Part shown: piece after piece, positions 1 through 64,000 of the stretch | How the letters are laid out: every line of letters begins with the position of its first letter | Position numbering within the stretch: position 1 is the first letter of the stretch | DNA from: Schmidtea nova | Taxonomy: Eukaryota | Assembly (NCBI GenBank): GCA_044892505.1 | Contig: CM097884.1 | Span: forward strand, 11,346,001 to 11,410,000 | Length of the DNA stretch: 64,000 nt | Reading direction: 5' to 3' | The notes under the pieces: generated by a model | Told to the model about the DNA's origin: nothing | Seen by the model: the letters and a program-made list of their open reading frames with translations, nothing else | Databases searched by the model: none | Translations under genes and position numbers: made by a program

Positions 1-286
1 TGTGAAAGGGAAAAGGAATTATACAACCCATGAGACTGCCTTGTAATAGAACGTTTTCTACCGCTAAAAATACATACCAATTGATTTACAATGCCTTGTA
101 GAGTAAAACTAGTAATAAAATGTTTTCTATTAAAAATCGGCACAGGTCGTGAGAATATTGTCAGATTTAGTTTAAGGTCTACATTAGACCATGGCAATGC
201 AAGATATACCTTTAGAAATAGTAAGTCTTAACTTGTTAGTGTTTCAATACACATTCAGTTGTTTTACATTACTAACTCTGACGTTC

Positions 287-483
287 NNNNNNNNNNNNNN
301 NNNNNNNNNNNNNNNNNNNNNNNNNNNNNNNNNNNNNNNNNNNNNNNNNNNNNNNNNNNNNNNNNNNNNNNNNNNNNNNNNNNNNNNNNNNNNNNNNNNN
401 NNNNNNNNNNNNNNNNNNNNNNNNNNNNNNNNNNNNNNNNNNNNNNNNNNNNNNNNNNNNNNNNNNNNNNNNNNNNNNNNNNN
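287..483. other. Assembly gap (N run)
   Basis: Run of N; ORFs spanning it are artefacts. Confidence 1.
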
Positions 484-1199
484 CAAGTTTGATCACCTTT
501 GATCTTTTTTCTATTTCATTTTTTCTCAGACAATAGATCAAAACTTTCTCCCATTAAACATAATTTTTTTATGCATTAACTAATTCTAGAACCTTTAACC
601 TTTTTTAACTTACTGCCGACTTTGAACTAAAATCAGTCAAACGTCCATTTAGAAATCTTGAAACCAATTAAAAAAAATTTACTTTTGTAATTTTTGGCAT
701 TAAACAATAGCAATTTTACAAAGATGATTCCTGTACTTGATACTTTAATATTGAACATTTGATGTCAGACTTCAGTTGAGTAAGAAAAATTCTCAAATCT
801 CATCTCTTTGAAATATCGAGATTGCTTATTTGTCTGTAAATTTTTTCTACTACATTGAATCCACATTAATTTCCATTCTAGTGTCCACTAATGGGCGATT
901 TCAACCCGGCTGAATGTTCAAAAAAGGGATATAAATTGAACTTATCATTTTAATATATTCTAAATTAATACATATATTCAAATTTTGATAGGGTAAAAAT
1001 AGTATTCAACTTTATATCAAATATTCCTTTGTTTAAGTTACTTAAAACATTTTATAAAACAGTTTTCAATGTTTCTAAGCAGCAATGTTTAAAAATTGTT
1101 TCATTGTAGAAAAAACAATCGATTATTTTACAGAAAAATATTTTAAAAATAACCGATTTTAACTTTATCTTTCTGTGATTATAGTAATTTGAATTTCAG

Positions 1200-1433
1200 A
1201 AACAATGGGAACTTAAAGAAAAACAAAAATTGAAAAAAAATTCATCATCTCAAACGATTGAGAATGGATTTTATGTCTGTCCGTATTGTGAAGACGATAT
1301 TCCTGAATCTCTGCAATTTATCCATTACCCACATTGCCTCGAAAAATACCGATCGAAAAACCAATCGCTACTGAAGTCCGGCAGTGGTGTCAATATATTC
1401 AAAACAAATCGAAAATCGAGTCATCATAAAATA
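1200..1433 (+). CDS. Internal coding exon of a host gene with a UBZ/Rad18-type zinc finger (CPYC-x10-HYPHC)
   Basis: Acceptor atttcag|1200 and donor 1433|gtaagt; 234 nt open, phase 0/0; KQWELKEKQKLKK...VCPYCEDDIPESLQFIHYPHCL. Confidence 0.7.
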
Positions 1434-2778
1434 GTAAGTTATCAATAGATTTCAACGTAGCATTCGATGAGTAACACTTTGCTTGTGTGTGCATCTGTGT
1501 GTATATTTGTTTGCGCACAAGCGTGTGTCACGCATCGTGTGCACACCATATTTGGTCTATTGTTCATTTTACAATCAGCTTCAATCGTTTATTGATTTAG
1601 TTTTCTGTTCCATTCTAAAATTGATTTCAAATTATTACAATTCTTGTGCAAATATTTACTATTCTTTGGCACAAATTTGTTTTGCTATTGAAAGTTGATT
1701 GTTATCAAAAATTTGATAATAAACATTTTGAAAATTAAATTTTTATGGACCAGCAAATTTTTAGAAATCAAAAAATAAGTTAATTTTTCACAAGTAAAAT
1801 TGACAGTTACATAACTAGTTTGAATATTATACATTTAGCAAATTTTTAAAAATTACAAAATAAACTTTTGTAAAAGTTAAAATATTCCCATACTAATCAT
1901 TGAGTACAAAAAAGCATCTCAAATGGATCTTTAAGTACCTATTAAATATTTTGTAGATGCAAAGCTAGATACAATTTAAAAGAAAAAAAAGATCAAGTCC
2001 AGTTTTTTATTCCTGGACTCTAAAACAGACTTGATAAAATAAATATTTTATTCTTTTAAAAAAATTTTAATTTATTTTATGGATTCACGATATCCTTTAT
2101 TTGTACCTATTTCAGGTATTACTACTGAACGGCTTTAGTAAAAATATATCGACTTAATTAAAACTGACATTTAGTAGAAATTTTTGATTTTTTCTGATCA
2201 AGCCAATTTTTATCATAATTACCTTTTGGTTTCACCTTTGATCTGTTTTATTTAAATCAATAATTTTCATATTAATAATTGTATGACTAGATCAAAATTT
2301 TTTTTGGTTGTTAGGTACACGATATGTTGACACAGCCTTTATCAAGTGTGTATTTATTTTGAATAAAATATTTATTATAAAATATTTTATTTTATTTTAT
2401 TTTATTTAATAGAAAGACAAAAATAAATCCAAAAGAAAAAACTTCCAACAGATGCCAGTTTTCAATAAGTCTTTTACATTTTACTAGATAGTCGAAGGCG
2501 ACTCTTTCAGTATTATTTCCTGAAATAGATAAAAATAAATGAATTCATAAATTTCTAAAATTAAATTTAATTAATATAAAAACCATGGATGGGGAGTTGA
2601 TTGGAAAACGATCAACTCCCCACTCCTTTCAGTTTCATTAGGCACCACACGATTCCGAAAATTGATCAGTGAAAAATTTGTTAACCTTTGAAATTTGGTT
2701 GTCACTATAAGATACTTTTTTATATCGTTGTTTTACGTTACGCCGCGAAAAGAAGCTTCAGGAAATTCAAAAATATTA

Positions 2779-2784
<6 letters not shown>

Positions 2785-2813
<29 letters not shown>
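2785..2813. repeat. (TA)n microsatellite
   Basis: Direct inspection. Confidence 0.95.
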
Positions 2814-2816
<3 letters not shown>

Positions 2817-2819
2817 AGA

Positions 2820-3190
2820 TAAATATGAATGAAGTTACGAATTTCGAAATCCAGCTGAAGAAACTTAATCACGGGAAAAATGGTCATACATTGAAATAAG
2901 ACTGTCACTATTAAATATTGTTTGGAGAACTATGTATTGCATTGTAATGATAGAGAAAGCTATCAGCAATTTCAAAGTGTTAATCTTTTTGTTATACGAT
3001 AAATATTAATGAAGTTACGAATTTCCGAATTCTACTGAAGAAATTCAACATCAGAAAAAAGGTTAACTTTGAAATAAGGCTGTCCCTCTTACATATTATT
3101 TTGAGAACGATGTATTTCATTGTATCGACAGAGAAAGCTACCAGCAATTTAGAAGTGTTAATCTTTTTGTTATACGATAAATATTACCGG
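2820..3190. repeat. Diverged ~180-bp tandem duplication
   Basis: aatgaagttacgaatttc...gagaaagcta(t/c)cagcaattt...gtgttaatctttttgttatacgataaatatt occurs twice. Confidence 0.8.
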
Positions 3191-4662
3191 AGATATGGAT
3201 TTTAGAATATTTTCTTTTAACATTACAATAGGCATAAAAAAGTTCAGGAATAGTGGAAATATTACCAATTCCGATTACTGAAAAATATCCGATTCCCGTT
3301 TCCGATTCAGAGTCCCAGATTGAATAAATGTTCTCTCTAGACACATTATTTCTTATCTCTTTTGGGCTCTTGTATAATAAAACTATCCCTCGCTCTGTAT
3401 CCATGCATTATTCGTTTTTTGACCACTAATCTGGGGCCTGATGTGCATTTTATTTGATTAGGATTCATATTTTTCGTAACTTTGACATTCGTGCATGAAA
3501 TAAAGAGAAGTTTAATTATTTTTTCCTAAGTGAAAAAGGAGTCGAAGAGTCTAATAATTTCTATCGACTTGGACTCCGATATCGACTCCTCGAAAAACCT
3601 TCGACTCAAACTCCCAATCCCAGGTAAAAACAATTAAAATTTAAATAAAATAGACTCCACTTTATATACAATGAGATCAGTCCTATAGATTGGCATATTT
3701 GATAGGGTTGGCAAATTTCTTACAAGTCAAATCTCCCCATCCTTTGAAAAAATCAACAATATTAGATCATTTAAATTTTTTCTCTCCCCAAAATTTTTGG
3801 CTCGTTTGTAGCTTCTACTTAATTTTTAATATAGATTACATAAAAAAAGGAAATCGACAAATTTTAACATTAATTATTTATTAATTGGAACAACAGTAAA
3901 AATATTTTCATTTGTTCATATTCTCACATTGACACCAATCACAAACTGTATATAAATTAGACGAAAATGCTTAAGGAGCATGCATAATAGAACAATTTGA
4001 AAACTGGAACTTTTAGGTATTCCATAAGGTTCGTTTGGGACACTGGAACTCGAGGATTAAAACCGGTGACAATCTCGATTAATCGGGAAGTCTGGAAACC
4101 GTAATATTTGTTGATATCATTTTATATTGTAATATAGAATTTTATGCTTTTAAGTCAAAAACTTTAAACAATTTCATGGGCATTATTTTTATTATTTTTA
4201 AAAATTATCTATATATCTGAGAGATTAAAAATAAAATATGATTCACTAATTCTTTAATTTTACTTGTTTAAATATTTGAGTGATACTCACCATTTCTATA
4301 TTCAATTTACTATATACTGAAATTTTTTTTCCCTGATCCAGATTTTTTGTCATTGTCACGTGACTTTTGCGTCTAGGCTGAAAAGGTGTAAATAGATCTG
4401 GTTGTATTTATTTGTATTTAGCTGTCTAATGCATTTGACGGCATATTAAAAATGTGTATGTATGCATGCCCCGAACGCTCTACACATTTCTCTGCTTATA
4501 TCAGATTAAAATTGGAAATGGTTTATATACTGTAGCATATGTTAAGATAAGGCTATTCATGTGTTTACCTATCAAAATTGCTGTTAAAAATGTACTTCCT
4601 TTTAAAACTTGTTAAATAAATGTCAAAACCGTACTAAGTTTATTAAATATTTTTAATTTCAG

Positions 4663-4824
4663 CATCGTTCAAAGTCTTGCGATAGAATCCATCAATCAAA
4701 AATAGACAGCTTGAAAAAAGAATTGGAAAAGGTGCATGACAATGATATCAATGCAATAATGAATATTGTGGTTGAATTGGATAAAAAATGTGTCATATCC
4801 GGTTGTAATAAAAAGAAAACAAAA
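4663..4824 (+). CDS. Coding exon of the same host gene; first half of an AN1-type zinc finger
   Basis: ttttaatttcag|4663 and 4824|gtaaaa; 54 open codons, phase 0/0; DINAIMNIVVELDKKCVISGC resembles the IGHMBP2 segment preceding its AN1 finger (recalled sequence). Confidence 0.65.
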
Positions 4825-4984
4825 GTAAAATTATTTTTCATTCTTTCATTAAATTTTATAATCAAATTTTATAATATTATTTAGTTTTATATAATTTTTT
4901 ACAAAATTTTAAAAAAATTCAAATTTTTCTTGAAAAGAATTATTAAATTGCAACTGACAATATAAATTTTTGGTTATCCTATAA

Positions 4985-5510
4985 CAGTGATTCTCAACCT
5001 TTTTTGTCGTGGCATTGTAACTATAAGATAACTTTATAAGAATTTTACTTACCCATAATACACTGTTAAATAGTTTATGATAATAATTTTCAATGTAAAA
5101 TAAAATAATATGTACTACAAAGACAACAGAATGTTTATTGAGTGATTAATTACAAATTAATTATAATAATACATTTATTGTGCAATTTGAGCTTGATGAT
5201 TTTAGATAATTTCATTTAAAATTGGTCGTAAAAATGATAATGCCACTCTCATTTCGTCATCTACATTTAAAAGTCTAGATCTTTTTTCGTTATTATATTG
5301 GTTAATGCTGAAAATCCGAATTCGCGCAAAAAAGATGTAGAAAATTGTAATAATATTTTTAAAGCTTTGGCTATTATGGGATAATTGCATCCAAAATGAA
5401 TTAATTGAATCTTCCGAATGTTTTAAAGTTAAATCTTGATTATTAAAAAGTGAAATTAGTTCTTCCTCTTCATTCATAGTTAAATCATATACATATGTAT
5501 CCGTTATCAC
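4985..5510 (-). mobile_element. hAT (Buster/Charlie-like) transposon 3' remnant with terminal inverted repeat
   Basis: CAGTGATTCTCAACCTTTTTTG at 4985 is a Buster-type TIR; minus-strand FWMQL...KRSRLLNVDDEMRVALSFLRP matches the Buster/FAM200-type transposase C-terminus. Confidence 0.75.
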
Positions 5511-5949
5511 AAATGGATTACGAACCCAATCAATTTTTTTATATTTAAATTCGGGAAGTAATGAATAATTCTCTGCTCTAGTTTTGTCAAATGGTCAATA
5601 GCATTTTTATGAATAGTTTTATAGGAGTCTTGGAACTGACGCAAACTTTTCCAAATTACCTTACTGTGCTTTGTTCTTCCAAAATATTTTTTTGAGTTTA
5701 ATTAGTTTTACTTGACGTCTCGGTTTTCAAGTCAATGTTCCAGCGTCCCGAAAGAGGTTTTACGGGACGTCCATTCTTCCCGGTCCAAAATATGTGAATA
5801 TAAATTTAGTATTCTTGCACATAATGCAAATATTTTCACTAAGGGGAATTCAGTGGACAGACAAATGAAATCGATTACTGCCAGAAACAGTAGAAGGTAT
5901 CTTACATTGTATCGTCAATTTGACTTCAATTGCAGCTAGGAAATCTAAT

Positions 5950-6395
5950 GCCGTCATACTGAAAACCCCGATACCGGTCAATTTTTTACGGTATTAAATA
6001 CCGGTATCCAAAGGTTAAATACCGGTATTTTGGTATTTCAAACTTTATTTTTTATCAATTTTTTCATCATTTATCTACTTTTCTCAATTTTGATTGATTT
6101 CTTAAATAGTAATAATGATTGATTATAATTGATTATGATAGATTTAAAACTATGTATGAATTTTATTGATGCCGATTTTGAAAGAGTTTCAGTCACAATC
6201 TCAGCACTTTTGCCGGTAAAATTAGCTGTTGAGTCACTATGTCGCGAAGCCGCAAACTTACTTGCTGCAGATACGACGATCAAATTTATATTTGATAGGC
6301 TAAGTGAAATTAAGTCATCACTGAGCGAAGAACTTCTTAGTGCGTTAAATGAACGCATACTTGCAAGAAGAACGGAATTGTCTGATCTATTTTAA
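5950..6395 (+). mobile_element. Second hAT remnant (subterminal AATACCGGTATT repeats plus transposase fragment)
   Basis: Repeated taccggt motifs at 5970-6030; LLPVKLAVESLCREAANLLAAD...ERILARRTELS resembles invertebrate hAT transposases. Confidence 0.55.
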
Positions 6396-6449
6396 ATAAC
6401 TTAAAATTAATTAAATTTTTGTTGTGCTTTATTTTAATTATAATTTTAA

Positions 6450-7660
6450 AAGAATTTCTAAAATTATATTTTATTTGAACTTTCTCATGGAATTAAAATT
6501 TCCTTTGTTTTTCTTTGATCTCTTTGTGTCTTTAACAATTTTGTGTATTTTTGACCAGAAAAAATCTCCTTCTAGATAATGAAACAGTTTCTTAATTCTA
6601 ACATAGCATAAATCTTCGTGTATCCTAATCACTAATTTAGTTTGACAGCTTTCTGGAATTACAATTAGATCTGTCTTGTCTATTTCCAACATTCATATCA
6701 CCAGATTTCTTTAATCGACCTTTATATCTAAAAAACTATTTTGGAAAAATTCGCTTTGAATGTTGCTTTCATTTTGAAGATTTTTTTCGCTTCTTGGAAC
6801 GCCTTCTCTTTCTTTTGTTCTTCTGTAATTTTAAAATTGCTTATGTTATATATGCGACGTTTGCCATTGTGCACATAGACCCGATTCTAGATAATCCATC
6901 CCCGTTGGCACGATCTTCTCCTTTTCGGTATTTCAATTGTAAATCGTTTTCCGACTGATAAGCTATCTATGTCGGAAATTGTGGACTTATTGCATTCTTC
7001 ATCGTGCTTATTAATACAAACCCTTTGAGTTCTGTCTGAGTCATGCATTCTTAATCGTATAAATACTGCCTAAAATATATAACATATTCATGCTACGCCA
7101 ATAAATCTTTTCTGATTACACAAAAACCTTCTCTGTGAGCTGTCAGCTGCCTGGAGCCGTAAGGAATAACTACTTCTGAACCATATTTTTTTACTTAAAA
7201 ATGCTCCAATAACTTCAAAACTGACATCAGTATCTAATATAAATTTCAGATCTATTTGAGGAAAATCAAAATATGGAGCCTTTGTTAAGGCTTCATTTAG
7301 CTGGACAAAACATCTTTCACAATTTAATTGTTTTATCACAGTCTATGACTTCCTAATGCAATGGTGCTGCTATTCTAGCATAATCTTAGACAAATCGTCT
7401 TTAATAATCTGTCAGACCCAATAATGATTGAAATTGTAGCTTTTGTAATTGAGTTTATCTGTTTTGTGTTAGTTTGTATTTCATTTCCACTAATGGCATA
7501 AATCAGGAATTTTAATTTAGTTTTTTAAATCTCACTCTTCTCCGAGTTAGTTCTTAATCCTGTTTTGGAATTCTTCTAAAAAAATTCCCATATTCGCTCA
7601 CCATGCTCAGATTGGTCATTATCATACGCAAGAATATCGCCTAAATAAATAATTGCTCAC
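6450..7660 (-). pseudogene. pol: Highly decayed Gypsy pol fragment (RT end, RNase H, integrase Zn-finger)
   Basis: LNEALTKAP...KFILDTDVSFEVIGAFLS (RNase H); RIHEDLCYVRIKKLFHYLEGDFFW (integrase N-terminus); many stops. Confidence 0.7.
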
Positions 7661-8480
7661 AATTATCAGTAGTATAAATAATTTAAAATAGCTTATCCTA
7701 ATTTAGGCACACATGGAGTTTTTTTATATTTATTTTCAAATGATTATATTTCATACAAACAATTAGAGTAATATTTATTTCAATGTTGAAATATTTTTAT
7801 TTTCAATTTCCTTCATCTTCTTTTGTTTCCAAAATAAAAATCAAGATTTTTATTTATTTGACAAGAACTCTTGGCACTTGTTATTTAAGTTGTATAATTT
7901 TAAAATTGTTAGAAGAAAGAGTTTGTGCCATAAGTTTATTTTACAAAAAGATAAGTAATAGTTTTACAAGTCGAGAAGTATCTAAAACAGGGATGTTTAA
8001 CTTTTTACAGCATCTGGGCCACATGGTAAATTTTTTTAATGCAGGTGGGCCGCATAAAAAAGTCAACTACATTTAAAAGTTTAGTTTTATTATGGAAATG
8101 AATAATACATTGTATATGTAATGTATATAATATTAAAATCTTGGTGTGTAATGTGATGTGGTAATTTTGAACGAACCCGAACTTAATGTGATTTTTAAAA
8201 TTGGTGCTTTTTTGGTAGACTAACAAATTTTCTCCCTAGTTGTTTAAATAACTATTGAATTAATTTTAATTGCATTAAGATTAGAAAAATGTTGAAATAC
8301 GACATCAACATTTGAATATTTGTGGTATGTTTCTTAAGTTATATGTTATTATAAATTATATGATATTGAGAGACATTAATATTTGATCTTTAACTTTGAT
8401 AATTTAATATATTAAACAATAATATCATATAATTGGCATTATAATATCTCACAAAAATAAATTATTATTTTTTAATTTAG

Positions 8481-8876
8481 ACATGCCTCGAGTGCTGTTC
8501 AGATTACTGCTCCAGTCATTATTCACCGGATGCTAACAATAATCAGCATTTTAACTGTCCAGTCATTCTAGAGAAGCTGAACGCTGATCGCCACAAAAAA
8601 CTTGGATCTAACAATCCGTTATTAAAAACAATTGAACAGTTACAAACTCCAACATTTGCAGATGGTGCTATGATAAGACGTATAAAGCGCGTTAAATTGA
8701 TTGACAACCCCAGCAATGAAGAAAATTTGAGTTCAAATCAAATTTCTCAAAATAATTCTGCTAACATTAATCAAACAAGAACCAGAAATGGGCCCATGTT
8801 ATCATTTGAGAGAAATCATTTAAAGAAACATTTACAGGAGAAAATTTCTCTTATGATTGATAAAAGATCAAAATAA
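8481..8876 (+). CDS. Terminal coding exon; second half of the AN1 finger and an IGHMBP2-like basic C-terminal helix
   Basis: tttaatttag|8481, in frame with ORF 8670-8876; TCLECCSDYCSSHYSP...HFNC completes the AN1 finger when joined to 4824; ends LKKHLQEKISLMIDKRSK*. Confidence 0.7.
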   Translation, partial: TCLECCSDYCSSHYSPDANNNQHFNCPVILEKLNADRHKKLGSNNPLLKTIEQLQTPTFADGAMIRRIKRVKLIDNPSNEENLSSNQISQNNSANINQTRTRNGPMLSFERNHLKKHLQEKISLMIDKRSK

Positions 8877-9022
8877 ATTTTATAATTTTTTAGTTTGATT
8901 TCAAATTAAATTGACAATATATTTCAATTTCATTAATATTAGAAGTTTTAAAAACAGCACCATGAGACCGAGCACCATGAGACCGAGCTTAATCTACCTC
9001 ACAAAACAACTTGAATTTTATT

Positions 9023-9240
9023 TTATTCGGCTGAAACATAAAAATTGATGTTGCCGAGGTAACCGTCGTCGCTGTCACTATCAAGACTTATAGAAGTTTC
9101 ATCAGGAATGTTCAATGCTTCTTTCCACACAACATTATACGTGTGACGTTCATTTTCAGGTGGTAACAGAACTTTCAAGCTACTTTGTCGTTTAACACGG
9201 GAAAATGCTACACACAACATACCGTGATAAAAGATTTATT
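9023..9240 (-). mobile_element. Helitron Rep/PIF1-helicase C-terminal fragment
   Basis: IFYHGMLCVAFSRVKRQSSLKVLL...TYNVVWKEAL corresponds to the FSHGQLYVAxSRV...TxNVVYKE motif. Confidence 0.75.
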
Positions 9241-9699
9241 ATAACTATTCCAAGTATTTGAGACGTCATTCATATGAAAATTGTTATTTCAAAACTAAGG
9301 TTCTAAATAAATTTTTCCAAAGTCGTGACCCATCTAGATCGTTTTTTCACACCGGAAAATGGTAGCAAGCCAATTTTCAGAAAATATTACAGATAAATAA
9401 ATATACATATATACAATTATTGTTGGTTTAATAAGATAAATATAATATTTATTTAATATAAACATGTTATTGACTTTTTAGGATGGTTAGTGATATAGAT
9501 ATCTGAGCAGTTACAAATAATCATTACGTCATACATTCAATCAAATTCAATATGCTGTTGGGCTGACAAGTAAATATTTTGATTTGTTAAAATTCATCGA
9601 AAACATACATGCACCGCAATAAGTCAATTTAAAATCCATAATAACACCAAGTAATTTAAAGTAAGAACATTAAAAAATAGGATCAATAAACATAACTAA

Positions 9700-11520
9700 A
9701 TAAAATATATAAAACGCAAGTGGTTGTAAGCACAACATAGTGTTGGGCAAAAACTGCAAGTTGTTTTAATAAAGCAGTAACCCATAAGTAGAGAACGCGC
9801 AAGATTCAATTTTAACCCAAACATTCATTGAAAACCAAAGTGATTAAGAGAAAAACGTCAAAAAAGGTGAAGTTGACACAAGCACATCAACCAGTAGAGT
9901 ATGCGCTAGCTGTGAATTTGCAAGTCCTTACACTGAAATCTCGAGAAAAATTAAATATCATCAAAAGAAGAACGTTTGAAAGTTAGAATAAGCGGAAAAC
10001 CCATTGAAAATGCCCATAAAGAACAGAATTTTGTCATAAATCTTCTGTGCAGAAAAATTAACAAAATTTTAGAAGAAAATTGTGATTTTATCACAAAATT
10101 TCACATTTAACAATAAACAGAACTAATATTGATCGAAATATCGTAAATTAAATCAAATCGAACAAATTTCGATTTAAAAATAAAAATTTTGAATTAAAAT
10201 AAATTATTCGTGGTTTATAAAAAATTATTACACAAAATTATGGATTTAATTTTCGGAAAATAATTAGAATTAATTTAGAAAAATTAAAAAGAACATTCTA
10301 GAACAAATTGTTTTACTGCACTAGTGAAGGTAGCGCAAAATCGACGGTATATATACCGCCATCAAAATGGCAATAATCAGAATTTGTTGTAAGAAATTTT
10401 TTAAAAAAACTTTCCAGAGAATTTGTTAATTTTTCGAATTTGAAAGAATTTATTTCGTGGAGAAAATCCTTTGGAGCAGAATTTTGAATTTCTAGGAAAA
10501 GATTTAAGGAAGGAGAAGATAAAATCGAGAATCCGATACAAAGATTTTGGTGCGAATTCGAAGATTTTTTCCGGAGTTGGCGAATGTAAGGGTTATTTTA
10601 TTTTTTTTTTAACTTGTTCGAGGGGTATGGGATCGTCGATCATCATGCCTGATGATCATCCCATCCCTCGCGTTTTATTACTTGATAACGTATTTATTAT
10701 TTTTATGTTATTTAATATTAACATTTTGTTATGATATTATTTAAATATTAAATTCATATTTTATTCAGTTTAGTTTTGAATTTTTCTTGATGTTATTATT
10801 CACAAATTCTTAAAGTAATTAAAAATTCCATGCAAGCAGTTATCTAAATAAAATTACGAAAAATAAAAAAAAATTTTTTCTCCCATATCTTTTGACGATC
10901 CGTCCAGCCTTGTGTTGTGCGGATTTGTTAGTAGCCTGGGTGGATCGTTGTCTGATTGGTAATCGGCCAGCCCATTTTTCCACTTTAAGGTGAGGCTCAT
11001 ACATCCATAATCACGTCATCCCAACTGGGGAATCGTGGTATGGCCAAGAGCAAGGATTTGTTATATTAATGATCTTTATTATAATATAGTAGAATATTCT
11101 TAATACTTTACATAAGCAAATCGTAATATAACATAAATTCATCCAGCTCATGTCTTGATATCTAAAATAGGCACTATATTGCTAAATAAAATCGACTCGC
11201 ACTCACCTTCGCCTTTACAGAAACCTTTTCGTCTTATTGGAATTCATCATGTGTGAAATCAGAAATCAATAAAACAGCTCAATCGAAAATCATTTATTAA
11301 ATAGTGAATTAGGTAATGAGTTCGAACTCGTGGAGAATTCGGACGAGCAATATTATAAAGAATTCTTTAATCTTTTATATGAATTTATTTTATTTAATTT
11401 ATGTAAATTTAATTTTTACATTTTTGGCATATTTAGTTTTAGGTACTTGATTTTAGTATAAAGGTTATTTATTTGATTTAGTATAAATGGGACTATAAAA
11501 TAACCGAAAAGATCCATGAA
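9700..11520 (+). repeat. Dispersed ~1.8-kb repeat, copy 1 (inverted homolog at ~57180-58907)
   Basis: Several blocks match in reverse complement, e.g. tgttgggc(a/c)aaaactgcaa, taccgccatcaaaatgg, ccccagttgggatga(c/a)gtga. Confidence 0.75.
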
Positions 11521-12044
11521 AAGAATTGAAAAAAAATCGAACGTCCAATCTTCAATATAATTCTAATTGGGAAATATTATAAATTATTATTGTGATCTTG
11601 ATGGAAAATATTATTTTATATATTAATCCCATGGAATGCAGATTAAGAGAAAATTCTGATTCTAATTATTTAGATACTTATAAAAATTTAAGACTCAAAA
11701 TTTTATTATAAAAATTTCATTAAACGGTTAATAAAGTATAAACCGTAAATTACGAAGTTTTTATTATTATTTTGATTTGGGAATTATAAAAATTTATTAT
11801 TATTCAGAAATTATAAAATTAAGTGTAAACCTTAAAATTACAAAATTTGTATTATTATTCTGATTTAGGAATCATAAAAATTTATTATTATTATTTTAAT
11901 TTAGGAATTATAAAATTTACTATCATATTAATCTAAAAAGTATAAAACTTATTTTTATTAATTTAATTTAGAAATTGTAAAAATTCATATTATTATTTTA
12001 ATTTAGAATTTATTTTATATATTATGTCAATATTATTTATAAAA

Positions 12045-12500
12045 TACCCCCACGATATCACAAAATCATAATGCATCCCTACTTGCAAAAACTTACATCC
12101 ATTTCATTCATTAGTAACACCCATACTTAATACAATACAGAATGCATTCAGTTACCAACACACACACACAATACCACATTGCAATCAATAGGATCTTCTA
12201 TACTAGATAATACATTAAACAATACATCCACTCACCAACACACACAACGTGATTTCATCTCACAGTACCCACTAGCGTCATACATCCATACAACCCCCAT
12301 AAGTATTCATACAATCACATCCATTATCTATTGCCTATTACAGTAGTATCATTCTTAACATACAAACACACGCAATCACATAAAATCATAACAATAGGGC
12401 ATTCATTTTCAAACGTACTATAAAATATACATACACAAACACCCGAACTTATTTCAATTTACCTCACCGAATCACAACATGTCCCACATCCATACAAATT
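12045..12500 (+). repeat. CA-rich dispersed repeat, copy 1
   Basis: cacgatatcac(a/g)aaat...catcca...ttcattcatt shared with 50050-50480 (inverted) and 59721-60200 (direct). Confidence 0.65.
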
Positions 12501-13654
12501 TGATTATAATTCACTTCGACAAAATATTGGTTTTGATATAGCTAACTCAACAAAGACCTCTGAGATAATAATTAACCCCTAACAGTTCCTAAGTGAACCC
12601 CGAAACCAAAATCACCCCTCCCAAAATCGACCATCAACGCTACCTAGTGCTTGAAGCATAATTCAAACTGCCAGATAATCATTAGATATACTAAAAATCG
12701 GTGGAATACAAAAATTTTCATTTAAAGAAAAACATACATGAATAATATATATTTTATTGTGGTAAATTATATTAAAGAAGAAAACTCGCGAGCTTGAACT
12801 TTATTTTAGTCCAAGAAAAATCTTCAACAACAAATTCTCAAATTTGAGTTTCGTTTTTCCACCAGGCACTCAATAGAAATTCATAGACATCGAAATGTGA
12901 GAGCATTATTACGAGAAAGGCATTGTTCGCCTGGGATTTTTCTTTGAGAAGTGTGAGAGGTCACGGTTAATCTATGAATTCTTCTTGAGGTATCTGACTT
13001 ATGAAATTTCATGATATTTTAGTTATTAAACTTCAGTTAAGATCCATGCAAACTAAAAACTACCAAGTGATAAAACATTTTCTTTTAAAATAAAATTCCA
13101 TTTCCAAAAATGATCATTATCGTTATTAAACTGTTAAATTCCACGAAAAATAAAAACTACCAAATGACAAAACATTTTCTTTTAGAATAAAATTCCATTT
13201 CAAAAAAATTCAGATTCGATTATAGCATATTGCGAGTTTTGAAAATAAATCAGAATATTTTCTTTTGTTTTCGGATGCGCTGGTTGCCATGCTAGATAAA
13301 ACAAGTCTGTATTGCATTGGGCTCATAACTTGTTTAACAGGTTCCCTGTTTTTCTGAATAAAACCTGGTCGAATATCAAACGCCAAGTTCGTCCTTCTGG
13401 CGTGGAAAATATTATTTTCTAAAAACGATCAGATGAGAGTTGCCTAAAAAACCAAAATGTAAAACTTACGATAAAATCTTGGAAATTGATTTGTAATACA
13501 AATTTTGTATTCCCTTCAAAGATAAATCAATAATTGTCTAAATTGGAAATTGAATTCCATACTCCAAATCCACCAATCACAAGTGATGATTTCTTGTATT
13601 TTCACCTATATAGTTGACAGTGATTGAGGATTTCTACCAATACCTTTAACCTGG

Positions 13655-14212
13655 GTGGTGGAGATCTTGGTGGTAGAGCTTGAGGAAATACACAAGTTAT
13701 TGCTCGAAAATGCAAGGCACAATAAGAAGATCGACGCACGTTTGGCCGAACTGGAAGCGAAAGGATTGTCCAACACAGACGCACTCCAGCTGATGACCAG
13801 CCGAATGGAGAGATTTCGGGCCCGCTGTCGCGAAATGAAAGCGACATGGTCCAACAAAGAAACAGTAGGCCGATTAAAAAAGCAAAATCAACTACTTATT
13901 CAACAAGCCGCCGAAGACGCAATGAGATTGCGGGCGTGTCGTGTCTCAATGCGAGAGCAGGAGCTCGTGAATGAGAAACTAAGGGTAGACAGTGGCATCA
14001 TCTCGGCCATACTACCGAAATCTCAGCCTCCACCTCAGGAATTGTTCCCGGTGAGAGTGGAGGAAGAAATCGCAGCAGCAGTAGCTCCGACCAAGCCAAA
14101 GCGATGGAGGCCAAGTAAAGGAGCAAGAGCCAGGAATAAGCGTCGCCAAGAAGCGTCGCCAAGAAGCGCGAGTGCTAGGCCAGTTGAGAGTAGAGGCCTC
14201 GAAAATCATTGA
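13655..14212 (+). CDS. ~185-aa coiled-coil protein with Arg/Lys-rich tail; related to ORF 43537-44097; probably TE (LTR)-borne; start codon uncertain
   Basis: GC-rich open frame in AT-rich context; MKATWSNKETV vs IKTTWFNPERV; AATAAA at 14258; 13-bp duplication at 14141-14166 shifts the tail frame. Confidence 0.55.
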   Translation: MVEILVVELEEIHKLLLENARHNKKIDARLAELEAKGLSNTDALQLMTSRMERFRARCREMKATWSNKETVGRLKKQNQLLIQQAAEDAMRLRACRVSMREQELVNEKLRVDSGIISAILPKSQPPPQELFPVRVEEEIAAAVAPTKPKRWRPSKGARARNKRRQEASPRSASARPVESRGLENH

Positions 14213-14447
14213 TTTCAACATTGATTTGACCAGTACACACATTTGATTTGATCCTATAATAAATGTTGTTTTATGTTACAATTATAAGTTTTCAATTATG
14301 TTTTTTTTTGTTTGTTTGAATGAGGTTACAGATGAAAATAAAATAGATCAAATAAATTAGTTGATGAATAAATAAATCACGGTTTAGCGAAAATATTCAA
14401 ATGGAGATCTTGTGTTAAAAATCCACAGCGATAGAGCGTTTAATTTA

Positions 14448-14684
14448 AAGGGACAAAAATGGGCAATAAACCTTCTATCGGTAGCCCTTGGACCCAGGAG
14501 ATATTCGGTCAATCATAGTTTCGTATTGACGACGCTCACTGATTGCGAATACCCACCCATTTGTAGCATTACCAACGTTACTTAGTGGCGGGCAACAAGA
14601 TGGTTATTTCAATGTTTTGTATGTTGAGTTGTTGATACGAGCCATGGTAACGTCAAGGTCATATTGACGATCAACAACCCACCA
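14448..14684 (+). repeat. ~235-bp conserved dispersed non-coding repeat, copy a
   Basis: AAGGGACAAAAATGGGC...GGACCCAGGAGAT...TTGACGATCAACAAC(C/A)CACCA recurs at 42891-43118 (+) and 48970-49205 (-). Confidence 0.9.
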
Positions 14685-14899
14685 TATAAAAATTTGGGGG
14701 CTCAGCCGGGATTTAGTTTGCTTTGTTTGGGAAAAACAAAAATCAACAGAAATGATTTTACGTGGGAATTTATTAATGTTTTTGCGTTAGAAAGATAAAA
14801 ATATTTAAAAGAAAAACGAGATTTAGTAAAAGTTTTTTTTAAAAAATCGATAAACATTTGAATATTTTCGACGAAAACGGCAAAAATTTATGTTTGATT

Positions 14900-15121
14900 A
14901 TTGATATTATTTATATTACTATTATTATTATCACAACGATATTTATTTTATACCAGTATGAGTATTATTATTAAGATTATAATTATAATCAGTATTGATA
15001 TTGGTACGATTATTATTATTATCATTATTGTTATTGTTATTATTATTATTATTATTACGTTTACCATCATTATCATGATTACGACTATTATTATTATTGT
15101 CATTATTATTATTTGATAATA

Positions 15122-15160
<39 letters not shown>

Positions 15161-15200
15161 GGTAAGATTATGATTAGTATTATGATTGGAATCGCGAATA
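14900..15200. repeat. Degenerate (ATT)n low-complexity tract
   Basis: Direct inspection; a similar tract lies at 15961-16030. Confidence 0.9.
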
Positions 15201-15827
15201 GTATTTTAGACGAGATTTAAATTGAAAAATAGGAAAAATCGAGAAATTTTAAACAGAATCACCGCGGAAATGATAAAATTGAAAGCCAAAACGCGATTTT
15301 TAAGCCCCAGGAGCAGTCAATGATCGAAAATGAAAATAAATAGCAACTTTAGAGCGTAGAATAGGGGTCTCCAATACAAACAAACGGCAAATATAACAGA
15401 AGATAAAAAGTTGAGCCGGAGTGGGTTAAAAGTGTATAAAAATCGCGGGTAAAAGAGTCAAAAGATCAAACCGCGACTAATGAGTCCCACGAATAGCCGA
15501 TAATCGGAAATGTTATCAAGTAACGTCAATAGAGCGTAGAAAATGAGTACGCAGTCCAGGCAAGTGAAAAATATGGTAAAAGATAAAACGCGACACTGGT
15601 ATCGACGAAAAGTCTAGAAAATCGCCGCTAAGAAACCAGGAAATTTGGATAAAATTACTGAATTTTAACCTGGAAATATCCATGACTTTATAAATATTGG
15701 AATTAGTAGTATCACCATTTCAACAATAACAGCAGCAATTTAGCAAATAATATCAAAATAAAACTCACTTATTATATTTTTATTATAATTATTACGTAAT
15801 AATATATAAGAAATATATTGGTTAAAT

Positions 15828-15960
15828 NNNNNNNNNNNNNNNNNNNNNNNNNNNNNNNNNNNNNNNNNNNNNNNNNNNNNNNNNNNNNNNNNNNNNNNNN
15901 NNNNNNNNNNNNNNNNNNNNNNNNNNNNNNNNNNNNNNNNNNNNNNNNNNNNNNNNNNNN
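15828..15960. other. Assembly gap (N run)
   Basis: Run of N. Confidence 1.
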
Positions 15961-16030
15961 CTGTTGTTGTTATTGGTATTATTATTACTATTATTACTGA
16001 TGTGATTGTGAGTAGTATTGGTAATATCGT

Positions 16031-16115
16031 AATTATTGCTGACGATATTGGCGTTATGTTGGTTGATCTAGATTCTAGATCAACCAACATAACGCCAATA
16101 TCGTCAGCAATAATT
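16031..16115. repeat. Perfect 85-bp palindrome (42-bp arms, 1-nt spacer)
   Basis: 16031-16072 is the exact reverse complement of 16074-16115. Confidence 0.95.
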
Positions 16116-16158
16116 TTACTTTATTTAATATTTAGTTTTATCAAAGGATTTCATGTTT

Positions 16159-16674
16159 CTATAAGGTATTGAATGATGGAATTTTTTGTCTTATTTCCCA
16201 ACACAAAATATGGATCCCTTTTATTATTTCATTATTTTGTGTTAGTAATGGCTGATTCAACTTTACTTCCAATTTTCCAATGATATTCAATACGTTATGC
16301 GTCATTGATTTAATATTTTTTGTTGTTGGCTTTATTTTCGCCTTTTCCAGTCTCGTTAAAAGACTTGCCGATACTATACTGTGACTTGAGCCTGAATCCA
16401 ATAACGCTTCTACTTTTCGTTCATTAAACTGTATGGCTACTCTGGGTTGCTTTCCTCCTAATTCTATTGTCATCAATGCGTAATTACATGGTAACCCCAG
16501 CATGTTCTTTCTTTCAATTTCGGCATTTGATGGTTCAATCTTTTCTAGTTCAATTTGAATCTCATCAACTGGCTTCATTTCTCTCAAGTTTTCACTTGGG
16601 TATATTGGAGCTGTTGGTATAAATGTCGGTGTGTACCATTTAGAAAGAGTATCAATTCTGGTTAGTTTTGGCAT
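16159..16674 (-). pseudogene. Element C retropepsin (aspartic protease), downstream of env
   Basis: RVAIQFNERKVEALLDSGSSHSIVS...IIGKLEVKL; same frame as the env tail ORF (16822-17040), separated by one TAA. Confidence 0.9.
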
Positions 16675-16821
16675 TAATTCAAGAAAGACCCTGGATTCGG
16701 GTTCTATTCTCCTTTTTATTATGCTCCTTCGAAAAGACTCTTGCTCTGATCTACCGCCATTGTTCTCATTATTATGGCCATTATTTCTCTCATCGTAGTC
16801 GCATAGTAATTCTTCACTTTT

Positions 16822-18659
16822 TTAATCATTTCTCAATTGTGCTCGTACATTTTCTATTTCTTTATATTGATGATTTGTGATGAAAAATCGAGCCAAAAAT
16901 GGAATACAGCCAATAATCATTTTCCATGACCATCCGGAAATTGTATATATTCTATGAGCTGATAATACTTGCGACATTATTACCTTTACCGTTACTGCAA
17001 TTACATAAATGCCAATTAAACCTGCACATGCTTGTCCCAAAAAACATAAATTTACCCCAAATCTTTTCCATTGTTTTATAAGTAGCTCTTTTAAAATGAT
17101 CGGGTGTTAGCAAATATTCGTAATTAACTTTTCCTTCTCTATTCAGCAATATCGTGTCAATCATTTCTGAAATCACCCGTTCCTTTTTTGACGGAAATAA
17201 CAAATTTCTCTGGGCTTCTTCAATGTTTTCGCTGGCATACAGCCCATTTGTGCCATTTTATTCATTGATGTAAAATTTATTAAATATTCAAAATTCGTCA
17301 ATTCCAATTTGTCCGGTGTTCTTACTCCTCGGTAATCTGGTAGCACTATCCACGAATCTTGTGCTAAGCGATATAATGGAGCTAATAATCGATTACATTG
17401 TAAAGTTTTTGTTTAACTTGTTCCTCCAGCAATATTCGGGTTATAGGTTCCATAAATCGTAGTTTCCCGCCAACACTTACTGGCAATTCATTTGTACATT
17501 TCTCATATTTTGCGATTTTTACTGTAATTTCTTTGCATCGGTAACTGTATAGCGCTTCTCCAAAGATTCTGGCAAATACACCATTTTCTGATATTACCAT
17601 GGGTGCTACTAAATTTGGGTTTGTAATCGCCATCGCCATTCGATTTCGAAATATTTCTTTATTCAATTTACAATCGTTCAAGATCATTTTTCTATATATG
17701 TTCTCCATGGTATTTTGGCTAAAATGAAATAAATAATCAATTTTATTATTAAAATAATGAGTTAGTTTGATATCATCCCTGTTGATTCTCGTTTTCGCTT
17801 CATGTACAATCGTTTTTGTCAGATATATATCCTTTGTAATTCGTTACATAGACTGTTTGACCATATTTGCTCGTAATCTCTTTTTTAATAAAGCGCATGC
17901 TGTTCGTTGGCAAGGTTGACATTAAAACCGTTGCCGTTTGTCTCGTCCAAACTGGAGGTGATCTGAATGTGTTATTCGGTTTTTAAATTACGTTAAAACT
18001 GTCTGGTCTCTCCTTAAACTGCTCTCCGGTTAATTCCTTGAAATTCATTGATTTTAAATGAGCTAAGTTACATATATTGGTTTTAACATCGTAAACAAGA
18101 ATTGATCCTCCCGTGTGACAACTAGTTTGTTTCATGTTACAAAATGGATGAGTTTGTAGTTTTCCGGTATCATCATCAAAAGATCCTTCAAACATTCTCA
18201 ATTCTGTTAAGTATTCCTCTATTACCACTGTTTGTTTAATTACTTTCACATTTATTCACCTTCACAGTCACCATCTGATTTCATCACTCCCTTCACAACC
18301 AACGTTTCTCGAATTTGATGATTCAGTTTCGCTTTTAATCGAATTTCAGGACTGATTTTTAATTCTCCCGTTTGAAAAGCTGTTAAGCAATTTTCTGGCA
18401 ATACATCCACCGGTCGTGGAATGGCGTGCATTTTGATTAATGACGTATGGCTCTATTTACCACAGAAGAATACAAAAGTAGTTCGTTTCACAATGCATTC
18501 TCTAACTTTGGTACGCTGTAAATCTGACTCTTGATACACATGGTATTTTACTTCGTTTTCAATCTTTAATTTTCGAGGGTATGCGTTAGGGCCCTCTGAC
18601 ATGTCAACCACTGAGTAAACTTTCCCCATTTCTGTTTTTGAGCAATTGTATGCAACTAA
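16822..18659 (-). pseudogene. env: Element C envelope glycoprotein, chuvirus/herpes gB-like (class III fusogen), with stops and frameshifts
   Basis: AYNCS...YQESDLQRTKVRECIVKRTTFVFFCGK*SHTS; DGDCEG; DCKLNKEIFRNRMAMAITNP; GEALYSYRCKEITVKI...CTNELPVS...FMEPITRIL; IWGKFMFFG + GLIGIYVIAVTVKVI (TM) + IYTISGWS; same motif order as I recall for chuvirus-type G proteins. Confidence 0.85.
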
Positions 18660-20459
18660 GGACGTCGTTTGCGTAATAACTGCACATAGAATAATCATCA
18701 TAAACATTACCCAAGGGAATATCATCGTTTTACTCAGTTTTAAACTTACTCTCTCGTTCAATTGCCTTTGAAGTGAATACTCATCTTCTGTTTTCTTTCT
18801 TTTCTTTATTATAGATAAATTTAATGCTTTCCACCCTCCAAGCTCTCTTAGCCAATTAATTAAAGACTCATTTAATAGTTGAGCCACAATGTCAATTAAA
18901 TTATCAAGCTTGTCTGACTTTGTAAATGCGTGAATACCGATCTCTGAAACAACGTAGGTTATGATTGTTAAAACTATTTCTTTATCAATCCCATTTTTGA
19001 TCACATCTTCTATTACTTCGTATTTACAAAATTTATCCTCTTTGCCAAATTTCCGCACTACTTCTGGAAGTCTGATTTTCACTTCTTCTACTATTCCTTT
19101 CAATTCCTCTTCCGTTTCTGTCTTTATTTTTAGAATTGGATATACGATTTTAACTAAATTTCTTATTACATTACTTGTTTCGTCAACTTCCTGCTCTAAT
19201 TTTATTAAATTTTTCTTCATCTCATAAAATGTTCTAGGTTTCGTATTCTCATTTTTTATTTCTTCTTTTTCAATATTCGTCTCTTCGATAATTGTCGTTT
19301 CTGCTGTCTGAGCATTTTTATTAGTCCCCTTTTCACCATCAACATCAGTAACTATTTCAATTTCGCTTTCCTTTATTTGTTCTGTTTGCCCATCTGTATC
19401 TGAAAATTCAACTTTGTCAAGCATTTTCGAATTAAATTCTTCATTTGCTATTATTCGATTTATTAAATACCCTTGGCTTCCATTAGTGCTTAAATACCCA
19501 TATTCATCCAATTCCTGTGGCACGTATCCACAGTCATATAAATATTCACCGTCATCAAGTTCTTCACCTTTATATCTCAACAATATAATTCCATTTTTAC
19601 CTAACATTTCCGCAGCTCTTTTACGTACTTTTCGAACTTTTGTACACCAGTGTTCCTCTACATACTCCGCTTTCCCAATATCTTCATATTCTATTGCAAT
19701 TGTTAACAAATTTACCTCAACTCTATCTTTTCTAAGCTCTTTACCCAATTTTCTCATTATTCTCTTTAAACATTTTCTATATCCCGTTCTTCTAAACAAA
19801 TAAGGTCGTATCACATTAACAAGTTCTAATTTCTCTTCTTGGCTAAATTCAGATTCCTCAATTAATTTTACTATCTCATTAATTTCATTTTCGTCACCAA
19901 TATATAAAACATCAGATAGCTCCCTTACTTTTTCCATCGGTTCATTTTTTATAATTTCACAGTTACTCATCATACTGGCTATTTGTAATTCATTTTTATT
20001 TCCTCGTATAAAACCACAGTCTATTAAATATGCATCGTTTTTTAAATCTCTATTCTTAAACTTTAATTTGACTACCCAGCCTTCATATTTCTCTCTTAGT
20101 CTCTTTTTAAAATCTTTTGCACAATGATAGGCTTCATAACGACAAGTAATTACATTTTTATCATTTTCATTAACAACATCAATAAAAATAAAATCTAACC
20201 ACTTATTTTCCCGAAAAGATTTTCCAAATTTTCTCATCAATTCTTTAATTTCATCTCTATTTGTTACATTTATTTGATAATAATTAGCACACAAATTAAT
20301 CACGCCTTTCAATTTTCTCATACTCAGCGACATTTGACTCAGGTTTTTAATCGATACCAATATTTTAGATGATTCTTCCACACTAGCTTCTAGTAATTTC
20401 TCAAGTCTTTTCATCATCAATGTAGCTTTTTCACTTTCTAAATCTTCTGTTGTACTCAC
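18453..20459 (-). CDS. Element C 668-aa ORF: two (helical + ubiquitin-like) repeats, acidic linker, Bcl-2-like domain, TM/signal peptide, env N-terminus
   Basis: Ubl-like LKFKNRDLKNDAYLIDCGF and LRYKGEELDDGEYLYDCGY; BH2-like LLNESLINWLRELGGWKAL; hydrophobic MIFPWVMFMMIILCAVITQTTS; then env AYNC. Confidence 0.75.
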   Translation of the reverse strand: MSTTEDLESEKATLMMKRLEKLLEASVEESSKILVSIKNLSQMSLSMRKLKGVINLCANYYQINVTNRDEIKELMRKFGKSFRENKWLDFIFIDVVNENDKNVITCRYEAYHCAKDFKKRLREKYEGWVVKLKFKNRDLKNDAYLIDCGFIRGNKNELQIASMMSNCEIIKNEPMEKVRELSDVLYIGDENEINEIVKLIEESEFSQEEKLELVNVIRPYLFRRTGYRKCLKRIMRKLGKELRKDRVEVNLLTIAIEYEDIGKAEYVEEHWCTKVRKVRKRAAEMLGKNGIILLRYKGEELDDGEYLYDCGYVPQELDEYGYLSTNGSQGYLINRIIANEEFNSKMLDKVEFSDTDGQTEQIKESEIEIVTDVDGEKGTNKNAQTAETTIIEETNIEKEEIKNENTKPRTFYEMKKNLIKLEQEVDETSNVIRNLVKIVYPILKIKTETEEELKGIVEEVKIRLPEVVRKFGKEDKFCKYEVIEDVIKNGIDKEIVLTIITYVVSEIGIHAFTKSDKLDNLIDIVAQLLNESLINWLRELGGWKALNLSIIKKRKKTEDEYSLQRQLNERVSLKLSKTMIFPWVMFMMIILCAVITQTTSLVAYNCSKTEMGKVYSVVDMSEGPNAYPRKLKIENEVKYHVYQESDLQRTKVRECIVKRTTFVFFCGK

Positions 20460-20589
20460 AATTTTCGTTTCAGTTTCTTACATGTCTTGCTGCGATCCAT
20501 ACATCATGTGATTATCCAATTCATCATCGGATTCAAACTTGGACATTAGACGATCAAACGTCGACCCTTTTATTTCACTTGATCTTCAA

Positions 20590-21854
20590 TATTTTCGTTG
20601 AAATCATCTGATTGTACATAAGCAACATTGCCTGTTTTCATTTTATCATTTTGGAATCTAATTGATTTTTTCAATATAGGTTTCTGAAATTTGTCGACAT
20701 TTCTCGGGTATGATCTAGCCATGTGTCCATAGCCTCTACAGGAATGGCATTGAATTTGACCTTGAAGGTTCGCTCTATCTCTTTATGGGGATGGTGAAGT
20801 TGATGAAAACCTCGATCTAGCAAAACAATTCCGTGAGACATGTCCATTTCTTCCACAATTTTAGCATTGTACATTATCATTATTTCGCTGATCCTTAATA
20901 TTCATTTTATTAAAACTTTTCTCACCGTTACCTTTCATCCACTGCGGCCACATTCGTTTTGGGCTTCGTTGAACATTATTTTTAGACCAGCATTGAGTGC
21001 TGTTATGTCCCATCCTTTGACAATAATCACACTGGATTGGAGTTGGACTTTTTGGAGATCTATTTTTGAGATGATGTCCTATCCGTTGACAATGGCTGCA
21101 TTGGAATGGCCTCTTCTTTTCATCAATTTGAACATTTGTTAATTTATTTGGCTCAAATCTTTGGTGATAGACTAATTGATTGCTGCAGCCGATTGTTTCT
21201 GACTGGAGTTATGGATCTTTCTCTGGGTTCATTTATGATGGCAAACGATTCTGATTTTGGCTGTGAGCTTTTCAAATTCAACTCAATTTTCATCGCCTTT
21301 TTGATCAATTCATCAAAGTTATTGAAGTCCACATAACATAATGCCTTTTTGATCTCCTTTTTGACTCCCGTTAAGAACTGGTCTTGTAACAATTCCTTCA
21401 CCTGCTTTGCCACTTCAATCTGTTCCGGTTTTACTTCGAATGCTTTCTCTGTAAGAGTTGTCAAGTGGTACGCAAATTTACTTACCGATTCATCTGATTT
21501 TTGCACTCGGTTATAGAACTTGTGCCGCATTATTCGTTTTATATCCCCTCCAATTAGTTTCGCGGCTAAGGCATTTTTCAATTTCATCCAGTCACTTGCA
21601 ATTGTTCTTTTGTCAATTTGTTGCCAGGCTTCTCTTGCTGCTCCCTTTAAATATAGTGGCAGCCTTTGCACCAATGTCGCTTGGCTCCATCCGTAGGCTG
21701 TGGCATACATGTAGTAATCCGCCAAAAAATCAACGAATTCCACCGGATCGCCTCCGTATTGGTTTACTGACAGTTTTTGGCAGCTAGCATAGTCATTGCC
21801 ATTTCCGTTGCTGGTAGACATGGGCGTGTCATCATGATTGTTTGAGTTACTCAT
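20590..21854 (-). pseudogene. gag: Element C gag (capsid plus four CCHC-type zinc knuckles), frameshifted near 21155
   Basis: YGGDPVEFVDFLADY...QRLPLYLKGAAREAW; CSHCQRIGH, CDYCQRMGHNSTQC, C*NCGRNGHVSRNC, CHSCRGYGH. Confidence 0.85.
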
Positions 21855-22337
21855 TTTGGTTTCTGGTTGTCTGCTACTTCGTAATTCGTAAAATGGTCGG
21901 TTTGGTACAACTTTTACTCTTCTAAATTTTAATATATCAATTATAAAATTTACCTTTTATTTAAATTTTCAACAGTAAAAATCTTTCCACAAGTTTCCAA
22001 CAAACTTTTTCTAATCCTTGATTCAATTTACCGACTCTGCTCACGTCGGAATTTAACAAAATTTTCTCGATAAATTAATTTTCAGTTTTCAACAATAAGC
22101 CACCCACTTTTGATCAATTTCACAATTTCAAAACTTTATAAATTTGACAAATAACTTTGAATAAATTTCACCGACTCTGTTCACGTCGGAATTTTACTGC
22201 AACTTTCAATTTCTTTTCGACAATAAATATCTAATTTCTTTTTGGAAATGCTTCACCGACTTTAAACACGTCGGAATTTATCAATAATTTTCTTTTAATT
22301 CTTTATTATTTTTTTTCAACAAATTTTCACCGACTCT

Positions 22338-22356
22338 GATCACGTCGGGCTCACCA
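22338..22356 (-). promoter_or_regulatory. Element C primer-binding site, tRNA-Trp-like
   Basis: TGGTGAGCCCGACGTGATC located 4 nt after the LTR-terminal CA; tRNA-Trp PBS consensus is TGGTGACCCCGACGTGAT. Confidence 0.8.
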
Positions 22357-22360
22357 AATA

Positions 22361-22934
22361 TGTTGGGTTATTAACGAGCAGTCGGTAATATCTGACTCCT
22401 GTGTTCTCTTTTAATCACGAAAATAAATGAAACCCAACACAATAACTTTATATATATTTTCAAATGAACAACAACACTTTTTATCACAGAAAGTTACTAA
22501 TGCTCTGCACTCTTCCGCGTGAGGGTAGAACACCCAATGGGATATCTCCCTCTCTGGCACGCAAGAAGATTAAATTCAACTTCTATCTTTGGTTTCTCTA
22601 CACGTTCCTCAGAATAGCTTTTAGTTGTTGTTTATTCTTTCTGTTTATTCTTTCTGTTTATTTCTTTCTGTTTATTCTTTCTGTTTATTCTTGAAATTTA
22701 TCTTTGACCACTTTGGCGTGTGCCGAAATTTTGACTTGCCTTTTAGAGTGATTTTTCGATTGTTTCTGTCACACCTTAATGAATCTGTCAATTACAAAAT
22801 AAAGTGGAAGTTGCCGCTAAGTGGATTTGCGGCTTCTTTCCCCGGGGCACCCTTAAATTTTTCCATTAACTTTAATTAATCGATTTGCAGATGCCACGGG
22901 TTTCCCATATCGCTCGGGTTTCCTACTAGCTCAG
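22361..22934 (-). repeat. Element C 5' LTR, PBS-proximal half
   Basis: Ends ...AACCCAACA next to the PBS; contains a 13-bp AATAAA-bearing array and the start of a 17-bp minisatellite that continues at 42232. Confidence 0.65.
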
Positions 22935-23064
22935 TGTCACGACAATAAATAAGACACGTTTTTAAAATATGTATTTTTATCAAAAACTGCTTATTTAAAC
23001 AAAAATGTTTAAAGATGAATAAATCGATTTAGAATTAATTAGTAATTAATTCTAAATTGTCACA
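22935..23064 (-). repeat. Element B 3' LTR
   Basis: 130 bp, TGT...ACA, adjacent to the PPT. Confidence 0.9.
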
Positions 23065-23069
23065 TCCGT

Positions 23070-24400
23070 CCCTATCCTCGACTTGGGTTTCTTCAAGTCG
23101 ACTGAGGTAATGGAGTTTGTGTTCTCGGTACCCTTCTTGTATTGGATTTTGAATTCGTAGTCTTGGAGTAGGAGGCTCCATCTTGAGATTTTACTGTTCC
23201 TGATTTTTAGACCCGCGAGCCATTTTAAGGGCTTATGATCCGTTTGGATTACGAATTTGCGACCGTATAGGTAATAACGGAATTGCTCCAGTGCGTATAC
23301 TATCGTGTACAGTTCTTTCTCGATTGTTGACCATTGGATCTGGGGTTCCGAAAGTTTCTTGGATTGGAACGTGATCGGGTGTTCCTTTATCTCTATAATT
23401 TGGGATAAAACAGCTCCTATGACTTGGTCGGACGCGTCGGTTTTCACGTAAAATGTCTTCTTGTAATCTGCCGCTATGAGTACTGGCGCTTCTGTCAGTG
23501 ATCTCTTCAGGTCACTAAAGGCTTTTTCACTTTGTTTGTCCCATTTTATTCGGTTTGAGGCTCCATTCTTTAGTTTCTCGTTCAGATAATCGGTTTTCTT
23601 TGATAGATCTTTGATATGGCTTCGGTAGTAGTTGATCATACCGAGGAATCGTCGTAAATCCTTCTTTGTCTTTGGTTTGGATGCTCTTTTGATTGCATCA
23701 ATTTTTTCCGATAGCGGTGACACCTCTCCGTTTCCGACTAGTTTCCCTAGGAACTCGACATCATTAGTTTGCATTTCTTTGGATTTAGGGTTAGATTAGC
23801 TCTATGTAGGGTCTCTAAAACTGTCTGTAGTATTCGGATATGTTTCTCGGCTATTGAGGATTAGATAATGATAACTGACGTTTCTGATACGTTTTGGAAT
23901 AGTTTATCCATCATTCTTTGGTAGTAAGCTGGAGCATTTTTGAATCCGAAACTCATCCTTGTGAATTGGAATAATCCGAATGGTGTTGTAAACGCACTTT
24001 TTGGTCTGTCTTTATCTTTTATCGGTATCTGATAGTATCCTTTCGTCAGGTCTATCGTGTTGATGATCTTCGCGTTTCCTACTGAATTGATTACCTTTTC
24101 GATTTCTGGCATCGGATAACTATCGAATATTGTGGCCGAGTTTTTCTTCCTATAGTCCTGAACTAACCTCAGATTATCATTTTTCTTTACGAAAAGAGCT
24201 GGACTTGCCCATGGGCTATTTGACTTTTCGACGATTCCTAGCTTGAGTAGGCTTTGAATTTCTTCGTTCATATTATCTCTAAGCGAATGCGGAAGCTGGT
24301 ATGGTCTTTGATTGATTGGTGTTTCGTTCGTGAGATTTATGTTGAATTCTGCTTCGTTAGTCAGGCCTGGTAGAGAAGAAAACACGGTGCGGTATTCGTC
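23070..24400 (-). pseudogene. pol: Element B RT and RNase H; the YxDD region appears deleted
   Basis: SPWASPALFVKK..LRLVQDYRK, IDLTKGYYQI, FTRMSFGFKNAP; FYVKTDASD, WSTIEKEL, IQTDHKPL; reads ETSVIII* where YxDD is expected. Confidence 0.9.
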
Positions 24401-24524
24401 GACAAGTTGTTTGTATGGTCTTGACGCTCGCTTCCGGGTTTATTGTAACAGTTTCGGTTTCGGTCCTGCCTTCGTCGGCGATCAGCGCTTGTATGATTGC
24501 TTCTTCTCGGTGATGCCACTTCAG

Positions 24525-25767
24525 TTAAAGGTTTACATGAAAGGCCCGCAGTCGTTTTCTAGTTTGGCTGGTGTCTACCATATAGTTGACATCACTTATT
24601 TTGTTGACTATTCTGTATAGTCCGTGCCATCCCGATAGTATTTTTGTCGAAGATGTCGGTAAGAGGACGAGAACTTCCTTGCCTATGTCGAAAGTTGTGG
24701 TTCTTGAGTTCTTGTCATACCATTTCTTTGATGTATCTTTAGCGGCGTTGTCTCTTTGTTGTTTAATCTCCATTACTTGGTTCAGTTTATCGGTTAGGTC
24801 GAGTACAATGTATTGATTGATGTTTCTCTTTCCAGGATATTCTGCATTTGTCTATATAACATCGATAAGTGCCCTTGGACCTGGTGGCCGTACAGTAGCT
24901 CAAAGGGGCTGAATCCGATATTCTCGTGCGAACTCGACCTGTAGGCAAAGTAGAGATATAGCAAGTACGTGTCCCAATCCTTCCCTTTGGAATCGGTTAG
25001 TAATCTTCGGAATCTTCGTTGAATCTTTCACATATCAAGTTAGTTTGCGGGTGATATTTGGAGGTTTTGATGTTCGTTGTTCCTAGGAGCTGGTATACCT
25101 GTTTCATAACCTCACTCATGAAATTTGATCCTTGGTCTGTTAGAATTTCGGACGGAATACCCATTCGGCAGAAAAAATGTCACATTGCTTTTGAGACCGT
25201 TTCTGCCCTCATATCCGGTATCGCTATCACCTCTGGGTATCTGGTTGCGTGGTCTATAATTGTCAAAATAAATCTGTTTCGATCGTTTGATAAATTTAAC
25301 GGCCCCACTATATCCATGGTGACTCTGAAAAAGGGCTCGCCAATCGTGGGGGTTCTTATCAAAGGTGCTCTATGTGCTTTTTCTATTCGTCTTGATTTCT
25401 GGCACTGTGGACAGCTCTGGCACCATCCTTGGACGTCTTCTATGATGTTTGGCCAAAAGAAGAATTTTCTCAGCTTGTCTCTGGTCTTCTCATTTCCCAG
25501 ATGTCCTGATAGTGGGATTTCGTGGGCTATTTTCAGTAGTTTTTCTCGATATTGTTTGGGAATCACAGGCTTTTTTGTTGCGTTTTCTGTGTACATCAGT
25601 ATACCATTTTCTATCGACAGTTTGGTACTTTGGCATTCTTTTTTTGCTTCGTCGAAGTACTTGTACAGGAATTCGTCATCCAGTTGAGATTTGTGTAGGT
25701 TGATCATATTTATGTCGAAGATAGATTGATCATCTTCGGAGACTGTTTTCCCTTTACTTCCTTCCAT
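24525..25767 (-). pseudogene. pol: Element B integrase, located upstream of RT
   Basis: HEIPLSGHLG...CQSCPQC (HHCC), TMDIVGPL, IIDHATRYPE; GPY/F-like WHGLYRIVNKISDVNY. Confidence 0.9.
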
Positions 25768-25773
25768 GTATTT

Positions 25774-26506
25774 CTAGTAATTTGGTGCGTTGAGTGTATC
25801 GTTGTCGAATATGTTCTTTGGGTTTGGGTTTAGTATTTGTTCTTCTTTATCGGCTACTATTCTCGTCGCTGAATGATTTATATTGTTGGATCTGGTGATT
25901 GCCTCGCAAAATTCGTCTAGATCGTTTCCTAGTAATACTCTGTGTTTACTACTCATGATCAGTGCTTCTATCGTGACCGGCACATTCTTGACTGAGATAT
26001 TTAATCTGGCGATTGGGGCTTCGGTTGAGTTCCCGTAGGCCAACACGACATTCACGGTCTTGTCTACGTATTTTGACTGTTTCACGAACATCGTATGAAC
26101 AACCGTCGATGACGCTCCCGTGTCTCTGAACATTTTTATCGGCTTGCCTGCTATGATTCCGTTAAATATATATATTTCTTAGGAATACTTACGTGTTTCA
26201 GCTCGACTGCATTTGCGTTTCGTTTGGAACATTCTCTAGCTAGATGTGCTGCACTTCCACATATGTAGCATTGTCTTGGTCCTCTGTTTGGGTCTGGGAA
26301 TTGCCTGGGTCTCCACTGTGGGGTTTTCGGAGTATCAGCTTCGAACTTGTGTGCGCTTTCGTATCTTTCGGCCACTAACACCATCTTTAGGACAACTGAA
26401 TTGTCACTTTCTTCAAGCCATGTCTTGATCCGTTCATTTATGTTTCGCATAAACTGTTCTTCTATGATAAGGTTTTTGATGTCCTGCATCTCTTTTGCGT
26501 CCCTTG
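25774..26506 (-). pseudogene. gag: Element B gag C-terminus (CCHC knuckle) and protease
   Basis: CYICGSAAHLAREC; FRDTGASSTVV...VLLGND. Confidence 0.9.
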
Positions 26507-28169
26507 TGTAATGTTCTGTGGACACCCGTTTGAATACAAAATTCTGACATAAATAGATGTTTATGAGTGTTTTATGTACCTCTGAAATTGTGTGAATCGG
26601 AGTTGTAAAAAGGTTGTTAGATATGTGAAAATTTTATTATTTGGTTATTTTATTGTACATTGTTTAGGATTATGTGAATTGGGGTTGTAGAAAGAATTAT
26701 TAAATATGTAAAAATTTTATTATTTGGATATTTTATTGTGCATTGTTTAAAAGAGTTTGTTAAGCGGTTAACCCGCGCAGAAATTAATAGAAATAAATAT
26801 TTAAAAGAAATTTCTTAAAATTTCTTACTAATTGATCAAATGATTTTCATTATGATAAAATTAATATATATTTTTGAATTTATCCACAGTATCTTTACAA
26901 ACAAATTGTTGCAAGCCGATATTAGACTGACAGACATCGCCAGGAATATTGAATCTGTTAATGCTACGGCAACTTATAATGTTGAATTTGTCAATATGAA
27001 GTGGAAAATAAACGTCTTTTATTTTCAAATACTTTCTAGATGTCAGGCCATTGAAAGTTTCTGCTAACGGTAAATGTTTGGAAGTGCCTATCAATTCCTA
27101 TGGATACATCACTACGGAGTCCAAGGAAGCAATGTTGGGATATTTCCGCATCAATGATAAATATGGAATCAGCAGATTAGTTGAATCGCATGATAAGCGC
27201 TATCAACCGATTTACATCGCTAACGTGCCAGTGATTATTCTGCCTGAAATCACAGAAATAGTCGCCTTAGAAATGAAAGGATTTATGGAACTATCTAAAA
27301 CTTTAAAACTAAATATTTTTAATAAACATTGCTATGCCAAAGTTGTTATTGTGCTCTACTTTTATGTCAATCTTAGTGATAACATTGAATTTGTTACTGA
27401 GAGAGAGAAATTTATAAAGATCGAAATATGTGTACAGAATATACTTCTCCGTTTAAACTTGATATTTAATCAACTCCCGTGGGAAATAAGGATCGAGTTC
27501 TCGGTAGATAACTTGCCTATTTTGACTCCAAAAATGTGCTTGAGTGACTTTAAAGGTCCCCGTTATCCGGTTTCAGTGAATAGTTATGGCAATTTGAGTT
27601 TAAGTGCCCGGGAATTGCTCGAACTTTTTAAAAGTGATTCTTCTAGTAGATGTTTTAAGTTGGAAGGCCAAATGCCGTTCACCGGTATGGTTTTAATGTT
27701 GAATGTTACTTTCTATAGATCTTTGACAATGATCGTCCAACATTATTACATCGACATTATTTTCGGATTGTTTGTATTCATTGTCTGTACAATGTGCATT
27801 TTTGAAGGTTCTTATATGATGAACTTATTAGTCTCAAGAAAATTACGATTTTATTGTCAATTGATGTCCTATCAAAATCCGAAAGTGAATGTAGTTAGAG
27901 TATGTACTGTACTATCAAATCCATGTGTGTATCATTTTTACATGGTTATTCAATCTTATGAGATCCTCCTTGGGTCATTACCCGATGGTTTCGATAGAGC
28001 TTTGGTTCGACCCGGAATCCTCCTTTCCCTGTTATCCGACAAAACTAAAGTATATTTATATTTTTTTGTAAATTTATGTAAATTAATCAGCGAGGGAACA
28101 AAAATAAAATTGATGAATCGGCAACCACGCCAAAAATCTGCATACCTTGGTGTGGTTTCCGGTTCATCA
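26507..28169 (+). repeat. Element A LTR1 (1663 bp)
   Basis: TGTAATG...CATCA, followed by ATT and the PBS; two ~80-bp direct repeats near its 5' end. Confidence 0.95.
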
Positions 28170-29582
28170 ATTTGGTGTCAGAAGTTGCTCCCTCCCTCCA
28201 GTAACATTTATATTATCCTAAATAACACTTTATTTTATTCTATTCCCACATTTATTATTTTTCCTATTCCTTCCCAAATGAAGGCGCTACAATCCTGGGC
28301 GGGACTAACTGAATTGACGGTACATGGAAACCACATCATAAGAACAACCGGGTTTTTAAACATTAAGAGGAAACAAGTATCACACAAGTTCCTCTTCCGG
28401 TGTCCTAACAAGACTTCCGGATGGCAACCTCTGTGTCCGACGAAGTCACATTTGTCCTCAATGTCTTCATTGCTCCTAGCAATTGGCGTCCCAAGGGAAA
28501 CACACCGCCACTTCTTTGTCAAGAAGTCCCAATCGGCGACACATACCCCAGTCATCACCACCTATTTCGACATTATTCCCCGTTTGACTGGAGGAATGCA
28601 AACTGATGAGGCTAACACAGACTGTGAAATCAGTCACATACAACCGCCAACACAACAAACAACACCAGTTATTACACCAATACCGTTTTTCCTAGACGGC
28701 GTTGGCTCCCCACAAAAGTGGTTCCTGGCACTAGAAGTGACTCCAACCTTTCTACCCACTCAATCTCAAGGGCAGAAGTTTGGTGCACTCTTGTCCATGC
28801 TTCCAAGCACTATTTACACCACATTGTCCACCGCCATTGCAACCGCAGCCACGGCAAGTGAGCCCTACAACTCACTGAAATCGGCAGTACTAGACGCCTA
28901 CCGACCAAAATTAGATCATTTATATGAGGCTTGGTTCCGAAATCAACCTCTCAATAATGAAAGACCAAGCGCCTTCCTCAAGCGAGCCAAGGAACAACTC
29001 GAGAGGATCCAGGCTGGTCTTACCAAAGACGACGCTCTACTCCGTAGGTTCTTTCTAAAAGCACTACCTACATCAGCACAGTCCATTCTTGCCGTTGTTC
29101 CAAACACAACATTGGAAGAACTGGCCAAAATTGCCGACAAGATCGTGGAAATCAACACGTCACCTGTTACTCCATCACCGGTAGTCGCAACAACAAGCCT
29201 CCCACAAGCCGAATTAGGAGCACTAGTCAGCGCCATAGCTGCTTTAACATCGAGGATGGACAATTTAGACGCAAGTCTACACACCCGAGGTCGAAGTCGA
29301 ACAGACAGTCGTGACAACAATCAAAAACGACATCGGTCCACATCTGCACGAGGGCTCATATGCTCCTACCATAAGACGTACGGAGACAAAGCCCAACATT
29401 GCTATGTCGGTTGTAGGTGGAACAACCGACTTCCAACATGCCTGCCTCGCAACCTTTGCATCTATCACGCAATATTTAAGACCGAGGCCAAAACATGCTT
29501 GGAAGGCTGCCGTTTCCATACTGGTAATCACAATACCAGTAACGTTAATCAAAATTCGTATAATAAGCCTTCGGAAAACTGA
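26840..29582 (+). pseudogene. gag: Copy 1 LTR-ORF/Gag fusion frame, frameshifted near 27025; Gag proper (28596-29582) is intact
   Basis: ORFs 26840-27067 and 27051-29582; ATTTT vs ATTA relative to LTR2. Confidence 0.85.
28173..28185 (+). promoter_or_regulatory. Element A PBS, tRNA-Leu type (second copy at 34818-34830)
   Basis: TGGTGTCAGAAGT is complementary to the tRNA-Leu 3' end ...ACTTCTGACACCA. Confidence 0.85.
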
Positions 29583-29679
29583 AAACGCCATCGAACTCCC
29601 CCACAGTTTTTGATGGCGATCCCATAACCTGTGGACTCTTTTCTGTTCCCGCCGTACCTCATTCCCAGAACTCTAATGA

Positions 29680-32673
29680 AGTCGATGCCCCATTCACTTC
29701 GTTATCGATAGCGGTTCCATCATCTCATTCCTACCTAATCGGTTCGGAATTGATAATAATCAAAAAAGGTCCTTCCGGACAGCCAGTGGCGAAAACTTTT
29801 CCACTATTGGAACAAAAAACTTAATATTCCAAATTCCTGGTCTATCCAAAACTTTTTCATGGACATTCCAAGTCGCCGAGGTGATTCATCCACTCTTAGG
29901 TGCCGATTTTCTTGATGCCGAAGGTTTACTCCCTGATTGCAGAGAACGCAAATTAATCCTCTCACAACACACACCTAGAGCTCAAGTTCTTGACCACCTC
30001 TGTAGCGACGCTCTCAATGTCTTACCCGCCACACCTTGCTATATACAACAATTACTAAAGACGTTCCCAAACGTCGAAAAGAGATCAAACATTCACAAAC
30101 AAACTCCCTCTTTTCTACACGTCATAGTCACCAATAACGGTATGCCTAACAGAGAACGTATGCGACCACTCGCGCCCGAGAAGCTCACACTTGTCAAGGA
30201 AGAATTCAATAAGCTACTCGAAGCCGGTACTATACACCGATCGAATTCCCCTTGGGCATCACCCATCCATGTGGTTACAAAAAAAGACGGATCTATCCGC
30301 GCCTGTGGTGACTACAGACGCCTCAACAAAGTCACTATACATGACTCTTACCCCATGCCACTTATATCAGACGTTCTTTCGAGATTACCTGAAGCTACAA
30401 TCTTCTCCACTCTAGATCTAAAAAAGGCTTACCACCAAATCCCGGTAGCACCAGAAGACATCCCGAAGACCGCTGTTATCACCCCTTTTGGCTTGTTTGA
30501 ATACAAATACATGCCATTCGGTCTCCGAAACGCAGCTCAAACGTTCCAGCGACACATTGACAATATTTTAGGAGACAAGAAATACATGGTGGCATACATC
30601 GATGACATCCTCATCGGGTCCAAAGATGCAACGGAACATCTTGAACATATCAAAGAAGTGTTCAGGTTATTGCACAATAACAATTTGCAAATTAACTTGG
30701 ACAAATGTTCCTTCTTTCAATCGGAAATAAAATTCCTTGGACACCTTGTATCGACGTCCGGAGTAAGACCACTTCCAGAACGCCTAGATACAATCCGCAA
30801 TTTTTCACGACCAAATACAGTTTCCCAAATGCGCAGCTTCTTAGGAACTGTTAATTTCTGTCACCGATTTATTCCAAGGATATCCGAGGTCACCGCACCT
30901 CTTTCCGCTCTCTGTAGCGGCCCAAAACACTCTCTCCTACCGTGGAATGACGAACTGGAAAGAGCTTTTCAATCCGTCAAGGACGCAATGTCGACAGCAC
31001 AATCTTTGTCATATATAAAGAACAATCTACCCCTATTTTTAACTACCGATGCGTCCAACATTGGCATTGCTGGAGTTCTCGAACAGAACAACACAGGGTG
31101 TCAAGAGAAAATCGAATTCTTTTCACGCAAATTAACCACACAAGAACAACGCTATTCCACGTTTGACCGCGAATTATTAGCGATTTATGAATCAGTCCGC
31201 CACTTCCGCTACTTACTCGAAGGCAGATCTTTTTCTATTCAGACGGACCATAAACCGCTAGTTCACATGATGGAAATGAAGACCCCTTCACCAAGACAGG
31301 GACGTCAAATCAGCTACCTATCAGAATTCGCGTTCACTATCACCCATCTCCCAGGTCGCCAGAATATTGTAGCAGATTATCTATCGCGAAATCTTGTTGC
31401 AACGATCACTACTGAGCCGATCTTCACTGACGACGTTCTCAGGTCTCTACCACCTTCCCCAAAAGACCTGTCATTCTTCAAAAATACAACGGTTTTCGAT
31501 AAAGGCATCTACTACGACAACGCCTTATCTGGAAATATCCGCCCAATTTTGCAAGAAAAGTTAAGGCGCGAAGCTTTCAACCACACCCACAACCTTCACC
31601 ATCCGGGCACGTCTGCAACATACAATCTACTACGTTCTCGTGTCATTTGGCCAAGTATGAGACAAGACGTAAAAGACTGGTGTGAATCTTGCTTAGGATG
31701 CCAACAACACAAAATCCACCGACATACTCGACCACCCTTACATAACTTTCCAATGGGAAACCGTTTTGAAGTGGTGCATGTCGATCTAGTTGGACCTCTT
31801 CCTCCAGACAACGGTTACACACATATATTAACCATGCTGGACAGAAAAACTCGTTTTCCAGTCGCTGTTCCTTTAAAATCCATTTCTGCCTATATTGTAG
31901 CATCGGCGATCATAGAACATTGGATCTCGATATTTGGTGTTCCTCTACATTTCATTACCGATCAAGGACCCCAATTCGAATCCCATCTTTTTAAACAACT
32001 TTCGACACAACTAGGAATTAAACACCTGAGGACTAGTACCTACCACCCACAAACAAACGGAGCTGTCGAGCGGTTTCACCGCACACTCAAGACATCCCTC
32101 CGAATACTTTCTACTTCAAAGAACTGGACAAAGGCCCTACCTTTTGTTCTACTAGGATGGCGCAATGCGCCATCAAAAACAACAGGTTCGTCTCCAGCTC
32201 AACTACTGTTCGGTACTAACGTCATGTTACCAAACGAACTTGTCGAGCTAAACGGCGAACCAACTTTAGAAAATCTAGCGGATGCAAGAAACCATTTCCT
32301 ATCTTTGGACTCAAATCCAAATTTTTCAATGTCAAACACTTACAAACCATATATTCCAAGATCTTTTGATCGCGCAACTCATGTATGGATCCGCTCAATT
32401 GCCGATATCGGCCTAAAACCACGCTACGAAGGACCGTATTCCCTTCTCCAAATACTTGATAACGGCACTGCAAAAGTTTCCATTAATGGAATGGATACAA
32501 TTATAAATCTAGCCCGTCTCAAGCCAGCTTTTGGTTATATGGAAGAAGACCCCAGTCCTACAAATATCACATCGCATGCTGAGACACAAGACTTTACACC
32601 ACCAAATCCTCAAGACCCCATACAAACCCATAATCTGCAGAGGGATAACCCGACCGTCGTTCGCTTACCTTAG
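29680..32673 (+). CDS. pol: Element A copy 1 pol (PR-RT-RH-INT)
   Basis: FVIDSGS, YIDD, LTTDASN, HVDLVGP, ITDQGPQF, VERFHR; frame open from 29680. Confidence 0.95.
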   Translation, partial: SRCPIHFVIDSGSIISFLPNRFGIDNNQKRSFRTASGENFSTIGTKNLIFQIPGLSKTFSWTFQVAEVIHPLLGADFLDAEGLLPDCRERKLILSQHTPRAQVLDHLCSDALNVLPATPCYIQQLLKTFPNVEKRSNIHKQTPSFLHVIVTNNGMPNRERMRPLAPEKLTLVKEEFNKLLEAGTIHRSNSPWASPIHVVTKKDGSIRACGDYRRLNKVTIHDSYPMPLISDVLSRLPEATIFSTLDLKKAYHQIPVAPEDIPKTAVITPFGLFEYKYMPFGLRNAAQTFQRHIDNILGDKKYMVAYIDDILIGSKDATEHLEHIKEVFRLLHNNNLQINLDKCSFFQSEIKFLGHLVSTSGVRPLPERLDTIRNFSRPNTVSQMRSFLGTVNFCHRFIPRISEVTAPLSALCSGPKHSLLPWNDELERAFQSVKDAMSTAQSLSYIKNNLPLFLTTDASNIGIAGVLEQNNTGCQEKIEFFSRKLTTQEQRYSTFDRELLAIYESVRHFRYLLEGRSFSIQTDHKPLVHMMEMKTPSPRQGRQISYLSEFAFTITHLPGRQNIVADYLSRNLVATITTEPIFTDDVLRSLPPSPKDLSFFKNTTVFDKGIYYDNALSGNIRPILQEKLRREAFNHTHNLHHPGTSATYNLLRSRVIWPSMRQDVKDWCESCLGCQQHKIHRHTRPPLHNFPMGNRFEVVHVDLVGPLPPDNGYTHILTMLDRKTRFPVAVPLKSISAYIVASAIIEHWISIFGVPLHFITDQGPQFESHLFKQLSTQLGIKHLRTSTYHPQTNGAVERFHRTLKTSLRILSTSKNWTKALPFVLLGWRNAPSKTTGSSPAQLLFGTNVMLPNELVELNGEPTLENLADARNHFLSLDSNPNFSMSNTYKPYIPRSFDRATHVWIRSIADIGLKPRYEGPYSLLQILDNGTAKVSINGMDTIINLARLKPAFGYMEEDPSPTNITSHAETQDFTPPNPQDPIQTHNLQRDNPTVVRLP

Positions 32674-33080
32674 CAATTTTTATCATCACCGAAATTACTT
32701 CCAATCAAAAATGAAATCACTCCATCCCTCATAACTAATCACCCCACCACTCAGTTACAAATCGAAAACACATCAAACAGCACATTACAACCAATAGCTA
32801 ACCAGAAGCAAATACCAATACAGAGAACAACACAATCATCGCAACCAGATAACACATGGTTTATCCCGGCAACTATATTGGATCAGCAAACTCAATCAAC
32901 TCCTACTTCAAAATATACTCTGAAACCCATCCTAAAATCATCGAATAAGATACCCAAGGCACAACAAATTAAGAAAGTGCGTATAGCAGAATGGCACCGA
33001 ACTAAAAGAATCGGCGAAAACCCAAACTTACCAATCCGCCTATCTAGAACTAACGACTTGTAACCTAGGGCGGGCACCAA

Positions 33081-33120
33081 TACTAACACTTCTAAAATCT
33101 TTTTTTTGTTTTCTTTTAAG
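33081..33120 (+). promoter_or_regulatory. Splice acceptor upstream of PPT/LTR (second copy at 39726-39765)
   Basis: TACTAAC branch point, T-rich tract, first downstream AG at 33119-33120. Confidence 0.7.
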
Positions 33121-33152
33121 AAAAACGCTCCGCGTTACTGGATGGGGGGTAA

Positions 33153-34814
33153 TGTAATGTTCTGTGGACACCCGTTTGAATACAAAATTCTGACATAAAT
33201 AGATGTTTATGAGTGTTTTATGTACCTCTGAAATTGTGTGAATCGGAGTTGTAAAAAGGTTGTTAGATATGTGAAAATTTTATTATTTGGTTATTTTATT
33301 GTACATTGTTTAGGATTATGTGAATTGGGGTTGTAGAAAGAATTATTAAATATGTAAAAATTTTATTATTTGGATATTTTATTGTGCATTGTTTAAAAGA
33401 GTTTGTTAAGCGGTTAACCCGCGCAGAAATTAATAGAAATAAATATTTAAAAGAAATTTCTTAAAATTTCTTACTAATTGATCAAATGATTTTCATTATG
33501 ATAAAATTAATATATATTTTTGAATTTATCCACAGTATCTTTACAAACAAATTGTTGCAAGCCGATATTAGACTGACAGACATCGCCAGGAATATTGAAT
33601 CTGTTAATGCTACGGCAACTTATAATGTTGAATTTGTCAATATGAAGTGGAAAATAAACGTCTTTTATTACAAATACTTTCTAGATGTCAGACCATTGAA
33701 AGTTTCTGCTAACGGTAAATGTTTGGAAGTGCCTATCAATTCCTATGGATACATCACTACGGAGTCCAAGGAAGCAATGTTGGGATATTTCCGCATCAAT
33801 GATAAATATGGAATCAGCAGATTAGTTGAATCGCATGATAAGCGCTATCAACCGATTTACATCGCTAACGTGCCAGTGATTATTCTGCCTGAAATCACAG
33901 AAATAGTCGCCTTAGAAATGAAAGGATTTATGGAACTATCTAAAACTTTAAAACTAAATATTTTTAATAAACATTGCTATGCCAAAGTTGTTATTGTGCT
34001 CTACTTTTATGTCAATCTTAGTGATAACATTGAATTTGTTACTGAGAGAGAGAAATTTATAAAGATCGAAATATGTGTACAGAATATACTTCTCCGTTTA
34101 AACTTGATATTTAATCAACTCCCGTGGGAAATAAGGATCGAGTTCTCGGTAGATAACTTGCCTATTTTGACTCCAAAAATGTGCTTGAGTGACTTTAAAG
34201 GTCCCCGTTATCCGGTTTCAGTGAATAGTTATGGCAATTTGAGTTTAAGTGCCCGGGAATTGCTCGAACTTTTTAAAAGTGATTCTTCTAGTAGATGTTT
34301 TAAGTTGGAAGGCCAAATGCCGTTCACCGGTATGGTTTTAATGTTGAATGTTACTTTCTATAGATCTTTGACAATGATCGTCCAACATTATTACATCGAC
34401 ATTATTTTCGGATTGTTTGTATTCATTGTCTGTACAATGTGCATTTTTGAAGGTTCTTATATGATGAACTTATTAGTCTCAAGAAAATTACGATTTTATT
34501 GTCAATTGATGTCCTATCAAAATCCGAAAGTGAATGTAGTTAGAGTATGTACTGTACTATCAAATCCATGTGTGTATCATTTTTACATGGTTATTCAATC
34601 TTATGAGATCCTCCTTGGGTCATTACCCGATGGTTTCGATAGAGCTTTGGTTCGACCCGGAATCCTCCTTTCCCTGTTATCCGACAAAACTAAAGTATAT
34701 TTATATTTTTTTGTAAATTTATGTAAATTAATCAGCGAGGGAACAAAAATAAAATTGATGAATCGGCAACCACGCCAAAAATCTGCATACCTTGGTGTGG
34801 TTTCCGGTTCATCA
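33153..34814 (+). repeat. Element A LTR2 (shared central LTR, 1662 bp)
   Basis: Preceded by the PPT and followed by the PBS. Confidence 0.95.
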
Positions 34815-36227
34815 ATTTGGTGTCAGAAGTTGCTCCCTCCCTCCAGTAACATTTATATTATCCTAAATAACACTTTATTTTATTCTATTCCCACATTTAT
34901 TATTTTTCCTATTCCTTCCCAAATGAAGGCGCTACAATCCTGGGCGGGACTAACTGAATTGACGGTACATGGAAACCACATCATAAGAACAACCGGGTTT
35001 TTAAACATTAAGAGGAAACAAGTATCACACAAGTTCCTCTTCCGGTGTCCTAACAAGACTTCCGGATGGCAACCTCTGTGTCCGACGAAGTCACATTTGT
35101 CCTCAATGTCTTCATTGCTCCTAGCAATTGGCGTCCCAAGGGAAACACACCGCCACTTCTTTGTCAAGAAGTCCCAATCGGCGACACATACCCCAGTCAT
35201 CACCACCTATTTCGACATTATTCCCCGTTTGACTGGAGGAATGCAAACTGATGAGGCTAACACAGACTGTGAAATCAGTCACATACAACCGCCAACACAA
35301 CAAACAACACCAGTTATTACACCAATACCGTTTTTCCTAGACGGCGTTGGCTCCCCACAAAAGTGGTTCCTGGCACTAGAAGTGACTCCAACCTTTCTAC
35401 CCACTCAATCTCAAGGGCAGAAGTTTGGTGCACTCTTGTCCATGCTTCCAAGCACTATTTACACCACATTGTCCACCGCCATTGCAACCGCAGTCACGGC
35501 AAGTGAGCCCTACAACTCACTGAAATCGGCAGTACTAGACGCCTACCGACCAAAATTAGATCATTTATATGAGGCTTGGTTCCGAAATCAACCTCTCAAT
35601 AATGAAAGACCAAGCGCCTTCCTCAAGCGAGCCAAGGAACAACTCGAGAGGATCCAGGCTGGTCTTACCAAAGACGACGCTCTACTCCGTAGGTTCTTTC
35701 TAAAAGCACTACCTACATCAGCACAGTCCATTCTTGCCGTTGTTCCAAACACAACATTGGAAGAACTGGCCAAAATTGCCGACAAGATCGTGGAAATCAA
35801 CACGTCACCTGTTACTCCATCACCGGTAGTCGCAACAACAAGCCTCCCACAAGCCGAATTAGGAGCACTAGTCAGCGCCATAGCTGCTTTAACATCGAGG
35901 ATGGACAATTTAGACGCAAGTCTACACACCCGAGGTCGAAGTCGAACAGACAGTCGTGACAACAATCAAAAACGACATCGGTCCACATCTGCACGAGGGC
36001 TCATATGCTCCTACCATAAGACGTACGGAGACAAAGCCCAACATTGCTATGTCGGTTGTAGGTGGAACAACCGACTTCCAACATGCCTGCCTCGCAACCT
36101 TTGCATCTATCACGCAATATTTAAGACCGAGGCCAAAACATGCTTGGAAGGCTGCCGTTTCCATACTGGTAATCACAATACCAGTAACGTTAATCAAAAT
36201 TCGTATAATAAGCCTTCGGAAAACTGA
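33486..36227 (+). CDS. gag: Copy 2 uninterrupted 913-aa ORF: LTR-encoded protein (aa 1-443) + leader + Gag (ATG 35241)
   Basis: Single open frame; Gag motifs FFLDGVGSPQKWFLALE, LRRFFLKALP, and two CHCC motifs CSYHKTYGDKAQHCYVGC and CIYHAIFKTEAKTCLEGC. Confidence 0.85.
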   Translation: MIFIMIKLIYIFEFIHSIFTNKLLQADIRLTDIARNIESVNATATYNVEFVNMKWKINVFYYKYFLDVRPLKVSANGKCLEVPINSYGYITTESKEAMLGYFRINDKYGISRLVESHDKRYQPIYIANVPVIILPEITEIVALEMKGFMELSKTLKLNIFNKHCYAKVVIVLYFYVNLSDNIEFVTEREKFIKIEICVQNILLRLNLIFNQLPWEIRIEFSVDNLPILTPKMCLSDFKGPRYPVSVNSYGNLSLSARELLELFKSDSSSRCFKLEGQMPFTGMVLMLNVTFYRSLTMIVQHYYIDIIFGLFVFIVCTMCIFEGSYMMNLLVSRKLRFYCQLMSYQNPKVNVVRVCTVLSNPCVYHFYMVIQSYEILLGSLPDGFDRALVRPGILLSLLSDKTKVYLYFFVNLCKLISEGTKIKLMNRQPRQKSAYLGVVSGSSIWCQKLLPPSSNIYIILNNTLFYSIPTFIIFPIPSQMKALQSWAGLTELTVHGNHIIRTTGFLNIKRKQVSHKFLFRCPNKTSGWQPLCPTKSHLSSMSSLLLAIGVPRETHRHFFVKKSQSATHTPVITTYFDIIPRLTGGMQTDEANTDCEISHIQPPTQQTTPVITPIPFFLDGVGSPQKWFLALEVTPTFLPTQSQGQKFGALLSMLPSTIYTTLSTAIATAVTASEPYNSLKSAVLDAYRPKLDHLYEAWFRNQPLNNERPSAFLKRAKEQLERIQAGLTKDDALLRRFFLKALPTSAQSILAVVPNTTLEELAKIADKIVEINTSPVTPSPVVATTSLPQAELGALVSAIAALTSRMDNLDASLHTRGRSRTDSRDNNQKRHRSTSARGLICSYHKTYGDKAQHCYVGCRWNNRLPTCLPRNLCIYHAIFKTEAKTCLEGCRFHTGNHNTSNVNQNSYNKPSEN

Positions 36228-36324
36228 AAACGCCATCGAACTCCCCCACAGTTTTTGATGGCGATCCCATAACCTGTGGACTCTTTTCTGTTCCCGCCGT
36301 ACCTCATTCCCAGAACTCTAATGA

Positions 36325-39318
36325 AGTCGATGCCCCATTCACTTCGTTATCGATAGCGGTTCCATCATCTCATTCCTACCTAATCGGTTCGGAATTGATA
36401 ATAATCAAAAAAGGTCCTTCCGGACAGCCAGTGGCGAAAACTTTTCCACTATTGGAACAAAAAACTTAATATTCCAAATTCCTGGTCTATCCAAAACTTT
36501 TTCATGGACATTCCAAGTCGCCGAGGTGATTCATCCACTCTTAGGTGCCGATTTTCTTGATGCCGAAGGTTTACTCCCTGATTGCAGAGAACGCAAATTA
36601 ATCCTCTCACAACACACACCTAGAGCTCAAGTTCTTGACCACCTCTGTAGCGACGCTCTCAATGTCTTACCCGCCACACCTTGCTATATACAACAATTAC
36701 TAAAGACGTTCCCAAACGTCGAAAAGAGATCAAACATTCACAAACAAACTCCCTCTTTTCTACACGTCATAGTCACCAATAACGGTATGCCTAACAGAGA
36801 ACGTATGCGACCACTCGCGCCCGAGAAGCTCACACTTGTCAAGGAAGAATTCAATAAGCTACTCGAAGCCGGTACTATACACCGATCGAATTCCCCTTGG
36901 GCATCACCCATCCATGTGGTTACAAAAAAAGACGGATCTATCCGCGCCTGTGGTGACTACAGACGCCTCAACAAAGTCACTATACATGACTCTTACCCCA
37001 TGCCACTTATATCAGACGTTCTTTCGAGATTACCTGAAGCTACAATCTTCTCCACTCTAGATCTAAAAAAGGCTTACCACCAAATCCCGGTAGCACCAGA
37101 AGACATCCCGAAGACCGCTGTTATCACCCCTTTTGGCTTGTTTGAATACAAATACATGCCATTCGGTCTCCGAAACGCAGCTCAAACGTTCCAGCGACAC
37201 ATTGACAATATTTTAGGAGACAAGAAATACATGGTGGCATACATCGATGACATCCTCATCGGGTCCAAAGATGCAACGGAACATCTTGAACATATCAAAG
37301 AAGTGTTCAGGTTATTGCACAATAACAATTTGCAAATTAACTTGGACAAATGTTCCTTCTTTCAATCGGAAATAAAATTCCTTGGACACCTTGTATCGAC
37401 GTCCGGAGTAAGACCACTTCCAGAACGCCTAGATACAATCCGCAATTTTTCACGACCAAATACAGTTTCCCAAATGCGCAGCTTCTTAGGAACTGTTAAT
37501 TTCTGTCACCGATTTATTCCAAGGATATCCGAGGTCACCGTACCTCTTTCCGCTCTCTGTAGCGGCCCAAAACACTCTCTCCTACCGTGGAATGACGAAC
37601 TGGAAAGAGCTTTTCAATCCGTCAAGGACGCAATGTCGACAGCACAATCTTTGTCATATATAAAGAACAATCTACCCCTATTTTTAACTACCGATGCGTC
37701 CAACATTGGCATTGCTGGAGTTCTCGAACAGAACAACACAGGGTGTCAAGAGAAAATCGAATTCTTTTCACGCAAATTAACCACACAAGAACAACGCTAT
37801 TCCACGTTTGACCGCGAATTATTAGCGATTTATGAATCAGTCCGCCACTTCCGCTACTTACTCGAAGGCAGATCTTTTTCTATTCAGACGGACCATAAAC
37901 CGCTAGTTCACATGATGGAAATGAAGACCCCTTCACCAAGACAGGGACGTCAAATCAGCTACCTATCAGAATTCGCGTTCACTATCACCCATCTCCCAGG
38001 TCGCCAGAATATTGTAGCAGATTATCTATCGCGAAATCTTGTTGCAACGATCACTACTGAGCCGATCTTCACTGACGACGTTCTCAGGTCTCTACCACCT
38101 TCCCCAAAAGACCTGTCATTCTTCCAAAATACAACGGTTTTCGATAAAGGCATCTACTACGACAACGCCTTATCTGGAAATATCCGCCCAATTTTGCAAG
38201 AAAAGTTAAGGCGCGAAGCTTTCAACCACACCCACAACCTTCACCATCCGGGCACGTCTGCAACATACAATCTACTACGTTCTCGTGTCATTTGGCCAAG
38301 TATGAGACAAGACGTAAAAGACTGGTGTGAATCTTGCTTAGGATGCCAACAACACAAAATCCACCGACATACTCGACCACCCTTACATAACTTTCCAACG
38401 GGAAACCGTTTTGAAGTGGTGCATGTCGATCTAGTTGGACCTCTTCCTCCAGACAACGGTTACACACATATATTAACCATGCTGGACAGAAAAACTCGTT
38501 TTCCAGTCGCTGTTCCTTTAAAATCCATTTCTGCCTATATTGTAGCATCGGCGATCATAGAACATTGGATCTCGATATTTGGTGTTCCTCTACATTTCAT
38601 TACCGATCAAGGACCCCAATTCGAATCCCATCTTTTTAAACAACTTTCGACACAACTAGGAATTAAACACCTGAGGACTAGTACCTACCACCCACAAACA
38701 AACGGAGCTGTCGAGCGGTTTCGCCGCACACTCAAGACATCCCTCCGAATACTTTCTACTTCAAAGAACTGGACAAAGGCCCTACCTTTTGTTCTACTAG
38801 GATGGCGCAATGCGCCATCAAAAACAACAGGTTCGTCTCCAGCTCAACTACTGTTCGGTACTAACGTCATGTTACCAAACGAACTTGTCGAGCTAAACGG
38901 CGAACCAACTTTAGAAAATCTAGCGGATGCAAGAAACCATTTCCTATCTTTGGACTCAAATCCAAATTTTTCAATGTCAAACACTTACAAACCATATATT
39001 CCAAGATCTTTTGATCGCGCAACTCATGTATGGATCCGCTCAATTGCCGATATCGGCCTAAAACCACGCTACGAAGGACCGTATTCCCTTCTCCAAATAC
39101 TTGATAACGGCACTGCAAAAGTTTCCATTAATGGAATGGATACAATTATAAATCTAGCCCGTCTCAAGCCAGCTTTTGGTTATATGGAAGAAGACCCCAG
39201 TCCTACAAATATCACATCGCATGCTGAGACACAAGACTTTACACCACCAAATCCTCAAGACCCCATACAAACCCATAATCTGCAGAGGGATAACCCGACC
39301 GTCGTTCGCTTACCTTAG
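36325..39318 (+). CDS. pol: Element A copy 2 pol (PR-RT-RH-INT)
   Basis: As copy 1, with at least four amino-acid differences. Confidence 0.95.
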   Translation, partial: SRCPIHFVIDSGSIISFLPNRFGIDNNQKRSFRTASGENFSTIGTKNLIFQIPGLSKTFSWTFQVAEVIHPLLGADFLDAEGLLPDCRERKLILSQHTPRAQVLDHLCSDALNVLPATPCYIQQLLKTFPNVEKRSNIHKQTPSFLHVIVTNNGMPNRERMRPLAPEKLTLVKEEFNKLLEAGTIHRSNSPWASPIHVVTKKDGSIRACGDYRRLNKVTIHDSYPMPLISDVLSRLPEATIFSTLDLKKAYHQIPVAPEDIPKTAVITPFGLFEYKYMPFGLRNAAQTFQRHIDNILGDKKYMVAYIDDILIGSKDATEHLEHIKEVFRLLHNNNLQINLDKCSFFQSEIKFLGHLVSTSGVRPLPERLDTIRNFSRPNTVSQMRSFLGTVNFCHRFIPRISEVTVPLSALCSGPKHSLLPWNDELERAFQSVKDAMSTAQSLSYIKNNLPLFLTTDASNIGIAGVLEQNNTGCQEKIEFFSRKLTTQEQRYSTFDRELLAIYESVRHFRYLLEGRSFSIQTDHKPLVHMMEMKTPSPRQGRQISYLSEFAFTITHLPGRQNIVADYLSRNLVATITTEPIFTDDVLRSLPPSPKDLSFFQNTTVFDKGIYYDNALSGNIRPILQEKLRREAFNHTHNLHHPGTSATYNLLRSRVIWPSMRQDVKDWCESCLGCQQHKIHRHTRPPLHNFPTGNRFEVVHVDLVGPLPPDNGYTHILTMLDRKTRFPVAVPLKSISAYIVASAIIEHWISIFGVPLHFITDQGPQFESHLFKQLSTQLGIKHLRTSTYHPQTNGAVERFRRTLKTSLRILSTSKNWTKALPFVLLGWRNAPSKTTGSSPAQLLFGTNVMLPNELVELNGEPTLENLADARNHFLSLDSNPNFSMSNTYKPYIPRSFDRATHVWIRSIADIGLKPRYEGPYSLLQILDNGTAKVSINGMDTIINLARLKPAFGYMEEDPSPTNITSHAETQDFTPPNPQDPIQTHNLQRDNPTVVRLP

Positions 39319-39797
39319 CAATTTTTATCATCACCGAAATTACTTCCAATCAAAAATGAAATCACTCCATCCCTCATAACTAATCACCCCACCACTCAGT
39401 TACAAATCGAAATTACATCAAACAGCACATTACAACCAATAGCTAACCAGAAGCAAATACCAATACAGAGAACAACACAATCATCGCAACCAGATAACAC
39501 ATGGTTTATCCCGGCAACTATATTGGATCAGCAAACTCAATCAACTCCTACTTCAAAATATACTCTGAAACCCATCCTAAAATCATCGAATAAGATACCC
39601 AAGGCACAACAAATTAAGAAAGTGCGTATAGCAGAATGGCACCGAACTAAAAGAATCGGCGAAAACCCAAACTTACCAATCCGCCTATCTAGAACTAACG
39701 ACTTGTAACCTAGGGCGGGCACCAATACTAACACTTCTAAAATCTTTTTTTTGTTTTCTTTTAAGAAAAACGCTCCGCGTTACTGGATGGGGGGTAA

Positions 39798-41460
39798 TGT
39801 AATGTTCTGTGGACACCCGTTTGAATACAAAATTCTGACATAAATAGATGTTTATGAGTGTTTTATGTACCTCTGAAATTGTGTGAATCGGAGTTGTAAA
39901 AAGGTTGTTAGATATGTGAAAATTTTATTATTTGGTTATTTTATTGTACATTGTTTAGGATTATGTGAATTGGGGTTGTAGAAAGAATTATTAAATATGT
40001 AAAAATTTTATTATTTGGATATTTTATTGTGCATTGTTTAAAAGAGTTTGTTAAGCGGTTAACCCGCGCAGAAATTAATAGAAATAAATATTTAAAAGAA
40101 ATTTCTTAAAATTTCTTACTAATTGATCAAATGATTTTCATTATGATAAAATTAATATATATTTTTGAATTTATCCACAGTATCTTTACAAACAAATTGT
40201 TGCAAGCCGATATTAGACTGACAGACATCGCCAGGAATATTGAATCTGTTAATGCTACGGCAACTTATAATGTTGAATTTGTCAATATGAAGTGGAAAAT
40301 AAACGTCTTTTATTTTCAAATACTTTCTAGATGTCAGGCCATTGAAAGTTTCTGCTAACGGTAAATGTTTGGAAGTGCCTATCAATTCCTATGGATACAT
40401 CACTACGGAGTCCAAGGAAGCAATGTTGGGATATTTCCGCATCAATGATAAATATGGAATCAGCAGATTAGTTGAATCGCATGATAAGCGCTATCAACCG
40501 ATTTACATCGCTAACGTGCCAGTGATTATTCTGCCTGAAATCACAGAAATAGTCGCCTTAGAAATGAAAGGATTTATGGAACTATCTAAAACTTTAAAAC
40601 TAAATATTTTTAATAAACATTGCTATGCCAAAGTTGTTATTGTGCTCTACTTTTATGTCAATCTTAGTGATAACATTGAATTTGTTACTGAGAGAGAGAA
40701 ATTTATAAAGATCGAAATATGTGTACAGAATATACTTCTCCGTTTAAACTTGATATTTAATCAACTCCCGTGGGAAATAAGGATCGAGTTCTCGGTAGAT
40801 AACTTGCCTATTTTGACTCCAAAAATGTGCTTGAGTGACTTTAAAGGTCCCCGTTATCCGGTTTCAGTGAATAGTTATGGCAATTTGAGTTTAAGTGCCC
40901 GGGAATTGCTCGAACTTTTTAAAAGTGATTCTTCTAGTAGATGTTTTAAGTTGGAAGGCCAAATGCCGTTCACCGGTATGGTTTTAATGTTGAATGTTAC
41001 TTTCTATAGATCTTTGACAATGATCGTCCAACATTATTACATCGACATTTTTTTCGGATTGTTTGTATTCATTGTCTGTACAATGTGCATTTTTGAAGGT
41101 TCTTATATGATGAACTTATTAGTCTCAAGAAAATTACGATTTTATTGTCAATTGATGTCCTATCAAAATCCGAAAGTGAATGTAGTTAGAGTATGTACTG
41201 TACTATCAAATCCATGTGTGTATCATTTTTACATGGTTATTCAATCTTATGAGATCCTCCTTGGGTCATTACCCGATGGTTTCGATAGAGCTTTGGTTCG
41301 ACCCGGAATCCTCCTTTCCCTGTTATCCGACAAAACTAAAGTATATTCATATTTTTTTGTAAATTTATGTAAATTAATCAGCGAGGGAACAAAAATAAAA
41401 TTGATGAATCGGCAACCACGCCAAAAATCTGCATACCTTGGTGTGGTTTCCGGTTCATCA
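39798..41460 (+). repeat. Element A LTR3 (1663 bp)
   Basis: Preceded by the PPT and followed by AA plus the TSD. Confidence 0.95.
40131..41460 (+). pseudogene. LTR3 copy of the LTR-encoded ORF (same frameshift as LTR1)
   Basis: ORFs 40131-40358 and 40342-41520. Confidence 0.8.
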
Positions 41461-41462
41461 AA

Positions 41463-42090
41463 CCTTGCTTTAAACCATCTTTCGATCTCTACGTTCAATC
41501 GGTTGAGCCATTCGGCGTGACTCTCGTTATTAGCTTTTCACGAGGACCTGAAAGCTTTTCTGTGTTCTTCTGGGGATATGTTGAATCTTTACATAATGGT
41601 GCCTTTTATCTCCTCGTAGTTTCTTGATTCTTCTGTCTATAGTTTTAACATGGCTTCCAGGGCTTTACCTGAAAGTAACGGTTCAATGAAAGCATACCAT
41701 TCTGTCTTTGGGATTTCTTGAATTGTCGCCCATCTCTCGAATCCTTCTAGGTAGACTTCGATCCTTTCTGTACAATTATATGGCAACAGCTTTGGAATCT
41801 GTGGGCTTTGTTGTATGCAGCGTTGACTCTCTCTTCTGTTTGTTGGCAATGATTTCTTTTCCTCGATCTCTAGCTTCTTCAATTCGAGTTGAAATGCTTC
41901 ATGACGTCGTCTTCTGTCTTCCAGTTCGTCTAGTCTTTTCCTCTTTTCTGTTTCGGCTTTCTTTTCTTCTCTATCTTCTTGTCTTCTTTTTTTCTCTTAA
42001 TTCATCTTGTCGTCTTTTTTCTTCTAATTCGTCTTGTCGTCTTTTTTCTTCTAATTGGAGTCTTCGTATCTCCGCTTCGTTTTTTTTGCT
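41463..42090 (-). pseudogene. gag: Element B gag N-terminal part
   Basis: EKR-rich coil, IEVYLEGFERWA...LLSGKALEA; rejoins 26506 in frame as WFKARDAKEMQD once A and one TSD copy are removed. Confidence 0.85.
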
Positions 42091-42101
42091 AGTGACGCCA
42101 T

Positions 42102-42231
42102 TGTTACGACAATAAATAAGACACGTTTTTAAAATATGTATTTTTATGAAAAACTGCTTATTTAAACAAAAATGTTTAAAGATGAATAAATCGATTTAGA
42201 ATTAATTCGTAATTAATTCTAAATTGTCACA
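42102..42231 (-). repeat. Element B 5' LTR
   Basis: 130 bp, matches 22935-23064, adjacent to the PBS. Confidence 0.9.
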
Positions 42232-42599
42232 CTCGGGTTTCCCATTAGCTCGGGTTTCCCATTAGCTCGAGTTTCCCACTAGCTCGGGTTTCCCATTAGC
42301 TCGGGTTTCCTATAGAGTAATTAATTATTTTAATTAATTTTTATTTTCTAAATATTTCTTTTTATTTTAATTAATTTGTATTTTCTAAATACCCCTTTTT
42401 ATTTTTATATACCCATATTCGAATTTGTCTCATCATTTGGAATCTTCCCATACCAGTTTCCCCCTCTCAAACTTTATTTTGATTTTTTATAAATTTTTAA
42501 TTAATGTTTACATATTAATTATTATTTTTCCAATTTTCGTATTTTTATTGATTTGTGCAATTTAATATTTATTTTCTGTAAATTTTAACAACCATAACA
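42232..42599 (-). repeat. Element C 5' LTR, distal half (17-bp GCTCGGGTTTCCCATTA minisatellite at 42232-42312)
   Basis: The minisatellite continues across the B insertion; the terminus TGTTATGG pairs with AACA at the other end. Confidence 0.55.
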
Positions 42600-42890
42600 G
42601 TTGTAGACGTCGCAAATCGATCGATTTAATACCCGATCTGGCGGAGGGGCTCGCAAAATAAAACCGCGGACAAATTTTTGCACGAACCGAATACTTTGAT
42701 ACTGTGGTGACATTATTGTATTAATTTTGCTGTGCTTGTTGATATTTTAAATGGATCCTTGCATGAATTGTAGTGCTTTGATGTTGAAATTATCCATTTT
42801 TATGTAGTAATAAATTCTTATCTATGTAAATTGTTGATTTAAGTTCGCTAGTTAGGATCTCAATGAATGTTTAAAGAAAAATTGTTGAAC

Positions 42891-43118
42891 AAGGGACAAA
42901 ATGGGCATCAAACATCCTATCGGTAGCCTTTGGACCCAGGAGATGTTCGGTCAATCATAGTTTCGAATTTTCGATGCTCACTGATTGCGAATATCCACCC
43001 ATTTGTTGCATTACCAACGTTACATTGTGACGGGCAACAAGATGGTTAAACTAATGTTTTGTATGTTGATGTGAGCCATTACAATGTCAAGGTCATATTG
43101 ACGATCAACAACACACCA
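42891..43118 (+). repeat. ~235-bp dispersed repeat, copy b
   Basis: Direct match to 14448-14684. Confidence 0.9.
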
Positions 43119-43446
43119 GTAATTAGTTTTCGCATATTGCTAATGCTGGTGTGTTGGTTGGTTGTTCAACAGAGATCATATGTGATTTTATATGTTAGGG
43201 TGATCTCGCCAACAAAAAAACATCTCCCCGCTGACACCCATGATGTATCCCTAACTACTCATCATGTTGGTGCTGTGTCAACGTTGTGAAATGACAAGGC
43301 AGGTGAGCAACCTTGCGGCTACTATTCCCTTGTTTATTCGCGGGTCCATCACTACCGATAGAAGGTTTATGTGGATTTGTTTCGGTCCCTATTTTATGCG
43401 CTCCTTTAACTTTTTTAGAATAACCCAATTTTGGATGCCTGTAGCA

Positions 43447-44203
43447 TGAAATGAATCGGTTCGATTTACTTTACTATTAATTTCACAATCCTTCCACAGA
43501 CAATCAAATCAATTCAACTCATTAAATATACATTTATTATTCATTCAATAACATTGAGGGATTTATCACTTCTAATAGTTGCCGTTCTATCAATCCACTC
43601 AGCAAATCGACCTCGATACCAATTCTTTCCGCGTAAGCCCTACGCTCTCGACGTCTTTTCGCTCCTAGACGGTTGCGACGTTTTGTCCTTTTCGAGCCTT
43701 CCCGTGGCATCGATACTGTTGGGGTGGTCGTCGTTGAACTGGATTCCGCCTCCGTCTGAGTACTTGTTGTTATAGCAACTGTATCCACCCATCGGTTGAA
43801 TGTACTCGCCCGGATCATTGGGCGCAATTGTTGGGTGATAAACTCCTGAGTGGAGGCTTTTAGGTAATTGTGCAGCTCTAATTTTACGGCCGCCACTTCT
43901 CTCGTCTGTTCTTCGGCTATCCGTTCTGCTCGGCATCGAGCTTGTAGGATTGATTTGACCCGTTCCGGGTTAAACCAGGTGGTTTTGATGCGCTGATGTT
44001 CATCGTTTAATTGACGTAATTGGCTCTCTAGAACTTTGGAGCGAGCTTTATGTTCTCTGGCCTCTCTCTTGTAGTCGCGGGAATGATCAGTATTCATCTA
44101 CAACAATATAGGTGCTTAGTTTGAGTTATGATTTAGTAACGGATGGGTGTTCCCGTTGTCCCTGATCAGCCTGTCACTAATAATCAACTTTACGTCAGTT
44201 TCA
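43447..44203 (-). mobile_element. Putative 3' LTR of a further element (E), 757 bp, TGAAA...TTTCA
   Basis: PPT AAAGGGGGGGCG immediately upstream (44204-44215); 5-bp terminal inverted repeat; internal AATAAA; no matching 5' LTR found. Confidence 0.6.
43537..44097 (-). CDS. 186-aa coiled-coil/Arg-rich protein inside the putative LTR E
   Basis: ATG directly after ttgttgtag; KRTKRRNRLGAKRRRERR; stop codon overlaps AATAAA. Confidence 0.6.
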   Translation of the reverse strand: MNTDHSRDYKREAREHKARSKVLESQLRQLNDEHQRIKTTWFNPERVKSILQARCRAERIAEEQTREVAAVKLELHNYLKASTQEFITQQLRPMIRASTFNRWVDTVAITTSTQTEAESSSTTTTPTVSMPREGSKRTKRRNRLGAKRRRERRAYAERIGIEVDLLSGLIERQLLEVINPSMLLNE

Positions 44204-44326
44204 CGCCCCCCCTTTATTAGCGATCACATCATACAAAATCACAACAAGGCTATTCTACAAATTTATTTATTCACAACAAAAATTCCAATCGCATCATTTC
44301 TCATATCCCGACGAAGACATTCTTTC

Positions 44327-44980
44327 CTAGAAGAAGGGCAGTATCTCTTGATCACTGTTTCGGTCGTCTGGTCTTCTTCCATCAGATTGATAGAGTTCTG
44401 GGCATGGGTGCCAACATAGCCTATCTCGGAGTTTGCTCGGTTCTGGATTGGGTTCCAACGTTACACTTCCCGGTGCGTGAGAGTAGAGCTGGATTTCCCC
44501 AGTGTCGCTACACCAAGGCCTATCCAGGAGTAGGTATCCGAGCCGGTAGAAATCTGGGCCCGTCATGCTTGCAGTGCATAAAATCCAGCGAGGCTGTCCT
44601 GTGTCATCCGTCATTTGGAGAAACCATCGTAGAGAATCCTGGTTGAGCTGGCTCGAAGATGCCGGCCACTCCGAATCCCCCTCCCATCGCAGTTGAATTT
44701 GGAAAGAGCATGACGATACTCTGGCTGCCGGATTGGTGTGTCGTCTCGTCCATCTACGGAGATGTCGACGTGCTTGCCGGGCAATCTGATTAGGAGCATC
44801 CTCCATCCCTTGAAATTTCATCCTTTGGGTACCAGTACGTGGCTCATGCGTAGATCGGGTACGGTTCCTGCTCCTCTTAGTTCGATTTGACTCCCGACGG
44901 AGTGACGAAGTTAACATCAGTTTGGTCATTCTTTCTTGTTTCATCAGACTAAACGAAGTTTTTTTTAGTTGAATTATCAC
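44327..44980 (-). other. GC-rich ORF of unknown function upstream of the PPT of element E
   Basis: 217 open codons; no recognisable pol motif. Confidence 0.35.
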
Positions 44981-46642
44981 TTCTTATTAAGTTAGACGCG
45001 TATTTATTGTAGAGTATTCCACGCAGATTTGTGATCTGATTTCTATGTAGGTGTATGATGTCGGGACGATCAACCACTTGTTGATCGGTGCAATTGACCG
45101 TGTTGAACTCATTGAACGGTACCTTGGTTATTGTTGATCATTCGCTGTTGATATTATTTAAGAATTGTTTTCAATCATTCAGCTAAATTATCGCACATTT
45201 CTATTGATTTACTGATATTAGTTTTATTCTACATTTTCTGAATTTCCATATTTATCCTCGCCATGCACACATCATCATCCTCCCTCCGATTCACACACAC
45301 CTATCAATGATCATCGCTCTTTAGGGTGATTAGGTTCCGAACCCAGTAGTTCCTAGTTTATTTATGAAATTTTCACGTATTGTCTACTCCAAATTTGCTG
45401 GGCCACCCCATGTCTTGAATTCTGTCAACTATAATGCCCATTATCGGTTACATTCATATTATCTGAAGTACGTTCGACGTGACGATTTACGACATCCCAT
45501 GTGCACTCTCTTTCCCGATCGATAATTAGTTATTAAACCTAGGGTCCCACCGCATCAGCATCTCATATGAAAATATGTTGTGCCGAGAGGCTGAGAATCC
45601 CGTCAGATCTTTAGACCTTCGGGACGATCCTTATAGATTTTAATATTATAAGGGTTTAATTCAAGAATAAACAAAATGGAATATACCTTTTATTTCAATG
45701 CTACCTTCTTGTTGACAATTTTTCACAAAGTTACAGTTATCCGGTTGTGACTAAATTTCACACTCAGTAAATTGACTTGGTAAAAAGTGACCCTCATACT
45801 GATTTCGCTTCAGTATTTATACTAAATTGGTGTTGTTGGCCGGTCAATCAGAATCGAACATGTGTACATTTATTGCTAATCATTTATGTTCGTCGGTCTT
45901 TCTATGTAATTCAATTCAGTAAGTTGTTTATTCAATCATGCGTGAATCCTTTGTTAATATTTGTTTTATTTTAGATTCTCGGTGATGTCCGCCCACGTCC
46001 TGTCATATTTTCAGATTATCTGTTTTTCGCATGGGTGAGTTTTTATTGTTATTGTTATTTTGATTTATTCTTTTGTTGTTTTTAGGTTCTGCCGCGTATT
46101 GTTGACTATTTGATGATCGTAATTTATTTTGTTGTTGTTTTTAGGTAAATTTATTTTATTAATTCTATGTTATTTTTTAGATGATTGCTGATTTGCCTGG
46201 CCCAACACTAATAACCCACCACCAGCAATTGAAAAAATAAATCAAGTGTCTTTAAGTTCATAAATACCTTTGAAACATTATATTTTAATAAACAATATTA
46301 CTAAATTTTACTTTTAATTGTCCATTCTCTTTTTTGAGAAATTTTTAATTTTAAAAATTTTTATCCAAAGTAAGAATTTTAAAGATAACATTGTACATTA
46401 TTTTAATTTAATTTCAATTATTTTTAATAAAATTTTATTCCACTAAAATTTTCATGTAATAAAATATTATTTTCACTAAAATCTATAATTTTAAAACAAT
46501 TAAATATTTTCTCTCATTATATAGTTTTGTTTTACTTTATCTAGTGGCCATTTTGTTTCGTGTTAGTAATAAATTTATAAAATATTTTTGTGAGTTAACA
46601 ATTAGATAAAAAATTTTAATTTTCTTTTGAAAAAAGTAGATA

Positions 46643-47090
46643 ATGTCTGGACGAGGAAAAGCACGTAAACAACCTGGAGGTAAGCGCCAGACAAAAACCC
46701 AAAAAGCCGGCCTAGTTATGCCTGTAAGTAGATTACAAAGGTATCTTAAAAAAGGACGTTATGCTCAAAGAATATCTGCAGGAGCAGCAGTTTATATGTC
46801 AGCTGTAATTGAGTATTTAGTGGCTGAAGTAAACGAATTGTCAGGGAATGCTGCAAAAGCCAACAAAAGGTAAATTTAAAACTCCATATTTGTTATATAA
46901 TATTTCCAATTATTCTAGACGTACAATTACTCCTCGCCATATCATGTTGGGAGTGAGAAACGACGCAGAATTGAACGAGTTATTAAAAAATGTCCATATT
47001 AGCTCAGGTGGAGTCCTTCCATGCATTCACCCGTCTTTGTTGAAAAAGAAAGGTGAAACAACGCCCGCTGCAACTAAGCAAGCGTCTTAA
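46643..47090 (+). CDS. H2A: Divergent histone H2A variant, two exons (46643-46869, 46919-47090), 132 aa
   Basis: MSGRGK...[17 protein letters not shown]...[15 protein letters not shown]; 49-nt GT-AG intron (46870-46918) restores [13 protein letters not shown]...[12 protein letters not shown]. Confidence 0.95.
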
Positions 47091-48969
47091 AACACGTTAC
47101 CCGGATGATGGGGAGTGTTTTATAGTTTTTATTATTATGTCGATGTATTTGTTGTTTCATTGTATATTTTATACACCATAATAGCTCTTGTTAGTAATGT
47201 TTGGATACTTTTTAACTGTATGTGTTTGTTTGTGTCTGTTTGAATTAATAATTACTAATTTTGATTAAATAAATTAATATGTTTGTTTATTGATAATAAT
47301 ATTATATACTTTGATTAGGGATGTTATAATTATTTAATGCCTTGTCTTATTTATATTTAATGTTGTGTGATTATCTATGTAAAAATTTTGTAATACTGAA
47401 TATTTTGTTATTTTTATAAATTACAAAAAGTATGACAAAGAAAACTCGTTTTACTTATTAATTGCTATATTATATATGGAATATTTATAATTTGTAAATT
47501 ATTGACTAATTTCATTAGTTGACATAATTATGGTATCTAAGCATTTTTAGTTTAGGTAATTGAAGCCATTTTAAAAATTCATATTATCTTATTACATAAG
47601 AAATTTGTACTTAGTTGCTTCAGCTATTCGAAATTGTAGCATATCAATCATTAAATTTATTTTATAACAATTTAATGTTCATTAAACGATCGTCATAGAT
47701 ATTCTAACTAAGTGATAGAAAACCGTTAATGTAAATAAATTTATTGTAGCCAATTAAAAAATATTAGATTGAAATTTTATGATTATTTGCGACTAGATTG
47801 AAGCCTTATTTCATTTCTATTGTTATCTTTGGCATAATACACGGTATTTAATACAAAATGTGTTTTAGGTCTAGATGGTTTTTCAAAAATAATTTTAAAA
47901 TTATTAGTACATGCTTTCATTTGTTGATAACTTTGGTGGATATGGAAACTCGATTATGTTCCACTGTCCAACAGAAATACATTATTACTGAACTTGCTTT
48001 AAGTTCTTGTAATCCTACTGTCATTGGCATTGCAAACCATCCACTTTATTTGGATTAAAGGTTGTTTAAAGTCGAGGTGAATATTTTCAAATTAAGTTAC
48101 TAGAAATGGTACAAAAAAGGAATTAACTGCTAGCAATTTTAAAAATTAAAAGTAAAATTACTTTTTACTTCGAAACAATTCTTCTAGTTACCCAATTTTA
48201 AAAAACTGTTGGAGTGATAAGGGTTGTTTTTAAATTATTTTTGTTCTCTAGGTATTACTATAGCTCAAACCCCATCATAAATTGTTAACTACCTCACTCG
48301 TGTACACATAGTTACTCCTTGGCAAACTATGTTGGAACTGGACATGATGGCAAGAATCTAGTGAGCTAGGTTACCAAAACTACTCACTATATTTTCTCTT
48401 TCGAGTTTCTTCTGCCGATGGAAAGACTTACGCATACGTCTACTTTACGGTTCTGTCGCATGATTAATCACTTCATTTTATTAAAAATCTGCACCCAATC
48501 ACTTATCCTGATAACATCGTCTTTCTATATAATTTAATAAAATGATAGTCCAAAGAACAAGATTAGCTGAACAAGTAAAGCTATAATGGAAAAATATGAA
48601 AATAATGTTAAAATAAAATAAATAGAAGTAATTTTCATTATTTCATTGACTGAATATTGATTCGCAGAGTTAGAAAATAAAAATCTGCTAAATATTTAAT
48701 TAAATGATCAAAAAATAATGAGGACCTACTGTGAAAGGCTGATTGTTGAATCGGACCAACTGGATTGGTATAAATTCTGACCCTAAAGAGCATAAAAAAC
48801 AGCATTTTATTTTGAGAGCTTAGAACGACTAAACCACATCTAACTCATCACAACTAAAATCCATTTTATTCTACACATTTTGGACAAATCTCTACGGGAA
48901 AATTGAGTAATTTTTAATTTTGTTTGTTATTCTATAATAATGTTTAAATGCTTCCATGATTTTATCAAT

Positions 48970-49205
48970 TGGTGGGTTGTTGATCGTCAATATGACCTTA
49001 ACGTTACTATGGCTCTCATCAACAACTCAACACATAAAACATTAGAATAACCATCTTGTTGCCCGTCACTAAGTAACGTTGGTAATGCAATAAATGGGTG
49101 GGTATTCGCAATCAGTGAGCGTCGAAAATTCGAAACTATGATTGACCGAATATCTCCTGGGTCCAAGGGCTACCGATAGAAGGTTTAATGCCCATTTTGT
49201 CCCTT
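48970..49205 (-). repeat. ~235-bp dispersed repeat, copy c
   Basis: Reverse-complement match to 14448-14684. Confidence 0.9.
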
Positions 49206-50049
49206 TTTCAATGATTTATCCATACGCATTTAAAAAAATTTTTATCGGCAATTCAACATAAACATTCTACATAACTATAAATTTATTATTACATCCAAAT
49301 AAATCATTCCGGGCATAAAAAACACTAACAAACATTCAATTTTGTTAATATTACAATTTATAATTATTAGTAGATAAAATATTTTCCAACCAAAACAAAA
49401 AAAAACTCTAATCTGCATTTATAATTAAAAAGAAATTTTTATTTGATGAATAACAGCGTTATTAATAAATTATAAAATAGTAACCTTATTTGTTTAAGTT
49501 TGCTAATATGCATAAAAAAAACAAAACGCAATTCAAATTATATATCCAAAAAAGATTAACATTTTAAATTATTTTATTTTATAACAATTTTAAAGGCCAG
49601 ACCCACAAAGAAGGTTGACATTGCCTGCAAAGACAACTCCAACATGCGCAGAACAAAAAGAAATTCCGAAACTCAATCACAGGTCAAACACGACTATCAA
49701 TTCGGACGAAAAGTTAAAATTTATAATTATTTAGGAGTGTTATTTATCTCATCAATTTTTAGAAAAACTCGAAAAGAGAATATATTGGAACCCAGCACCA
49801 CAAGAGCCGCAAAGAAAATCATTGTTGGAAGTGCCGTTCCCCAACTGTGTCAATTTTTATCAATAAATTTTTGTTGTTAATTTATTTTGACCATTAATGA
49901 ATTTGAATTATTTTCCTTTTTTTATTATAAAACAGCAATCTCTGTTAAATTAATTTATAGATATTTCAGATATCCTAGTTTTTAATTTAAAATTTTCGCA
50001 AAATACACGCGTTTGAGTCAGAGAGATACCCAGCTACATTTTAAGAATA

Positions 50050-50480
50050 TATAATATATATAAACCGTTTTTCTGTATAAAGGGGGTTATTAATGAATTC
50101 AATGGGTTATTGTAAGTATAGGTATATAAACTATAGGAATTTTATGATACTGGACGTTATAGTTTACCAGTAGACAATTTTATGTATTCGTGTATGGGTG
50201 TTGTTATTGAAATGGATAGTCTAATGATGAAATGCGAATGCCTGTACAAATTCTGGACGTATGATGCAGACAACTGTTGTGAATGAATTTCTTGTGTGGC
50301 TTTTCTGGATGTGTGATGCTACTAGATATTAATGGGTGAAACGATGTTGTATGTGTATTGTTAAATGAATGGATTTTTTTGTGGTGTTATATATGGATGT
50401 TACTAATGAATGAAATAGATGTTGTGATTTGCAAAGATGGATGTAACATTATTTTCGTGATATCGTGAGGGTATTTATAA
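50050..50480 (-). repeat. CA-rich dispersed repeat, copy 2
   Basis: Reverse complement of the 12045-12500 family. Confidence 0.65.
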
Positions 50481-51207
50481 TATAATATATATATTTATAT
50501 ATAAAATATTTTCAGAATTAAAATAATAATAATAATTCCATGCTTTATATAAGGTTGCTTTCTATATATATGTGTGTGCCACAAAATTACAAATCAATTT
50601 TTTAGTGCTTTTCTCTCAACCGATTCACTTCAAATTTTGCACACTTGCTCACTTCCGGTGACAATACATGGAAATTGATAAATTTGACCAAAAAAAGTTA
50701 ATTAAGTTAACTAAATAACAATTTGAATTTCCCCATACATTTAACAATGGACGAGAGGTAAATGTGTTGGTGTCTTCAGAGAAATTTTGCGTGTAAATGT
50801 AATATAAATTATTGTTCGAATCATCTCAAGTGAAATTTTTTTAAAATTTTTTTTTTGCTTTTTTTTGCTTTTTTATTTAATTAATTTAACTTTTAATATA
50901 AAAATAAATGTTTTGAAAAAAAATTTGAAAACAAATTTTTTTTTAAAAATTTTTTTTGAGGACACACGAAAAATGTAATATAATTTTCCCTTCTACAAAA
51001 TATAACAAAAAAAAATTTCTCAGCCAAGTGGAGTTCTGCTCGCATAAAGCATGGATTTGAAAAAAGAAATTTTTTTTGATTTACTAGTTTTTATAATACT
51101 TTCTACAAATTTTAAATTTATAATATTATAAAAATTATATAATAATATAATTTCTAATTTTTATAATGCGATAATAAAATTTTGGATTTTTAGTTTTTAT
51201 GATTTAA

Positions 51208-51208
<1 letters not shown>

Positions 51209-51246
<38 letters not shown>
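51209..51246. repeat. (TA)n microsatellite
   Basis: Direct inspection. Confidence 0.9.
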
Positions 51247-51253
<7 letters not shown>

Positions 51254-51999
51254 GTATATGAATGTTCGGAATTTTTCTTTATTATTTGTATTGTGTATGG
51301 TACTGTGCATACCGGAACCCTCCCTTATCATTATTTAGGCGCATTATGTCAAAGGATTATTTTTATTATTATTATGTCTAGTTATAAAAATTCAAATTTT
51401 TAATTTGAATTAAATAGCTTACTATAGTAATATACTATAGTAAGCTAAAGCCAATTAATTAGAAAAATTGATTTTTTCTGATGAATTAAATTTAAGTGTG
51501 TTAATCTCTCGCTTTATGAAACATTGGATTAATTCATACTGACTAGATTTCCATTGAAGTCTATGTATTATTATTATTATAATTTCTATTACGGAATTTC
51601 AAAATTATTGTCTATTGAAAATTTCTCAAGTATTTCCCCGTTTTTATAAGATTACAAAAGTCGAAAGAACCAAAATATTTAAAAGAAAATAGAAGAATTA
51701 AATAAAAGAAACAAACTAGTAGCATAGAAAAAGAAAAATTCAAGATTGAAATTTCGAAAAAAATACGACAAATACGATACAATTAAAATTGGAAAGATTA
51801 TTCTGTATATCCGAAAAGTTAAATTCAAAAGGATATTCATAAAAGAAGTATACCTGATTTATCCTCAAAGTAACTTTTAATTATTATATACGGTTTACTG
51901 AAACTATAAATTTGTTATTTTTGAATTTTTATAAGTAAATAATAAATTTTATAATAACATACTTAAATTACGTTATTTTATTGTGTATTCTATAGGGTT

Positions 52000-54900
52000 T
52001 ACACTCACACGATAGATATATAACCTGCACCCCAATTGTCCCTACAATTCATTTTCTTTGGGAGACTCTTTTGGGTCCTGACATATTTCTCATACATACC
52101 AATTCGAGACAAAAAACAACAGTTCTACCTAACAAGCGAACTTTACAACTGGTGTCAGAAGTCAACACACACACACTCGTCGTTTTTTTCAAACGTTAAC
52201 GCCTTTAGCATACCTATTATAGAGGTATAAGGATTAACGTCACTTTTAGCCGAACACAGTAGGCTATATCCTTCAGTCAAGCTCATTTTTTTCACATAAA
52301 AAGCAACATAACAAACAACAACAATACAAATCAAATGGCATCAAATCGAACAAACTCAAATACCATACAAACACCCATTGACAACAAAATACACAACCCC
52401 AACACCCAAACAACAATTATTACTACAACGACGAAAACACCCAAACACAAAGGGAAAATAGCCACTATTATTTTAACCCAGAAAACACTCACACAATTAA
52501 TCCCATGATTAACCCAATCCCAAATTTTTTTATCAACGAAGAAGGTTCGGTTCAAACATGGTTGAAACTAGCCAAATTGACATTAACCTTGAGCGGGATA
52601 ACCTCATCAAGACTAATATGCTCACAAATATTCACGGCACTCCCAAGCAATATACACAAAACAATTACGGATCAAATAGACAAAATTTTCAATTGCAATA
52701 ACCCATTTGAAAAACTGTGCGGCATATTAGCAAATAGGGACGAAACAAACAAAAAAGAAATACAAGAACCTTTCACAAACAACAGGCAAAAGGATAATAT
52801 CCAAAATAATTTTTCAAGTCCACTAAAACAGAATTTTGAGTACGTCCAAACAAAATTAGCAAACATTGACGTAAATGAACAGAGATCATGTCAAACATTA
52901 GCAACTAAAAATAATGAAACCGAAAATAAAAGGCGGACAGACATTGTCGATAAAATAAATGCAGGAGATTACCCCAGCATTATAGTACTCATGACTACAA
53001 AAACAAAATACTTAACCATGAACAAGAGGAGGAAGAAAACGAAAGAACAGAAATTAACGAAACAAACAAAATTCTTAGTAAGTTAATAAGTAAACTAGAC
53101 AAAATAGCAAATGAAAACAAAAGGTTCAAATTAGAACTAAATGAAATTAAAGAAAAGAACTTAAAACAAAATTACTGTCCAAATCAAACAGCGTATAGGA
53201 TCAATAGGCCAAAATCAAACTCAGGAAATCAACACCAAAACTTTTACAACAATAAAAACAAAGGATCTGACAATAGACAAAAATTCTGGAAACCAGAAAT
53301 TAGATTATCAAACCACGAATGGTGTTACTTCCATTGCAAATTTGGAGAAAAAGCATTCAGATGCACAAGACCATGTAGATACAACGAAAAAAACACAGAA
53401 AAATTGAAAAATTGGCCAGTAGTTGCTCCTACATTTGGCCAAACAAATACAGAAAAACTGAAAATGTTACCAGTAGTAGCACCTACATTCGACAATAAAC
53501 ATACAACTTTTTCAGTATGTTCAAATAAAATAGAATTCCTAGTAGACACAGGTTCAGTGATATCACTATTACCACATATTTTGTACAAAAATACAAAAAT
53601 CAAAGCAAACTACTTACCGCAGCCAATTGATCTAACATAAATACTTTTGGCGAACAGGATATAAACCTAACAATAAACAACAAAACTTATAAGTGGACAT
53701 TCACGATAGCCGAAGTACAACAGGCAATAATAGGAGCAGATTTCCTATCAAAATACAATTTTCTGGTCGACTGCAAAAACAAAAGACTCATAGAAAATTC
53801 AAGCACAACAAATATACAACACATCATTATATGTGAAACCAAGCCGAAGATGGACATAGGCGTTGTTTCAATAAACAATGAAAATAAAGTTCTATTTCAA
53901 CAAAATAAAACAACCCCTGAAATCAGCAAACTACTGAAACAATTCAGTGAATTAACTGAACCAGTACAATTTAGCGATGATTCAGACCACATAACTGAAC
54001 ACGCAATAATAACTAATGGAAATCCAGTACACGCAAAAGTAAGGCCACTGGATCCCAAAAAAATAGAAATTACAAAAAATATTTTCGATGAATTGCTAGA
54101 AAACAACATTGTTAAACATTCAAATTCAGAATGGTCTTCTGCTTTGATGTTAAAACAAAAAGCAAATGGTGAATGGAGAGCCTGTGGTGATTATAGACTT
54201 CTAAACAAAATCACAGAACCAGACAGCTACCCATTACCAATTATAAAAGACATAATTAACCGAATAAAGGGCGCAAAGTACTTTTCAAAAATAGATCTGC
54301 AAAAAGCATATCATCAGATCCCAAAAAGGAAAGAAGACATAAAAAAGACTGCAATAACAACACAGGTTGGAATGTTTGAATACAACCGAATGCCTTTCGG
54401 TCTACGAAATGCAGCAGCAACTTTCCAGCGATTCATGGATCAAACAATGAAAGGCAACAAAAATACAATCGCCTATTTGGACGACATATTAATAACTAGC
54501 CCAGACAAGGGAACACATTTAAACGACATAAAGAACGTGTTTGAGACATTAAAAAAGGCAAAATTAAAAATCAACGCACAAAAATGCGAATTCATGAAAA
54601 CCGAAATAAACTTCCTTGGACATACCCTAAACGAAAAAGGAACACAACCAATCGGAAACAAAATAAGCAACATTAGAAATTAGAAATTGCCAATTACCAC
54701 TAGGGAATTGAGAAGATTCCTGGGGATGGTAAACTTTTACCACTCTTATATTCCAAACTGTATCAAATTATTGGCACCACTAAATGACATAATAAAAACA
54801 AAACGAAATGTCAAAATAAATTGGACTCAACAAACAACCGAAGTATTCGAAAAAGCTAAAGAAAGCCTATCACAAGCAACATTACTTGGATATCCAGATC

Positions 54901-56480
54901 CAGAATTAGAATATCAACTAACAACAGATTGTTCAGGTTTCGCAATGGGCGCAACAATTTATCAGGACAATCAATTTGGAAAACAACCAATAGGATTCTT
55001 CTCGAAAAAACTAAAGTCACATCAAATCAAATATTCGACTTTTGACAGAGAACTCCTAGCAATACATGATGCAATCAAACATTTTCAACACTTGTTAGAA
55101 GGGCAAACTTTTAAAATATATACTGACCACAAGCCCCTAATAAATGCAATAGCGATGAAGAATCCATCGCCAAGACAAATTTTATTTCCCAATTCAATTG
55201 CACGATAAATTATGTAGCTGGAAAATCTAACGTCGCAGCAGATGCTCTATCTAGAATAGAAAGCGACATAAACTCCTTAGAATTCGAGGAAATAATAGAA
55301 ATGGAACAAATTCAACCTAAACAATCTGAGACAATAAGAAAACTTCCTACAAAACATAGCCTTCAACTTCAGGAATACAACGGAGTATGGTACGACGTAT
55401 CAAATGAAATTAACAAACGAATATTACTCCCAGAAGAATTCCGAAAAATATGTATTGAAAAGATACACACAATAAATCACCCGGGAAACAAAACAACATA
55501 CGAACTAATACATAACAATTATGTATGGCCCAACATGAGAACTGACATAAAGAATTTTGTAAAAAATTGTCCAAATTGTCAACTTAACAAAACTTCAAAA
55601 AAACTCAAAACTCATAAGGTAAATTTTCCAAGTAGCCAAGCTTTTGAGATAATTCACACTGACATTGTAGAACCACTGCCACCAAACGAGGACAACAAAT
55701 ACCTACTGACAATTATAGATAGAAAGACTAATTGGTTTAAGGTAATACCAATAAAGGAAATCACCGCCAAAAATATTTGCGAAATGATTGAATTAAATTG
55801 GATAGCTCGCTACGGCCAACCAAAAATAATTATAACGGACCAAGGCAAACAATTTGAATCCGAAATGTTCAAGGTCCTATGCAACAAATACAACATTAAA
55901 AGAAACCGAACAACAGCATACAACCCGCAATCAAATGGAAAGATTGAACGGTTTCATCGAACGCTGAAAGAAAGCATAAGAACGAAAGCCAATGACCAGA
56001 ATTGGTTAAAACAATTACCCACAATACTAATAGGATTGAGAAATTGTCCTAATTCAGCTGACAATGAAAGTCCTGCACACAAAGTATTCGGTAAATCAAC
56101 AAATTTACCATCACTGAAAACTGACAGTCAAAACAGAAAAGAAACCGAAATAAACACATCAATTGAAAACAAACCAGCGGGAATCTTAAAAAAAAGAGAA
56201 AACTATGAAATGGACGGAAAAGTAGTTCTAACGACAGACTACGTTTTAATCAAAAAGCCCTTCACCAAAGGCTTCTAACCAAAATACGAAGGCCCATTTA
56301 AACTGCTGGAAATTAACAAAAATGTGGCAACAATAATAAAAGACAACATCAAAACAAGAATCAATCTTAGAAGAATTAAACCATACCACAACAATCAAAA
56401 CACTTCAAACAACCCCACAAAAGAAAAAGCCCAGACACAAACAAAAACACAAACAAAAAAAAACGAAATAGGAAAATTGT
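52000..56480 (+). mobile_element. Element D: decayed CsRn1-like Ty3/Gypsy (gag-PR-RT-RH-INT); LTR limits unclear; no 3' LTR found
   Basis: CA-ac-TGGTGTCAGAAGT PBS at 52150; WCYFHCKFGEKAFRCTRPC, FLVDTGS, YLDD, LTTDCSG, ITDQGKQF; many stops and frameshifts. Confidence 0.9.
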
Positions 56481-57179
56481 TTTAACATGATTTTCACGGT
56501 TTTCTATCACCATCTTGCGTTTTTGTTGTGCAATAAGTTTGTTTTTATAAGAAATATAAGAAAACAGTTACAAAATATAAGAAATGTAAATTATATTTGA
56601 AGTTTCAGTTTTAAATTTTTTAAACTTCTTTTGTGTGAACTTTGATAAAAAAGATTATTAAAAAATTCATAAAAAATCATGATATTAAGCGAATTTGAAA
56701 TATCAAAATAAAAAAATATTCATGATAATAAGCGGGAAATGGATATTATGCAAGATGATATTAACCGAGTAAAAATATATTGATTTAATAGTGTTTGGCA
56801 AGTGGATTTTGAGTTTTAGTGATATTAAACGGGTCGTGATAATAATCGAGGTGATATTAAACGAGTTCACCTGTAATTAAAGATTTTTCTACGAAATTTC
56901 ATATTTGGAATTTTATAAAATGATAAAATTTTTAATATAGTAATACATTTTTTAACTTATAATTTTTCACGTTTGATATAAGAATTTCTAGGAAAATTTA
57001 TAATTTTTATAATATAATTTTCACCTAACATAGTATCCATAAGAGTAAATTTTTATTTTTATAACCAAATCTAAAAATTTTATGAAATTTATATAATAAT
57101 AAAATTTTTATTCACAAGTTTCACAAATCTAAGTAATTAAATAAAAAAAATTATATGTTAAATTAGCTTTGAAAATAAA

Positions 57180-57850
57180 CTATAAATTTTTACAAAAGTC
57201 TTCGGTTTAATGAAGTTCAAAATCAATTTTTATTCACATGTTCGAAGCATTTCTAATGATCATTGAGCTGTTTTTTGAACAAATCTTTGTAATTTTATAA
57301 TTTTATAATTCTATGAGGTTTGATATTTTATAAATCGATAATTATTCGCTTCTTCGGTCGTGATCTAAGTAATTATATTGATCTTTGAGCATCTGTTTCT
57401 AACAATTTTCAAAGGTTCAACCTCCATTTGGCTCATAAGTTCTGAGGAGATAAAAGGGTTTTTGCGAAAGCGAAGGCGAATAACGAGCTGAGTGTTTTTA
57501 TAATAATAAGTTTGATGGAAATAAAGATAACACTGGACGAATTGACGTTGATTTTCATCAAGATATAAAATCTTAATTTACTGTATGTTGTAAAATATAA
57601 TTCAAATAAAAATACATTAATATAAATTGATGATCATTAATATGAAAAACCTTGCCCTTTGCCAAGCCACTGTTCCCCAGTTGGGATGAAGTGATCATGG
57701 ATTTTTGGGCGTATCACCTGAAGTCGGAAAAATGGGCTGATCAATTACAAATCGAACAGCGATCCGCTCAGGCTACTTTCACCCGTACGGTTCAAGGCCT
57801 GAACGGATGTCAGAGGGTATGGAAGTGGCTTTAATGAAATACATAAAAAA

Positions 57851-57919
<69 letters not shown>

Positions 57920-58907
57920 AAATAACAATAAAATGATATTAGTAACTGAGAAAATGTGACGAAATTTAATAAAAGTTTGAATATAAAAAATTATAATTTT
58001 CATAAAAGAATACATAAAATATCATATAGTACACATAGACTAAGGTTAAAATAAGGAAAAATACATAGGCCGAGTAGCGAGGGCATGATTTCGCGGGCCT
58101 TTATAATTAGGAAACAAAATCAAGTTTCTTACGAATGATTCGATTCACGACCACAAATAATCTTCTTTCGTAATATTCTGGTATATTAGTAGTAAGAGAT
58201 TCTTTGTTAAAATTTCCCTGCTAAAAACCTCAAAATTTTTAGCAACAAAATTCCTCCGCAAATCATTTGCAAAATAGCATTAAATTTCTCCATTTTGATG
58301 GCGGTATTTATATAAAATTTTCTGCATTTTTAATTCCATTGAGGTATTAAAACAAATTGTTCTAGAAGGAGTTTCTAATTTTCTTGAAATTAATTTCAAC
58401 AATTTTCCGCAAAACTAAATTAATAATTTTGCATCAAATTTTCATAAAACTTTAAATAATTTCTTTTTAATCCAAAATTTTACTTTTGAATTAAAGTTTA
58501 TTCTAATTTGATTTAATTTGTTGTAATTTCGATCAAAATCATTTTCTTTTATATTTTTACAAATTATTAAGATAAAATCGTAATGTTCCTTCTGCAAACA
58601 TGCTAAATTTCCACAACCGAGGTTTTGTATCATGAATTCGATGTGTTTTTTGTCTATTCTAGCTTTTTAGACGTGCTTCTTTTAACCATTTTGATTTTCC
58701 CTTGATGTTTTGATTAAAGGACTTTAGATTAGAGTCTTGCGCGCTATCTACTTGTTAATGCACTTTGGTCCACTTTAATATTTAGGTGTGTTTTCACTTA
58801 ACTACTTCGATTTTACTTTATGCTTTGGTTAAATTAGAATCTTGCGCGCTCTCTATTTGTTGTGTTTTTGCTTCATTTAAACAATTTGCAGTTTTGGCCC
58901 AACAATA
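57180..58907 (-). repeat. Dispersed ~1.8-kb repeat, copy 2; abuts the TRIM-like element
   Basis: Reverse-complement homology to 9700-11520. Confidence 0.75.
57857..57916. repeat. (TA)n microsatellite
   Basis: Direct inspection. Confidence 0.95.
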
Positions 58908-59583
58908 TGTAGCGTAATTGAAAAAGCTACAATAATTAGGTAAAATTTATTCAATCCAATACAAATTTTAAAAAACTGGTTCTTCAAAATAATTTTTGTG
59001 ATTCTAATTTTTAATTTCTCCTTTTCTAAAATAACTTGTTATTTAAACAAGATATTTTTCTTTTTTAATAAATAATTAAATATTGTGATAAATATTTATT
59101 ATCGGAGGCATTACAATAGCCCCGGCCGAAGTACGCAGAGCGTATATGGGGTACTATTGGTGCTGGATGCTGTTGGTGTTGGCGCTGTAGATTTTGGTGT
59201 TGTATATTTTGGTGCTGTAGACTTTGGTGCTCTAGATGCTGATGCTGTAAATGCTGGTGCTGTAGATTCTGGTGCAATAGATGCTGGTGCTGTTGGTGTT
59301 GGTGCTGCAGATACTGATGCTGTAAATGCTGGTGCTGTAGATTCTGGTGCAATAGATGCTGGTGCTGATGGTGTTGGTGCTGCAAATACTGATGATGTAA
59401 AGGCTGGTGCTGTGGATGTAGATGTTGGTGCTGTAGGTACTGGTGCTGTTGTTGTTATTTCAGTAGATGCCGGTGCTGTTGGTGTTGATGCTGGTGCTGT
59501 CACTTCTGACACCAATTTTAGCGTAATTGAAAAAGCTACAATAATTAGGTTAAATTTATTCAATCCAATACAAATTTTAAAAA
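58908..59583 (-). mobile_element. TRIM-like miniature non-autonomous LTR element (5' LTR runs into the N gap)
   Basis: 3' LTR 58908-59115 (TGTAATG...CTACA); 5' LTR remnant 59517-59583 matches it; PBS TGGTGTCAGAAGTG at 59501-59514; GGCCGGGG before the 3' LTR; interior of 15-nt ACAGCACCAGCATCT-like repeats. Confidence 0.8.
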
Positions 59584-59720
59584 NNNNNNNNNNNNNNNNN
59601 NNNNNNNNNNNNNNNNNNNNNNNNNNNNNNNNNNNNNNNNNNNNNNNNNNNNNNNNNNNNNNNNNNNNNNNNNNNNNNNNNNNNNNNNNNNNNNNNNNNN
59701 NNNNNNNNNNNNNNNNNNNN
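59584..59720. other. Assembly gap (N run)
   Basis: Run of N, close to the length of the missing LTR part. Confidence 1.
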
Positions 59721-60200
59721 ACGATATCACGAAAATAATTTTACATCCATGTTTGCAATATAGTACACCCATATCATTCATTAAAACCATCCATATCTAA
59801 TACTATACAAAAATTTATTCATCTACCAATACACACATCCCACATAGTTTTACTCATTAACATCCATCAGCATCACACATCCATAAAATTCATACAAGAA
59901 ATTCACTCATTCACATTCATCGTTGAACTACCCATTTCATTCAACAACATCACCTATATCCAAATTCATCACACCGGGAATTCACCATTTCATTTATAAA
60001 AATACATATAATTCATCAACCCGCAACTACAACATCCCATAGCACAAATTCATTGCAATCCACAACATCCGATACCACAAATTTCTTGTATCGTACAACA
60101 TTCACATTCATAATTCATTAAATCCTTTCAACCAACAATCACCCATATCAATAGCATGCTCAGCAAAATATACATAAAATCTTTACACCTATTTGCGGTT
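59721..60200 (+). repeat. CA-rich dispersed repeat, copy 3
   Basis: acgatatcacgaaaataattttacatccat... matches the other two copies. Confidence 0.6.
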
Positions 60201-60952
60201 AAGTCAATTGTTCCATTCATATATGTTACCTATACATAATGTTAAATCCAAAATATTTCATGTAGAACTCTATTCATTTTTAATCAAAATTAAAATGATC
60301 ATCTCACTTAAGTGCATCCTATAACCTAACTACTCTATTTACAATTGATAACACCTATGCCATTAGTTCATCTATACTCATATTTATTAACATCATGTGT
60401 AAAAATTGGATGGTAACTTAAAATTTATTGAACCAACTTAGATCATTTTATTATATACCAAAAGCCGATGTCGATGCAACAACCTTTGAAGATTTTAACC
60501 ATCTCATTGTTTAATAAAAAAGAAAAAAACCAAATTTTAACTTTTATCGAAAATTTTTTTATTAGAATTTTTATCAAACGGAAGGATCTTGATCAATTAC
60601 ATCATAACAATACTATGTCTAAGAATTTAATCAAGTTTTTAACAAAAAATGTCGAACTTCAGTTACTTACTAAAAATTTTCTTGAAGAGAAAACATTCAT
60701 ACATAATTATCTAAAATTACGGAAAAGAGAAAATCAAATTTGATGTAAAATCTAGCATATAATTTATTATAGACAGACAAATTGGCAGAGGTGAGAGTTG
60801 TTGGAAATGAAATGAAGTTCCAAGTTCCATTCGAGATTTGGGCAAAGTTCCCGACAAGGAAGGGGGAATTTAATTTGAAATTTCGAATTTTTTCTGAAAA
60901 CATATTGGGAAGGTATTGAACGGAGCAACCTAAAGTTTTTGGAGAAACGTCG

Positions 60953-61270
60953 AAACCGCGAGTTACACGCTGCTGTTAATACACCTTGTTACTAAAAACA
61001 TAAAATACAAGCTATGAACCGGAATAGAAAAATATATCTATATAATTATTGATTTTTCCCACTCGTTAGAGGAAGATTGATTTTTTTGGGAAGTTCCTAT
61101 TCTGAAAATGAAAACCGGGAGTTACACGATGCTGTTAATACACCTTGTTACTAAAAACATAAAATACAAGCTATGAACCGGAATAGAAAAATATATCTAT
61201 AAAATTATTGATTTTTCCCACTTGTTAGAGGAAGATTGATTTTTGTTGGGAAGTTCATATTCTGAAAATA
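60953..61270. repeat. Near-identical ~160-bp tandem duplication
   Basis: gagttacacg(c/a)tgctgttaatacacc...ggaagttc(c/a)tattctgaaaat occurs twice. Confidence 0.9.
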
Positions 61271-62429
61271 AAATAAATAAATCGATAAACTGGTTAGATA
61301 AAAATAGCTTACATACTAAAGAAACCAATTAGGCTGCAAGTTATTTTTGGAAAAGTGTACAGCCTAGAATTCTTATTCCTATATAGAAAAATAAATTATC
61401 TTAATTTAATTAATTTAAAGGGGATATCCACCGAGAGTTGATGTGTTAATAATAATTTAACTTATTAAAAATTTTATATAACCTCAAAGGGAGATCTAAG
61501 ATCCAAAATTGCTAAATTGCATGAAAATTTTTCAGTTACCGTTACTAAGACCTCGGTAAAATTTTAAAAACTTGAATGTTAAATTTTCAATAAAACTTTT
61601 TATTTTAATTTATAGAGCAAGAGAGACATTAAGAATAGGATATGCATAGATTTTAGCTAAATTTTTACATCAAAATATAATTTAATAAATCACGGAAATA
61701 ATAGTAATTTAGGTTTGAATAGTGGCAAATGAATATACCCGAATATATTTATAAAAGATTATTTGATTACCGAATTAGAGTTGCGATGATATGTTTGAGT
61801 ATGAGCTTGGGAATAAACTAAAAATGTGAATATGCTTGTGTTTTTTGATAATATAATGTATAGCAGTTGATTGGAAAAATTGATTTTATTTAATTCTAGA
61901 ATTTGATCGGAAAAATCGAAGGAAAATTTATTTGAAAGCTTTGTTGGTGATTTTGAGCGACACCCAACTTGAATTCAAGTTTAGATAATCGAAAACAGGA
62001 ACGTTTGCTGGAACTCGTTGAAATGTTAGAAGTGATTTTATTTTGTTCATGGCTTGTATATGTGTATTAGACACCATTCATATAAATTTACAATTAACAA
62101 CAAGACATGATTAAACATAATTCAAACATCATCATAAATTACAAATGAAAAACAAGTCAAAACACACTTACCCATGCGACCGGCTGGTGAAAACACGAAA
62201 CCAATCAAATGAATAATTGCTAAGTGTAAAAAAAAACTCACCGACCAACTGATTTTCAGCGTGTCTATATATACTAAAATAGATTGACACCCACACATGT
62301 TTTCATTCAAATAATTATATTAACTATTAAACTTAATTTACTTGTTTTAATAAATGATTATTTATTTATTTTTTTGTAATTTTAATTTTATAATTTGATT
62401 TATTTATTTCTAAATATTTGTTTTTAATT

Positions 62430-63300
62430 CCATTAAATTATGTGTGTATCCATTGTTTTTTGTATATTAATTGATTGATTAAAATAATCAGATTTAACTC
62501 TGAAACCTTTCTTCAGATTATTAAACAATAAAAAATCATGACTGCATGGGGATGGTCCAACTGCATAAACCCACATTTTGCTACTCTTTCCTGTTTCAAT
62601 AAAATGTGTGAATTTGAGCGTTGTCATGAATCAAATATAAGTCCTGGTTTCATGCCTCGCGCCCTATAGCCCTGACTTTATTGATCAAAGTGATTTAGTA
62701 CTCCGAGTTGATAATGTCGTTAAAAGAATCAACCTTTAAGACTCCTTTAACATAAAAAAATACACCAACATCACGAATTTACAATGTAAAGTACTTAGAT
62801 AAAGCACCTTCGGTGGTTTCTTTCAAAGTAACACCTCTCTTTATTTTTTCCTCTGGAATGGTGTATCTAGAGACTTAAATGTATATCATCTTCTCTCACA
62901 ATATTTACCAGGATGTTTTGTTCAAGGCGATCCTATAGAAAAAGCTTAATTTTACAAGCAAAATGTTGTTTATCCATTATGCCTGCAGTTGAATGTCGTA
63001 GTATGAACCTGCTACACAATTTCCTGATTCCCAATTGATCCAACATAAGTGGTTTTGCTCTTTGCAAACATTTTATTTTACAGATAGCACAATTTGTGTG
63101 ATTTTCTTATCCATTTCCTTTAATTTTGCAATATTTTTCCCATTAATCTCTACAGGTCTTCAACTTTATGGACTGTCAATAGCACTTGTTCTGTCGGATA
63201 AAAACTCTCGAATCCAGTTATATATTGTATTCCTTGAGGAAGTTTCTTCTCAATATGTTCCATCAATCTGTGGAGTAATTTTTTTCTTTTCTACCTTATT
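62430..63300 (-). pseudogene. Decayed mariner (Tc1/mariner) transposase
   Basis: DQLGIRKLCSRFI; IHDNA; SPCSHDFLLFNNLKK corresponds to the mariner SPDLAPSDFxLF motif; multiple stops. Confidence 0.75.
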
Positions 63301-63528
63301 TAAAAGTAAAAACCGAATTACAATTCTAAATCGCACTGAATTAAACATTTTTTTAAAAATCATCCAATGACTGAAATTTAATATTAATACATTAAAACAA
63401 CTATAGATTTAAAAGATTTACATGTGTTTTATTTTTAATATAGAATAACTTTGTTCTAATTTTATTATTTCTATTCAAGTCAGTAGGGGATAGTGAGCGC
63501 ACAGAGCCACTTTTTTCAACTAGCAACG

Positions 63529-63930
63529 GTTGCTAGGGTGAACACACACATCAATACACAATCCCCGGGGGAAATGTTGCTAAGGTTAACACACACATCA
63601 ATATATAATCTCTAGGGAAGATGTTGCTAGGGTAAACACACACCAATGTATTTTCTTCGAGGAATCTGTTTCCAGGGTAAATACACACATTATGGTGACT
63701 TCCCTGAGGAACTTGTTGTCTGGGTAAACATACATACATACACATCAATATATAATTCTTAATGATAGATGTAGTTAAGGTAACTACACACAGCAATATA
63801 TAGTCCCCGAGGAACCTGTTGCCAGGGTAAACACACATCAATATATAATCCCCGAGGAACCTTTTGCTAGAGTAGACACACACATTAAAGTATTGCCTCC
63901 TTGGAACCTGTTACTAAGGTAAATACGCCA
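63529..63930. repeat. Diverged ~45-47-bp minisatellite, about 9 units
   Basis: gttgc(t/c)agggtaaacacacatcaatatataatccccgaggaacct-like units; starts within the palindrome CTAGCAACGGTTGCTAG. Confidence 0.85.
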
Positions 63931-64000
63931 TTGTGTAACGGCAGTGACTACTGTTGGTAACATCAAAACATACAACACATTAATTATTACCCGTAACACA

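Follow-up and report, generated by a model that had tools for sequence, protein, structure and literature searches.

Does a fusion glycoprotein gene lying between gag and protease belong to the retrotransposon around it, or did it arrive there separately? The question is raised by the minus strand of a 64-kb stretch of the Schmidtea nova genome (the window), on which gag, an accessory region, env and protease (PR) follow one another from 21854 to about 16255. An earlier sequence-only reading had described this order, and we found its ORFs, frames and stops to be as stated. Very probably, the locus holds what is left of a multicopy LTR retrotransposon of the Ty3/gypsy GAG-ENV-POL kind, decayed and truncated at its 3' end, and close to planarian Smed_errantivirus_1. 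In its intact relatives a single frame takes in gag, zinc knuckles, ubiquitin-like and, in some, Bcl-2-like domains, env, protease, RT, RNase H and integrase, and the stops and frame changes of the copy are likely to reflect decay. Features of the copy are listed in Table 1.

Table 1. Features of the GAG-ENV-POL copy (window positions)
Feature	Position	Strand	Remarks
3' part of 5' LTR	22361..22931	-	ends in CA at 22361
Primer-binding site, tRNA-Trp-like	22340..22356	-	4 nt past LTR end
5' leader, four CCGAC-N9-GTCGG stem-loops (repeat family D18)	22031..22348	-	first overlaps primer site
gag capsid part	21153..21956	-	ATG at 21854; Retrotrans_gag PF03732, E 1.2e-6
Zinc-knuckle (nucleocapsid) region	20555..21208	-	out of frame with neighbours; two in-frame stops
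Two tandem modules, each a short helical plus a ubiquitin-like domain	19470..20342	-	within 674-codon ORF
Bcl-2-like helical domain, BH2-like WLRELGGW box	18798..19238	-	PF00452, E 0.0017-0.0045
First hydrophobic segment, putative internal signal/anchor before env	18672..18728	-	Kyte-Doolittle 19-mer 2.31
env, Monjiviricetes-type fusion glycoprotein (gB-type in PMC13524379)	16849..18713	-	PF24664; 8 pieces
Second hydrophobic segment, putative env membrane anchor	16975..17031	-	Kyte-Doolittle 19-mer 2.19
env-PR linker and N-terminal half of A2-type aspartic protease	16162..16821	-	PF13650, E 6e-5; PF13975 positions 2-47 of 92

Upstream of gag at 21854, the minus strand carries the end of an LTR and, behind it, a primer site of tRNA-Trp-like type, the pair of features expected of a GAG-ENV-POL errantivirus. 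The first 12 nt of the site pair, with one mismatch, with the 3' end of tRNA-Trp(CCA), a tRNA listed in supplement 1 of PMC13524379. A separate gypsy insertion interrupts the LTR at 22932, and the 5' part of the LTR likely resumes past 42231, judging from sequence; a 17-nt repeat unit is shared between 22906 and 42243-42294. The window consists of retrotransposons nested inside one another. At 22361, 57 contigs of run X2 depart from the window into unlike flanks (agreement 0.44), and summed contig depth was maximal at 22387-22624 in all four runs. Troyka elements, which have CG termini (PMC12440569), do not fit the copy. The leader stem-loops have 5-bp stems, but their folding is not superior to that of shuffled sequences (z -0.7 to -1.4), nor is that of the whole leader (z 0.36).

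The gag ORF (21956-21156, minus strand) encodes a part that is 27-34% identical to the N-termini of P0008, P0010, P0028, P0031 and P0045. The zinc-knuckle region is 66% identical to residues 1-139 of P0005, which continues into the accessory region; the knuckles are weak in Pfam in the copy itself and reach E 1.5e-9 (zf-CCHC) in P0005. A gypsy-type gag with CCHC knuckles was thus recognized from PF03732 together with the similarity to P0005. P0001, P0002 and P0005 are fused to host domains that have no relation to the element, likely as gene-model artefacts, and were used for local identity only. Further stops and frame changes separate gag from the accessory ORF.

The accessory ORF (20477-18456) comprises 674 codons from stop to stop, or 668 aa counted from a GTG at codon 7. 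Its domains, ubiquitin-like twice and Bcl-2-like, had not been named in the sequence-only reading. Both ubiquitin-like modules align with the same module of relatives, among which PF00240 matched P0021 (E 5e-5), P0010 (E 0.005) and P0008 (E 0.03); the doubling is visible through relatives only and was not detected by a BLASTP self-comparison. In the PDB, the module profile matched ubiquitin-fold chains (best E 0.004, ranked behind an unrelated top match), and Atlas gave leads of 0.82 for ubiquitin and 0.79 for Bcl-2-like/BID, all its leads being below 0.9. PF00452 was matched by six of the eight aligned members of the Bcl-2-like region, with a score in the copy below the curated cut-off, as the ubiquitin scores also were. 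The Bcl-2-like profile matched Bcl-xL (E 7e-5), and in a single-sequence PDB search two designed helical repeats outranked Bax (E 0.01). Structure predictions were poor (pLDDT 46 for the Bcl-2-like region from eight sequences and 35 for the 586-aa accessory region alone); the top 20 Foldseek rows for the low-confidence Bcl-2-like model all belonged to the Bcl-2 family, at non-significant E values of 0.2-0.6. In P0008 and P0010, ubiquitin-like and Bcl-2-like domains lie in one frame between gag and env. The Bcl-2-like box was not found in seven env-bearing proteins with at least 150 residues upstream, including P0045, and is therefore optional. A search for relatives of 1181-3370 aa with residues 420-674 returned none among 891 candidates, which is weak evidence.

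PF24664 (Monjiviricetes_fusion) matched five of the six env-region ORFs scanned (E 5e-27 to 3e-4), and eight env pieces fell one after another along positions 7-636 of the 638 in a profile of nine relatives. These pieces are parted by two in-frame stops (18455 and 17985) and five frame changes (near 18255, 17830, 17410, 17240 and 17060). The first stop, a TAG at 18455-18453, ends the 674-codon ORF, and the same frame continues within env; the earlier statement that the 668-aa ORF runs into env past one TAG was right about the frame, but understated the breakage. The env is 71% identical to P0002 and 30-46% identical to full-length relatives, and 185 of 242 residues in the env of Smed_errantivirus_1 are as in the copy (compared by eye in supplement 2 of PMC13524379). 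Its sequence matches are PF24664 and Smed_errantivirus_1, which is classed ENV_HSV in PMC13524379; an env profile search of the PDB found no gB or other solved fusogen. By the PF24664 match, the fusogen described earlier as chuvirus/gB-like falls in the same broad family as chuvirus glycoproteins. A chuvirus likeness in the narrow sense is not shown by this match: PF24664 extends across Monjiviricetes, and weak Borna G matches were also obtained for three relatives. Scans with the middle env piece yielded 225 pattern matches in metagenome contigs and 10 in viral contigs, none of which was confirmed.

Downstream, the env-tail ORF (17106-16825), a TAA (16824-16822) and the ORF 16821-16162 all share one frame, just as the sequence-only reading had it, with the first ATG of the latter ORF 49 codons in at 16674. 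This ORF contains the aspartic-protease motif LLDSGSSH, and PF00077 was also among its protease matches. Could the TAA be a programmed leaky stop of this family that holds Pol below the level of Gag and Env, like gag-pol readthrough elsewhere? It is sensibly placed, in frame, past the env tail and before PR, and making Gag, Env and Pol at strictly 1:1:1 would count as wasteful for a retrovirus. However, in-frame stops and frame changes are numerous elsewhere in the copy, and several of them fall within conserved env. Moreover, the junction has no stop in seven longer relatives or in P0046, which is 36% identical over env tail, linker and PR and continuous across the stop site, and the related planarian element Burro is described as a single ORF (PMC6431247). 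We therefore regard a programmed stop as improbable and favor decay.

The relatives bear on the question posed at the outset. Of 43 matches, 26 relatives were scanned and 17 had an env domain; six of these 17 continue into PR in the same chain, two of the six through RT, RNase H and integrase, and in none did RT or integrase lie ahead of env. P0045 is a single chain of 3865 aa that covers gag, env, PR, RT, RNase H and integrase. P0009 and P0027 finish at the env anchor, without PR. Neither an X nor a stop occurred in the nine long relatives checked. Because relatives read from gag to integrase as an unbroken protein, env is not a stray insertion and the stops are likely decay; env lies between gag and pol both in the copy and in the one-chain relatives.

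The contigs, all from one study, pointed the same way. Between 3175 and 4190 contigs per run map to the stretch, with 30 of 30 bins covered in each of four runs. The env-tail/PR stop is bridged by single contigs (X2 record 9, X3 record 17 and X4 record 26) and the accessory/env stop by X3 records 22 and 23; no listed contig covers the whole stretch. Other copies among the contigs vary in length at several frame breaks of our copy, and the position of the env-tail/PR stop falls outside the rows listed in the contig tables of copy differences. Nested retrotransposons in the window and the missing downstream pol might still suggest that env or protease is a separate insertion into a gag-only remnant, derived from an endogenous viral element of the chuvirus-like type or from another retrotransposon. 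But the joins between the gag, accessory, env and PR parts showed no target-site or LTR boundary, all four parts occur colinearly in single relatives, the env-PR linker is itself homologous to P0046, and independent contigs span both junctions. Such an insertion is very improbable, and the one-chain relatives contradict both an independent env and a PR from another element, the two outcomes that would have undone the sequence-only reading.

Protease similarity stops at about 16255 in four of the six relatives matching there, and the element appears to be truncated at this point; beyond it lie an ATT-rich repeat, a 42-bp palindrome and an assembly gap (15828-15960). The 3' LTR was lost with the truncation. 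The copy is strongly decayed, with env split into eight pieces, an end within the protease, and RT and integrase absent. PMC13524379 lists copies with intact ORFs; here env is in pieces, breaks lie upstream and the element ends in PR. Thus, the copy is a dead family member rather than an intact element, and its protein output is predicted to be a short Gag piece at most.

Because the copy has neither RT nor integrase, its Ty3/gypsy placement rests on relatives. Ty3/gypsy-class POL (PR-RT-RH-IN) was found in P0013, P0037 and P0045, whereas the copy itself ends halfway through PR; the pol of P0045 was nearest to Ty3 Gag-Pol in the PDB (E 3e-130). A decayed RT-RNase H fragment at 7656-6883, on the same strand and downstream of the truncation, might be taken for the element's own pol, displaced by later insertions. 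Nevertheless, RT-RNase H identity is 67-75% among three full-length relatives, against 29-36% for the fragment over longer pieces (44-54% is reached only where pieces are 26-27 residues long), and the fragment resembles the window's unrelated elements, which makes this origin highly unlikely. Finally, BEL/Pao elements are marked by a Pao-type gag and a Peptidase_A17 protease, neither of which appeared at E up to 1 in the Pfam scan of the copy. With a gag matching PF03732, a protease matching A2-type families (PF13650/PF13975/PF00077) and Ty3-like pol in relatives, a BEL/Pao element with a captured chuvirus glycoprotein can be practically dismissed, even though env falls in the same broad Pfam family as chuvirus glycoproteins and Pao elements with such a glycoprotein have been published (PMC7642597).

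How a protein with env in its middle might be laid out was considered from hydropathy. Behind the first hydrophobic segment, the ectodomain starts with A-Y/F-D/N-C in all eight rows of alignment A1. The second segment is also present in P0006, P0007, P0009, P0013, P0018, P0027, P0028, P0037 and P0045, and in P0006 and P0007 the signal segment scores under the hydropathy cut-off. Of the four strongest hydrophobic segments of P0045, two flank env and two follow integrase, so that PR, RT, RNase H and integrase all lie behind the second segment and ahead of the third; P0013 and P0037 are alike. Two membrane passes around the ectodomain, with the replication enzymes back in the cytosol, are a likely arrangement. 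The polyprotein proposed earlier, with PR and pol returned to the cytosol, agrees with this insofar as env lies inside one chain with PR and pol downstream (P0045, P0046) and Kyte-Doolittle hydropathy fits two passes.

Under such a topology, translation would begin in the cytosol with Gag, the hydrophobic segment ahead of env would act as an internal signal sending the ectodomain into the ER lumen, and signal peptidase would cleave behind it. The second segment would stop transfer, so that PR and the remaining Pol would be in the cytosol again. Two membrane-bound chains would result in equal amounts. One would be Gag-Ubl-Bcl2-like, held by the signal anchor; the other would be Env carrying Pol as a cytosolic tail, and the protease would free this Pol within the budding particle. 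The Bcl-2-like and ubiquitin-like domains could hold off cell death and handle host ubiquitin pathways. We tentatively propose, as a possibility that may well not hold, that GAG-ENV-POL elements assemble unlike studied retroviruses: the env signal would anchor Gag in the membrane and also form the tail anchor of a functional Bcl-2-like protein, Pol would reach the particle attached to Env as its cytosolic tail rather than fused to Gag, Env clustering would activate the protease, and the post-integrase signal-plus-anchor module of P0013, P0037 and P0045 would be a separate receptor-binding surface protein. If true, replication would be tied to the envelope and the secretory pathway. This model, with Gag on the env signal anchor and Pol as the Env tail, was not found in the literature searched, including the main text of PMC13524379. 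Two family-wide questions follow: how enzymes are packaged when Gag, Env and Pol arise equally from one membrane-threaded chain, and whether the Bcl-2-like domain keeps host cells alive.

With regard to known systems, the gene order, called unusual in the sequence-only reading, is already in print, and the invertebrate precedent for env upstream of pol that had been suspected does exist. Arkhipova and Yushenova (2019; PMC6431247) described planarian Burro as gag - Ubi/SUMO-like - BCL2 - env - PR - RT in one frame, and Chary and Hayashi (2026, eLife; PMC13524379) surveyed GAG-ENV-POL elements in nematodes, bryozoans and flatworms, which are not one clade there; among the cases surveyed, gypsy pol is also combined with chuvirus-like glycoproteins. 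The main text of that survey contains none of the words 'polyprotein', 'Bcl-2' and 'Burro'. The copy is a compact addition to this already published kind of flatworm element. Smed_errantivirus_1 shares 76% env identity with the copy, which, in contrast, is decayed and truncated, and by sequence the copy probably represents either a sister family or the version carried by another species, and not a copy already counted in PMC13524379. Among more distant systems, the nematode endogenous retroviruses of Sacco et al. 2022 (cited in PMC13524379) have env ahead of pol in a metavirus via a captured RNA-virus glycoprotein, a likeness by description rather than sequence and in another host group, whereas BEL/Pao elements with a chuvirus-like glycoprotein (Dezordi et al. 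2020, PMC7642597) share the broad glycoprotein class but belong to another superfamily.

A close architectural match is Burro/GYPSM1 (Jurka 2007 and Grohme 2018, summarised in PMC6431247), which has Retrotrans_gag, CCHC, Ubi/SUMO-like, BCL2-like, env and PR in the same order as the copy, and an env with mononegavirus fusion-protein similarity, as here. The copy, too, has Ubi/SUMO-like and BCL2-like domains between gag and env, with concordant scores below curated cut-offs and the single frame taken from P0008 and P0010. On the other hand, Burro has an internal region of up to 25 kb, a 4873-aa ORF with MATH, BIR, ankyrin and other domains, and a dUTPase-like domain between PR and RT (PMC6431247), whereas the copy measures 5.6 kb from the gag ATG to PR, within which it ends, has a doubled ubiquitin-like module, and showed none of the MATH, BIR, ankyrin and other extra domains of that ORF at E up to 1 in the Pfam scan. 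Small additions are this doubled module and a visible tRNA-Trp-like primer site, where the table in PMC13524379 gives none for its six Schmidtea elements. The compact copy thus indicates that a ubiquitin-like plus Bcl-2-like block before env is not limited to the giant Burro elements.

In this analysis, we found that the gag, accessory, env and protease (PR) parts of the env element belong to one element. First, open reading frames (ORFs) and Pfam matches confirmed on the minus strand the order gag - accessory - env - protease proposed by a sequence-only reading: gag (Pfam Retrotrans_gag, E 1.2e-6) is followed by a zinc-knuckle region, a 674-codon ORF (668 aa counted from a GTG), env (Monjiviricetes_fusion PF24664, matched by five of the six env-region ORFs scanned) and an aspartic protease of which the first half is present (A2-type families). 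Both stops noticed in that reading are present, and the first ATG of the PR ORF lies 49 codons in. Second, a 638-position profile of env sequences from nine relatives ordered eight window pieces across positions 7-636, placing two in-frame stops and five frame changes between them; further breaks occur between gag and the accessory ORF. This copy is dead.

Features of the env element and of the surrounding window (window positions)
Feature	Position	Strand	Remark
LTR end of env element	22361	minus	57 contigs of run X2 diverge there into unlike flanks
Leader stem-loops	22031-22348	minus	four CCGAC-N9-GTCGG copies in 5' leader
gag to PR	21854 to ~16255	minus	
TAG	18455-18453	minus	terminates 674-codon ORF
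TAA	16824-16822	minus	separates env-tail ORF from PR ORF
Palindrome and ATT-rich repeats	16031-16115, 14895-15207		perfect 42-bp palindrome
Separate gypsy element	22932-42231	minus	splits LTR of env element at 22932
LTRs of separate gypsy element	42231-42099, 23064-22932	minus	133 nt each, 97% alike
Tandem gypsy units	26507-41461	plus	two 6645-bp units, head to tail
Gypsy pol remnant	53900-56300	plus	nearly complete
Gypsy pol remnant (RT fragment)	6883-7656	minus	heavily decayed
Coiled-coil-looking frame	13628-14212	plus	short, basic tail
Coiled-coil-looking frame	43545-44100	minus	short, basic tail
240-bp dispersed repeat	14447-14684, 42866-43118, 48970-49230		a copy near each coiled-coil-looking frame

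With the 674-aa ORF as query, a search of 1.84 billion representatives returned 43 matches, and 26 of them, the best-scoring and the longest, were scanned for domains. Env was found in 17, six of which continued into PR in one chain, two through RT, RNase H and integrase; none of the 26 had RT or integrase ahead of env. The remaining scanned relatives mostly stop within env or at its end (for P0009 and P0027, this is the env anchor); chimeras with host domains account for three short matches of the search. P0045, a relative of 3865 aa, is colinear with the window; its single chain runs from gag and two knuckles through env and PR to RT, RNase H and integrase, with Ty3 Gag-Pol as the closest solved structure to its pol. 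Another relative, P0046, showed 36% identity to the window across the env tail, linker and PR; it was unbroken at the position of the window's TAA. The earlier view of a polyprotein with env inside was right, and the one-chain relatives speak for one element, against env as an independent insertion or a PR from a separate element. In four sequencing runs of one study, 3175-4190 contigs per run matched the env element stretch and covered all 30 bins. Individual contigs crossed the accessory/env stop, others the env/PR stop, and other copies varied in length at several of the window copy's frame-change sites; none of the contigs listed spanned the entire stretch. One env-pol relative, P0037, has a database entry as a hypothetical protein from a metagenome-assembled genome of Flavobacteriaceae (HBK71150.1); it probably derives from animal DNA that was placed in a bacterial bin.

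The accessory region contains two modules, each a helical plus a ubiquitin-like domain, which were recognised through relatives; P0045 carries one such module. Three relatives matched Pfam ubiquitin (E 5e-5 to 0.03), and ubiquitin-fold chains were reached by a profile in PDB (E 0.004), ranked behind an unrelated top match. A Bcl-2-like domain follows. PF00452 matched in the window (E 0.002-0.005) and in six of eight aligned members, always below the curated cut-off, and the domain profile matched Bcl-xL at E 7e-5; the top 20 structure matches of a low-confidence model were all Bcl-2 proteins, not significant. Among 46 proteins searched, the Bcl-2-like box was also present in P0008 and P0010, neither part of the alignment. 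It was not detected in seven env-bearing proteins with at least 150 residues upstream and is therefore an optional feature of the group.

Hydropathy revealed one strong hydrophobic segment ahead of the env ectodomain in the window and one behind it. The four strongest segments of P0045 comprise two flanking the env ectodomain and two past integrase, a pattern shared by P0013 (fourth segment weaker) and P0037. The first segment fell below the cut-off in P0006 and P0007, and the region behind the env anchor attained it in P0018 only. The segments around env agree with the proposed topology returning PR and pol to the cytosol: with the Gag start in the cytosol and alternating passes, env would lie in the lumen and all Pol in the cytosol. 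After signal cleavage, Gag and the ubiquitin-like and Bcl-2-like domains would stay on the signal anchor, and Pol would become the tail of Env. This arrangement would resemble that of cellular Bcl-2 proteins, which are tethered through a C-terminal anchor. A bolder model of assembly, with Pol carried on Env and the signal anchor used by both Gag and a Bcl-2-like protein, is tentative and somewhat doubtful; a literature search did not find it. After integrase, P0045 (3528-3829), P0013 (2486-2740) and P0037 (2257-2557) have a second signal-like segment, then a beta-rich-looking region with no Pfam match, then a membrane anchor; the polyprotein is thus predicted to end in another surface protein. 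Several relatives (P0006, P0007, P0013, P0018 and P0045) have two to four protease-like copies, one also past integrase in P0013 and P0045.

Summed contig depth peaked just upstream of the LTR end in all four runs, and the primer site, four bases past it, pairs with a tRNA-Trp 3' end given in PMC13524379, supplement 1 (one mismatch in 12). The first leader stem-loop overlaps the primer site, and the other copies therefore repeat part of it. The loops of two of the four contain a 6-nt palindrome; folding was no better than shuffles, and packaging or dimer signals are possible. At the other end, similarity stopped inside PR in four of the six relatives matching there, followed by an ATT-rich repeat and an assembly gap, which the palindrome and ATT-rich repeats flank on both sides, adjoining the truncation point. 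The decayed RT fragment was rejected as the element's own pol because its sequence is too distant (29-36% in longer pieces, versus 67-75% among three full-length relatives). The interrupting gypsy element has a Gmr1-like order with integrase before RT (gag-PR-IN-RT-RH) and sits in a tandem repeat of 17-nt units at the LTR region's upstream end; this 17-nt repeat occurs on both flanks, and the target duplication is 5 nt, near-perfect. The tandem units inside it share three LTRs of ~1660 bp (99.8% identical), either a tandem array of LTR retrotransposons that arose recently or a duplication introduced in assembly. Elsewhere, the plus-strand coiled-coil-looking frame matched no clear Pfam family.

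Finally, we compared the env element with published elements. The four window pieces that overlap env domains I-II of the flatworm element Smed_errantivirus_1 (supplement 2 of PMC13524379) matched them at 30/35, 52/66, 67/90 and 36/51 residues, 185/242 in total, counted by eye; a tool-measured 71% to the relative P0002 is of the same size. For comparison, the published table gives 63.7% between Smed_1 and Smed_2 (PMC13524379). These values suggest that the host is probably a planarian or another flatworm related to planarians. The env element shares domain order with Burro, whose Burro1 transcripts go up on smedwi-2 knockdown (PMC8532177), but is not a giant Burro. Its novelty is low, and the accessory domains of compact elements may already appear in published figures or figure supplements. 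In its LTR end and primer site, its gypsy-type gag and the place of its env, though not in intactness, it belongs with the flatworm GAG-ENV-POL gypsy elements, and it probably works like them.

Follow-up and report, generated by a model that had tools for sequence, protein, structure and literature searches.

What is the unit of about 160 residues that stands twice in front of a Bcl-2-like domain in a degraded retroelement of Schmidtea nova, and what might it do for the elements that carry it? The window analyzed here is a stretch of 64,000 nucleotides from contig CM097884.1, and the element lies on its minus strand. We propose, with a probability of about one half, that both repeats descend from one accessory module of a Burro-type Gypsy polyprotein, duplicated long ago and since diverged, and that they likely function as adaptors for docking to a host protein, not as conjugated tags or proteasome shuttles.

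A diverged repeat in a dead copy

The minus-strand frame 18453-20477 contains both motifs (MRKFGKSFR...HCAK and MRKLGKELR...HWCTK) by which the preliminary description had recognized a unit present twice. Local alignment of residues 1-165 with residues 166-330, numbered from the ATG at 20417, gives a score of 98, against 33.3±5.8 and a maximum of 70 in 2000 shuffles. The significance of the repeat had been named beforehand as the point on which that observation would turn; no shuffle reached 98, and the observation is confirmed. The two-copy repeat is real and old, with a period of ~160 residues and 29 identities in 155 aligned residues (19%). Copy 1 runs from approximately 20417 to 19968 and copy 2 from approximately 19940 to 19479. 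The span first proposed, 19512..20430, holds the repeat, but its lower bound cuts off the last strand of copy 2. Similarly, numbering from the ATG at 20417 places the repeat correctly, but this ATG is internal rather than the start of the protein, because natural intact copies read 3,401 codons in one frame across the region.

The surrounding features, all on the minus strand, place the repeat between the Gag zinc knuckles and the Bcl-2-like domain. Upstream are a 5' LTR remnant (22361..22595; 82-85% identical to an intact natural copy's LTR), a primer-binding site common to the six element families checked (22339..22356), probably tRNA-Trp-like, and Gag with its zinc knuckles (20555..21956; PF03732). 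Downstream of copy 2, an acidic linker of ~85 residues (19200..19478) intervenes before a diverged Bcl-2-like domain (18831..19181), so that the order given in the preliminary description holds with this spacer added. The Bcl-2-like domain matches PF00452 at E=0.0045, which is under the curated cut-off that sister families pass. A hydrophobic segment recognized by hydropathy (18660..18737) separates it from a class III fusion glycoprotein (Env; 16800..18659, lower bound approximate), whose profile begins just downstream of the segment and which matches PF24664 in four separate frames. An aspartic protease remnant (16255..16440) is the last recognizable part.

With ~90% DNA identity to the intact family, the window copy is spread over six reading-frame pieces. 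Its Env has a stop codon at 18453-18455 as well as frameshifts, its Gag has frameshifts near 21165 and 20560, and it ends near 16255, directly past the protease, with no reverse transcriptase (RT) or integrase of its own. The copy is therefore dead: broken and unable to make a whole polyprotein.

Several other repeats occur in the neighborhood. The leader (22016-22366) holds four repeats of ~52 nt, each resembling the sequence at and after the primer-binding site, and a perfect 42-bp inverted repeat with a 1-nt spacer (16031-16115) lies ~140 bp past the truncated end. Immediately upstream of the LTR remnant, and also on the minus strand, is a second broken Gypsy element (23052-26489); the segment 22932-23064 recurs at 42099-42231 (97%). 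Farther upstream, two near-identical Gypsy gag-pol units are bordered by three identical repeats of at least 300 nt, spaced at 6,645 bp (26507-40608); this array is either a young tandem pair with a common middle LTR or an assembly duplication.

Intact relatives and the class of the element

A genome search returned at least 128 matches at 73-100% identity (127 scored of 2,451 candidates), many of them within open frames of 3,401 or 3,402 codons. Among sequencing runs, none of RNA was listed as containing the sequence, and four runs of a single study gave shares of 0.24-0.33. In one intact copy a single frame runs from Gag and the zinc knuckles through both units and the Bcl-2-like domain to a class III fusion glycoprotein (PF24664, E=1.6e-87), followed by protease, RT, RNase H and integrase. 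This copy measures 16,969 bp, is bounded by 854-bp LTRs of 99.6% mutual identity, and has a target-site duplication of 4 bp. In the intact relatives we also observed ~450 residues past the integrase that end in a hydrophobic stretch (L034:3-2264), and an extra ORF of 483 codons before the 3' LTR with no Pfam match (L034:2661-4109).

The LTRs, the Gypsy order of Pol domains and the class III Env between Gag and Pol of the intact relatives are those of the GAG-ENV-POL HSV/gB-type errantiviruses of Ty3/Gypsy. Smed_errantivirus_1, of this type, has the same gene order, and by eye an Env stretch is ~80% identical to it (76/94 residues) (PMC13524379). The words "ubiquitin", "Bcl" and "Burro" are absent from the main text of that paper, where the cargo is not described, and the available text of PMC8532177 and PMC13238120 adds nothing further on the domains.

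A closer parallel for the cargo is found in the giant Gypsy-like Burro (GYPSM1) elements of planarians, in which a Ubi2/SUMO-like domain (PF11976) precedes a BCL-2-like domain in one polyprotein that also holds Gag, zinc knuckles and, in frame between Gag and Pol, an Env matching mononegavirus-type fusion proteins (PMC6431247). Our element has the same arrangement of a single polyprotein with a ubiquitin-like domain (Ubl) before a BCL-2-like domain and an in-frame Env between Gag and Pol. It differs in size, at 17 kb and ~3,400 aa as compared with >30 kb and 4,873-5,140 aa (PMC6431247), and, unlike Burro, yields no Pfam match to MATH, BIR, ankyrin or dUTPase domains in the frame of the intact element or in the next ORF. 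We therefore file it as a compact relative of Burro rather than one of Burro1-4, since at 16,969 bp and 3,401 codons, against the ~4,900-5,100 aa of Burro, it is about half the size and has no MATH, BIR or ankyrin matches. A Ubl in front of BCL-2 is thus already published for Burro. The doubling of the Ubl and the four-helix bundle before each copy, neither of which appears in the part of the Burro account available to us (PMC6431247), are added detail; our literature search found no account of them, and Grohme 2018 or Lee 2026 may already describe them.

The ubiquitin-like half

In copy 2, the C-terminal half (19479..19724) adopts a beta-grasp fold in an alignment-based model and in fold searches, with low confidence in the region of the last strand (pLDDT <50 at 143-148 and 154-160). 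The model covers copy 2, and the fold of the corresponding half of copy 1 (19968..20201) is assigned by homology; sister-family copy-1 rows match PF00240/PF11976 weakly. A single-sequence model of both copies was discarded (pLDDT 39). Among 177,635 PDB sequences, the unit profile matched the ISG15 C-domain (E=6e-5) and ubiquilin-2 (E=5.4e-4). Searched alone, the window's own units had no match in Pfam, and word-index protein searches, limited by length windows, returned nothing at E<=0.001. Copy 2 gave leads only in the ESM Atlas (<0.85), two of which are ubiquitin/Rad60-SLD clusters. The earlier proposal that the repeats are integral Ubls within a mobile element thus holds for copy 2, including the beta-grasp prediction on which it had been staked, and extends to copy 1 by homology. 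Compared with integral (type II) UBLs such as the Rad60/NIP45 SLDs, the ISG15 C-domain and the ubiquilin UBL, the element's domain shows 7-26% identity with no single closest donor, and differs from them in having a basic residue at the Ile44 position and in always following a four-helix bundle.

Neither copy ends in GG, as the preliminary description had noted, and across the alignment the motif follows the last strand in 0/32 units, one flagged row having a GG inside the fold. A conjugatable modifier was rejected on this basis. The Ile44 position is also altered: copy 1 has Lys, copy 2 has Arg, and 10/12 units of the window's clade have a basic residue; overall it is hydrophobic in 18/32 units. 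These residues bear on the suggestion, made in the preliminary description, that the element captured a Ubl module, possibly a proteasome or chaperone adaptor; such domains would dock in the manner of Rad23, Dsk2 or BAG1. Adaptors of the Rad23/Dsk2 type have a hydrophobic residue at this position, which both window copies lack, and the polyprotein yielded no match to a UBA or BAG domain; the suggestion is weakened, and we consider it improbable.

No host donor gene, also suggested earlier, was found: the best 150 PF00240 matches in the host genome are canonical ubiquitins and a helical partner is present in 0/30 loci read, in a search that did not reach diverged or spliced host domains. Most of these best 150 matches lie in long frames, apparently belonging to a multicopy BEL/Pao-like element in which near-canonical ubiquitin is fused in frame before Gag (L226, L229, L231, L233 and L240, with many further places in genome G000). 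This ubiquitin retains a terminal GG in 4/5 loci printed, and fragments of Hsp70-like and other host genes, labeled by eye, lie upstream.

The helical half

The N-terminal half of copy 2 (19725..19940) is modeled as four helices in 71 residues (2-14, 17-28, 34-47 and 55-71; pLDDT 86-93 over residues 1-70), and the unit as a whole is predicted to be a four-helix bundle packed on a ubiquitin fold. By homology, the same bundle is predicted for copy 1 (20202..20417). Death folds (DD, DED, CARD and PYD) are six-helix bundles of ~85-95 residues. The preliminary description had raised a death-fold-like identity for these halves, and the model, with four helices where six are required, does not support it.

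Fold searches with the whole unit were filled by the ubiquitin half, so the missing helical match in them is uninformative. Helical-half profiles searched against PDB sequences retrieved neither a TFIIS N-terminal domain (TND) nor a death fold nor any further natural family with a useful E-value, neither Med26 nor LEDGF was among the 25 (of 30) families listed by a Pfam scan of 22 helical halves, and the helical half of P0009 had no usable match in the ESM Atlas. The profile does match the beginning of the Bcl-2-like domain in these same elements (7-13 bits), which we read as amphipathic noise.

The TND family, which includes the integrase-binding domain of LEDGF/HRP2 (PMC9987994), likewise consists of small helical bundles of ~75 residues, and by eye their helix lengths and loop pattern resemble those of the element. 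In a profile comparison, helices 2-4 fall in register with host TNDs (P=0.014), and a local score of 16.2 was reached in 0/150 column shuffles, although reversed sequences reached 14.8; in a further comparison the reversed control exceeded the TNDs (13.65 vs 10.17). Against 699 decoy windows the TNDs gave p=0.0003 and reversed TNDs p=0.002, and an end-to-end score gave the same picture. A host LEDGF-type domain ranked above 99.7% of these decoys, aligning to profile positions 10-61, but a decoy from the Bcl-2 region (13.2 bits) stood above every TND, and hhalign, while in register, assigned probabilities of just 0.5-5%. TNDs have five helices as against the four modeled here, where two helices could have merged into the 14-residue third one. 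LEDGF carries AT-hooks, and an AT-hook core occurs between the module and Bcl-2/Env in 9/16 family representatives, sister families among them, but is missing from the linker throughout the window's clade.

The helical half may thus be a diverged LEDGF-type TND which, with the AT-hook of the linker, would tether the integration complex or RNA to transcribed chromatin in place of the host tether borrowed by lentiviruses; we regard this as possible but unlikely. Because the matches are weak, the reversed controls do as well, the PDB and Pfam searches are null and the AT-hook is missing from the window's clade, the TND likeness is a lead and not a result. Somewhat more doubtful is the general form of the idea, in which these planarian-type enveloped retroelements would carry their own LEDGF-like chromatin tether, consisting of a TND/integrase-binding-type bundle plus a Ubl, doubled in most families, with an AT-hook behind. 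If the helical half were a TND, this would be a retroelement encoding its own integration tether, and such a tether could direct integration to transcribed chromatin or take over the host elongation-factor network with no host cofactor of the lentiviral type.

The host genome itself has several TND loci. By eye and PF08711, a tandem array of ~28 Elongin-A-like TND frames with a period of ~1.2 kb lies at 216.19-216.25 Mb of C1 in G000 (L137-L144), and several intronless IWS1-like paralogues lie at 27.97-28.89 Mb of C1 (L125, L128-L132). Two genes are of the LEDGF/HRP2 type (PF11467; L242:1477-1680 and L244:1426-1690), the first of which was confirmed against solved LEDGF domains.

Distribution, duplication and selection

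The module is present in 11/11 element families sampled in this genome, as two units in nine and one unit in two, and lies directly past the zinc knuckles in every family examined. An RT tree resolves three well-supported clades: that of the window, with five families (RT at least 86% identical) and two units; a second (RT 52-57%), also with two units; and a third (RT 46-48%), with one. Unit alignments left out P0008, P0013, P0015 and P0016, which are generic multi-ubiquitin proteins aligned over the ubiquitin half only, and the 32-row tree further left out the partial rows P0005, P0010, P0011, P0014, P0017 and P0018. Within the window's clade, this tree places first copies and second copies in two separate groups (support 96/87 and 98/96), and the duplication therefore predates the radiation of this clade. 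Descent of both two-unit clades from one duplication has support of 84/77. A clade-specific duplication was rejected when the 12 units of the window's clade were held together (AU p=0.02), and with P0007 added the value became p=0.28. A single ancient duplication common to both clades is possible but not proven, because the AU result turns on this one row.

Codon substitutions indicate that copy 1 and copy 2 are both under purifying selection. Between the two closest families, dN/dS for the four half-units is 0.12, 0.18, 0.44 and 0.09, as compared with 0.01-0.04 for Gag, Env and RT; each estimate uses 72-81 codons and dS is saturated in several. More distant pairs range over 0-0.76 with much saturation, and the highest of these values weighs against our main reading. 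It is nonetheless highly improbable that the duplication is functionless baggage, or that the Ubl is a mere deubiquitinase cleavage signal as in some pestivirus polyproteins. Two families do thrive with one unit, and the copies are only 19% identical. But dN/dS well under 1 on both copies largely refutes baggage, their retention in 9/11 families also counts against it, and deubiquitinase cleavage needs the GG that no unit has past its last strand.

The module's dN is ~3-8x that of the Gag capsid region. This rate, together with a copy number of one or two, counts against a structural or assembly part of Gag at the late-domain site, a built-in ubiquitin mimic for budding or particle assembly. 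The constant position past the zinc knuckles and the presence of a fusion glycoprotein in the element would suit such a part, and retroviral Gag-ubiquitin fusions can substitute for late domains. The Ile44 surface is read by most ubiquitin receptors, however, and is basic in most units of the window's clade, so we judge this role quite unlikely. Within the unit, an Arg in the last helix is found in 28/32 units and accompanies a Glu-Tyr motif of the ubiquitin half in 25/32; it stands without the motif in 3/32, and the four units without the Arg also lack the motif. This co-occurrence hints at an internal interface between the two halves, and only hints, because the rows are related and represent about two independent losses.

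A proposed docking adaptor in a Burro-type polyprotein

We favor a docking adaptor because the unit is selected, faster-evolving, GG-less, two-domain and found at this place in the polyprotein. In the mechanism we propose, the hydrophobic segment, judged from hydropathy, would act both as the tail anchor of the Bcl-2-like domain and as the signal of Env. Cleavage at this internal Env signal would leave a Gag-module-module-Bcl-2 product on the cytosolic side of the membrane, anchored by the segment; alternatively, the element's protease may release it. Contact between the conserved Arg and the Glu-Tyr motif would hold the two halves of each unit rigidly together. The faster-changing outer surface would engage a regulator of the host, most probably from ubiquitin-dependent defence or the control of cell death, next to the Bcl-2-like domain. 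Against a docking adaptor in the cytosol, the AT-hook core of the 9/16 representatives points to a nuclear role.

Accessory domains of such elements can matter to the host, since the IAP region of Burro1 reportedly has an anti-apoptotic role that benefits the stem cells of planarians (Lee et al. 2026, as cited in PMC13465017). The published observation of ubiquitin-like cargo in Burro is sharpened here: in Burro-type elements the domain does not stand alone but belongs with a helical partner to a conserved two-domain module, which most families have duplicated and retained under selection. The module is therefore a defined, expressible unit for structural and pull-down work.

What the first reader, a model, noticed from the sequence alone, without database searches (positions are those of the whole stretch)
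18660..19178. Bcl-2-like domain in a Gypsy retrotransposon; its tail anchor may double as the env signal peptide
Seen: aa ~428-547 of the 668-aa ORF contain a BH3-like helix (LKGIVEEVKIR), a degenerate BH1-like segment (VIKNGIDKEIVLTIITY) and a clear BH2-like LLNESLINWLRELGGWKAL. A basic patch and a 20-aa hydrophobic stretch follow, ending just before env AYNC. Known: Bcl-2 proteins end in WIxxxGGW plus a C-terminal TM anchor, and viral Bcl-2s of large DNA viruses block apoptosis. Inference: signal-peptidase cleavage after QTTS would release a tail-anchored Bcl-2-like protein and a lumenal fusogen from one polyprotein, giving an enveloped retroelement its own apoptosis modulator. I know of no LTR retrotransposon with Bcl-2 cargo. 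From memory (verify), planarian Burro elements carry an IAP-type domain, which would be a functional parallel.
Basis: partly seen in the sequence, partly recalled or inferred. Interest (0 to 1): 0.92.

Follow-up and report, generated by a model that had tools for sequence, protein, structure and literature searches.

The report
Bcl-2-like domain of a Burro-like retrotransposon
The flagged stretch is a weak but probably genuine Bcl-2-like domain sitting just ahead of the envelope gene in a decayed Gypsy-like retrotransposon, an arrangement already published for the giant 'Burro' elements of planarian flatworms, so it is a new copy of a known oddity and not a first.

Summary
A 668-codon open frame on the minus strand (18453-20459) carries the quoted BH3-, BH1- and BH2-like strings. 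A basic patch follows, then the ORF's most hydrophobic segment (aa 579-600), then the N-terminus of a mononegavirus-type fusion glycoprotein.

Direct support for Bcl-2 homology is below threshold. Pfam PF00452 scores 20.3 bits (E 8e-4) against a cut-off of 31.4. The best natural protein in the PDB search is catfish BAX (E 0.002-0.007). Two single-sequence AlphaFold models had pLDDT 44-46, so the fold test is inconclusive. No homologue of the domain turned up in billions of database proteins.

The context decides the reading. The gene order here is gag, CCHC knuckles, two internal repeats, Bcl-2-like domain, env, protease. This matches the order published for planarian Burro elements (PMC6431247, citing Grohme 2018), which have a BCL2-like domain next to an in-frame env between gag and pol.

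This copy is compact and dead: gag and env are broken, pol is lost at an assembly gap, and no LTRs were found.

The hydrophobic segment is env's own signal peptide. Its second role as a tail anchor is topologically sensible but untested.

The parts
21153..21854 (-). gag ORF of the element (233 aa, intact as an ORF)
   Evidence: PF03732 Retrotrans_gag, E 9.9e-7, 29.3 bits against a cut-off of 24.1.
20460..21152 (-). CCHC zinc-knuckle region and spacer between gag and ORF668 (broken)
   Evidence: There are two strict C-x2-C-x4-H-x4-C knuckles and two degenerate ones, all in one frame, and one of them contains a stop. A minimum-cost frame walk from the gag ATG to ORF668 needs at least 5 breaks: 1 stop and 4 frame changes. 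Some of these may be natural ORF boundaries.
18453..20459 (-). ORF668: 668-codon open frame with no break and first Met at codon 15. It holds the two repeats, an acidic linker, the Bcl-2-like domain, the signal peptide and the first 68 residues of mature env.
   Evidence: There is no second copy in the window.
20007..20303 (-). Internal repeat 1 (aa 53-151)
   Evidence: BLASTP of the two halves against each other gives 25% identity over 102 columns, E 4e-7. Alignment is A2.
19521..19823 (-). Internal repeat 2 (aa 213-313), possibly ubiquitin-like
   Evidence: The only fold hint is a weak PDB hit to the ubiquitin-like domain 2daf (E 0.12; 0.94 with the two-repeat profile). It occupies the position where Burro has a Ubi2/SUMO-like domain.
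18831..19121 (-). Bcl-2-like domain (aa 447-543; the BH2-like motif runs on to aa 546, nt 18822)
   Evidence: PF00452 scores E 8.4e-4 and 20.3 bits, covering profile positions 10-100 of 100, below the 31.4-bit cut-off. The BH2 piece alone gives 13.7 bits. Catfish BAX 5w63 scores E 0.002-0.0074, and about 40 Bcl-2/BAX/BOK/BAK chains score E 0.05-2.6.
18660..18725 (-). Hydrophobic segment aa 579-600: env signal peptide, and putative membrane anchor of the upstream domain
   Evidence: It has the highest hydropathy in the ORF, with +5 upstream and -1 downstream. It aligns with the start of PF24664 and with the signal-peptide region of P0002.
16675..18725 (-). env: mononegavirus-type fusion glycoprotein gene (broken; the lower bound is approximate)
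   Evidence: Six ORF pieces match PF24664 collinearly at profile positions 5-87, 104-155, 326-421 (E 5.7e-21), 491-552 and 547-603 of 653. The last piece holds a hydrophobic stretch (KD 2.19). Reading from ORF668's stop to the PR ORF needs at least 8 breaks: 3 stops and 5 frame changes.
16159..16674 (-). Aspartic protease ORF (171 aa, intact as an ORF)
   Evidence: PF13650 E 3.6e-5, PF13975 E 1.1e-4, PF00077 E 0.003.
15828..15960 (.). Run of N (assembly gap or masked) where the element is lost; left as it is
   Evidence: No pol-like minus-strand ORF lies between 10000 and 15800.
21855..22400 (-). Leader upstream of gag with four copies of a ~40-nt hairpin-containing repeat. The 5' boundary of the element was not determined.
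   Evidence: No LTR pair was found.

Best explanation
The segment is the Bcl-2-like accessory domain of a compact, decayed relative of the planarian 'Burro' Gypsy-like endogenous retrovirus-like elements. In that family one long reading frame runs gag, CCHC knuckles, accessory domains (ubiquitin-like, BCL2-like and others), env, protease, pol.

Shown here:
- the same gene order on one strand
- a sub-threshold but specific Bcl-2 profile match
- an env signal peptide directly after it

Inferred mechanism in an intact family member: the hydrophobic segment acts as an internal signal sequence. It sends the env ectodomain into the ER lumen, and env's own C-terminal hydrophobic stretch brings protease and pol back to the cytosol. 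The Bcl-2-like domain stays on the cytosolic face next to the membrane. If signal peptidase cuts after QTTS, the domain remains held there by the signal peptide, in the orientation of a tail-anchored Bcl-2 protein. Its likely role is to modulate the host cell-death machinery, as viral Bcl-2 homologues do.

This particular copy cannot work as an element. The gag-knuckle region and env are broken, pol is missing and no LTRs are recognisable.
For: Gene order on the minus strand:
- gag (PF03732)
- 2 strict and 2 degenerate CCHC knuckles
- two internal repeats
- Bcl-2-like domain
- PF24664 env in collinear pieces
- aspartic protease

PMC6431247 section 7 describes Burro/GYPSM1 as follows. Gag has retrotrans_gag and 2-3 CCHC knuckles. 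There is a Ubi2/SUMO-like domain before BCL-2. [quoted passage not shown]

Bcl-2 signal:
- PF00452 scores E 0.0045 on the whole ORF and 8.4e-4 on the domain, spanning 91 of 100 profile positions.
- The best natural PDB hit is BAX, E 0.002-0.0074, followed by dozens of Bcl-2, BOK, BAX and BAK chains aligned over aa 482-546.
- The second most hydrophobic window of the ORF falls where the central helix would be.

Signal peptide: hydropathy and charge asymmetry, alignment with the start of the env profile, and conservation with small -3/-1 residues in P0002.

env has its own C-terminal hydrophobic stretch.
Against: - The Pfam score is 11 bits below the family's gathering threshold, and about two thirds of it comes from the BH2 motif. 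The domain without BH2 gave no reported hit.
- The same stretch also aligns with designed helical-repeat proteins at 8-13 bits per repeat, against 19.8 bits for the BAX match in the same search. So generic helix-loop-helix similarity contributes to the signal.
- Both AlphaFold models are low confidence (pLDDT 43.8 and 46.0), and Foldseek gave nothing better than E 0.86. In the second search, phycocyanins scored as well as Bcl-2 proteins.
- No homologue of the domain was found among 1.84 billion representatives, 5.8 billion clusters or JGI metagenomes.
- I could not align this element with any actual Burro sequence, so the link rests on architecture. It also lacks the MATH, Smc, BIR and ankyrin parts, the giant size and recognisable LTRs.
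- The host species is not identified.
Confidence: 0.72

Rival explanations
1. The Bcl-2 likeness is chance. The region is an all-helical spacer of the polyprotein that happens to carry a W-x3-GGW string, and has no common descent or shared fold with Bcl-2 proteins.
For: - All scores are below family thresholds (20.3 against 31.4 bits).
- Most of the score comes from one short motif (13.7 bits).
- The motif core is expected 0.05 times per window by chance.
- Designed helical repeats align to the same stretch.
- The models are unconfident and no fold match is significant.
- At E 0.0045 per ORF, a window with well over a hundred ORFs could yield a false hit of this strength somewhere.
Against: - The hit is to the family that the literature independently places at exactly this position, after a ubiquitin-like domain and before the in-frame env, in the only element family known with this gene order.
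- The profile alignment covers 91 of 100 positions, not the motif alone.
- BAX gives a higher single-stretch score (19.8 bits) than any designed-repeat unit (13 bits or less).
- It lies in a real 668-codon ORF, not a random one.
Confidence: 0.17
2. ORF668 is no longer transposon cargo. It is a host-retained (domesticated) gene encoding two repeats, a Bcl-2-like domain, a membrane anchor and a short lumenal stub, kept open by selection after the rest of the element decayed.
For: ORF668 has zero breaks in 2004 nt. The flanks need at least 5 breaks in 1395 nt and at least 8 in 1781 nt. At the flank rate about 8 breaks would be expected in ORF668, giving P(0) of about 3e-4, or about 4e-3 after allowing for choosing the longest interval (my arithmetic).
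Against: - No identical or related protein is on record in any annotated proteome or assembly searched.
- Some flank 'breaks' may be natural ORF boundaries.
- Patchy decay, conversion from a younger copy or local assembly error would give the same picture.
- There is no expression or orthology evidence.
Confidence: 0.07
3. The env and its N-terminal extension are an endogenous viral element copied from an exogenous negative-strand RNA virus. It merely landed between unrelated gag and protease fragments, so the Bcl-2-like domain would be cargo of an RNA virus and not of a retrotransposon.
For: - The env family is that of Monjiviricetes.
- No LTRs or pol link the pieces in this copy.
- The window is a mosaic of nested elements.
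Against: - gag, env and protease are on the same strand, in the published Burro order, with no intervening foreign sequence detected.
- Capture of such glycoproteins by LTR elements is documented (PMC7642597 and PMC10084718).
Confidence: 0.04

Closest known systems
Burro1-4 / GYPSM1, giant Gypsy-like LTR retrotransposons of Schmidtea mediterranea and other Dugesiidae (Grohme 2018 and Jurka 2007, as described in PMC6431247)
   Same: - gag with retrotrans_gag and CCHC knuckles
- a ubiquitin-like region followed by a BCL2-like domain
- then a mononegavirus-like env lying between gag and protease on one strand
- an AT-rich, transposon-dense genome
   Different: - The copy here is far more compact, about 5.7 kb from the gag ATG to the end of protease.
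- It has no MATH_TRAF_C, Smc, BIR or ankyrin hits.
- dUTPase, RT, RNase H and integrase are missing, lost at a gap.
- No LTRs were found.
- No sequence-level comparison with Burro was possible with these tools.
Viral Bcl-2 homologues of large DNA viruses (for example grouper iridovirus GIV66 and fowlpox FPV039, which appear among the weak Foldseek hits)
   Same: A mobile or viral genome carries a highly diverged Bcl-2-like helical domain with a membrane segment after it, presumably to control host cell death.
   Different: Those are separate genes of DNA viruses with solved Bcl-2 folds. Here the domain is one module of a retroelement polyprotein, its fold is unconfirmed, and the membrane segment is the signal peptide of the next protein.
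Glycoproteins of chuvirus-like viruses captured by LTR retrotransposons in mosquitoes (PMC7642597, PMC10084718)
   Same: An LTR retroelement has acquired a fusion glycoprotein from negative-strand RNA viruses.
   Different: According to PMC6431247, the env of other Gypsy-like elements is expressed as a separate ORF. Here it lies between gag and protease and is preceded by accessory domains in the same frame.
Internal signal sequences of viral polyproteins that remain as the C-terminal membrane anchor of the upstream protein after signal-peptidase cleavage, such as the capsid anchor of flaviviruses (my own knowledge, not tested here)
   Same: A hydrophobic segment between a cytosolic upstream module and a lumenal glycoprotein, with positive charges on the upstream side and small residues at -3/-1.
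   Different: No cleavage or topology data exist for this element. The likeness is only a model of how it could work.

Membership tests
Bcl-2 family (Pfam PF00452) | Profile match at or above the curated gathering score | tested here: not met
   18.0 bits on the whole ORF and 20.3 bits on the domain alone, against a cut-off of 31.4. E 0.0045 and 8.4e-4.
Bcl-2 family (Pfam PF00452) | BH2 signature at the end of the domain | tested here: met
   INWLRELGGW lies at aa 534-543. The 40-aa piece alone matches profile positions 78-100 with 13.7 bits. It aligns residue for residue with the same motif of catfish BAX.
Bcl-2 family (Pfam PF00452) | BH1 and BH3 signatures | tested here: inconclusive
   The profile and many Bcl-2 chains align across this stretch (aa 482-546 to Bcl-2 residues 92-157). 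However, the piece without BH2 gave no reported Bcl-2 hit, and I saw no residue-level match of the signature positions.
Bcl-2 family (Pfam PF00452) | Globular helical bundle around a central hydrophobic hairpin | tested here: inconclusive
   Both models are all-helical with 7-11 helices, but pLDDT is 43.8 and 46.0. The best Foldseek E is 0.86-0.88 with TM 0.2-0.3 to Bcl-2 proteins. A hydrophobic window from aa 495 fits a central helix.
Bcl-2 family (Pfam PF00452) | C-terminal transmembrane anchor | tested here: inconclusive
   A hydrophobic segment lies 32 residues after BH2 (aa 579-600). It is homologous to the env signal peptide, so it is not evidence of Bcl-2 ancestry.
Bcl-2 family (Pfam PF00452) | Binds BH3 ligands or regulates membrane permeabilisation | not testable with these tools
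   No assay is available.
Burro-like Gypsy LTR retrotransposons of planarians | gag with retrotrans_gag followed by 2-3 CCHC knuckles | tested here: met
   PF03732 E 9.9e-7. Two strict and two degenerate knuckles. Feature as described.
Burro-like Gypsy LTR retrotransposons of planarians | Mononegavirus-like env between gag and protease, same strand | tested here: met
   PF24664 pieces are collinear from profile position 5 to 603, lying between gag and the protease ORF.
Burro-like Gypsy LTR retrotransposons of planarians | BCL2-like domain directly upstream of env, preceded by a ubiquitin/SUMO-like domain | tested here: inconclusive
   The Bcl-2-like match is sub-threshold. The two internal repeats are real (E 4e-7), but their ubiquitin-like nature rests on one weak hit (2daf, E 0.12), and Pfam found no ubiquitin family.
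Burro-like Gypsy LTR retrotransposons of planarians | Protease-dUTPase-RT-RNase H-integrase after env, and LTRs at both ends | tested here: not met
   Only the protease is present. After it come an N run and microsatellite with no pol ORFs. No LTR pair was found. This copy is truncated, so the test says little about the family it came from.
Burro-like Gypsy LTR retrotransposons of planarians | Giant size with MATH_TRAF_C, Smc, BIR and ankyrin modules | tested here: not met
   None of these appears in Pfam scans of ORF668 or of gag. The whole stretch between the gag ORF and ORF668, knuckles included, is only 693 nt.
Burro-like Gypsy LTR retrotransposons of planarians | Sequence similarity to Burro1-4 / GYPSM1, and a planarian host | not testable with these tools
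   No Burro sequence or planarian genome can be reached through the collections. No protein of the window is on record.
Monjiviricetes fusion glycoprotein (PF24664) | Profile match above the curated cut-off over most of the profile | tested here: met
   Separate pieces score 29.3, 74.6 and 27.5 bits against a cut-off of 27, and two further pieces score below it (16.2 and 14.7 bits). Together they cover profile positions 5-603 of 653 in order.

The most novel reading that the evidence does not exclude
In this element family one hydrophobic segment does two jobs. It is the signal peptide of the envelope protein, and after signal-peptidase cleavage it becomes the C-terminal membrane anchor of the Bcl-2-like domain. 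A retroelement would then make a tail-anchored cell-death regulator as a by-product of env biogenesis. In addition, this copy's intact Bcl-2-like ORF amid broken neighbours may reflect retention by the host.
Probability: 0.22. Interest if true: 0.6.

Novelty: new member of a known kind. Interest (0 to 1): 0.3.

Why it matters
Cell-death regulators carried by a retrotransposon bear on how endogenous virus-like elements manage their host cells, especially in planarians, where cell turnover and stem-cell control are central. That idea is already in print for Burro elements, where it is called 'worthy of experimental confirmation'.

This locus adds three things:
- a compact relative showing the minimal block (two repeats, Bcl-2-like domain, signal peptide, env)
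- the observation that the Bcl-2-like domain directly abuts the env signal peptide, which gives a concrete and checkable topology model
- an unexplained contrast between an intact cargo ORF and decayed structural genes

Tried and rejected
Homologue searches:
- Full ORF668 found nothing at E <= 0.01.
- The domain alone found nothing at E <= 10 among proteins of 105-334 aa.
- HMMER against 1.84 billion representatives gave one hit, a 2522-aa bacterial repeat protein matched in 9 short stretches. I judged it spurious.
- A search on aa 420-668 found only P0002, through the env part.

Related loci in JGI metagenomes: nothing for the cargo part or for the env N-terminus alignment.

Exact look-ups of ORF668 (two start choices), gag, a 913-aa ORF and P0002: none on record. 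The host could therefore not be named.

Structure: two single-sequence AlphaFold runs with different bounds were both unconfident, and the Foldseek results are not usable as evidence.

Ubiquitin-like assignment of the repeats: a two-sequence profile against the PDB gave no convincing hit.

LTR search by exact-seed repeats and by blastn found none for this element. Rfam gave no hits.

P0002 as evidence of cargo swapping: I first read P0002 (MRP-L47 domain plus env) as proof of a cargo slot upstream of env. I withdrew that reading because it is a UniParc gene-model entry and may be a chimeric prediction.

I rejected the idea that the protease after env belongs to another element once the published Burro order was found.
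Full report
**What is there**

The finding sits in a minus-strand open frame of 668 codons, 18453-20459. The '668 aa' counts from a GTG under table 11, and the first Met is codon 15.

The hydrophobic stretch is the strongest hydropathy window of the ORF (2.31). It has net charge +5 in the 35 residues before it and -1 in the 20 after it. From aa 585 the ORF matches the start (positions 5-87) of Pfam PF24664, the fusion glycoprotein of Monjiviricetes. The frame is not a chance ORF: shuffles of the same 2004 nt need 34 +/- 3 breaks to be read through, and the real sequence needs none.

**Direct tests of the Bcl-2 claim**

Profile search:
- Apart from env, PF00452 (Bcl-2) is the best Pfam family for the ORF: E 0.0045 and 18 bits on the whole ORF, and E 8.4e-4 and 20.3 bits on aa 410-560, aligned to profile positions 10-100 of 100.
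- This is well below the gathering score of 31.4.
- A 40-residue piece with BH2 alone gives 13.7 bits. The piece without BH2 gives no reported Bcl-2 hit. So roughly two thirds of the signal is the BH2 motif.

PDB sequence search:
- The best natural protein is catfish BAX 5w63 (E 0.075, 0.0074 and 0.002 for ever shorter queries).
- Some 40 distinct Bcl-2, BAX, BOK, BAK and Bcl-xL chains follow at E 0.05-2.6, many aligned over aa 482-546.
- As a caution, the same stretch aligns with designed helical-repeat proteins. These reach low summed E-values only because they repeat. Each repeat scores 13 bits or less, against 19.8 bits for BAX.

Structure:
- Two single-sequence AlphaFold2 runs (aa 410-605 and aa 425-560) gave all-helical but unconfident models (pLDDT 43.8 and 46.0).
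- Foldseek against the PDB gave nothing better than E 0.86. In the second search, phycocyanins do as well.
- The fold test is therefore inconclusive, neither met nor failed.

Other checks:
- No homologue of the domain was found in 1.84 billion representatives, in 5.8 billion clusters or in JGI metagenomes, so no alignment could be built to deepen any of these tests.
- The motif core W-x(3,4)-GGW is expected 0.05 times per shuffled window.

**Context**

On the same strand, reading 5' to 3', the features are:
- a leader with four copies of a ~40-nt hairpin repeat
- a gag ORF, 21854-21153 (PF03732)
- two strict and two degenerate CCHC knuckles
- ORF668
- the rest of env in further ORF pieces that match PF24664 collinearly up to profile position 603 of 653, the best piece at E 5.7e-21, with a hydrophobic stretch near the end
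- an aspartic-protease ORF, 16674-16159

After that the sequence runs into an N run (15828-15960), which I left untouched, and microsatellite. No pol ORFs follow.

Inside ORF668, aa 53-151 and aa 213-313 are an internal duplication (25% identity, E 4e-7). The only fold hint for them is a weak match to a ubiquitin-like domain, 2daf. An acidic linker follows, then the Bcl-2-like region.

**State of this copy**

These are counts only, from a minimum-cost frame walk:
- At least 5 breaks (1 stop, 4 frame changes) lie between the gag ATG and ORF668.
- There are none in ORF668.
- At least 8 (3 stops, 5 frame changes) lie from ORF668's stop through env to the protease ORF.
- There are none in the protease ORF.

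Some of the flank breaks may be natural ORF boundaries of the family. dUTPase, RT, RNase H and integrase are absent, and no LTR pair was found. There is no second copy of gag, ORF668, env or protease in the window.

**What is known**

Gag, then env, then protease looked wrong for a Gypsy element until the literature search. PMC6431247, section 7, summarises Grohme et al. 2018 and Jurka 2007 and adds its own HHpred work. It describes the giant Gypsy-like Burro elements of the planarian Schmidtea mediterranea and relatives as one huge polyprotein:
- a typical Gag with two or three CCHC knuckles
- a BCL2-like motif

The paper already suggests that the element meddles with host apoptosis and ubiquitination. 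The block seen here (gag, knuckles, possible ubiquitin-like repeats, Bcl-2-like domain, mononegavirus-type env, protease) reproduces that unusual order.

I could not reach any Burro sequence or planarian genome with the tools. The low G+C and the density of Gypsy-like elements fit a planarian but prove nothing. The copy differs from described Burros in being compact and lacking the other accessory modules.

**The tail-anchor idea**

The hydrophobic segment aligns with the start of the env family profile. It is also conserved in P0002, the only database relative found. P0002 is 67% identical over 85 residues of env N-terminus, with small residues at the positions matching -3/-1 of the proposed QTTS cleavage site. 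P0002 has an MRP-L47 domain instead of a Bcl-2-like domain upstream. The segment therefore belongs to env.

P0002 is a UniParc entry and may be a chimeric gene model, so I do not use it as evidence for cargo swapping.

Positive charges lie upstream, env's ectodomain would go into the lumen, env's own anchor would return protease and pol to the cytosol, and the upstream domain would stay at the cytosolic face of the ER. This is how internal signal sequences behave in several viral polyproteins (my own knowledge). Nothing here tests cleavage or anchoring. I put it at about one in four to one in three.

**An unexplained point**

ORF668 is intact while its neighbours are broken. At the flank rate about 8 breaks would be expected in it, roughly P 3e-4, or 4e-3 after allowing for picking the longest interval. 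Chance, retention by the host, conversion from a younger copy or uneven assembly quality cannot be told apart here.

**Verdict**

- The domain is probably (about 0.7-0.8) a diverged Bcl-2-family module of a Burro-like element.
- The kind is already published, and this is a new, compact, dead member.

**Slips and restraint**

Slips:
- My reasoning and notebook entry 1 name the bounds of individual ORF pieces of the broken env, which indirectly localises breaks.

Restraint:
- N runs were left as they are.
- No contig looked human.

Noticed in passing
window 26507-40791, + strand: A young LTR element in tandem. Three LTR copies (26507-27500, 33153-34145, 39798-40791) are 99.7-100% identical and bracket two internal regions, each with an intact 930-aa RT-RNase H-integrase ORF and an 843- or 913-aa ORF with a sub-threshold DUF7041 match (25.5-26.3 bits, cut-off 28). 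Its insertion truncates the gag of the minus-strand element next to it.
   Followed up: partly
window 23052-26525, - strand: A separate Gypsy-like element whose domains run gag-CCHC, protease, integrase (H2C2 through the p58 C-terminal domain), RT, RNase H. Integrase is therefore upstream of RT, which is an unusual order for a Gypsy-type RT.
   Followed up: no
window about 21900-22400, - strand: The leader upstream of the element's gag holds four copies of a ~40-nt repeat, each with a short CCGAC...GTCGG hairpin. The first copy overlaps a TGG-initiated stretch that could be a primer-binding site just after a ...CA end.
   Followed up: partly
protein P0002 (UniParc UPI00060C5DDB): The only database relative of the env N-terminus (67% identity) is a 370-aa protein. 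Its first 200 residues are a mitochondrial ribosomal protein L47 domain (E 1e-28), joined in frame to the env signal peptide. It is either a real fusion or a chimeric gene model.
   Followed up: partly
window 18453-20459 versus its flanks 16675-18455 and 20460-21854: ORF668 has no break, while the flanking parts of the same element need at least 8 and at least 5 breaks. This is unexplained.
   Followed up: partly
window 22932-23064 and 42099-42231: A 133-nt segment repeated at 97% identity with no similarity on either side. It contains a 31-nt palindrome.
   Followed up: no
window 16031-16115: An 85-nt near-perfect palindrome (98.8%) just beside the N run 15828-15960 and (ATT)n-type microsatellite at 14900-15220. 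It is possibly an assembly artefact at the gap.
   Followed up: no
window 287-483, 15828-15960, 59584-59720: Three runs of N (467 bases in all), left as they are.
   Followed up: no

What the first reader, a model, noticed from the sequence alone, without database searches (positions are those of the whole stretch)
33486..34814. A ~440-codon protein encoded inside a 1.66-kb LTR
Seen: a sense ORF fills about 80% of the LTR despite the AT-rich composition. It has an internal duplication (F....W.I ... G....V.INSYGYI vs F....W.I ... G....V.VNSYGNL, offset ~162 aa), four N-x-S/T sequons, a hydrophobic segment IIFGLFVFIVCTMCIF (aa ~305-321) and a hydrophobic N-terminus. Known: sense ORFs in U3 occur in some retroviruses (MMTV sag, lentiviral nef) but are not a standard feature of CsRn1-clade Gypsy elements. 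Inference: a type I membrane or surface protein, possibly a novel env-like or immune-modulating factor. Caveat: AT-rich frames are hydrophobic by chance, so the signal peptide is the weakest part.
Basis: partly seen in the sequence, partly recalled or inferred. Interest (0 to 1): 0.85.

Follow-up and report, generated by a model that had tools for sequence, protein, structure and literature searches.

The report
Host ADAM gene fragment inside retrotransposon LTR
The long reading frame in this retrotransposon's terminal repeat is a catalytically dead piece of a host ADAM10-like membrane protease that the element picked up, and it runs without a stop into the element's own gag gene, so it may be made as a membrane-anchored extension of Gag.

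Summary
The ORF is real: 0 stops in 443 codons against 25-41 in the other five frames, and the longest open run in 2000 shuffles was 183 codons. It does not end in the LTR. It continues through the primer-binding site and leader into gag, giving 913 codons (33486-36227).

It is not an orphan. Codons 1-273 match the N-terminus of four ADAM10-like M12B metalloproteases (best E 1e-98, 56-59% identity), starting at the homologue's own Met. Codons 274-327 match their stalk and transmembrane helix. About 304 residues between are absent, in frame: the rest of the catalytic domain with the zinc site, the disintegrin domain and the Cys-rich domain.

The element is a CsRn1-clade Gypsy with two CHCC gag motifs. 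It stands as a tandem LTR-int-LTR-int-LTR array, 99.8% identical.

The 258 linker codons between the ADAM piece and the probable gag Met carry 0 stops against 12.6 expected, but show no codon-usage signal.

Only the middle LTR has the whole ORF in one frame. The outer two each carry one frameshift.

The internal duplication is not supported. A self-contained sag/nef-like or env-like gene is not supported.

Best reading: a transduced host gene fragment, possibly translated as a type I membrane extension of Gag. Translation is untested.

The parts
26507..41461 (+). Tandem array LTR1 - internal 1 - LTR2 - internal 2 - LTR3 of one CsRn1-clade Gypsy element, repeat period 6645/6646 bp
   Evidence: Self-BLAST gives 99.8% identity over 8310 bp and three repeat copies. 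The near-identical 5-base flanks CCTTG on both sides suggest a single insertion.
33153..34814 (+). LTR2, the middle LTR: 3' LTR of copy 1 and 5' LTR of copy 2. 1662 bp, TG...CA ends
33153..33485 (+). LTR head, 26% GC, U3-like. It has 6-12 stops in every frame. It holds an 83-bp-spaced direct repeat (33260-33312 and 33343-33395, 91% identical) and an AT-rich TATA/AATAAA-like stretch at 33434-33459
33486..36227 (+). The whole open frame, 913 codons: ADAM-derived part, LTR tail, PBS and leader, gag
33486..34304 (+). ADAM-derived N-terminal part (aa 1-273): hydrophobic signal-like start, pro-region, and about the first half of the M12B catalytic domain (from about aa 163). The homologue's own Met aligns at 33498
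   Evidence: phmmer E 1.6e-98 to P0001; tblastn 33498-34280 = P0004 aa 1-261; alignment A2; Pfam domain bounds on P0002
34305..34466 (+). ADAM-derived stalk and transmembrane helix (aa 274-327). It follows an in-frame absence of about 304 residues: the zinc site, the disintegrin domain and the Cys-rich domain
   Evidence: tblastn 34281-34466 = P0001 aa 552-613; alignment A2; the ADAM10 8esv alignment reaches the stalk and TM; hydropathy peak
34467..34814 (+). LTR tail (aa 328-443). It has no similarity to ADAM tails or to anything else. It has 0 stops in the ORF frame against 4-14 in the other frames
34752..34818 (+). Strong hairpin at the end of the LTR, abutting the PBS and directly after an AATAAA at 34748
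   Evidence: 27-nt arms, 89% complementary; -37.8 kcal/mol, z -7.6
34818..34833 (+). Primer-binding-site-like sequence starting with TGG, lying inside the open frame
34815..35240 (+). PBS and leader (aa 444-585). It has 0 stops in the ORF frame against 4-12 in the other frames, no codon-usage signal, and D+E of 2%
35241..36227 (+). gag proper, from the probable native Met586. It has a DUF7041 match and two CHCC zinc knuckles (aa 841 and 873 of the ORF)
36325..39318 (+). pol open frame, 997 codons: PR (DSG), RT (YIDD), RNase H, integrase. It does not overlap the gag frame
26840..28169 (+). The same ADAM-derived gene in LTR1. It carries one frameshift relative to LTR2; the rest is open into gag of copy 1
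40131..41460 (+). The same ADAM-derived gene in LTR3. It carries one frameshift relative to LTR2, and the frame runs out into flanking DNA

Best explanation
A CsRn1-clade Gypsy LTR retrotransposon has transduced part of a host ADAM10-like (M12B) metalloprotease mRNA into its LTR.

Shown:
- The captured piece keeps the gene's own start codon, the hydrophobic signal-like N-terminus, the pro-region, about half of the catalytic domain, and the membrane-proximal stalk with the transmembrane helix.
- It lacks, in frame, the zinc-binding site, the disintegrin domain and the Cys-rich domain. It cannot be a protease.
- It is uninterrupted across what is a multi-domain protein.
- It has no stop inside the LTR. 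It stays open through the LTR tail, the primer-binding site and the leader into gag.

Inferred:
- It came from a spliced message, possibly an exon-skipped one or one shortened by template switching.
- The insert lies downstream of the LTR's transcription start, in R/U5. The 333-bp repeat-bearing head would then be U3.
- The genomic RNA of a copy with an intact frame would therefore start with the ADAM AUG and encode one 913-residue type I membrane protein. The ADAM remnant would face the lumen or outside, there would be one membrane pass, and Gag would be the cytoplasmic domain.
- The fragment is most likely a tolerated passenger that persists because being in frame with gag still allows Gag to be made. 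A gain such as membrane tethering of Gag is possible but unproven.
For: Homology:
- phmmer against 1.84 billion representatives gave three hits: P0001 (E 1.6e-98, 56% identity), P0002 (E 1e-18) and P0003 (E 1e-11). A fourth, P0004, scored E 1e-96.
- All four carry Pfam Reprolysin domains, and two also a weak, below-cut-off Disintegrin match.
- Their profile matches ADAM10 best (8esv, E 1.3e-32), from the zinc site through the disintegrin and Cys-rich regions to the stalk and TM.
- tblastn maps 33498-34280 to P0004 aa 1-261 and 34281-34466 to P0001 aa 552-613. Alignment A2 shows a single clean gap.
- There is no HExxH in the ORF or in any frame of the LTR.

Host origin:
- The insert has 33% GC, against 44-47% in gag and pol.
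- P0004 seems to run into a second, similar N-terminus, judged by eye only, which would suggest tandem cellular paralogues.

Constraint:
- 33 of 42 family-invariant positions are kept.
- There are no stops in 443 codons.

Fusion with gag:
- The 258 linker codons carry 0 stops, against 12.6 +/- 3.2 in shuffles. None of 5000 shuffles had 0, and the Poisson P is 3e-6.
- There is no in-frame stop anywhere in the LTR.
- The gag of a 40%-related element in the window starts at the conserved block. That places the native gag Met at 35241, so the linker was probably once leader.
- There is no ATG in the roughly 130 bases before 33486.
Against: - No transcript, start-site, poly(A)-site or peptide data exist here, so U3 versus R/U5 is inferred only from the open frame.
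- The linker has no codon-usage signal and an unprotein-like composition, with D+E of 2-4%.
- It is hard to see how a dozen stops could be removed stepwise by selection.
- A -37.8 kcal/mol hairpin lies inside the frame.
- Two of the three LTR copies have a frameshift in the N-terminal part, so the signal-like start is in frame only in LTR2.
- The window lineage has about twice as many unique changes as its sisters and has lost 2 of 4 invariant cysteines. This suggests relaxed constraint.
- The copies differ by too few changes for dN/dS: 1 synonymous and 3 non-synonymous.
- No other copy, no parental gene and no insert-free relative of the LTR could be found.
- The structure model was unusable, with pLDDT 38.8.
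Confidence: 0.6

Rival explanations
1. Dead passenger. The ADAM fragment was captured recently, is not translated as part of Gag or at all, and is decaying. The ADAM part is open because it is young. The linker is open because part of it is itself coding-derived (an unrecognised tail exon, or a native N-terminal extension of gag) and the rest is open by luck.
For: - Two of the three LTRs are frameshifted.
- The lineage shows an accelerated rate and has lost invariant cysteines.
- The linker has no codon-usage signal.
- Substitutions among the copies are 3 non-synonymous to 1 synonymous in the LTR and 5 to 0 in gag and pol, as under drift.
- If native gag began at an upstream Met such as 34923, only about 36 codons would need to be open by chance.
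Against: - Zero stops in 258 linker codons has P about 3e-6 if the region is non-coding. Even the 142 PBS/leader codons alone have 0 stops against 5-8 in the other plus-strand frames.
- 79% of family-invariant residues are kept.
- The related element's gag starts at the conserved block, not far upstream.
Confidence: 0.3
2. One reading: a self-contained accessory gene in U3, in the manner of MMTV sag or lentiviral nef. It would be translated from the 3' LTR or a subgenomic RNA as a novel env-like or immune-modulating surface protein.
For: It is a sense ORF filling 80% of the LTR with a type I membrane layout and four sequons. ADAM pro-regions are known from the literature on ADAM10/17 to inhibit their cognate enzymes (own knowledge), so a modulating role is conceivable.
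Against: - There is no stop codon in the LTR. From a 3' LTR the message would be non-stop, or would end in flanking DNA, as the LTR3 frame does.
- The frame is joined to gag.
- The protein is not novel. It is a truncated ADAM.
- It has no similarity to any fusion or envelope protein.
- PMC2582038 reports no env-like protein in CsRn1-like elements.
Confidence: 0.07
3. Assembly artefact. The tandem array, or the one-base difference that makes LTR2 the only intact copy, would be a product of assembly or homopolymer miscalling. The true state of all the LTRs would then be the same, either all intact or all shifted.
For: The length difference lies in a short run of one base: 4 in the longer copies and 3 in LTR2. 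The array copies are 99.8% identical.
Against: The copies also differ by 4 LTR substitutions and 7 internal substitutions, so they are not simple duplicates of one read set. A run of 3-4 bases is short for a homopolymer error. In any case this rival does not touch the ADAM homology.
Confidence: 0.15

Closest known systems
ADAM10 / Kuzbanian-type M12B metalloprotease-disintegrins (nearest solved: human ADAM10, 8esv, 6bdz, 6be6)
   Same: The N-terminal 273 residues and the stalk with the transmembrane helix are homologous to four ADAM10-like proteins. The topology is the same: signal-like start, ectodomain and a single pass. Two or three of the sequons are conserved.
   Different: It lacks the HExxH zinc site, the Met-turn region, the disintegrin domain, the Cys-rich domain and the family's conserved cytoplasmic tail. 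It sits in a retrotransposon LTR and is fused in frame to gag.
Gene-fragment transduction by LTR retroelements (maize Bs1; at least 189 independent captures in maize LTR retrotransposons, PMC2774510) and oncogene capture by retroviruses
   Same: An intron-free piece of a cellular gene is carried inside a retroelement and copied along with it.
   Different: The insert is in the LTR, so it is present twice per element. It keeps the donor's start codon and lies upstream of gag and in frame with it. The host is an animal with a CsRn1-clade Gypsy element. The full-text searches turned up no comparable case.
   Same: Sense coding sequence occupies LTR sequence.
   Different: Those are self-terminated genes in U3, read from spliced RNAs (own knowledge). 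This ORF has no stop in the LTR and continues into gag. No sequence likeness was found.
N-terminally extended, membrane-inserted Gag (glyco-Gag of murine gammaretroviruses), and Ty1, whose gag ORF starts in the 5' LTR so that the PBS is translated (own knowledge)
   Same: What it would work like: an upstream start adds a membrane-targeting extension to Gag, and coding sequence runs through U5 and the PBS.
   Different: Here the extension is a captured host ectodomain plus a TM helix with type I topology. Neither comparison was tested here. No homology is implied.

Membership tests
M12B (ADAM/reprolysin) metalloprotease | Zinc-binding HExxHxxGxxH(D) motif and Met-turn in the catalytic domain | tested here: not met
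   There is no HExxH in the 913-aa ORF or in any of the six frames of the LTR. Alignment A2 shows this region absent, while all four homologues have it.
M12B (ADAM/reprolysin) metalloprotease | Sequence homology to family members | tested here: met
   E 1.6e-98, 1e-96, 1e-18 and 1e-11 to proteins that carry Pfam Reprolysin domains. The window ORF itself has no Pfam hit.
ADAM (a disintegrin and metalloprotease) | Disintegrin and Cys-rich domains between the catalytic domain and the membrane | tested here: not met
   Both lie in the roughly 304-residue gap.
ADAM (a disintegrin and metalloprotease) | Type I layout: N-terminal signal, single TM helix near the C-terminus | tested here: met
   Hydropathy peaks at aa 1-20 and 297-325. 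Both are aligned to the homologues' N-terminus and TM. No signal-peptide predictor was available.
CsRn1 clade of Ty3/Gypsy | Gag CHCC motif C-x2-H-x9-C-x3-C in place of CCHC (PMC2582038) | tested here: met
   There are two exact matches, at aa 841 and 873 of the ORF, and no CCHC.
CsRn1 clade of Ty3/Gypsy | tRNA-Trp primer-binding site (PMC2582038) | not testable with these tools
   A TGG-starting PBS-like sequence is present at 34818-34833. No tRNA-Trp sequence was at hand, and the window has no tRNA gene.
CsRn1 clade of Ty3/Gypsy | PR-RT-RH-IN order, no env, placement by RT phylogeny | tested here: inconclusive
   The domain order is confirmed by Pfam and motifs, and there is no env ORF between pol and the LTR. 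No phylogeny was made.
LTR retrotransposon | Identical direct LTRs with TG...CA ends, PPT, PBS and target-site duplication | tested here: met
   The duplication, CCTTG, is offset by two bases on the right side.
U3 accessory gene of the sag/nef kind | Self-contained ORF with its own stop, lying in U3 of the 3' LTR | tested here: not met
   There is no stop in the LTR, and the frame continues into gag or into flanking DNA. The U3/R/U5 bounds cannot be located from sequence alone.
Retroelement envelope protein | Similarity to a known fusion glycoprotein class | tested here: not met
   Pfam and PDB sequence searches of the ORF found nothing of the kind. The structure model was too poor (pLDDT 38.8) for a fold search.

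The most novel reading that the evidence does not exclude
The element has turned a stolen host membrane-protein scaffold into a working part of itself. The ADAM signal sequence and transmembrane helix would anchor Gag to membranes as a type I protein, with a host-derived, protease-dead ADAM pro-region displayed on the other side. This could be a first step towards an envelope-like or budding function. It could also act as a decoy that interferes with the host's own ADAM10-like sheddase. Such a thing has not been described for an LTR retrotransposon.
Probability: 0.15. Interest if true: 0.85.

Novelty: new variant of a known kind. Interest (0 to 1): 0.6.

Why it matters
Capture of cellular genes is how retroviruses acquired oncogenes, and probably how retroelements acquired envelope genes. 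Clear, young examples in invertebrate LTR retrotransposons are scarce.

This case has unusual features:
- The captured piece sits in the LTR, so it is copied twice per element.
- It keeps the donor's start codon, signal-like sequence and membrane anchor.
- It stays in frame with gag across the primer-binding site.

If it is translated, it would show how a retrotransposon could gain membrane targeting in one step.

If it is not translated, it is still a dated, traceable example of LTR-mediated exon shuffling of an ADAM gene. It is also a warning for gene annotation in this genome, because LTR copies will look like truncated ADAM genes.

Tried and rejected
- **Homologue search, 443-aa ORF alone:** nothing found, because of the length window. 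The representative search and the region search then found P0001-P0004.
- **Homologue search, LTR tail + leader + gag (586 aa):** nothing.
- **Exact-protein look-ups:** P0001, P0002, P0004 and the window ORF are not on record, so no genomic context or organism could be obtained for the homologues. The cluster look-up gave only UniParc ids.
- **Metagenome scan with the ORF:** no relative.
- **Pfam and PDB sequence searches of the ORF itself:** no significant hit.
- **AlphaFold2 with the 5-row alignment:** mean pLDDT 38.8, so no fold search was run.
- **Internal duplication:** rejected.
- **Chance ORF in AT-rich DNA:** rejected.
- **Insert-free LTR, solo LTR or parental ADAM gene in the window:** none.
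- **Rfam on the LTR and leader:** only sub-threshold chance matches.
- **Codon-usage frame test on the linker:** no signal, and the test is weak at this length.
- **dN/dS among copies:** impossible, with only 4 substitutions.
- **Host organism:** not identified. The flanks are 25-30% GC and TE-rich, and the window has no tRNA gene.
- **Literature searches for an ORF in an LTR or for ADAM capture:** nothing comparable.

Full report
**1. What is there**

The window holds a tandem array of one LTR retrotransposon on the + strand:
- LTR1, 26507-28170
- internal region 1
- LTR2, 33153-34814/5
- internal region 2
- LTR3, 39798-41461

The copies are 99.8% identical. Each LTR starts with TG and ends with CA. 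A purine tract precedes each LTR, and a TGG-starting primer-binding-site-like sequence follows it. The array as a whole is flanked by CCTTG on both sides, offset by two bases on the right. This fits one insertion followed by LTR-LTR recombination.

The internal region encodes:
- gag, with a DUF7041 match and two C-x2-H-x9-C-x3-C motifs;
- a 997-codon pol frame with PR (DSG), RT (YIDD), RNase H and integrase.

The gag and pol open frames do not overlap, and this is so in both copies. I cannot tell whether that is an unusual expression strategy or a shared lesion.

**2. The observation**

The ORF starting at 33486 is real and far beyond chance:
- It has 0 stops in 443 codons, against 25-41 in each of the other five frames.
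- The longest open run in 2000 dinucleotide-preserving shuffles of the LTR was 183 codons, against 450 observed.

The frame continues through the PBS and leader into gag and ends at 36227, giving 913 codons.

The four sequons and the two hydrophobic segments are present.

The proposed internal duplication is not supported:
- Pairwise BLASTP gives E 0.015.
- Profile-profile comparison over the five-sequence alignment gives probability 0.1-0.2%.
- The second motif is not conserved as such in the relatives.

**3. What it is**

A full HMMER scan of 1.84 billion representatives found three relatives. A region search added a fourth. P0001 and P0004 are 56-59% identical to ORF residues 1-273. P0002 and P0003 are 24-30% identical.

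All four carry Pfam Reprolysin (M12B) domains, and two also have a weak, below-cut-off Disintegrin match. A profile of the alignment matches solved ADAM10 best (8esv, E 1.3e-32). That match runs from the zinc site through the disintegrin and Cys-rich regions to the stalk and transmembrane helix.

tblastn and alignment A2 show the following:
- 33498-34280 corresponds to P0004 residues 1-261, starting at the homologue's own Met.
- 34281-34466 corresponds to P0001 residues 552-613, the stalk and TM helix.
- About 304 residues between the two are absent, in frame.

By the Pfam bounds on P0002, the catalytic domain begins near ORF residue 163. About half of it is therefore kept, and the zinc site is gone. 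No HExxH occurs in the ORF or in any frame of the LTR.

The hydrophobic N-terminus is conserved in P0004.

The last 116 codons in the LTR (34467-34814) resemble nothing. In particular they do not resemble the cytoplasmic tail that P0001, P0003 and P0004 share.

The insert has 33% GC, between the 25-30% of the flanks and the 44-47% of gag and pol. P0004 also seems to run into a second, similar N-terminus. I judged this by eye only. It would suggest tandem cellular paralogues.

I conclude that the LTR carries a transduced, internally deleted, intron-free fragment of a host ADAM10-like gene.

**4. Is it under constraint?**

For constraint:
- The window ORF keeps 33 of 42 positions that are invariant in the four relatives. 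At other positions its identity to P0001 is 54%.

Against constraint:
- It has lost 2 of 4 invariant cysteines.
- Its lineage has about twice as many unique changes as P0001 or P0004: 24-27 against 11-15, p 0.009-0.11.

The three LTRs differ by four substitutions, 1 synonymous and 3 non-synonymous. They also differ by one single-base length difference in a short run of one base. That is too little for dN/dS.

Because of the length difference, only LTR2 has the whole ORF in one frame. LTR1 and LTR3 each carry one frameshift in the N-terminal part. Since the LTR2 frame matches the homologues throughout, it is the ancestral coding state.

**5. The link to gag**

Between the end of ADAM similarity (34466) and Met586 (35241) lie 258 codons with no stop. 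Shuffles give 12.6 +/- 3.2 stops, none of 5000 shuffles had zero, and the Poisson P is 3e-6. The other frames have 4-14 stops per segment.

A degraded element at 52.5-56.4 kb is 40% identical in pol. Its gag ATG lies right at the conserved gag block. This places the native gag start of the array element at Met586, so the linker was probably once leader.

Against this, the linker has no codon-usage signal in the ORF frame. It has only 2-4% acidic residues. It also contains a very stable hairpin (34752-34818, -37.8 kcal/mol, z -7.6) next to the PBS.

The open frame argues that the insert lies in the transcribed part of the 5' LTR (R/U5) and is read through into gag. The 333-bp head would then be U3. 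It holds an 83-bp-spaced direct repeat and AT-rich TATA-like sequence, and has no ATG in the last 130 bases or so. This is inference. No expression data were available.

**6. Mechanism, with likelihoods**

- Capture of a host ADAM10-like message into the LTR: about 0.85.
- Loss of protease function: certain, from the sequence.
- Translation as a single type I membrane protein with Gag as the cytoplasmic domain, in copies whose frame is intact: about 0.4.
- A selected function for the ADAM remnant, such as membrane tethering of Gag or interference with the host enzyme: about 0.15.

The main rival is a young, untranslated passenger. In that case part of the linker would be unrecognised coding sequence and the rest open by luck.

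- there is no stop in the LTR;
- the frame is joined to gag;
- the protein is a truncated ADAM.

**7. Comparison with what is known**

Gene-fragment capture by LTR retrotransposons is well known in plants. PMC2774510 reports 425 maize elements from at least 189 captures, and cites Bs1. Capture by retroviruses is classical.

What is unusual here:
- the position of the insert inside the LTR;
- retention of the donor's start, signal-like sequence and TM helix;
- the frame shared with gag.

I found no report of such a case.

Two functional analogies, glyco-Gag and the Ty1 gag start in the LTR, come from my own knowledge. They were not tested.

**8. Limits**

- The host organism is unknown.
- The homologues carry only UniParc ids, with no context.
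- No other copy of the element could be reached.
- The structure model was unusable.

- The tblastn table printed, and the repeat table, show match bounds that bracket the frameshift in LTR1 and LTR3. An earlier count gave the ORF bounds in those LTRs. I state no change that would undo the shift.
The domain boundary given above rests.

The N runs were left alone.

Noticed in passing
window 18453-20459 (-): A 668-aa ORF whose last 80 residues or so match the start of Pfam PF24664, the viral fusion glycoprotein of Monjiviricetes (E 2.9e-7). It lies among Gypsy-like gag, RT, RNase H and integrase fragments on the minus strand at 21-26 kb. It may be an env-like gene of a neighbouring, broken retroelement.
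   Followed up: no
window 23052-25767 (-) and 41500-45000 (-): The array is inserted into older retroelement debris. On the minus strand an integrase piece comes before an RT-RNase H piece, so at least two nested or rearranged elements are present.
   Followed up: partly
window 52487-56419 (+): A degraded relative of the array element: pol 33-40% identical, gag 24%. It is split into several ORFs, and no LTRs were detected. I used it only to place the native gag start.
   Followed up: partly
window 34752-34818 (+): A 27-bp-stem hairpin (-37.8 kcal/mol, z -7.6) at the very end of the LTR. It comes directly after an AATAAA and touches the PBS. It is probably a U5/PBS structural element, and it lies inside the open frame.
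   Followed up: partly
window 36227-36325 (+), and the same in copy 1: The gag and pol open frames do not overlap. A third frame is open across the gap. This is either an unusual expression strategy or a lesion shared by both copies.
   Followed up: partly
window 59136-59505: A tandem array with a 15-bp period next to an N run (59584-59720). There are other short tandem repeats at 60953-61249 and 63527-63887.
   Followed up: no
P0004 (987 aa), C-terminal part: The homologue's gene model seems to continue past its ADAM tail into a second stretch resembling an ADAM N-terminus, judged by eye only. This would suggest tandem paralogues fused by the gene predictor in the source genome.
   Followed up: no
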